This document shows, one piece after another, positions 1 to 32,000 of a stretch of 32,000 nt of DNA; positions within the stretch are counted from its first letter, which is position 1, and every line of letters starts with the position of its first letter. The stretch comes from Promethearchaeota archaeon (GTDB lineage: Archaea > Asgardarchaeota > Lokiarchaeia > Sigyniarchaeales > Promethearchaeaceae). The position numbers were made by a program, and so were the translations under genes. The stretch lies in NCBI GenBank assembly GCA_016933055.1, contig JAFGBS010000001.1, forward strand, positions 271,550 through 303,549, given 5' to 3'. Under the pieces are notes generated by a model. That model was not told the origin of the DNA. It did not search any database and saw only the letters and a list, made by a program, of their open reading frames with translations.

Positions 1-472
1 TAATTATATCTAAGGGTATTTTTAAAATTCTACTCTTTTTTAACAGACTATCGAATTCTAAAAATGGAATTAATTTAATAAAATATAATGATGCTAATGA
101 ATCAATATTAGATTGTTGCCAATTATATGCTTTATTCAACAGCAGTCAATTCATGAATTTTTCTAAATTGTCTGGAATTTCGTATTACAGTCTTAGAAAC
201 ATCATTTAATAGTAATATACCAACACGATTAGAATATCAATATCCTCATTAGTTTTTTCCATAGTTTCCATGTAATCATAAATTTCTGAAACCTCTAGCT
301 CGGTTTTATTTTTCACTAAATTAGAATACTTGTTGGTGTTATCGTGAAATGCCGATTTCACGTAAAACGAGAAATATAGGAGTAACATCTAGAAATGACA
401 CAGATGTGATGAAAACTATCAATTCTTCGGGTATTTTGGTAAAATAGACACTTTATATGAGATAAATAGTAT

Positions 473-961
473 CTAGAAATCAAAATCTGGATGTTCTAAA
501 AATACTTCAGGTTCTTGTTCTTCAATTTGAACTAAAAGTGCATTGAATTGCTCTTCATCCCCATAAAACTCTAAATGAATAGATTGTTCCTCGGCTTCTG
601 TTTCCATTTTAAAATCTAAAGTTGCTTGTTTTTTCTCCTTAATATCTTTGACTTTCTTATTTGTTTTGATGAAAATATATTCGACAACATACCCTGTTGC
701 TTCATCGTCATCGTCACCATCATCATCACCATTCTCCTCATCTTGTTCTTCTTCCTCAGTCTCGTCTTCTTTAAGTTCTTCATCAGGAAAGAATTGAAGT
801 ATTTGAATTCCAAATAAAGATCCCGACTCCTCTCCTACAATAAAATCAATATCAAAATCACTCGATTCGAATACCGATGGGATAAATCCCACTTCTTCTC
901 CAAAATGGTTTTTGAACACATCAAAAAATTTTTTCCACCTTGCGCGCTCTTCTGAAAACAT
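473..961 (-). CDS. Hypothetical highly acidic protein (162 aa) with internal Asp/Glu tract
   Basis: ATG-to-TAG ORF. About 51 of 162 residues are D/E. Tract DEELKEDETEEEEQDEENGDDDGDDDDE lies between two hydrophobic beta-strand-like segments. No family recognised. Confidence 0.72.
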   Translation of the reverse strand: MFSEERARWKKFFDVFKNHFGEEVGFIPSVFESSDFDIDFIVGEESGSLFGIQILQFFPDEELKEDETEEEEQDEENGDDDGDDDDEATGYVVEYIFIKTNKKVKDIKEKKQATLDFKMETEAEEQSIHLEFYGDEEQFNALLVQIEEQEPEVFLEHPDFDF

Positions 962-1113
962 AAGAGATTCATGGCGTTGAAGCTTATGAAGCTATCTATT
1001 CTTGAATAATTAAGGGCTGAATTTTAATCGAAAATCCTTTCATGCAAAAATGGACATCAAATAGTTGAATTTTACAAAGATGATTTAAAGGTAAAGAAGA
1101 TAGAAGAAATTAA

Positions 1114-1971
1114 TTAACGAAAACGATATCCGCAATTGCTACAGATGTTCTGACCTTCATAAATTGTATTTCGACAAATAGGACAAGATTGCTTGGCTAT
1201 TTTTACATCTCTCCGCTGAGATACTAGTGGTTTTTCCGTTTTAAGTGAAGGTTTATTTATTATTCTCAATCCCAAAACAGTGTATCCGATCATATTTAGC
1301 AAGATCCATCCAAAACTAGAATAAGTCGCCCAGGCAGCCATATCAAATTGCATGAAAGCAGCCGGGTATGAGGTTGGTAATAGTTCCCGCAGAATAAAGA
1401 TGCCACCTATAAACCCTATAATGCTGGAAATGATCGCAATTAAATTTCCAATAACTATAATGATAGGAATCCCTCCAAATTCTATTCTTAGGATTTTTGT
1501 AACGTTATTATCAACAGTTTTGTAGTATTTATATAAACCAATCCATGCGATGTTTTGAATAAGATAGGCTAGAATCAATAGAACACTGTAGATCATGCCT
1601 GCTGTTGCAGTTATTTTAACGAATTCTTCCTCTAAAAATTCAACTGGAAAGAAACTGTATATTAAGTTTACAATGACGAATAACACAATAGTGAATCCTG
1701 ATATTAGATAAATCATCGTAAATCTTGAAAATCCGTTATCATTAGTTTCCTTACCTATTCTATACAAACGTAAACAAATTATGATCAGAAAAATATTTGT
1801 AATCAGCACAAAAACAAACCATACAATTTTAGGTTGAAAGAATCCAATTTCCAATCTGAGATAGAAATATGAATAAGGACAATAATTATTGAGTCCAAAA
1901 AAGCTTAGTAAACCATATATAATGAACAAAGCACCTACACTAGTAAGTCTTTCCTTGAATAATACGACCAT
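1114..1971 (-). CDS. Multi-pass membrane protein with C-terminal zinc ribbon
   Basis: About 6-7 hydrophobic segments followed by CPIC-x10-CSNC at the C-terminus. Confidence 0.8.
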   Translation of the reverse strand: MVVLFKERLTSVGALFIIYGLLSFFGLNNYCPYSYFYLRLEIGFFQPKIVWFVFVLITNIFLIIICLRLYRIGKETNDNGFSRFTMIYLISGFTIVLFVIVNLIYSFFPVEFLEEEFVKITATAGMIYSVLLILAYLIQNIAWIGLYKYYKTVDNNVTKILRIEFGGIPIIIVIGNLIAIISSIIGFIGGIFILRELLPTSYPAAFMQFDMAAWATYSSFGWILLNMIGYTVLGLRIINKPSLKTEKPLVSQRRDVKIAKQSCPICRNTIYEGQNICSNCGYRFR

Positions 1972-2558
1972 GATTATTCTTATGTTGAATTGATTTTTAA
2001 AGTCTATGGGATTAAAGAGGACTCCAATATTAGGTAATTTCCACCATTTTTCGAGGAAATAGCCTGATTCCTTGAATTTGAAGTCACTAAGGGATAAAAA
2101 AAAATGGAAAACTGTTAAATCAGAAATATTTTTCTGTTAAATCTGTTAACTCTTATTTCCACAATATTCAGAATTACTATGCGACTTTATGATTTATATA
2201 GGGTTTGAAATACATAGTTTTTGATCCTTTTTCTGTGATATCCTCCAATCATTCAACGGATTAATATCAATTAACTTGGTAACTTAAAAGTAACAATAGA
2301 TCTTTAATAATGTCCCCTACATCCGTATATTTCATTTATATATTACCGATTCTCTCAAATGGTTCCTCAATTTAACCAAAAACACTTTCTAGATGGTTAT
2401 CAGAATAAGGCGAGTACATAATAAGCAGAGGAGAACATAGTGTTCGAACGGATCAGACCGTACATAGAGAATTTATAGTAAAGCAAAAATTTACAGGAAT
2501 GGTGAGATAGAAAAAAACTCATCATCAGATTTTTAGGGGCACATTCCGTCTTTGCCTT

Positions 2559-3227
2559 ATGAGAATTTTAGTTGTATCTGACCTCCATTTAGGGAATGGT
2601 AGTAAGAGTGATGACTTTGGATACGGGAGGGAAACTTTTGAGAGAGAAGCCAGATTTTTGGAATTTGTTGAATCCCAGAATCCCGACAGAGTCTATTTAA
2701 ATGGAGATATATATGAATTATGGCAAGCTCGTTGGAAAAAAATAAAAAAAGCACATGAAAAATTAGTTAAAGTGTTTGAAAATGACCCGAAATATATATA
2801 CATCGTTGGAAATCATGATTTTAATTTAACTGGTCTTTATTCCGATGAAATTCGGACAAAATCTGGAAAGCGTGTCATAATTGCACATGGTTTCACTGCA
2901 GATCCTTGGATGAACAATGTATTCACTAGAACCTTAATTTGGTTTATAGGAGGATTAGAACGGTTAATTTCTCCAAATATCGATTTATGGCCCCATATGT
3001 TACGTCGATCAGGTGAGAAATCCATATTAAAAAAACGACAGACAAAGTATGCCGAGAAACTCCTTAAAACCTATGATATTTGTATCTTAGGCCATACTCA
3101 TTACCTCGATATCGATACAAATGACGTAGGCAGGATTTATGCAAACACTGGAACTTGTCAAACTGGAAAACTACAAGGAATTTTATTGGATACAGAAACT
3201 GATGAGATTAGAATAGTAGAAGGGTGA
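2559..3227 (+). CDS. Calcineurin-like metallophosphoesterase (LpxH/YbbF-like subgroup)
   Basis: All five motifs in order: SDLHLG, NGDIYE, GNHD, AHG, GHTH. Confidence 0.9.
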   Translation: MRILVVSDLHLGNGSKSDDFGYGRETFEREARFLEFVESQNPDRVYLNGDIYELWQARWKKIKKAHEKLVKVFENDPKYIYIVGNHDFNLTGLYSDEIRTKSGKRVIIAHGFTADPWMNNVFTRTLIWFIGGLERLISPNIDLWPHMLRRSGEKSILKKRQTKYAEKLLKTYDICILGHTHYLDIDTNDVGRIYANTGTCQTGKLQGILLDTETDEIRIVEG

Positions 3228-3464
3228 TCTATTCATCTTGATTTTTCTTTTCTGAAAAAAAGGAAATGAGGATTTTAGGCTCTTAACGGGTTGCTATATG
3301 GTTCTATTTCGCTCTATTCTGTGTTATGCTTATTCTAAGAACATAATTCCGATATAATCCAAGAATCTTCTTAAAGGATAACCGATTCTTGATTCTCTCT
3401 GTAAAAGAGTGCCTTAAACCCTAGTTCTTATAGTCGGAAGGATACTTATAGGATTAAAATTTTT

Positions 3465-4457
3465 CTAAGGAGGATATGCTATAGTGTAAATATGAGCACC
3501 ACCTTCTTTAAGGGGTCCTTTTATAACTCTTTCCAATAATTTCTTGTCTTTCTGACTTAATTCATCAACTGGAGGAAGTTTACCTGGGGGAAATTTCTCA
3601 AGAATCTCGTTAACAAGTTTTTCCATATAATCAAGCAATGCATTCACACCTCCCTCAGCTTTTTTGGCATCTCCTTTGGTAGGACTTCCGACATTACCTT
3701 CTGGATATGCGGCGAATTCTACGGGACCCATTCCCACTTGTCCATACCATTTTATAGGCAACATATAAGCATTTCCTGCTTTATCTACATGCCCGTCAGA
3801 GAAATATCCTCGGGGTTCCGTGTCATCAGCATTTTCAATTTCAATCATTTCAGGAAAAAGGGCAAGACTGTAAGATGTTTCGCATTCATCTGCATGAATA
3901 AAGGGAGTTTCAAATTGACCAGTGGAAGGAAGACCGTATTTTTCTGCAGTTTTTTTATCTCGAATATGGGGATAAATTGCATGATACCAATTTAAATTGA
4001 TGAAGATCCCAGGCACTTGGTATCTTTTCGCAAATTCATGAATAGCAGAAGGAATCACGTATTCTTGTCCATGCCCATTGAGAAGAATTTGTTTTCGAAA
4101 TCCCATATTCCACAATCCCGCCATAATCGCACGAACATTTCCCTTAAAATGATTTTCTGGTACCAATACGGTTCCTGGAAGCCCCATATGATGAAAGGGA
4201 TGAGAACCATACCATACAGGTTCTGCTACAGTGCATCCTGTTTTCTCTGCAATCATTTCAGCCATTCGAGTTACTAAAAAGGTATCTTCACCAATACAAG
4301 CTGCACCTCCATGGTTTTCAGTTGAACCCAACGGTATGATAATGATGTCGTTTTTCTTAAGCCTATCTTGAATTTGCTTGATAGACATTGTTTGTAGATA
4401 AATCCCTGCGGGTTTATCCATTACCGCTCCTTTCGGAGGAAGATTCCATTTTGTCAT
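3465..4457 (-). CDS. iolN: Creatininase-family amidohydrolase, 3-dehydro-scyllo-inosose hydrolase (IolN-like)
   Basis: Creatininase motifs GSTENHG, GED, NGHG, HADECETS. It lies beside iolM/iolO/iolG-like genes, as in the Thermotoga maritima inositol locus (recalled). Confidence 0.88.
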   Translation of the reverse strand: MTKWNLPPKGAVMDKPAGIYLQTMSIKQIQDRLKKNDIIIIPLGSTENHGGAACIGEDTFLVTRMAEMIAEKTGCTVAEPVWYGSHPFHHMGLPGTVLVPENHFKGNVRAIMAGLWNMGFRKQILLNGHGQEYVIPSAIHEFAKRYQVPGIFINLNWYHAIYPHIRDKKTAEKYGLPSTGQFETPFIHADECETSYSLALFPEMIEIENADDTEPRGYFSDGHVDKAGNAYMLPIKWYGQVGMGPVEFAAYPEGNVGSPTKGDAKKAEGGVNALLDYMEKLVNEILEKFPPGKLPPVDELSQKDKKLLERVIKGPLKEGGAHIYTIAYPP

Positions 4458-4563
4458 TTTTTTCCACCAATATAATTTATCAATATTTAAGTTGATATGA
4501 GATCATTTTATCGACATTAAAATTCGATCTTTAAGATTAAATGAAAATTCGTAGGTTTTTAAA
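4458..4563. promoter_or_regulatory. Divergent promoter region between iolN and iolM
   Basis: 106-bp AT-rich gap between divergent starts. Inverted repeat TATCAA(4478-4483)-N8-TTGATA(4492-4497) surrounds a TTTAA box. GGTGG lies just upstream of the iolN ATG on the minus strand. Confidence 0.45.
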
Positions 4564-5742
4564 ATGAAAACAGTTCGATTATATGCGAGTTGGGATCCAA
4601 AGCCAGCATTCAAGCTGGGAAATAAAGATATTTCTGGAAAATTAACCTACTTAGGTTCACAAGTTTGGAGAAATCCAGAATTAAGGATTGAGGATGTTCC
4701 AATACCCACAATTAAACCAAATGAGGTACTAATCGAAGTAAAACGCTGTGGAATATGTGGATCGGATGTCCATATGTATCAGATAAATGAAGATGGATAT
4801 ATATGGTATCCCGGATTAACGGCTTTCCCGTGCACTTTGGGTCATGAATTTGCTGGTGTTGTAGCAAAGGCAGGTAATGAAGCTATCAATAAACGAACAA
4901 ACAAACGATTTGAGGAGGGGGAACCCGTTACTGTTGAAGAAATGGTTTGGTGTGGACAATGTAAACCCTGTTGTGATGGCTATCCCAATCATTGTGAAGC
5001 CCTCCAAGAAATAGGTTTTTCCATAGATGGTGCATATGCAAAATATATTGCAGCTCCCGCAAAACTCTGCTGGTCTCTTAAGAAACTCGAGGGAAAATAC
5101 CAAGACATATTTATGAACGGATCACTAGTGGAACCCACGAGTGTAGCATATAACGCAGTTATAGAACGTGGAGGGGGAATTCGTCCAGGAGAGAATGTCG
5201 TTATTTTAGGAGCAGGACCAGTTGGAATTGCTGCAACTGCAATCCTAAAACGCGCTGGGGCATCTGTGGTACTTGTCTCCGAACCAAATCCGCATCGGGC
5301 TGCGATGGCAAAAAAAATGGGAGCAGATTATACAATCAATCCTGCAGAAGAAAATTTTGTAGATAAAGTGAAGGAATGTACAGATAATGAAGGAGCAGCT
5401 CTTTATCTGGAAGCCACTGGATTGCCACATATTGTAACTGATGATATTCAAAACTGTATCTGGGAAACAAAATCGGTGAATTCTACTGTGGTTATTGTAG
5501 CTCGAGCGGATCAGAGAATGCCTTTAATGGGTGAAGTATTCCAGGTACGTAGAGGAAAAATTGTGGGTGCTCAAGGTCATTCGGGCCATGGAACCTTTCC
5601 AAACGTAATTTCCTTGATGGGTTCTGGTATGGATATGAGTCCTATGATCACAAAAACCATAAAACTGGAAGAAGTACCCGAAAATCTTAAACTGTTACAA
5701 ACTGATCGAGAGAACTGCAAGATAAGTGTAAAAATGGATTAA
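4564..5742 (+). CDS. iolM: Zn-dependent medium-chain dehydrogenase, scyllo-inosose 3-dehydrogenase (IolM-like)
   Basis: CGICGSDVH, GHEF, structural-Zn CGQCKPC..C and GAGPVG. The distinctive N-terminus (WDPKPAFKLGNKDISGKLTYLGSQVW) and GHSGHGTFP closely follow my recollection of T. maritima IolM. Confidence 0.92.
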   Translation: MKTVRLYASWDPKPAFKLGNKDISGKLTYLGSQVWRNPELRIEDVPIPTIKPNEVLIEVKRCGICGSDVHMYQINEDGYIWYPGLTAFPCTLGHEFAGVVAKAGNEAINKRTNKRFEEGEPVTVEEMVWCGQCKPCCDGYPNHCEALQEIGFSIDGAYAKYIAAPAKLCWSLKKLEGKYQDIFMNGSLVEPTSVAYNAVIERGGGIRPGENVVILGAGPVGIAATAILKRAGASVVLVSEPNPHRAAMAKKMGADYTINPAEENFVDKVKECTDNEGAALYLEATGLPHIVTDDIQNCIWETKSVNSTVVIVARADQRMPLMGEVFQVRRGKIVGAQGHSGHGTFPNVISLMGSGMDMSPMITKTIKLEEVPENLKLLQTDRENCKISVKMD

Positions 5743-6557
5743 AAAATATTCGAAATATATTCTGAGGATTGTTTAGCAACACTTTCGAATGATGGTTTCA
5801 TGATCGCCTCGATACTAAAGAATCCACCATAGCTATTATTAAATAATGTATGAATTATTTTTTCATAATCTATTTCCCCTGCTTTCATTGCTCTACGATC
5901 AGGTCCTGCAAAATGGACATGATGAATATAAGGTGCATATTTTTCCAGATTTTGATAGAAGGATTCACTATCTTCTTCTAAATAGACATGAAAGGAATCA
6001 ATCATTGCGAAGGTGCTAGATAAATTCACTTCTTGCAACAGATCAACCACTTCAGATAACGTGTGCAAAAAATCAATCTCAAATTGATTAATTGGTTCTA
6101 TTACCAATTCGATATTGTATTTTTCTGCAATTTCATCCACAAGACTAAGGGATTTCTTAAAGAGAGTTATTTCTGATTCTTGATTTTGATTGTAAGATCT
6201 TCTTCCCCTAATTAAACCTAAAATTACTTTTGGGTTTCCAATTAACTCACTGGCTAATTTACAATATAGATCCATGCGTTTGATGGCTTTTTCTCGCATT
6301 TTGTCGTCAATAGCACTTAAAGAATATCCATAGCGAAGAAATGTACTTCCCGTACCGATTGCTGAAATTTTCATATTATAACTTTCTAAATACGCATTGA
6401 TTTTATCAACAGGAATATCTTCGGGTCTTAATAGTGCCAATTCAACTCCCGTATAGTCAAGATCCTTTAGAAAGTCAAATTTGGCTTTTATGGTTTCATC
6501 AAACTTGTTTAAGAAATTACTGTCAATTCCAATGACGATGCTTAGAGGTGTTTTCAA
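5739..6557 (-). CDS. iolO: Sugar-phosphate isomerase/epimerase TIM barrel, 5-keto-L-gluconate epimerase (IolO-like)
   Basis: TTG start. ISAIGTG, GLIRGRR, IEPINQFE, DSFH, HVH and SIEA carry the D-tagatose-epimerase-family E/D/H/E metal set. Context supports IolO. Confidence 0.72.
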   Translation of the reverse strand: MKTPLSIVIGIDSNFLNKFDETIKAKFDFLKDLDYTGVELALLRPEDIPVDKINAYLESYNMKISAIGTGSTFLRYGYSLSAIDDKMREKAIKRMDLYCKLASELIGNPKVILGLIRGRRSYNQNQESEITLFKKSLSLVDEIAEKYNIELVIEPINQFEIDFLHTLSEVVDLLQEVNLSSTFAMIDSFHVYLEEDSESFYQNLEKYAPYIHHVHFAGPDRRAMKAGEIDYEKIIHTLFNNSYGGFFSIEAIMKPSFESVAKQSSEYISNIF

Positions 6558-6644
6558 TTCTATCAGTTTATGATTTGATCCAATACAATAAATAACTAAA
6601 GGTCAAACATTAAGATAATTTCATACTTCAAATATGATGAAAAT
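6558..6644. promoter_or_regulatory. Divergent promoter region between iolO and iolG
   Basis: 87-bp AT-rich gap between divergent starts, with a short inverted repeat TCATA(6621-6625)-N7-TATGA(6633-6637). Confidence 0.4.
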
Positions 6645-7667
6645 ATGTTGCAGAAAATTGTTGCTGGAATCATAGGAGCGGGGCGTATTGGTAAAATTCA
6701 TGCTGAAAATATCATGAATCATATCGAAAACGCCTACATTAAAACTATTGCAGACATAAAGATTGATCATTTAAAAAAATGGGCAGAGAATTTACGAATT
6801 TCACATCTCACGACAGATTACAGAGAAATCTTAGAGGATCCAGAAATTCAAGTGGTAATAATCTGTTCCTCTACTGATACCCATGTAAAATTTATTACTG
6901 AAGCTGCGAAAGCTGGAAAGCACATATTTTGTGAGAAACCAATCGATTTTGAGGTTTCGAGAATAAAAGATGCTTTGAATGCTGTAAAAGATGCAGGAGT
7001 TAAATTCATGATAGGATTTAACCGCAGATTTGATCATAATTTTCAACGAATGAAAAAAGCTGTGCAGAAGGGGGATCTCGGAGAACCACATATCATTAAA
7101 ATCTCATCTCGAGATCCAAATCCTCCTCCAATAGAATATCTCAAAGTTTCAGGAGGATTGTTTTTCGATATGGCAATCCATGATTGGGACATGTGTCGAT
7201 ATCTTTCAAACTCAGAAATCGCAGAAGTGTATGCTCAAGGTGCCGCATTTAATGATCCCGAAATAAGTAATATTAACGATATTGATACGGCAGTCACTTT
7301 GTTGAAATCCAAATCGGGAATCATGTTTATAATTGATAATTCACGAAAAGCAGTATATGGATACGATCAACGAGTTGAGATTTTTGGATCTAAAGGAATG
7401 ATTCTAAATTATAATGATACTATTAACAACGTCGAAATTTATTCAGAGAACTCAATTGCAAGAGATAAAATCCCCTATTTCTTTTTGGAAAGGTACAGGG
7501 ATTCTTATATTGTTGAAATGCGAGAATTATTCGAATGCGTTCAAAACAATTCAGACCCGAGCGTGAGTGGTGTAGACGGACTTCAAGCTGTGTTGATTGC
7601 AAAAGCAGCTTCACTATCCATGAGGGAAAACCGTCCAGTTAAATTAAGTGAAATAGAAGACAGTTAA
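6645..7667 (+). CDS. iolG: Gfo/Idh/MocA oxidoreductase, myo-inositol 2-dehydrogenase
   Basis: GAGRIG, CEKP, GFNRRFD, SRDP, DMAIHDWD, YGYDQRVE. Confidence 0.9.
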   Translation: MLQKIVAGIIGAGRIGKIHAENIMNHIENAYIKTIADIKIDHLKKWAENLRISHLTTDYREILEDPEIQVVIICSSTDTHVKFITEAAKAGKHIFCEKPIDFEVSRIKDALNAVKDAGVKFMIGFNRRFDHNFQRMKKAVQKGDLGEPHIIKISSRDPNPPPIEYLKVSGGLFFDMAIHDWDMCRYLSNSEIAEVYAQGAAFNDPEISNINDIDTAVTLLKSKSGIMFIIDNSRKAVYGYDQRVEIFGSKGMILNYNDTINNVEIYSENSIARDKIPYFFLERYRDSYIVEMRELFECVQNNSDPSVSGVDGLQAVLIAKAASLSMRENRPVKLSEIEDS

Positions 7668-7757
7668 AAATCCATTTAATGATCGATAATTATCCTATAT
7701 TTTACGAAATTATTTAATCAATATAATTCGATACTTCTTAGCATAGAGGATAATCTT

Positions 7758-7764
7758 AAGGTGA
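7758..7764 (+). promoter_or_regulatory. Archaeal-type Shine-Dalgarno (AAGGTGA) of the PHP gene
   Basis: AAGGTGA ends 6 nt before the ATG at 7771. Confidence 0.55.
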
Positions 7765-7770
7765 TAATAA

Positions 7771-8784
7771 ATGAAGCGTGTTTGGTCAAAGATTTTGAAG
7801 AATTTTGGAATTTTTATGTTGATAGTAGTTATAATAATGGTACCATCGATCTTGCTTAGCGTTTATGGACCTAGGCAGTACAAATATGATGATAATAGCT
7901 TCGAATGGACCTATAGTGTACCCGAAGCGAGTGAATCCAACATCATATTTGATCAACATTCTCATACCAAATATTCAGACGGAATTCTAACGGTAAGACA
8001 AAATATTTTGTGGCATATTGCCCATGGATTTAACGCAATGGTTCTCACAGATCATAATAATCTGAGAAATTCAGATGATCTTCAAGAATTAGCGTTGGAA
8101 TATACAAGTGAATTTATTATTATCCAAGGAATGGAGTGGACAACAAATCGAATACATTTAAATTTCCTCGGAATTTCAGATTGGGATCTGAGGATCCCAT
8201 GGAATCCAAGCGATGCTCAAATTCAAGAGGCGATCAATGAAGCTCATTCACAAGGAGCTGTAGTAACGGTGAACCATATTCCATGGAGTCTAGAACGAAT
8301 GCCCAATCACCCTACTCGGCAACAACTACTCACATGGGGTGTTGATTACATCGAAATTGTAAACGGAGATGATTATGATATCGACTCAGACTCGTGGTGT
8401 AACAATACAGGAGGATTTGGCAGTATTACTGGAACAGATATGCACACTCCAATGAATGTAAAAGCATGGACTTTGATGAATACTACAGAGTTCACTGCTG
8501 ATGCGATTATGAACGAATTACGAGCTAGGAATACAACAATTATATATAACACAACAGGGTCGGTTGATTTATCTAAGGGTTATAATAATATATTGTATGA
8601 CATATTTAGTCCGTTTATCTACATTGGAGAATATTTCGAAAATTTCTATGCCAATCGGATTACAATCCCGTTCTTCTTCTCATATTTGATAGCTGGATTT
8701 GCAGGATATACTGCAATCCAATATGCTATTCAGAAATATAAAGAAAATAAGAAAAGAATACCAGAAAAAACTGAAAAAAAATAA
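7771..8784 (+). CDS. PHP-family phosphoesterase anchored by N- and C-terminal TM helices
   Basis: DQHSHTKYSDG, TDHN, GMEWT, VNH, GTDMH. Hydrophobic helices at both ends have basic flanks (MKRVWSKILK; QKYKENKKR). Sequons NNT and NTT x3. Confidence 0.88.
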   Translation: MKRVWSKILKNFGIFMLIVVIIMVPSILLSVYGPRQYKYDDNSFEWTYSVPEASESNIIFDQHSHTKYSDGILTVRQNILWHIAHGFNAMVLTDHNNLRNSDDLQELALEYTSEFIIIQGMEWTTNRIHLNFLGISDWDLRIPWNPSDAQIQEAINEAHSQGAVVTVNHIPWSLERMPNHPTRQQLLTWGVDYIEIVNGDDYDIDSDSWCNNTGGFGSITGTDMHTPMNVKAWTLMNTTEFTADAIMNELRARNTTIIYNTTGSVDLSKGYNNILYDIFSPFIYIGEYFENFYANRITIPFFFSYLIAGFAGYTAIQYAIQKYKENKKRIPEKTEKK

Positions 8785-8816
8785 ATAAAACAAAACCATA
8801 CGAGTGTAAGGTAAGG

Positions 8817-9068
8817 ATTTTCTAATCAACTGGCACCCTACTTCATTCTATAGTCTTTTTCTCATAGCACTACGCTAAAAAGCCTTTCTGAAGTGCATAG
8901 AAAGGTGCTTTTTATCGTAGGTGCACCTAAACCCACTAAGCCTATCGTAGATAGGTGGAATTTTCAAAAAATTACGGTTCTGACGTTTTGCGATAAATTA
9001 CGTTAAAAAGAAGTGGATTATGTTACATTCGGATCCTTAAGAACTCAGATAGGTGTTGATTAGTAAAT
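8817..9068. other. Hairpin-dense intergenic element bounded by an inverted repeat (element A)
   Basis: CTAATCAAC (8822-8830) and GTTGATTAG (9055-9063), extending to 13/14 bp. 13-bp stem 8877-8913, perfect palindrome TAGGTGCACCTA 8918-8929, hairpin CCTATC-gta-GATAGG 8941-8955. Confidence 0.4.
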
Positions 9069-9093
9069 TATACTCTCTTATTGTTGAGGAAAT

Positions 9094-9381
9094 TCACTTA
9101 ATTTTGAAATTTTGTTTGAAATGTAAAACTGAAACAATCTTTATTGAGTTTTCAGAGAACAAGTAAATAATTTGATAACTATCAACGAAAATTTCTCTTA
9201 ATTGTTTGGATTTATCTTCTGGAACGATTCTACCGATCTGTGGGAAATTCTTAAGTAGTTCAATTTTTTCATCAATTCTTTCTTTTAGAATATAACAATA
9301 ATCAGATTTCTGCAATTCATAATATTCCAAGATTTCTTCTAACTTCTGAAGTGCAGGTGCAGTCCAGATTAGCGTGACCAT
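9094..9381 (-). CDS. Type II toxin, RelE/ParE family
   Basis: 95 aa. LIWTAPALQKLEEI, FPQIGR, REIFVDSYQIIY and IVSVLH match the ParE/RelE pattern. Overlaps the upstream small gene by 13 nt. Confidence 0.85.
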   Translation of the reverse strand: MVTLIWTAPALQKLEEILEYYELQKSDYCYILKERIDEKIELLKNFPQIGRIVPEDKSKQLREIFVDSYQIIYLFSENSIKIVSVLHFKQNFKIK

Positions 9382-9554
9382 CGTTTCAACCTTTCAGCAG
9401 CATCTTCTTCAGAAATTAAATCTCCTTTTCGTATTGCATCCAATCCAATCTTTATATTTTGTTGAACGTATATTTCGTAAAGAATATCTTCCAAAGTAGC
9501 GTCGTCGGGTAGGGATTTGAGTATTGATTCTACTGTCTCTTTTGCAGAAACCAT
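9369..9554 (-). CDS. Putative cognate antitoxin (61 aa)
   Basis: Small gene directly upstream of and overlapping the toxin. LPDDATLEDILYEIY...GLDAIRKGDLISEEDA..RL..W is typical of small ParE-associated antidotes. Confidence 0.75.
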   Translation of the reverse strand: MVSAKETVESILKSLPDDATLEDILYEIYVQQNIKIGLDAIRKGDLISEEDAAERLKRWSR

Positions 9555-9687
9555 AAGATAATCAATTCAACAAAACTAAAAAATATGTGGTGTGAAGATG
9601 AAATCATGGATTATTTATTTTTTCAGAAAAATAATCGGCACAGGTTATTTTGGTATCAGTTGTTCGTAACACACATCTACGAGTTTT

Positions 9688-9849
9688 ATGATTCGGGAAA
9701 CAGAGAAAATGATGATCGAATGGGATGACATACTTGTCGTGAAAGTTCCAGAGAAAAAAAATAATAGGGATATGGTGCAATTGTACCTTGAAGCATTTCA
9801 GGTAGCAGAGAAGAATGGCTTCGCTCTCAAAAAGGATCTGGGGGGCTAA
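9688..9849 (+). CDS. Possible small protein (53 aa, MIRETEKMMIEWDDILVVKVPEKK...)
   Basis: Hand-translated ATG-to-TAA ORF below the track cutoff. It lies upstream of and co-directional with the 9880 frame. No family recognised. Confidence 0.3.
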   Translation: MIRETEKMMIEWDDILVVKVPEKKNNRDMVQLYLEAFQVAEKNGFALKKDLGG

Positions 9850-9879
9850 AAAATCGTATCCCTGAAGGAGAAATATAGT

Positions 9880-10596
9880 ATGTGGGTTCTAACACCATTG
9901 TTTGGAACATTTTTTGGTTTCATCTTCCTTACGGGTTTTTTGGTTGGGTATCCTTGGATAGGGAAACTGACACTAAAAAAACTATGGCTGAATTAGCTAT
10001 TGAGTAGTTTACGAGCCGTTCTCTTTTCAATTTTTGCTTATTATGCACTTTTAATGCTAGATACAATTGTAAAGATTCTCGGATTAGGTATATTAGGATA
10101 TGGAAATATTTGGTTTCAATCTGCAGGATTGATCTTAATGTTTGTATTAGGTATTTTCTTTTTATTTGTGGCTGTATTTAATTTACCCACTTATCAAACG
10201 CTATTTTCATTCTTGTGTATATTAGTTTTTTGCATCTATTTTTTCGAGTTCCATCTTTCAACATTTTTCATCGGAGAAAGAGAGGTATTGACAAAGACAC
10301 CATTCATTACTGTTGCAATCATGCTAGGATCGAACCTTTTGACTTTTCCCCTCCGTATATTACGTTATAGAAACGATTAAACGTTGGAATTTAAAACCAT
10401 ATGGGATATCTCGGAAAAAGTCAAAAAATTCATTAATTTCAAGAGCGTTTTGATACTATGGATATTTTTTATGATTGAATCCATATTTCAACTCGAAGTT
10501 CTATCCATTTTGTATTGGTTTGGTTTTCTCTAGCTTATTTCAGACAAAATGAATCTTATCACCCCATTCTCTAACAAATTAGAAAACAAAAAATGA
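9880..10596 (+). pseudogene. Multi-pass membrane protein gene interrupted by in-frame stops
   Basis: GAAGGAG (9864-9870) precedes ATG 9880. One hydrophobic frame continues to TGA 10594-10596 with internal TAG 9994, TAA 10378 and TAG 10531. The track's 10000..10380 ORF is the middle piece. Confidence 0.55.
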
Positions 10597-10702
10597 AATT
10601 AATAAGAATATGAGGATTAAAAGATATGAAACCATTAGTTTTTGGATCAATCGGTAAAATGGATAAAGAAGGAAGAAGAAGAAGAAAAAAGATGCAATAA
10701 AA

Positions 10703-11152
10703 ATGAATGAGGAATATAAAGGAGATTTGTTAGTTTCGGCAATTAAACACAGACAATCTAATGTAGTGAGAGAATTGCTTTCCGATGGAGTGGATCCTAG
10801 CAAGTTTGTGAACCGGGAATTACCTTTGAATATAGCAATCGAAAATGGGGATGTCGAGATGGTAAAAATATTGCTAGAACACGGAGTCAATTGTAATCCT
10901 CAAGTATTTTATCCCCTCTATCCACTACGTATTTGCGTGGATCTTGTAATCAAATCTAAAAATTTGGATGAGGAAAATCCTTATGTAATTATACTTCAAT
11001 TACTAATAAAAAATGGATCTGATGCAAAAAAGTTGGTGGATGCTAACTATTCTGAAAAAAGTCTTTCTCCTGTAAGTGGACTATCTACTTTACTCAGACG
11101 CTACGGTTGGTACGATATTTTTGAACGAGTATCTCATGGTGGTCCACCATGA
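10703..11152 (+). CDS. Ankyrin-repeat protein (about 3 repeats)
   Basis: LLVSAIKHRQSNVVRELLSDGVDP; LPLNIAIENGDVEMVKILLEHGVNCN; degenerate third repeat ending IILQLLIKNGSD. Confidence 0.82.
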   Translation: MNEEYKGDLLVSAIKHRQSNVVRELLSDGVDPSKFVNRELPLNIAIENGDVEMVKILLEHGVNCNPQVFYPLYPLRICVDLVIKSKNLDEENPYVIILQLLIKNGSDAKKLVDANYSEKSLSPVSGLSTLLRRYGWYDIFERVSHGGPP

Positions 11153-11186
11153 ATTTTCCAATTTTACTACAGATCACCAGATTCGT

Positions 11187-11284
11187 GGTTTCCAAATTAG
11201 GTGAAGTGGTGTTAACCTCGTGTCAATGCTGGGATTCAACCCCACTTTAGGTTTTATCAATACCATAAATTTTATTGGGAAACC
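11187..11284. ncRNA. Possible structured RNA element between the ankyrin gene and proS
   Basis: Nested stems: GGTTTCC 11187-11193 with GGAAACC 11278-11284, and TGAAGTGGTGTT 11202-11213 with AACCCCACTTTA 11238-11249 (one mismatch, one G-U). Confidence 0.3.
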
Positions 11285-11327
11285 GATTTTTGATTAAAAA
11301 AACGCACTTAATTCGGTTTGAACATCA

Positions 11328-12869
11328 ATGGGAAAACAAGACATAGAACAGGATGAGATGAAAAAACTTCCTAATAAGGAAGAAAATTTCATTGATTGGC
11401 TAAACGAAGTTCTTCTTAGGACTGATGTATTAGATTATCGCTATAATCTTAAAGGATGTGGCGTATGGAAAGGTTATGGATTCAAGTTAAGGAAAAACAT
11501 TTTATCAATCCTTAGAAATTTGTTAAACAATACACCAGTTCCCCATGAGGAATACATGTTCCCATTGCTTGTACCAGAACCACAATTCATGAAAGAAGCT
11601 GAGCACGTGAAAGGTTTTGAGAATGAGGTTTACTGGGTTACTCATGGTGGATTAACAGAACTTGATATAAAACTTGCCCTCCGTCCCACTTCTGAAACAG
11701 CAATTTATCCTATGTTTGCGTTATGGATACGTTCCCACACAGATTTACCGCTTAAAACATATCAGATTGTAAATACATTCCGTTGGGAAGGAAAAAATAC
11801 CCGCCCGATGTTACGAGTAAGAGAAATAACCACCTTCAAAGAAGCACATACCGTGCATGCAACGGCTGAAGATACAGAACAGCAAATAGCGGAAGCTGTT
11901 AAATTGTACTCGAATCACTTCAACACCTTGGGAATTTCATATGTAGTGAACAAAAGACCAAAATGGGACACATTCCCAGGTGCTGATTACAGTATCGCAT
12001 TCGATGCTATTATGCCCGCGAATCATAAAACTTTACAAATCGGGACGGTACACAATCTTGGTCAGAATTTTGCGAAAACTTTTGACATCACATTTGAGAA
12101 CCTAGAAAAAGAAAGACAATACGTTTACCAAACGTGTTATGGAATAAGTGAAAGAGGAATTGCAGCTCCTATTGCTTTACATGGAGATGACAGAGGATTA
12201 GTGTTACCTCCAAACATTGCTCCAATCCAGATAGTAATTGTCCCCATTATCTTCAAAAATAAGGAAGAACTTGTGCAAGAAGAAGTAAAAAAAATAGTAA
12301 AAATCCTAAGGAGACATTTTACCGTAGTAGTGGATGATCGAGGGATTAAACCAGGTTCTAAATTCTTTCATTGGGAAGAAAAAGGTGTACCTATTCGTAT
12401 AGAAATTGGTCCTCAAGATGTAGAAAAAAGGCAAATCACCATTGTTAGACGGGATACGGGCGAGAAGTTTACCAGATCTTCCGCAACAACCAAAGAAATC
12501 GTGCAACAGATCAAGTCATTATTTAAACAGATATTTGAGGAAATGGCTCTTAAAGTGGCAGAAGATACAAAATCTCGAATTTTAGTAACAGAGGATATTA
12601 ATGAAGCTTACCAATGGCTAGAGGATGGGAAAGGAATCGCAGAAATTCCATTCTGTGGTTCTCAAGAATGTGCGTCCGATATTGAAAAACGAGTCGATGG
12701 CTTAAGGTTTCTAGGAACACCTGTTAGATATTTGAATTATATAGAGAAACCAAGTAAAAGAATGAAATATGGTGAGATGAATCAATTCACGCGAGAAAAA
12801 AAGGAGATATTCTGCCCAGTATGTTCGAAAAAGGTGAACCAGTATTGGACTATAGCTAGAAGTTGGTAA
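11328..12869 (+). CDS. proS: Proline--tRNA ligase, archaeal/eukaryote type
   Basis: LRPTSET, FRWE...[18 protein letters not shown] and CYGISER, followed by the anticodon-binding domain and a C-terminal Zn domain (FCGSQEC, CPVC). Start could be 11358. Confidence 0.97.
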
Positions 12870-12881
12870 TTTTTTTAATAC

Positions 12882-14408
12882 CTAAACCTCAGGCCATTGT
12901 AACCATTTTCGCAGATGGGTAAATCTCTTCCAATTGCTTGGATCTACTTCCTCCAATTCCGCATATGGTATCCCCAGCGCATCCAGAAATTTCAGTAACT
13001 GGGGAATTCTCTTTTTGAAAAGGGCATAATTCATCAAATTAGGCTTTGTCCATGCTACCTCAGCTGTTGCAAAGAGTCTTGGGAATACTTGCCAACCTAA
13101 TCGTTCCAAATTGGGTACCCACTCTGTCCAGATTGGAGTTTCGACACCTATAATGCCAGACTCATAGGTTTTCACGGGATTCGGTACTGGTTCAAAATAG
13201 AACTTTCTCATTGGATGCATTAAATAATTATAATCAAGATAGGTTTTCCCAAAAGGACTCATCACAAATTTTCTACCTTTAGGAATGTATTTTTTAACTT
13301 TTTTTGGATTTCCCAACCACCATTGCACTATAGCATTTTTGTTAAGTGATTCCCCAAGAATTTCATTCCATCCGATGATACATTTTCCTTTGGATTCAAG
13401 ATATTTTGCTACTCGATTGGTGAAGTACACTTGTAGATCCCGTTCATCTTTCAGATTTTCTTTTTTAATCCGTTCTTGACAATATGGACATGCTTTCCAC
13501 CTTGTTTTAGGTGCTTCATCGCCGCCGATATGAATGTATTTTGAAGGAAAAATCTCTATTACTTCATCCAACACTCCTTCAAGAAAGTCGAACGTTGTTT
13601 CTTTCCCTGCACAATAGATGTCAGCATAAATACCAGGTTTTGTTTTGACTTCTATCTGTTCCCCCTTGCATGAAAGATTTGGGTAGGATGAAATTGCAGC
13701 AGAAGAATGACCCGGGATGTTTATCTCTGGGATCACTTCTACATATCGTTTTTTTGCGTATTGAATAACGTCTCGGATTTCCTCTTGAGTATAGAATCCA
13801 CTATGAGGTTCTCCGCGGAACTTTTTGGAAAGATGAGAGCCAATTTTTGTATCTTTACGTTTAGAACCGATCTCCGTTAACTTGGGATAGTTTTTGATTT
13901 CGATTCGCCATCCCTGGTCTTCGGTTAAATGAAGATGGAGTTTATTCATTTTGACGAGACAAATGGCATCAATTAGTTTTTTTATGGTTTCTACGGGTTG
14001 ATAATGCCTACAGACATCAAGCATAAATCCTCTCCACTCAAATCGGGGTTTATCTATAATTTTCACTCCATCTACAAACCACTTTCCTTTTTTTTCGTAC
14101 AATAATTGACGTAGAGTTTGAATTCCATAAAATAATCCCTCTTCACTCGAAGCACTGATAATGATGGAGATTTCACTCACTCGGAGAATATATCCCTCAC
14201 ATTCCAGTTCGAGAGATTCATCTAAGAAAAGTTCAATTTTAGAATCAGTAGAAGTCTGTTCTAATATAATGCCGGTATCAAGAGCTAAAGTTGTTTTTAA
14301 GTATTCAGCTAGATCGGATATAGTTGTATTTATTGATGTTTCTTTTGAGAAAGTAAAGACATTCTCATTTGTAATTATCTCTCGGGGTTGCGGAGTAATG
14401 ATATTCAT
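12882..14408 (-). CDS. Beta-N-acetylhexosaminidase, GH20
   Basis: GH20b domain (EGYIL, GLFYGIQTLRQL), DKPRFEWRGFMLDVCRH, HLHLTEDQGWR, catalytic HIGGDE. No signal peptide visible. Confidence 0.93.
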   Translation of the reverse strand: MNIITPQPREIITNENVFTFSKETSINTTISDLAEYLKTTLALDTGIILEQTSTDSKIELFLDESLELECEGYILRVSEISIIISASSEEGLFYGIQTLRQLLYEKKGKWFVDGVKIIDKPRFEWRGFMLDVCRHYQPVETIKKLIDAICLVKMNKLHLHLTEDQGWRIEIKNYPKLTEIGSKRKDTKIGSHLSKKFRGEPHSGFYTQEEIRDVIQYAKKRYVEVIPEINIPGHSSAAISSYPNLSCKGEQIEVKTKPGIYADIYCAGKETTFDFLEGVLDEVIEIFPSKYIHIGGDEAPKTRWKACPYCQERIKKENLKDERDLQVYFTNRVAKYLESKGKCIIGWNEILGESLNKNAIVQWWLGNPKKVKKYIPKGRKFVMSPFGKTYLDYNYLMHPMRKFYFEPVPNPVKTYESGIIGVETPIWTEWVPNLERLGWQVFPRLFATAEVAWTKPNLMNYALFKKRIPQLLKFLDALGIPYAELEEVDPSNWKRFTHLRKWLQWPEV

Positions 14409-14550
14409 AGGTTTTGTAGGGTTTAGTGAAATTTATTATTTTGTAGAACGAAATCCTTAGTTGTTTTCTATTCTCTACATCATTTAAAAATAGAAATATA
14501 CAAAAATAAGTGAGGCAATATCTAAGTAGCATAATAATTAGGTTGATAGT

Positions 14551-15534
14551 ATGATCGTAAAAACAACACCAGAATATTTCGAATTATTAAATAAAGCCGT
14601 CGCCCGGGAAATTCAAGTAAGTGCACAATATATGCTCCAACATAGTGCGATGGAAAAATTAAAACGAAAAGTAATCAAGGAAAACTATCTTCTTGACACA
14701 ACCACCTATGATGAGTTAGGGGAACTACTTGAAAAAATGGCAATCGAGGAAATGAAACACCTGGCAGATATTATGGAACGGATCTATTTCCTTGGTGGAG
14801 AAGCCATAACAAAGCCTACTAAGATTACAATCGGTAAATCCATGAAAGAATTCATGAAATTGGGAGAGAAAGCGGAGATTGAAGCTCTCGAACTCTATCG
14901 TGAAGTTTTAAAAATGGCTAGAAACCTCGGTGATGATGCAACTTTCAAACTTTTCCGTCAGATCTATAAGGATGAGGAAGAACATCTGCTGAAATTCCAA
15001 GAATATCTAGATATTGAAGATGAAATTCCAGAGATCGAAAATGAACCACCAGAAAACGAGTGGCGGAAGATATTCACAGCTGATTACATCAAAATGTTAA
15101 ATAAAGCTCTTGCAGCTGAAATGTCTGCCATAATTCAATATACAAATCAACATGAAAAAGCAAGTAAGGAAACTTTACGAAAGAAAAAAGCACCTTTAGA
15201 ATTGCTTAAGGGATCAAATAAAGCCGAAGTTATTTCCGGGATGTTAAAACCTATATTCATGGAAGAAATGCAACATTTGGAAGATATTGCGGAGAGAATC
15301 TATGAAATCGATTTTGAGGCCGTAGCAGATATTGATCCTTTACCAAAAATTGGTGAGGGACCTGATGATTGGATCATTTTGGATCGTGAAGCAGAAGATT
15401 ATGCAATTATTTTATACCGAAGCATTGTGAAAAAGGCTACTGAAATAGGGGATATCAAAACAAAACGTATGTTTGAGAAAATCCTTGAGGAAGAGGAAAA
15501 CCATTATTGGCAATTCGATGACTATGTTCTCTAG
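14551..15534 (+). CDS. Tandem bacterioferritin-like di-iron protein (two fused four-helix bundles)
   Basis: Each half has E-x6-Y, EEMxH, E and E-x2-H (REIQVSAQY/EEMKH/EIEA/DEEEH and AEMSAIIQY/EEMQH/EAED/EEENH), joined by an acidic Pro-containing linker. Confidence 0.9.
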   Translation: MIVKTTPEYFELLNKAVAREIQVSAQYMLQHSAMEKLKRKVIKENYLLDTTTYDELGELLEKMAIEEMKHLADIMERIYFLGGEAITKPTKITIGKSMKEFMKLGEKAEIEALELYREVLKMARNLGDDATFKLFRQIYKDEEEHLLKFQEYLDIEDEIPEIENEPPENEWRKIFTADYIKMLNKALAAEMSAIIQYTNQHEKASKETLRKKKAPLELLKGSNKAEVISGMLKPIFMEEMQHLEDIAERIYEIDFEAVADIDPLPKIGEGPDDWIILDREAEDYAIILYRSIVKKATEIGDIKTKRMFEKILEEEENHYWQFDDYVL

Positions 15535-15575
15535 ACTATTTTCATAAATCATTCGTTTTTTTTTTTCTCTTCTTT
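15535..15575. terminator. Oligo-T tract between convergent genes (probable archaeal terminator)
   Basis: TTTTTTTTTCTCTTCTTTT directly follows the ferritin-like stop. Confidence 0.45.
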
Positions 15576-17117
15576 TTAATCGATTTCCGGGTATTCCAAT
15601 CTTTTAATTCCGTCTTGGTCAAGGACAATTCGTACTTTTTTCAGATAAGGGATCTTGGTCGTAGTTTTATTAAGTGTTCGAACGCGGAAAATTAAATTAA
15701 TATGATAGATTTTGTATTGTTTGATATATTCTACATCATCTGTATCCTTATTCCATATGGGGTATTCTTTAAAGGGGTCATCAGCATATCGGATGATGTT
15801 TTTAATATTAAATCGTATTATATCATGAATGTCTCCTTCTCGTTCGTGAATTTTAAGTAATTTGAAGGCATCTAACTGCATTATCTTCTTGTATTTAAAC
15901 ACATTCTCTAAATTTTCTTGTTTTTCAATTGTCAATTGGTTTCTTTGCCGAGATTTTGCAATTTCCTGAGGAATTTCGTTCTCTTCTAAAAATCGCATTG
16001 TTTCTCGCATGCTGCCTATGTGGGTTCTTTCAAAAGGGTCTCGGATCTGATGAGTTCGATCCGAAATAATTATCCTCAACGTACGATTGGATACAAGCTT
16101 AATTAAAGATTTGATACGGTCTTTAAATACATAAATAACCACTGCCGCAAGAAAAAAAGGGGTTGAATATTCCTGAAATGGCTCTAATAGTAGCAAAGTT
16201 AACAAAACCGAGACTACCATAGCTAACCCAGCAGCGACTGAATAGAATAACTGTTTTAACCTTTTTTCTCTCTTTTTCCTTTTTTGTTCCAAATATAACA
16301 CTCTTTGAGTGAATTTTTTTAATAACCCCTCTCCATATTCAAAACTCTCACCAGTTTTGATCAAATCCAGTGATAAAGGTGACATTATTTCCTTTCTGTC
16401 AGCCCTTGTCGATTCAATGCACTGAATCGTTTTATTCTTAATTTTGTCCGATAGTAAAGAATCGAATTTTGCAAGGAATTTGTTAAATCTTATTTCGATT
16501 TGTACATGTATGAATTGTGATACATAATGAAAGGCATTTAGAATCTCATTATCAATTTGATTCGTTTCCATTTCCTGAGTGAGTTGATTGATTTTAGTTA
16601 ACAATGGGGAAATGAAAGAAAGAAATTCAAGATATTCTTGTTCATTTTTGTTCATTTTTGATGAATCGAGTTCAATTTTATTCCCAAGATTTTCCAAATT
16701 ATCACGAACACATGCTCTAACCATTGCTCCAAATAATCTTATTTCGTACAAAATTTGGGATTTGGTGCGATTCTGAGAATTTATTAACGTTCTGATGCGA
16801 TTTAAGGGAGAAAGTGTGTTATTGGGATTAATCAATGCTGAAATTGATAATTCGGGAGTTTTATAACGCATATAAAGATTTAAATCACTATAAAAATCAA
16901 ATTGAGTGTATGTTTCCTCGTTTATATGAAGTGATTTCGGTAGAAAACAAAACATTTCAAGTAAAAAACCGTTTTTCCTTTGCGATGGCTCAATAGTATA
17001 ATCGAGCTTTACTTCAAAATTATATCGATCGTGTCTTTCAAATTCAGGACTTTCAATTTCATGCTCAAAATGTTCAATTTTATCCGATCCCGACATACTA
17101 AGATAACAAGGAACCAC
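15576..17117 (-). CDS. Uncharacterised 513-aa protein with a central two-helix membrane hairpin
   Basis: Long ORF. TM pair YSVAAGLAMVVSVLLTLLLL and FFLAAVVIYVF lies between two large soluble domains. The true start may be the ATG of MSGSDKIE. Confidence 0.8.
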   Translation of the reverse strand: MVPCYLSMSGSDKIEHFEHEIESPEFERHDRYNFEVKLDYTIEPSQRKNGFLLEMFCFLPKSLHINEETYTQFDFYSDLNLYMRYKTPELSISALINPNNTLSPLNRIRTLINSQNRTKSQILYEIRLFGAMVRACVRDNLENLGNKIELDSSKMNKNEQEYLEFLSFISPLLTKINQLTQEMETNQIDNEILNAFHYVSQFIHVQIEIRFNKFLAKFDSLLSDKIKNKTIQCIESTRADRKEIMSPLSLDLIKTGESFEYGEGLLKKFTQRVLYLEQKRKKREKRLKQLFYSVAAGLAMVVSVLLTLLLLEPFQEYSTPFFLAAVVIYVFKDRIKSLIKLVSNRTLRIIISDRTHQIRDPFERTHIGSMRETMRFLEENEIPQEIAKSRQRNQLTIEKQENLENVFKYKKIMQLDAFKLLKIHEREGDIHDIIRFNIKNIIRYADDPFKEYPIWNKDTDDVEYIKQYKIYHINLIFRVRTLNKTTTKIPYLKKVRIVLDQDGIKRLEYPEID

Positions 17118-17166
17118 TCTTTATATCTCTATTAGAAAAGTCTTAGTAATTAAAGATTTAGAAAAA

Positions 17167-17748
17167 TTAAAAACACAAGTAGAAGGCATTTTTGTTATTC
17201 AATTCGTAAACGTTCACGTTTTTGAAGTAATTGTTAAGTTCATTCAAACCTTTGTTACAAAAATCTCTATACGCTCCTCCCTCCAGCCACTCGATAAATT
17301 TTGTCTTCCATCTATGCTTTTGAAGAAGATTATAATCATAAAATAAAGTAAATTTCTTGGAAACTCGTTTACTTTCTTGATAAACATGAATGCGATTTTC
17401 ATATGCAAGTCCATGGATAAAATTAGCACTAATGACAAAATCAAAAAAGTCATCATTAAAAGGCAATCCATTTGGTATATCACACAATTTGCATTTCAAG
17501 TGATTTTTTCGACATATTTTTACCATCTTTGGAGCGACATCTACGCCCGTTACCTCATATCCCAACTCTTGGAATACATAACCAAAAGCCCCAGTCCCAG
17601 TGCCTAAATCTAGAACTCTACCAGATTCTGGAAGAAGTTTTCTTATTACATGATTCGATAACAGGTTTCGATAGTTTCGGATTTGATTTGGAAAAGTAAA
17701 CTGATAAAAAATGGCAATACGATTAAATAACTTTCCATGTTTATCCAT
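17167..17748 (-). CDS. Class I SAM-dependent methyltransferase
   Basis: VLDLGTGTG, GVDVAPKM, LPFNDDFFDFV. Confidence 0.88.
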   Translation of the reverse strand: MDKHGKLFNRIAIFYQFTFPNQIRNYRNLLSNHVIRKLLPESGRVLDLGTGTGAFGYVFQELGYEVTGVDVAPKMVKICRKNHLKCKLCDIPNGLPFNDDFFDFVISANFIHGLAYENRIHVYQESKRVSKKFTLFYDYNLLQKHRWKTKFIEWLEGGAYRDFCNKGLNELNNYFKNVNVYELNNKNAFYLCF

Positions 17749-17801
17749 GCACTATTTGAAGCATCCAAATCTAAAAAAAGGATAACATCGAAAGCAGTGA
17801 T

Positions 17802-18722
17802 ATGATAGAATCAGAATCCCTATTACTCAATAAAAAAATTATCATTAATGGAGCCAGTAAGGGGATAGGAAGAGCTGTTGCCATAGGATTTGCAGAATTA
17901 GGTGCAACTGTTGGATTAATAAGCCGAAATGAGAAACTCTTAAAGGAAAATATCAAATTCATAAGATCCAAAGGTGGAACTGCATATTATCGTGTGGCAG
18001 ATGTTAGTAAATTTAACCAATTAAAAAATGCAATGGAAGGGTTAATTAAAGAAATGGGAGGAATAGATGTTCTAGTCAACAATGCAGGAATAGCTAAACC
18101 GCATTTTATACCTGAATCTGTGGAAGAGATCGATCAAATACTCGATATTAACTTGAAAGGCGTAATTTATGGAATTTATATAGCTCTACCCTATTTTCAA
18201 GATCAAAAGAAGGGATCTATAATCTCAACTAGTAGTGGATCGTCAATGATCAGTACATTGAAAATGATTAATAATAACGCTCTTTACGCAGCCTCTAAAG
18301 CAGGCATTAATCTATTTTCGTTTTCAATATCTCAAGAGTTATCAAAACGAATAAAAGTAAATGTGATACTACCCGGGTGGGTTCGTACAGATATTGTGGC
18401 TGTTGCCAGTAAAAATGCGATCGAGAATCTGGCCAAACATTTCGATGTCGCAGAGCCCGAAGACATTGTCCCGTTTTACACATATTATGCATCCGATGAA
18501 TCCAAAAGAGTTTCGGGTGCAATTGTGAATTTACCATTAATGAGAATGGCCGTCCGCTTTTTTAAGGAAAAATATCAAGGATCACTCGGTGATTGGAATG
18601 AAATGGGATATGCTCTAGAGAATTATAGTCGATCAATCCACCAGCATGTAAAGGATCACGTAAATCTAATGAAATTCTTGCTAACAGTGGATGCAAAAGG
18701 AGCAAGTATGATGCCGAGATAA
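17802..18722 (+). CDS. Short-chain dehydrogenase/reductase with C-terminal extension
   Basis: GASKGIG, NNAG, STSS, YAASK, PGWVRT. The basic residue in ISRN suggests NADP(H) preference. About 55 extra C-terminal residues. Confidence 0.9.
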   Translation: MIESESLLLNKKIIINGASKGIGRAVAIGFAELGATVGLISRNEKLLKENIKFIRSKGGTAYYRVADVSKFNQLKNAMEGLIKEMGGIDVLVNNAGIAKPHFIPESVEEIDQILDINLKGVIYGIYIALPYFQDQKKGSIISTSSGSSMISTLKMINNNALYAASKAGINLFSFSISQELSKRIKVNVILPGWVRTDIVAVASKNAIENLAKHFDVAEPEDIVPFYTYYASDESKRVSGAIVNLPLMRMAVRFFKEKYQGSLGDWNEMGYALENYSRSIHQHVKDHVNLMKFLLTVDAKGASMMPR

Positions 18723-19196
18723 AATTTTATACTCTGTTACCCTATACTTTATGGATTGCCCTCGTCCCCGGAGGATGAGGTAGGAGAAGAATGCATTCAA
18801 TCCGCCTCCTATAATCCCAGCGTAAAAAGCCGCATCAAATCACCACTTAATGACCTCTAATACAGTAAGGATGAAGACAATTGAAGCAATCACCGTGATC
18901 GCAAAGCCTGCCGCAGATGTGAGAAACATGAGATTGAACTTGTTTGTCCATTTTGATTCTGATTTGATTAGAGTTACTAAGGATTAGAAACTCGTTGTAA
19001 CAAATAATCCAGCAAGGGGTAGCATCCATAAAAAGGACCACCATACCATTTCGGAAAACATGTGTTGATATCGGTAGATATCATAATCATATGGTCGATA
19101 GATATACCATCCTCCAAAATCCGTAGCAAAGAATAAGACAAATGTTGTTATTGATAATCCCGCTACCAACCCTAGTAAAACTATCTCATTGATCAT
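18723..19196 (-). pseudogene. Four-TM membrane protein gene with two in-frame stops
   Basis: The frame from ATG 19196 stays hydrophobic through TAA (18984-18986) and TGA (18840-18842): ...LFVTTSF*SLVTLIK...FAITVIASIVFILTVLEVIKW*FDAAFYAGIIGGGLNAFFSYLILR. The original 3' end is uncertain. Confidence 0.65.
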
Positions 19197-19375
19197 TCAT
19201 TTAGTAGACTTTTGCTGTTCAGTCACAATATAATTGTCGTCACGCCAGCATATATATCATATACTAAAATCGATAATCTTTCCTAATGATACTGACAGTG
19301 GAGAGTAACTACTAAACGTACAGGATAGAATATAGATCTCAATACACAGATAGTTTTTATTATATCACCCAAATT

Positions 19376-21886
19376 TTGTATCTAGAGAAAATGCGAAAAC
19401 GAATTATCAACATTTTGTGTGCAGGAAAAATCTTTGCTCTAATTATTGTTGCTTATGAGACATTGTTTTTAATTATGTTTTCTCATCTAGTGGATTTTGA
19501 AACTGGAATTCAATTTCTAAGATTATTTCGGTATGAATCATTCATTCCAACAGGATTTGGACCATTTCTAGCATGGTTAACTCCTCATGTGTTGATTTTT
19601 ATCGTCGTTTTCGGATTTTTTTGGTGGGATTGGGGAGAGGTGCCCAAATATATTGCAATAGGAGCCGTGATTGTTCTTAGCATTATGAATTCCATTTGGT
19701 TTGCATCCCTACTTCCGTTTTTTATGTGGATATTTCTGATCTATCTTTTAATACGAGTTCCCCCCATAGCATTTCGGAAATTATTTTACTTTGCGATAAA
19801 GAGGAAGAATACACCGCTCAGAATTTTGACTAAACAAATTCCGAGTTGGACACAACTACTGGGAATCATTCTCATTTTGCCATTATTCATCCCCAGTATT
19901 CCCTATATCACGGGTTCCTTGGAACAACCCGAACCTTATATTTGGAATTTGGAATATCACGGTGGAAATTTTACTGAGCGAAAATTACTTGCAGGTAATG
20001 ATAGTTTAACCTATGCTCCTTCAAGTCCCAATACACAATTCATTAACGTCTATTTAGGAAATCCAGTTGTAGAATCACAAATCCTAGGAGGATTATATAA
20101 AATCTATGGGGAAGATGGGGGAGATTTTGAAATGAATAAAGTCCTCCGCCTTCTATATCTAAATAATGTTACCGACGTACTTACTAATGAAACCCGTACA
20201 CTAATTGAAGGAGCTCTTTTATACGGTAAATATTGGGTTGACCAACAGGGAGTCTCAAATGGATTATATTGGACGGAAAATCACCAGATTGGATATCATA
20301 CCGCTGAATTATTATCGGGACAGATGTTCCGGGCGAGAACATTTAATCGTACTTTAATGACAGGAGAAGAACATATTGCTCATGCAGAGTATATGATTAC
20401 CAAATGGATTGATTGGCGAGCCCGATTTGGCTTTAGCGAATACCATAGTAATGTCTATTATGACATTGATTTTCGTGCTTTACTTAATCTTGTAGATTTT
20501 GCGGAAAACGCAACTATAGCGAATAAAGCTGCTATGCTATTAGATTTGATGAATTTTGATTTTGCAAATAACTATTTCAAGGATATCTATGCAATAGCCC
20601 ATGGCCGATGTTATGGGGAATCCAAAGTTGCCACGGTTACGGGTAGCTTTCAAAATAGAGATAGCATCGCAGATGCTGTATGGTTATGGCTCGGTATTGG
20701 AGGTTATAATGGGTGGGGAATTAGTACCACCGAAGCATTCATCCTAACTAGTACATACCAACCCTCATCGATTTTGGAGAAGATAGCACAAGATGCGAAG
20801 GTTTTCAATGAACATAAAGACAGAAACGGTATGAATGTAGATGAGGGTGAATCCTATGGGATTGAATATAACGAAGAAGATATCATGTATTGGTGGGGAA
20901 TGACGAACTACCTAGGTTCGGAAATCATTGAAACCACTTTTGACTATGTCGAAAAATACGATATTGATCCTGCACTTGTGTTCGGACCAGGAGTGATGAA
21001 TTATACCAGATTTGCGGCAAATCTTCGAGCTTTATCTTTATCCGAGTTTTCTTTATTAATGAAGGAATTTACAGAGGGAATCGCCCAAGAAGCGGCTAAT
21101 TTATACACTTATCGTACGTCATATTACCAGTTATCTGGATTACAAGACTACCAAAAAGGAAAAAATAGCGTACAAGAGCATATATGGCAAGCATCTTTGT
21201 CCAATAATGCATATATATTTACTAATGCACCTGGAGGGTTGAACTGGAAGGGTGGTCCGTTCATGGGAGGGTGGATGCCGCGGGGTGTATTCCATAAGAA
21301 TATCGGTGTAATCCAATACGACCATCGTCATGAAATTATAGGAGGAAAATTACTCGCACAGTTAGCAGATGCGGGATTAAATATGTTCACTGGCAACCGC
21401 CCGAAAAATCATGCTTATTTTCCAAAATGGGCATTCGATCAAGTGGTTTCGAAAGGAAGATGGACATTTGGTTCTAAAGATGGTGGATATGTGGCTTTGT
21501 TCTCTAAAAATCCGACGTTCTGGGCATCAGATTATGAATTAACAGCTCTTGGGGAGAAAAATGTCTGGATCGTGGAAATGGGGAGCGAATCAGAATATGC
21601 TTCTTTTGCTGATTTCATACAGCAAATTTTGTCAGCCCAAATAGATATTAAATCTGCAAGAATAGGATTCACAGTAAGTTATGACTCCCCCTCCCAAGGA
21701 TTAGCTTCTGTGGGGTGGGAGGGAGATTTTATTGTTAATGGCACCGTAATGGATTTGGAATATGAACGCTTTGAGAACAAATATGTGAGTACTGCTGGTT
21801 TTAACTCATTGGAGACTATTATCGAGTTTAATGGAGAGAAATTAACGCTAAATTTTGCGAATAACACGCGATTATATGAACCATGA
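19376..21886 (+). CDS. Membrane-anchored extracellular protein, possibly a heparinase II/III-like polysaccharide lyase fold
   Basis: About 4-5 N-terminal TM helices, then a helical region (WTENHQIGYHTAE, FSEYHSNVYY, HGRCY) and a beta-rich C-terminus. Many N-x-S/T sequons. The start may be ATG 19391. The fold call is inference. Confidence 0.75.
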   Translation: MYLEKMRKRIINILCAGKIFALIIVAYETLFLIMFSHLVDFETGIQFLRLFRYESFIPTGFGPFLAWLTPHVLIFIVVFGFFWWDWGEVPKYIAIGAVIVLSIMNSIWFASLLPFFMWIFLIYLLIRVPPIAFRKLFYFAIKRKNTPLRILTKQIPSWTQLLGIILILPLFIPSIPYITGSLEQPEPYIWNLEYHGGNFTERKLLAGNDSLTYAPSSPNTQFINVYLGNPVVESQILGGLYKIYGEDGGDFEMNKVLRLLYLNNVTDVLTNETRTLIEGALLYGKYWVDQQGVSNGLYWTENHQIGYHTAELLSGQMFRARTFNRTLMTGEEHIAHAEYMITKWIDWRARFGFSEYHSNVYYDIDFRALLNLVDFAENATIANKAAMLLDLMNFDFANNYFKDIYAIAHGRCYGESKVATVTGSFQNRDSIADAVWLWLGIGGYNGWGISTTEAFILTSTYQPSSILEKIAQDAKVFNEHKDRNGMNVDEGESYGIEYNEEDIMYWWGMTNYLGSEIIETTFDYVEKYDIDPALVFGPGVMNYTRFAANLRALSLSEFSLLMKEFTEGIAQEAANLYTYRTSYYQLSGLQDYQKGKNSVQEHIWQASLSNNAYIFTNAPGGLNWKGGPFMGGWMPRGVFHKNIGVIQYDHRHEIIGGKLLAQLADAGLNMFTGNRPKNHAYFPKWAFDQVVSKGRWTFGSKDGGYVALFSKNPTFWASDYELTALGEKNVWIVEMGSESEYASFADFIQQILSAQIDIKSARIGFTVSYDSPSQGLASVGWEGDFIVNGTVMDLEYERFENKYVSTAGFNSLETIIEFNGEKLTLNFANNTRLYEP

Positions 21887-21913
21887 CCTAGCATTTTAGC
21901 ATATATCTTTTCG

Positions 21914-22849
21914 TTAAATCTGGGGGATATAGCTATATAACTTGTTGATATTTGGGGTAGGTATATTCGCTTTTTGAATTAAAATTTGAAATTCATCAGC
22001 TAATTTACGCATCTCGTCCACTCCATGCTCCACATGAGCTTTTAAAACAACATCGTACCATTTCCACTGAAACATTAATATGATTTTTCTTTTCAAGACT
22101 TCAAGATCTGCAATTTCTTGCTCAAAAGACTCCGGAAGAATCGGATACCTCAATTTTTTAAGAACTTCTACCCCTTCAATAACGGCTTGAACGGCTACTT
22201 CCATTTCTTCAGAGGATTCATGTAATTCCTTAGTCTGTTTTTTTAACATGTAATAAAGATTAGCGAGAGGACTCACCCATGCAATATGGGTTTTCAACCA
22301 AGAATCAATATTCTCTGAAATAATAACATTTAAACCCGCTTTCTCTAGTAAAAGTTTGATATCTTTAACACGGGGGGTTTTATCACCCGAAGTTTCCCCT
22401 AAATAGAATCGGGTTACTTTTGGATCAAAAACCACTTTCATTAAATGACCTTGTCGCATACCTCCTGCGCTAAAAAACCCTAAAAGAATCCGGTTTGGAT
22501 TGATTCGATCCTTATAATCTTCAATTGCTGTTCCATTGTTGCCAACAAATAGAATAGTTGCTGTGGTGGAAAAATTCGCTAAATCCGGTAAGATAGTATG
22601 AACTTGAGTTTTTTGCATAATAACAATAATTAAATCAAATTGAGTTTCCTTAGATAGCTTTTCCTTTATAGTCTCTATAGGCGTAGTAGTTATTGTTTCA
22701 CTGACAAGGTTTTCAATTACAATACCCTTTTCTTCAATCTCTCGTAACCGTTGACCGCGTGCCAATATAGAAACATCTGTTCCAGCGCGCTTCATCAAAC
22801 TTGCCAATAAACTTCCTAACACACCAGCACCATATACTAAAATTTTCAT
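21914..22849 (-). CDS. Ketopantoate-reductase (PanE/ApbA)-like oxidoreductase
   Basis: MKILVYGAGVLGS, LARG, FDLIIVIMQKTQV, FVGNN, WLKTH, DEM. Confidence 0.85.
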   Translation of the reverse strand: MKILVYGAGVLGSLLASLMKRAGTDVSILARGQRLREIEEKGIVIENLVSETITTTPIETIKEKLSKETQFDLIIVIMQKTQVHTILPDLANFSTTATILFVGNNGTAIEDYKDRINPNRILLGFFSAGGMRQGHLMKVVFDPKVTRFYLGETSGDKTPRVKDIKLLLEKAGLNVIISENIDSWLKTHIAWVSPLANLYYMLKKQTKELHESSEEMEVAVQAVIEGVEVLKKLRYPILPESFEQEIADLEVLKRKIILMFQWKWYDVVLKAHVEHGVDEMRKLADEFQILIQKANIPTPNINKLYSYIPQI

Positions 22850-22881
22850 AGAACTTTCCTACTTTTTATGATTTATATTCT

Positions 22882-24054
22882 TTATTTAATATCGATTGCG
22901 TAAACTTGCCGTCCATGAGCCCCCAATCCATCAAAACTTAATTGAGATCCATCCGGCTTCCAACGAGGATGAGGATCGCAACGGATATCCTCTTTAATAT
23001 GCTTAGGGTTTTCAAATTCAGCCACAATCAGTAGATCTTCTGCCTTCATATCAAAAATGTAAACAAATCGCTTATTTTTTACAATGTATGTGTCCGTAGC
23101 TAAGTACTTCTTATCTGGACTGAACACAGGATGTCCATTCCATGTTAATCGTTGCGGAGATATCGCATGAGATTCCCCATCGCGATCTTTGATCAGAACA
23201 TGGGAATAATTTGTTTCCTTTAAGTATTTCATAGTAACAATGAGAGTAGAGTTGCTATACCATCCAAAGTGAGAGAGTTGATTATTAAAATCCACTACCA
23301 GGTAAGGATCTGAACCGTCTGTATTCATCGTCCACATACTCGAAACAAGCATTTTATAAGAATTAGTAAAACGTGCAAGGAAGAAAAATCGATCATCTTC
23401 CGGTGAAAATCCCAGATGGTTGAACCAATAGTTTTGTCCTTTCAACAGTAAATCCTGTCCTTCCCGAGTAATTTTATTCTTATTCCAAATCTCATCAAAA
23501 CTTGCGATAAGGTCGGATTCTCCACTTTTTAAGTTCATTAAAAAAACTCCGTCATCTTCAGGATGCAAACCACCTGTGGCATAATCATACTCAGACGGAT
23601 AAGAGACAACTGGTCGATTTTTCCGTAAACGCGCAAAATTCACACATAATGCTAGATCTTTAGAATGGGCGATTGCGTTAATTGCACGGGGAAGTTTTCG
23701 TTCTTCTTCTGATTGGATGTCTATTATTCGAGAAAAAATTCCCTTGGGGTCGCAATCATTGAATACTATTTTATTATTAGGTTCAGAAGGTAGCCAGTGT
23801 AAAAGGCAACCTTGCTGAAAATTCCATCCTTGAGTTTCAGTTAGCACTCGGTAAGTTTCTTCTTTCAGATCTAGCAATATAATCCGAGCCTTATCACCCA
23901 TCGAGGGCATATGATCTTGGAAATCTGTTTCCAAGCATACAAAGTATCGTCCATTCTTTGACCATGGACTAGTCTCGTAATACCCAAAGAAATGATGGGG
24001 ATAATTGGGAGTTAACTGAATTGGATCCGAAAATTCCATAGTAAGTTTAAACAC
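22882..24054 (-). CDS. TolB-like beta-propeller, oligogalacturonate-lyase-like family
   Basis: HHFFGYYETSPWS, GWNFQQGC, WFNHLGFSP, SHFGW, GHPVFSPD, RCDPHPRW. The likely start is the ATG of MEFSDP, 5 codons in. Confidence 0.75.
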   Translation of the reverse strand: MFKLTMEFSDPIQLTPNYPHHFFGYYETSPWSKNGRYFVCLETDFQDHMPSMGDKARIILLDLKEETYRVLTETQGWNFQQGCLLHWLPSEPNNKIVFNDCDPKGIFSRIIDIQSEEERKLPRAINAIAHSKDLALCVNFARLRKNRPVVSYPSEYDYATGGLHPEDDGVFLMNLKSGESDLIASFDEIWNKNKITREGQDLLLKGQNYWFNHLGFSPEDDRFFFLARFTNSYKMLVSSMWTMNTDGSDPYLVVDFNNQLSHFGWYSNSTLIVTMKYLKETNYSHVLIKDRDGESHAISPQRLTWNGHPVFSPDKKYLATDTYIVKNKRFVYIFDMKAEDLLIVAEFENPKHIKEDIRCDPHPRWKPDGSQLSFDGLGAHGRQVYAIDIK

Positions 24055-24139
24055 CGTACCTAAAATAAATCATACCTTATGATTAAATCCCATTTTAATT
24101 CAATTCTAATGGAAAAAAGTAATTAAAAATGAAATAATA

Positions 24140-24349
24140 ATGGATTTATGGATACGACTGGCGATAAGTTTTAACGGAACAATCTTATTTATGTCTCTAT
24201 ATATTGAATTCTTAGCGGATTTATCAACACTTCGACATCCGGGATTAATGGGTTACAACATTATTTTTTGAATTGGTTTTGTTCCGTTAATCGTGGGACA
24301 ATTCTTCCACTGGCAAATTTTTCATGGAATACAATCCAATTTTGAATAA
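24140..24349 (+). pseudogene. Possible remnant of a small membrane protein gene
   Basis: 69-codon hydrophobic frame with one internal TGA (24269-24271): ...GYNIIF*IGFVPLIVGQFFHW. Confidence 0.3.
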
Positions 24350-24581
24350 TGGCTTCAATCTCTTATTCTTAAAATCAAAAATAGCAAAAAAAACAAAAAA
24401 GGTAAAGCTCCCACAAAATTAAGTGTATATTTTAGATTAATCAAAACCTAACCATGAGATCTATTTTTTTCCATACTTCATTGTAAAGGGATTGCATATT
24501 TTTTGCTCAGCATTGATAGATTTTTATGTACTTTAATTCCATTTATATTTAGCATCTTAAAACTGAAGTTAAGCGAGAACA

Positions 24582-27500
24582 ATGAGTGGAACTTTCAAAA
24601 TTATTCTAAACAAGGCGAAAAATTTTTTTAAGCACAAGAAAAAGGAAGTAATCGTCTATATTGGCATCACTATTTTAACAATTGGAGGTTTTCTGGGTGC
24701 TTTTTTTTCATTCTATGGTGTAATTAATCGTGGGGATTTTCAACCTCAGATATCTGAATATGGTCCTAAAATAAATCCCATTTTGACTCAAACTGAGTCG
24801 TATGAATTCTTTGTAAGCGCATTTGATCCAGAAGGAAAGAGTCTAAGTTTTAATTGGAAACTAGATGGAGCAGATCAAGGTGTACTAAGTAATTATTACA
24901 CCTATACTAGTGGTAAAGCCATCCCTGGAAAACACACAGTAGAAGTTGATATATCTGATGGACATAATACACAAACCCATGAATGGAACCTAACGATTCT
25001 TGATATCAATTTATTAGCTGATTTTAATGAAGAATCAGGAGATTCAGGAATTAAGAATCCATATAATTGGAACGGAACTCTCTTTTTTTCTTGCAATGAT
25101 GGAATTCATGGCATTGAGCTCTGGAAAAGCGATGGCACTGCTGAAGGTACGGTTTTAGTTAAAGATATCAATGAAGGTGATAGTTACAGCTCCTCTAATC
25201 CCAGTTTCTTTACGGAGATGGGAGGAAAATTATACTTCAGAGCGTATAATAGCAGTTTTGGATATGAATTATGGAGTACAGATGGTTCAGAGGAAGGTAC
25301 CTCTATAGTAGAGGATATGATACCAGGTCCTTCTTCTTTTGATCCATGGGAACTAGAAGCGTTAGATAACATTCTGTTATTCCGGGCTTCAAATTCAACT
25401 GTTGGTCTAGAGTTATGGGCATTGGAAGATGGCGGGAGTCCGTATCTTGTATATGATATCGCACCAGGAATAGGAGGATCTTATCCAAATTACTTAACTA
25501 GATATAAAAACGAAATTTACTTCTCTGCTACAAATGGAATAGGTGGACATGGGACGGAATTATGGAAAAGCAATGGTACAAAAGCAGGAACCGTAGAAGT
25601 TCGTGACATACGAGTTGGATCAATAGGTTCATATCCAAGATATCTAACTGTAATGAATGATAAGCTATTTTTCGTTGCTTCCAATAATTCAGACGATAAA
25701 GAATTATGGATTACGCAAGGTGATTTTAGTAGCACTCAGCGAGTCAAGGACATAAACCCTGGCTCTTTGGGTAGCAATCCAAACTTACTCACAGTCGTAA
25801 ATAATACACTTTTCTTTCGGGCTGATGATGGTACACATGGTAGTGAACTATGGATTTCTGATGGCAGCGAGGCAAATACAACTTTAGTAAAAGACATTTG
25901 GCCTGGATCACCCCATCCAAGTCTAAATTCTTTGGTTAATTATAAAGGACAGGCATATTTCCGCGCACATAATGGAGAACAGGATTATGGAATCGAGCTT
26001 TGGCGTAGCGACGGAACTGAAAGCGGAACTCAACGAATTGCGGATATAGATCAAACAGAAGGGTATGGGTCTTCCCCAGAGTATCTAACGGTCATAGGGA
26101 ACACACTTTATTTCAAAGCGACTAATATTACTGTGGGTTCTGAATTGTTCAAATATACCCCTGAAGAAGGAGTTAGACTCGTTGTAGATTTAGTATCAGG
26201 AGATGGTAGTTCGGATCCTAATTGGTTAATTGATGTCAATGGAACGCTATTTTTAGAGATGAGAGATGTATGCCAAGGAAGAGAACTGCGGAAATATGAT
26301 GAGTGTGCAGATTCTATTGTTCTCGTAAAAGATATAAACATAAACACGAAAAATTTTATCGATTCAGAAATAGAATCCTACCAATTCATTCAATTTACAG
26401 ATTACGTATATTTTGCAGCAAATGATCCCCTATTTGGAACAGAACTCTTTCGTACCGATGGGACCGTTCTTGGAACAACGTTAGTTTGTGATATAAATCC
26501 AGGTTATCGTGATAGTAATCCCGAATATTTTACGAAAGTAGGAAATAAATTATTATTTTCGGCTACAAACGTATTGAATGGCACGGAATTGTGGTGCTTG
26601 GAAGAGGGGGGCGATCCATATTTGTTGATCGATATTAATGAAATACCAACGGAAGGTTCGTATCCCTCCGATTTAGTTGCATACCAGAATAAAGCGTATT
26701 TTAATGCGTATACAGAGGATTTTGGAGTAGAAATTTATGTCACAGATGGAACAAAGTCAGGTACATATCGGATAGAAGATGTAAATGAAGGAACTGAAGA
26801 CTCTCATCCGACTCAATTTACAGGTATTGGAGAGTATGTTTATTTTGTTGCACAAAATGATATGTATGGTGAAGAAATTTGGAAAACAGACGGTCTAACA
26901 GTTCAGCTTGCTTCTGATATTGCTTTTGGCACAGATAGTTCTGATCCTGAAAACTTAGTGGCATTTGGAGGAAAATTATTTTTCACAGCAGAAGAGAACT
27001 CCCATGGATGCGAATTATATGTTTTAGACCCCTTTGATGATAATTATTCAATTTTCGACATAAATGATGGTTCAGATTCTTCTGAACCATACCAATTGAC
27101 AATTTGTGGAGACTATCTCTATTTTATTGCGTACAATAGCACCATAGGAGCTGAATTATTCAAAACTGACGGTGTTTCCATGGAGCTTGTATTGGATTTA
27201 AACAGCGGATCCAATGATGGCAATATTGAACATTTGATCGAAATGAATGGCATTCTGTATTTCAAAGCAGACAACCTGATTAACGGTTCAGAACTATGGA
27301 GATCTGATGGAACAGAAAGTGGCACATATATGTTAAAAGATATCTGGCCTAACAGCCCAAACTCCAATCCAACAAGATTTACAGTATTATACGACCATTT
27401 GTTTTTTATAGCGGAAGATGAAACAAACGGATTTCAACTCTGGAAAACAAATGGAGAAATGAAATATACTAGCATGGTTGAAGCACATTTTTCAGGAACT

Positions 27501-27599
27501 CTTGACGATATTGGGGTCGTATGGATAGGAATTAATGGCCATATTCTTATTTTAGGACAAGATGGGACACACGGTGAAGAAATTTACAGCGCTTCTTAA
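24582..27599 (+). CDS. Membrane-anchored ELWxxDGT-repeat beta-propeller surface protein with an Ig-like (PKD-like) stalk
   Basis: N-terminal TM helix, then an Ig-like segment (AFDPEG..LSFNWKLDG..HTVEVDISDG), then 18 repeats of about 48 aa with a GxELWxxDG-like core. Confidence 0.92.
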   Translation: MSGTFKIILNKAKNFFKHKKKEVIVYIGITILTIGGFLGAFFSFYGVINRGDFQPQISEYGPKINPILTQTESYEFFVSAFDPEGKSLSFNWKLDGADQGVLSNYYTYTSGKAIPGKHTVEVDISDGHNTQTHEWNLTILDINLLADFNEESGDSGIKNPYNWNGTLFFSCNDGIHGIELWKSDGTAEGTVLVKDINEGDSYSSSNPSFFTEMGGKLYFRAYNSSFGYELWSTDGSEEGTSIVEDMIPGPSSFDPWELEALDNILLFRASNSTVGLELWALEDGGSPYLVYDIAPGIGGSYPNYLTRYKNEIYFSATNGIGGHGTELWKSNGTKAGTVEVRDIRVGSIGSYPRYLTVMNDKLFFVASNNSDDKELWITQGDFSSTQRVKDINPGSLGSNPNLLTVVNNTLFFRADDGTHGSELWISDGSEANTTLVKDIWPGSPHPSLNSLVNYKGQAYFRAHNGEQDYGIELWRSDGTESGTQRIADIDQTEGYGSSPEYLTVIGNTLYFKATNITVGSELFKYTPEEGVRLVVDLVSGDGSSDPNWLIDVNGTLFLEMRDVCQGRELRKYDECADSIVLVKDININTKNFIDSEIESYQFIQFTDYVYFAANDPLFGTELFRTDGTVLGTTLVCDINPGYRDSNPEYFTKVGNKLLFSATNVLNGTELWCLEEGGDPYLLIDINEIPTEGSYPSDLVAYQNKAYFNAYTEDFGVEIYVTDGTKSGTYRIEDVNEGTEDSHPTQFTGIGEYVYFVAQNDMYGEEIWKTDGLTVQLASDIAFGTDSSDPENLVAFGGKLFFTAEENSHGCELYVLDPFDDNYSIFDINDGSDSSEPYQLTICGDYLYFIAYNSTIGAELFKTDGVSMELVLDLNSGSNDGNIEHLIEMNGILYFKADNLINGSELWRSDGTESGTYMLKDIWPNSPNSNPTRFTVLYDHLFFIAEDETNGFQLWKTNGEMKYTSMVEAHFSGTLDDIGVVWIGINGHILILGQDGTHGEEIYSAS

Positions 27600-27872
27600 C
27601 TATTTTATTATTTTTCACATCAAATTATTTATTTAAATGAATTTTGATTTCTTCTTTTTTTTCTTCCAACGATTTGGTCTTTTTTCTTCTTCAATTCGAT
27701 CTATTCTTGAAATTAGCCTTTATATAGAGAATAAAAGATTTGGTATAATTTCAACAAACTCATTTAACAGAAAAAAATTGGTTATCTAAGATTGGTTGTC
27801 ATAAATAGGATCCCAACGAGGAGTAAGAAATAGGCTTTAAGCTTCGGTTGAGTCTGATTTTGGTTCACCACA

Positions 27873-29258
<1,386 letters not shown>

Positions 29259-29660
29259 CTATATAACTCTTATCTAAGGTTAAAACCTAGTATAGATATA
29301 TATTTGGTATATTGAGTAAAAAACGAATAATCATAAAAAACGGGAATCAATCCAATTAGGACAATCCCCACAATTATTACGAGTGAAACTATAGTCAATT
29401 TTTTTGAAACCTTGTTTTCACACCTTTTTTTGATTTAGTAGATATGATTCTACTATTAAAAAAGCAGCAAATGGATTTATAAACAATTTAGCAATAGCCT
29501 TTTCCTTTTTTCGATAATAAATTTTTATTTACACGAGATTAAAATTAAATATCCGCAGAAAAAAAAAGTTCTCTATAGCTAGCAGTGTTTTTATTTTTTC
29601 TAGCATCAGTTCTTTTGGTTGGTTTTTGAGTAATTGGGTTGTGAAAAAAATTAGGAGGTT

Positions 29661-29816
29661 ACTCAACACCTATCCTACTTAACCGACGGTCTATGTGAAT
29701 GTTGTGACTAAAAACCACCAATCTGACCACAGTCAGATGGGTTATAGGCGTTCCATAGTAGGGTTATAGGAACACGCTAAAAACTTACGACCTACATGGT
29801 CGAGTAGGGAGTAGGC
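29661..29816. other. Hairpin-dense intergenic element (element B)
   Basis: Hairpins ATCTGAC-caca-GTCAGAT (29721-29738), GCGTTCC...GGAACACGC (29748-29777) and CGACC-tacat-GGTCG (29788-29802). Direct repeat GGGTTATAGG (29739, 29761). Imperfect inverted ends CCTATCCTACT / AGTAGGGAGTAGG. Confidence 0.4.
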
Positions 29817-29898
29817 TTTTATTATAGTTCCTTTTTTGTGTGATATAGTCACATGGATGCCATAGGATAAAAAATGAGTACCTAAGAAAAGAACATAA

Positions 29899-30239
29899 TC
29901 AATCTCCATGATTCATATCATTTTTTTCTGTTTCTATTCCTGATTTGGGTATTATTAACATAGAAGATTCTTTGAATGACTGAAATCTTAGATTATGATA
30001 TACATATTTTGGGGGATTTCCCTTTATTGTAAATAATTTTAGATATGCATAGGAATCTGCTGATTTTATTAGAGCGTTTTTTAGCTTGCCCCCATTCCTT
30101 TGCTTTGATGATCTGGTGGAATAGAGATATGATATACAATTAGTTCCTTCTCATGCCAGAGTCCAATAACACACAATCCAATCATTCTGAGATATCCTTC
30201 TGTTTTTGTTCGGTCTCTTTTCGGATTCCTCTGTTTCAT
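29899..30239 (-). pseudogene. Frameshifted, 5'-decayed GNAT acetyltransferase
   Basis: Motif A ISIPPDHQSKGMG is followed by a frameshift in a G5 run (30089-30093). The other frame continues KLKNALIKSAD...LKLFTIKGNPPKYVYHNLRF to TGA at 29899-29901. Confidence 0.6.
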
Positions 30240-30407
30240 GGTGGTCTGGTTAGCATGGACAATAGAACAGGGGGTTCAGTAGGTTTTTTCATATTCAAAT
30301 TTTTCTCAGCTTAGATTCAGTGTCTTTAATACCCATAACGCTGTTACTATCATTAACGTTTTTCTGCTATAAATTTGATATCAACCAACAATTAGGTTTT
30401 CATTTTC

Positions 30408-31718
30408 TTAAATGATCAATTTACTTCTCTCTTTGAAATCTTTAAGATCATTCTGTTCTTCTATTGATTGTTCTGCAACATTCAGAAGCATGATTGCGTG
30501 TTTTCTTATTATTTTTTTGTGCTTTGATTGTTTGGTAAATTTGCTAATTGTTAACAAAGCTTCCATGAGTCTTATAATTACAGAAGGGTTTCCTTTTGCA
30601 TATTGTCGTATTTGATTAAAGGCTGCATCAAGCATACCTTCGTAGGTTAGAACATCAGTAATTACCCGCAATTTGCTTTCTGAATCAAATCTATATCTAG
30701 AAGGTATTTTTGCATTTGCTAAAAAGCACATAGTTGATGTTAGATTATCAATACAAGCTATTGCTGTATATGGATCGTTGATACCTGGTGATAAAGCCCT
30801 ATCAGCTATTTCTACCATTTGGTGTATTGCATGTTCTGCATCTTGCTGTTGTGTTCTACTTTTACCTAAATTAAATTGTGTTTGTATTCTTTTAATTACT
30901 TCTTCATCGAGAATATTATTCGAATAAATAAGGCCTATTTCAGAGTCTTTAACTATATAATGTCCTGGACGAAAATAAATTTCTATTAATACATCTAATT
31001 CCATTGCTATGCCGAATAATGCTTCTGTATTGATGTATCTTAAATAACCACTTTTTAGGCTATGGAAAACCAGTTTTTCTTTGTATTCACGCTTGATTAA
31101 TACTTCATCTAGTTCTTCTTCTTCTTCTTCCTCTACCTCTTCACCCATAGTTTCAGGAAACAATGTTTGAAGGTTCATGGAAAGGGATTCAGATATATCC
31201 GCAATAACATTCTCAGCTTGAATACTGGTAGCTACATTATGTATGAAAATTATGAGGAGAATAATATTAGCTATAGCAGTAATAATCGCCAATATGATAG
31301 AAAACGTAGGAACAAAGATTATTAGTTCATTCTCAGTAATTGCACTTAAAATTATCAAGCAATAAGCAAATGTAGAAACGTATGAACCCAGAACAACTTG
31401 ATTGAGTTTAATATACATAAAATTCTTTATGAGTCTTGAACCAAATTGATTTGAAGTCAAGGTGAGGACAACTAATATTATGGAAAATACAGTTCCTGCT
31501 ACACCAATCATAGCAGCAGAAATTGTAGATAGTACAACTCTTGCAGAACTAGGATTGCTAATAAAAAAATATCCTTGGATGCTTTCAGAAATCTTTACTT
31601 GGCTGTCTATAAATAGGAACAAAATTGCTAATGCAACTGCTAGTATGATAATTAAAACAGGAATAAACCAAAATGAAGATTTCAATTCACTCCAATAATA
31701 AGATAATTTTTTCACCAT
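30408..31718 (-). CDS. DUF2254-family predicted membrane protein
   Basis: SFWFIP, LSTISAAMIGVAG, QFGSRLI, RALSPGINDPYTAIACID, FNQIRQY. Confidence 0.88.
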   Translation of the reverse strand: MVKKLSYYWSELKSSFWFIPVLIIILAVALAILFLFIDSQVKISESIQGYFFISNPSSARVVLSTISAAMIGVAGTVFSIILVVLTLTSNQFGSRLIKNFMYIKLNQVVLGSYVSTFAYCLIILSAITENELIIFVPTFSIILAIITAIANIILLIIFIHNVATSIQAENVIADISESLSMNLQTLFPETMGEEVEEEEEEELDEVLIKREYKEKLVFHSLKSGYLRYINTEALFGIAMELDVLIEIYFRPGHYIVKDSEIGLIYSNNILDEEVIKRIQTQFNLGKSRTQQQDAEHAIHQMVEIADRALSPGINDPYTAIACIDNLTSTMCFLANAKIPSRYRFDSESKLRVITDVLTYEGMLDAAFNQIRQYAKGNPSVIIRLMEALLTISKFTKQSKHKKIIRKHAIMLLNVAEQSIEEQNDLKDFKERSKLII

Positions 31719-31955
31719 TCTTCCATCCTTCCTTCCTTGAAAAAAGATACATCTACTAATTAAAAGTTTTATTTTCTCTAACTGTAAAGGTCATAACCAA
31801 TCTCCTTGACTCAAATCATTTTAATCGTTTTTATTGTTTACTCAGAAGATTTGGTGAGGAGACGGTCTTTTCTAGACCTATAATAACCGAAATCAGCAAA
31901 ATCAATCAAAAAAGTTGCTTATTAGAAATAAAAGTTAATGGTGTATGCTTGTATG

Positions 31956-32000
<45 letters not shown>

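Follow-up and report, generated by a model that had tools for sequence, protein, structure and literature searches.

Do four adjacent genes in a Loki-type Asgard archaeon (Promethearchaeota) of sediment origin encode a route for the breakdown of inositol, and how far does that route lead? The genes lie in a window of 32,000 nucleotides, which is the whole stretch of DNA that was analysed. In the initial annotation the locus was read as a complete Thermotoga-type myo-inositol oxidation pathway, probably acquired from bacteria and by implication rare in archaea. In a 2022 survey, inositol feeding was reportedly called restricted to bacteria. Positions 3465-7667 contain exactly four ORFs, all of them open and full length, and the following features were recognized.

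3465..4457, minus strand: iolN, 330 aa, creatininase fold, assigned as 3-dehydro-scyllo-inosose (diketo-inositol) hydrolase by NF041098 and Pfam Creatininase
4458..4563: intergenic region separating the divergent iolN and iolM, 106 bp, AT-rich, presumed two-way promoter
4564..5742, plus strand: iolM, 392 aa, Zn-dependent medium-chain dehydrogenase, assigned as scyllo-inosose 3-dehydrogenase by NF041097
5739..6557, minus strand: iolO-like gene, 272 aa, TTG start, xylose-isomerase-like TIM barrel, putative 5-keto-L-gluconate 4-epimerase
6558..6644: divergent intergenic region between the iolO-like gene and iolG, 87 bp, AT-rich by sequence reading
6645..7667, plus strand: iolG, 340 aa, Gfo/Idh/MocA family, assigned as myo-inositol 2-dehydrogenase by TIGR04380

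The four genes are contiguous and span 4.2 kb. They alternate in strand (- + - +) and thus form two divergent gene pairs, not one operon; iolM and the iolO-like gene are convergent and their 3' ends share 4 bp. TATA-like runs can be read in 4458-4563. No operator common to 4458-4563 and 6558-6644 was found, and the repeats seen in these regions do not rise above the AT-rich chance level.

We consider it probable that the four genes encode the section of the Thermotoga-type inositol pathway that oxidizes and opens the ring. IolG would convert myo-inositol (or a close isomer) and NAD+ to scyllo-inosose, IolM would oxidize this to 3-dehydro-scyllo-inosose, IolN would hydrolyse the ring to give 5-keto-L-gluconate, and the IolO-like epimerase would form D-tagaturonate.

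When the proteins were compared with the NCBIfam equivalog models, three of the four exceeded the cut-offs. IolN scored 495.5 bits against NF041098 (cut-off 245; model positions 1-307 of 307), a threshold that T. maritima alone passed among 14 control genomes, and it retains every invariant column of a 14-sequence alignment. IolM scored 500.4 bits against NF041097 (cut-off 450; positions 1-386 of 389) and IolG 457.9 bits against TIGR04380 (cut-off 355; positions 4-330 of 330). Among solved structures, the top matches were T. maritima TM0412 for IolM (3IP1; 587 bits, residues 2-388), TM0414 for IolG (3EZY; 349 bits, with named inositol 2-dehydrogenases as the next hits) and TM0416 for the IolO-like protein (2ZVR; 117 bits against 44 for the runner-up). 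No structure of TM0413 was found among them, so the structure comparison covers IolM, IolG and the IolO-like protein.

The fourth assignment stood only in part. The IolO-like protein scored 192.6 bits against NF041099 (positions 3-267 of 269), which is under the cut-off of 300; the runner-up model reached just 60.8 bits. Three other Asgard copies tested also missed this cut-off (213-237 bits), and ours has the lowest score among them. Since NF041099 is nevertheless by far its best model and TM0416 its top PDB match, the protein was filed as IolO-like. In the alignment with 2ZVR the IolO-like protein retains Glu, Asp, His and Glu at the presumed metal-ligand positions of the ketose-epimerase TIM-barrel family. 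Its rate of evolution is far higher than that of the adjacent proteins, with 47 % identity to the copy of the closest relative (81-84 % for IolN and IolM) and a long terminal branch (0.75) in the tree, and its activity may be weakened or altered.

The Bacillus-type pathway (IolG, IolE, IolD, IolB, IolC, IolJ, IolA) was tested via the IolE dehydratase and IolC kinase equivalogs. The IolO-like protein scores just 29 bits against IolE (TIGR04379, cut-off 290), and the top PfkB kinases of the genome reach 116-140 bits against IolC (TIGR04382, cut-off 300). The analysis shows what the genes are and that they are clustered; the substrates are those predicted by orthology to the characterized T. maritima enzymes.

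In T. maritima, UxaE, UxuB and UxuA carry the route on to 2-keto-3-deoxygluconate (KDG). The genome studied here is a MAG that is 91 % complete, and no match to UxaE (PF16257), UxuA (PF03786) or Mannitol_dh-type UxuB/UxaB (PF01232) and no UxaA/altronate dehydratase homologue was found in it. When the proteins of a relative, G026, were used as tblastn queries, UxaE and UxuA were again not found and the SDR-type UxuB gave generic SDR matches only (about 26-29 %). Among the downstream functions named in the initial annotation, uxaE, uxuB and uxuA are therefore not found, whereas an Eda aldolase and generic PfkB sugar kinases are present. UxaC and three unassigned enolase-superfamily dehydratases are also encoded. 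The Eda operon is truncated by a contig end, and the genome is about 9 % incomplete.

No transporter is located within about 10 kb of the cluster. GPH/MFS symporter homologues occur elsewhere in the genome and are 35-43 % identical to those of the iol loci in another Asgard family (f3). Myo-inositol-1-phosphate synthase was not found in the genome, so any inositol would need to be taken up from the surroundings. The description of the pathway as complete is an overstatement, as the cluster encodes no importer and the searches found none of the known enzymes for the following steps (UxaE, UxuA, UxuB and UxaA/UxaB); the connection to central metabolism is for the latter reason unproven.

The module would accordingly be a stripped-down one: two divergent gene pairs, with neither an importer nor the known enzymes from D-tagaturonate to KDG. 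If it supports growth, uptake would proceed via a GPH/MFS symporter encoded elsewhere, and the lower pathway would run through non-canonical enzymes, for which the three enolase-superfamily dehydratases, SDR/2-hydroxyacid dehydrogenases, PfkB kinases and the Eda aldolase are candidates. Such a lower route would serve the UxaC of the genome as well. We tentatively suggest that D-tagaturonate might reach central metabolites by an undescribed route, using neither UxaE/UxuB/UxuA nor UxaB/UxaA, both here and in UxaC-carrying members of the family that have no known follow-on. If this is true, the breakdown of inositol (iol module) and of hexuronate (UxaC) would converge on that one route, and an archaeon would be able to live on inositol.

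The same gaps could be explained if the cluster were a stranded remnant, inherited or received from another Asgard lineage, which is cut off from uptake and central metabolism and drifts towards loss, as seemingly in the rest of the host family (f1). The genome is the sole IolN carrier among the 14 genomes of this family that were searched, and a second sampling of the family, within a set of 301 Asgard genomes, gave IolN in 0 of 6. The absent symporter, the rearranged gene order, the missing downstream enzymes and the long branch and low model score of the IolO-like protein also fit decay. However, none of the four frames is interrupted or shortened, IolN and IolM are still 81-84 % identical to the nearest relative, IolN retains its invariant columns and the IolO-like protein the aligned residues at the presumed metal site, and the GC3 of the cluster has fully adjusted to that of the genome. 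In addition, the otherwise unrelated lineage of that nearest relative has kept the four genes in the same bare arrangement, which favours selection acting on them together, and we regard decay as unlikely.

A functional module could still act on a different compound with the same chemistry, such as scyllo-, chiro- or methylated inositol, or yield a non-catabolic product, and the IolO-like protein may epimerize a different keto-acid. Gfo/Idh/MocA dehydrogenases commonly accept several substrates, which makes it uncertain which cyclitol is actually used. The divergence of the IolO-like protein and its score under the equivalog cut-off are in line with this reading, and sugar-acid chemistry branches at 5-keto-L-gluconate, which goes to D-idonate or D-tagaturonate (PMC12632266). 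In the operon of T. maritima, the Km of TM0415 for myo-inositol is poor (PMC5931981), so that not all substrate assignments in that operon are settled. Against it, IolG, IolM and IolN each exceed curated equivalog cut-offs, IolM is very near the characterized TM0412 (587 bits), and the module of G026 is physically linked to UxaE. Another substrate is thus rather improbable, and breakdown of myo-inositol or a close isomer is the preferred reading.

The locus is not rare. IolN was found in 49 of the 301 sampled Asgard genomes (45 of the 49 in one sister family), in Bathyarchaeia and in 578 species genomes overall, and the NCBI annotation of Asgard copies already reads '3-dehydro-scyllo-inosose hydrolase'. 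Most of the Asgard and Bathyarchaeia loci contain all four genes side by side, and the set also recurs in bacterial loci. It is already common and automatically annotated in a neighbouring Asgard family.

The suggestion that the cluster was recently acquired from bacteria did not hold up in the trees. IolN is 81 % identical to the copy of a Hodarchaeota-labelled MAG and 62-69 % identical to Asgard, Bathyarchaeia and bacterial copies. Its identity to the family f3 copies (63-69 %) is close to its identity to bacterial ones (62-65 %), the rest of the host family lacks the cluster, and the first description of the pathway came from a bacterium; all of this would be compatible with acquisition. 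However, IolN and its Hodarchaeota-labelled relative are sister to the Asgard clade with support of 100/97, bacteria form a separate clade, and the AU test rejects placement with the sampled bacteria (p 0.0099) or Bathyarchaeia (p 0.009). This tree is unrooted and its sample query-biased, and it speaks to recent, not ancient, transfer between domains. IolM falls within an all-archaeal clade alongside other Asgard copies, GC3 of the four genes (0.26-0.29) is typical of the genome (0.297 +/- 0.032), and the neighbours on the 303-kb contig are Asgard genes. The phylogenies and composition indicate that the genes are an Asgard lineage's own versions and not a recent bacterial import, which we consider very unlikely.

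The archaeal host itself was confirmed by marker genes: the 16S matches the archaeal SSU model with 1461 bits, and ProS is nearest to Promethearchaeota/Lokiarchaeota MAGs (61-64 % identity; Promethearchaeum syntrophicum 56 %). A binning or assembly artefact that placed the cluster of another organism here can practically be dismissed, since, despite the 3.3 % estimated contamination of the MAG, the cluster shares a contig of 303,549 bp with this ProS, at a distance of 3.7 kb, matches the genome in composition, and is matched in parts with zero mismatches by short contigs of a second metagenome.

Among named systems, the inositol pathway of T. maritima and its intermediates trace to Rodionova et al. 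2013 (Environ Microbiol 15:2254), as cited in PMC5931981. The same text places the enzymes in the operon TM0411-TM0416 (IolM TM0412, IolN TM0413, IolG TM0414, IolO TM0416; PMC5931981). The same four enzyme families are likewise clustered here. In contrast to that operon, the host is an archaeon, the strands alternate, the cluster has no IolR, TM0415-type kinase or ABC importer, the IolO-like protein is under its equivalog cut-off, and UxaE, UxuB and UxuA are not found.

In Luteolibacter sp. LG18, LguG is 35 % identical to IolO and was experimentally shown to be a 5-keto-L-gluconate 4-epimerase (PMC12632266). Its distance to TM0416 (35 %) is comparable to that of our IolO-like protein, as we estimated from the 2ZVR alignment. 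D-tagaturonate is finished in LG18 via a non-UxaB reductase, altronate dehydratase, KDG kinase and KDPG aldolase (PMC12632266). That pathway is bacterial and is entered from L-glucose/L-galactose instead of inositol, and its altronate dehydratase was not found in our genome.

The closest relative of the cluster is on a Hodarchaeota-labelled MAG contig (L110, JBHLKE010000039; IolN 81 %, IolM 84 %). It shares the order G< O> M< N>, as read here on the minus strand, and also lacks a transporter. It differs by two inserted genes (an HHH_5 protein and a 309-aa protein), by lower identities of IolG (62 %) and IolO (47 %), and by flanking genes unrelated to anything near our cluster.

The usual Asgard locus, that of family f3 (Promethearchaeota MAGs; L032, L054, L073 and contig 28 of G026), has the same four genes, and its IolN and IolM fall in the same Asgard clades as ours. 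There the genes run G< symporter> M> (Hsp20>) O< N>, and conserved small genes come next; the symporter that separates iolG from iolM is of the GPH or MFS type. Our cluster has neither the symporter nor the small genes. A UxaA-type dehydratase is present in 10 of 12 f3 carriers and UxaE with UxuA in 2 of 12, whereas our genome has none of these. The UxaE, UxuB, UxuA continuation to KDG is present in the relatives G023 and G026. In G026 the gene order is IolM-UxuB-UxuA-UxaC-UxaE-IolN, with UxuB of the SDR type. The substrate of UxaE is D-tagaturonate, and this interleaving thus ties the Asgard module to D-tagaturonate by gene context.

Family assignment with Pfam and the NCBIfam equivalog models, at the cut-offs of the latter, placed exactly four ORFs in the span 3465-7667. 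Because their strands alternate (- + - +), the genes form two divergent pairs. Where the pairs meet, iolM converges with the iolO-like gene and overlaps it by 4 bp.

3465-4457, minus strand: iolN, 330 aa; Pfam creatininase; NF041098, 495.5 bits (cut-off 245)
4564-5742, plus strand: iolM, 392 aa; Pfam Zn-ADH; NF041097, 500.4 bits (cut-off 450)
5739-6557, minus strand: iolO-like gene, 272 aa; Pfam xylose-isomerase-like TIM barrel; NF041099, 192.6 bits (cut-off 300)
6645-7667, plus strand: iolG, 340 aa; Pfam Gfo/Idh/MocA; TIGR04380, 457.9 bits (cut-off 355)

When the products were compared with solved structures, the top matches were T. maritima TM0412 (3IP1, 587 bits) for IolM and TM0414 (3EZY, 349 bits) for IolG. 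The PDB copy searched contains no structure of TM0413, the T. maritima IolN. Judged by sequence, the initial annotation was correct in identifying IolG-, IolM-, IolN- and IolO-type genes here (the last only IolO-like), and the finding is real. The T. maritima pathway is credited to Rodionova et al. 2013 in a passage of PMC5931981. A repeat search for an operator common to both divergent intergenic regions returned only short AT-rich chance matches, and no tRNA or Rfam elements were found in the window. Two metatranscriptome runs of the source study, searched as contigs, gave no matches, which bears on expression neither way.

In the case of the IolO-like protein, NF041099 was the best model by far (runner-up 60.8 bits), though its score lies under the cut-off. 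The three other Asgard IolO copies tested were also under this cut-off (213-237 bits), the window copy being the lowest. Among solved structures, TM0416 (2ZVR) was matched at 117 bits and the runner-up at 44 bits. Glu, Asp, His and Glu, which we take to be the metal ligands, are kept at the positions aligned to TM0416. In the IolO tree the archaea stand apart from the bacteria, and the window copy has a long branch (0.75). A Luteolibacter LG18 homologue, 35% identical to TM0416, has been shown to be a 5-keto-L-gluconate 4-epimerase (PMC12632266). Since the aligned residues are kept and a homologue is active at such identity, the expected 5-keto-L-gluconate 4-epimerase activity is plausible; the rapid evolution of the protein leaves room for a changed function.

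The window (C16:271550-303549) closes a 303.5-kb contig in a 3.76 Mb genome (G000; 36 contigs, 91% complete, 3.3% contamination) from a sediment metagenome. Its 16S scored 1461 bits on the archaeal SSU model, which outcompeted related Rfam models. The nearest named relatives of ProS, encoded 3.7 kb from the cluster, are from Promethearchaeota/Lokiarchaeota MAGs (61-64% identity; 56% to Promethearchaeum syntrophicum). These two markers bear out the archaeal host proposed earlier and identify it as a Loki-type Asgard archaeon. Short contigs in a 2017 hot-spring metagenome (run X2) match parts of iolN and iolM with zero mismatches, which indicates that a near-identical strain also lives at a site other than the source sediment.

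A scan of 185,579 species genomes recovered IolN relatives in 578. The best 80 of these 578 matches come mostly from Asgard and Bathyarchaeia MAGs, and also from Chloroflexota, Actinomycetota, Bacillota, Aerophobetes and Armatimonadota; the Asgard copies already carry the NCBI label '3-dehydro-scyllo-inosose hydrolase'. Within the phylum, 49 of 301 evenly sampled genomes encode IolN, 45 of them in a sister family of the same order (f3; 45/69). Besides G000, none of the 13 other genomes of its own family (f1) has the gene. In carriers labelled Hermod-, Hod-, Thor- and Odinarchaeota (L054, L060, L071, L075, L077, L087, L091 and L093), IolN sits within the Promethearchaeota clade, separated from its members by very short distances, and by GTDB families nearly all Asgard carriers belong to one family; the NCBI submitter labels of that MAG series look unreliable. 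The window cluster is an Asgard-lineage version of a module already known and annotated, and common in the sister family.

All ORFs of the 80 named loci were clustered for a comparison of architecture. The f3 locus is stereotyped, G< (GPH or MFS symporter)> M> (Hsp20>) O< N>, with small conserved unknowns after it; the Bathyarchaeia order is N> M> M> O>, and the window, read on the minus strand, is G< O> M< N>. An Hsp20 gene often stands between IolM and IolO in f3 loci. L032, L054, L073 and about 40 other loci have conserved small genes without a family assignment just downstream of IolN and upstream of IolG. On one side of these f3-type loci they encode a zinc-ribbon protein of 164 aa, two unknowns (118 and 266 aa) and between one and four SCP2-like proteins; those on the other side encode unknowns of 175 and 180 aa. 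Conserved genes farther out around the f3 locus encode an aminotransferase, radical SAM proteins, peptidases of families M48 and U32, HhH-GPD and acetyl-CoA hydrolase; considered as downstream enzymes, they were set aside as unrelated housekeeping genes.

The f3 symporter is absent from the window cluster, and the f3 small conserved genes and Hsp20 are absent from G000. The nearest relative of the cluster, on the Hodarchaeota-labelled MAG contig JBHLKE010000039 (L110), has the same order, G< O> M< N>, also without a symporter, and its flanks are unrelated to those of the window (identities: IolN 81%, IolM 84%, IolG 62%, IolO 47%). Because L110 shares both the order and the missing symporter, the rearranged, stripped form is characteristic of the lineage and did not come from faulty assembly. 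Two putative phosphoesterases bracket the iol genes in the window:

2559-3227, plus strand: metallophosphoesterase
7771-8784, plus strand: PHP-domain (CehA/McbA-like) metallohydrolase of an uncharacterised, mostly archaeal cluster

A role for them in inositol scavenging is unsupported, as neither adjoins iol genes in L110 or in the 80 named loci.

The origin of the cluster was analyzed with a careful IolN tree (43 rows, LG+C20 PMSF), which is unrooted and has a small, query-biased bacterial sample without Thermotogota. Three clean groups were observed: bacteria (97/90), Bathyarchaeia/Thermoproteota (99/95) and Asgard. The window and L110 are sister to the f3-type clade (100/97), and an 80-row tree concurs. 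Within the Asgard archaea two histories may lie behind this placement: the cluster was present ancestrally and lost across f1, or it was transferred from the L110 lineage. AU tests rejected the grouping of the window and L110 with bacteria (p 0.0099) and with Bathyarchaeia (p 0.0085), and in the IolM tree both fall within an all-archaeal clade. The GC3 of the four genes (0.26-0.29) is within the range of the genome (0.297 +/- 0.032) and gives no compositional sign of recent transfer. The trees, AU tests and GC3 thus do not support a recent bacterial origin; the initial annotation had called acquisition from bacteria probable.

Among relatives, the f3 genome G026 has its iol genes interleaved with a full hexuronate module (IolM-UxuB(SDR)-UxuA-UxaC-UxaE-IolN):

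5364-14616 of L121 (G026:C28), one strand, with IolO divergent to the rest: predicted inositol and uronate genes

The locus is predicted to be a fused inositol-plus-uronate catabolic operon, and of the context evidence its gene order speaks most strongly for D-tagaturonate as the product that the Asgard module would make. A UxaA-type dehydratase is present in 10 of 12 f3 carriers, and a Mannitol_dh-type reductase in none of 41 genomes.

The pathway in G000 had been called complete, and a search for uxaE, uxuB, uxuA and a KDG kinase or aldolase had been proposed. UxaE, UxuA, UxaA and Mannitol_dh-type UxuB/UxaB were not found in this 91% complete genome, nor were orthologues of the UxaE, UxuA and SDR-type UxuB of G026. 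PfkB kinases are present, none of which attains a KDG-kinase cut-off. The search did recover a genuine UxaC (497.5 bits; cut-off 387) and a single Eda-type KDPG/KHG aldolase, whose operon also encodes a lactonase-like MBL hydrolase and a 2-hydroxyacid dehydrogenase (GhrB/PGDH-like):

5835-10699 of L106 (G000:C2:343000-354017), minus strand: Eda run, running off the contig end
7898-9295 of L122 (G000:C15:82000-100000): UxaC, glucuronate/galacturonate isomerase

The Eda run, which also encodes a 198-aa unknown and a shikimate-dehydrogenase-like protein, may be a sugar-acid module. Next to UxaC are encoded proteins of the S58 peptidase and fumarylacetoacetate-hydrolase families, a homologue of the LarA-type nickel-pincer 2-hydroxyacid racemase/epimerase and a 1389-aa unknown. 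No known enzyme after UxaC was found in the five f1 genomes carrying it, G000 included, so the gap below D-tagaturonate is family-wide and not specific to the inositol genes. G000 also has two IlvD copies and three unassigned enolase-superfamily proteins (Pfam matches at C2:14513-15148, C28:15122-15784 and C6:146958-147626), one adjoining a GPH symporter, and its GPH and MFS homologues of the f3 symporters show 35-43% identity. MIPS was not found in G000, which argues against inositol synthesis of its own. As far as homology can tell, G000 is without recognisable cluster-borne inositol import or D-tagaturonate use, and completeness cannot be upheld.

Other features of the window were also recorded:

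12882-14408, minus strand: GH20 beta-N-acetylhexosaminidase (357 bits), directly after proS
14551-15534, plus strand: 327 aa, two ferritin-like stretches (Pfam Ferritin, 126 bits); roughly double the length of the 142-position model
15576-17117, minus strand: 513 aa, no Pfam or NCBIfam match
19376-21886, plus strand: 836 aa, no Pfam or NCBIfam match
22882-24054, on the strand opposite to the next gene, which it precedes: beta-propeller protein, weak oligogalacturonate lyase match
24582-27599, plus strand: 1005-aa protein with 16 ELWxxDGT repeats (TIGR04534, 714 bits)

Judging by the GH20 gene, this archaeon probably scavenges glycans.

Sediments are rich in inositol and inositol phosphates, compounds that eukaryotic cells typically use as building blocks. 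Among known archaea, the Asgard group is the closest to eukaryotes, and its substrates are still largely guessed from genomes. The added value of the window is modest, as it is one more copy that standard annotation already recognises. Specific to it are the sole copy found in f1, the reduction to four rearranged core genes and the fast-evolving epimerase. The sole f1 copy, the four-gene reduction and the lack of a known use for the product make it well suited to a search for the missing lower pathway. Our search of the literature linking Asgard, Loki or Bathyarchaeia with inositol catabolism found no description of the Thermotoga-type module in archaea. Among 1,511 archaeal genomes, a survey published in 2022 found only five with Bacillus-type iol homologues, and its authors described inositol degradation as 'restricted to Eubacteria'; the survey screened for the Bacillus-type route only, and Thermotoga is unmentioned (PMC9430895). 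The Thermotoga-type module is common in one Lokiarchaeial family and in Bathyarchaeia.
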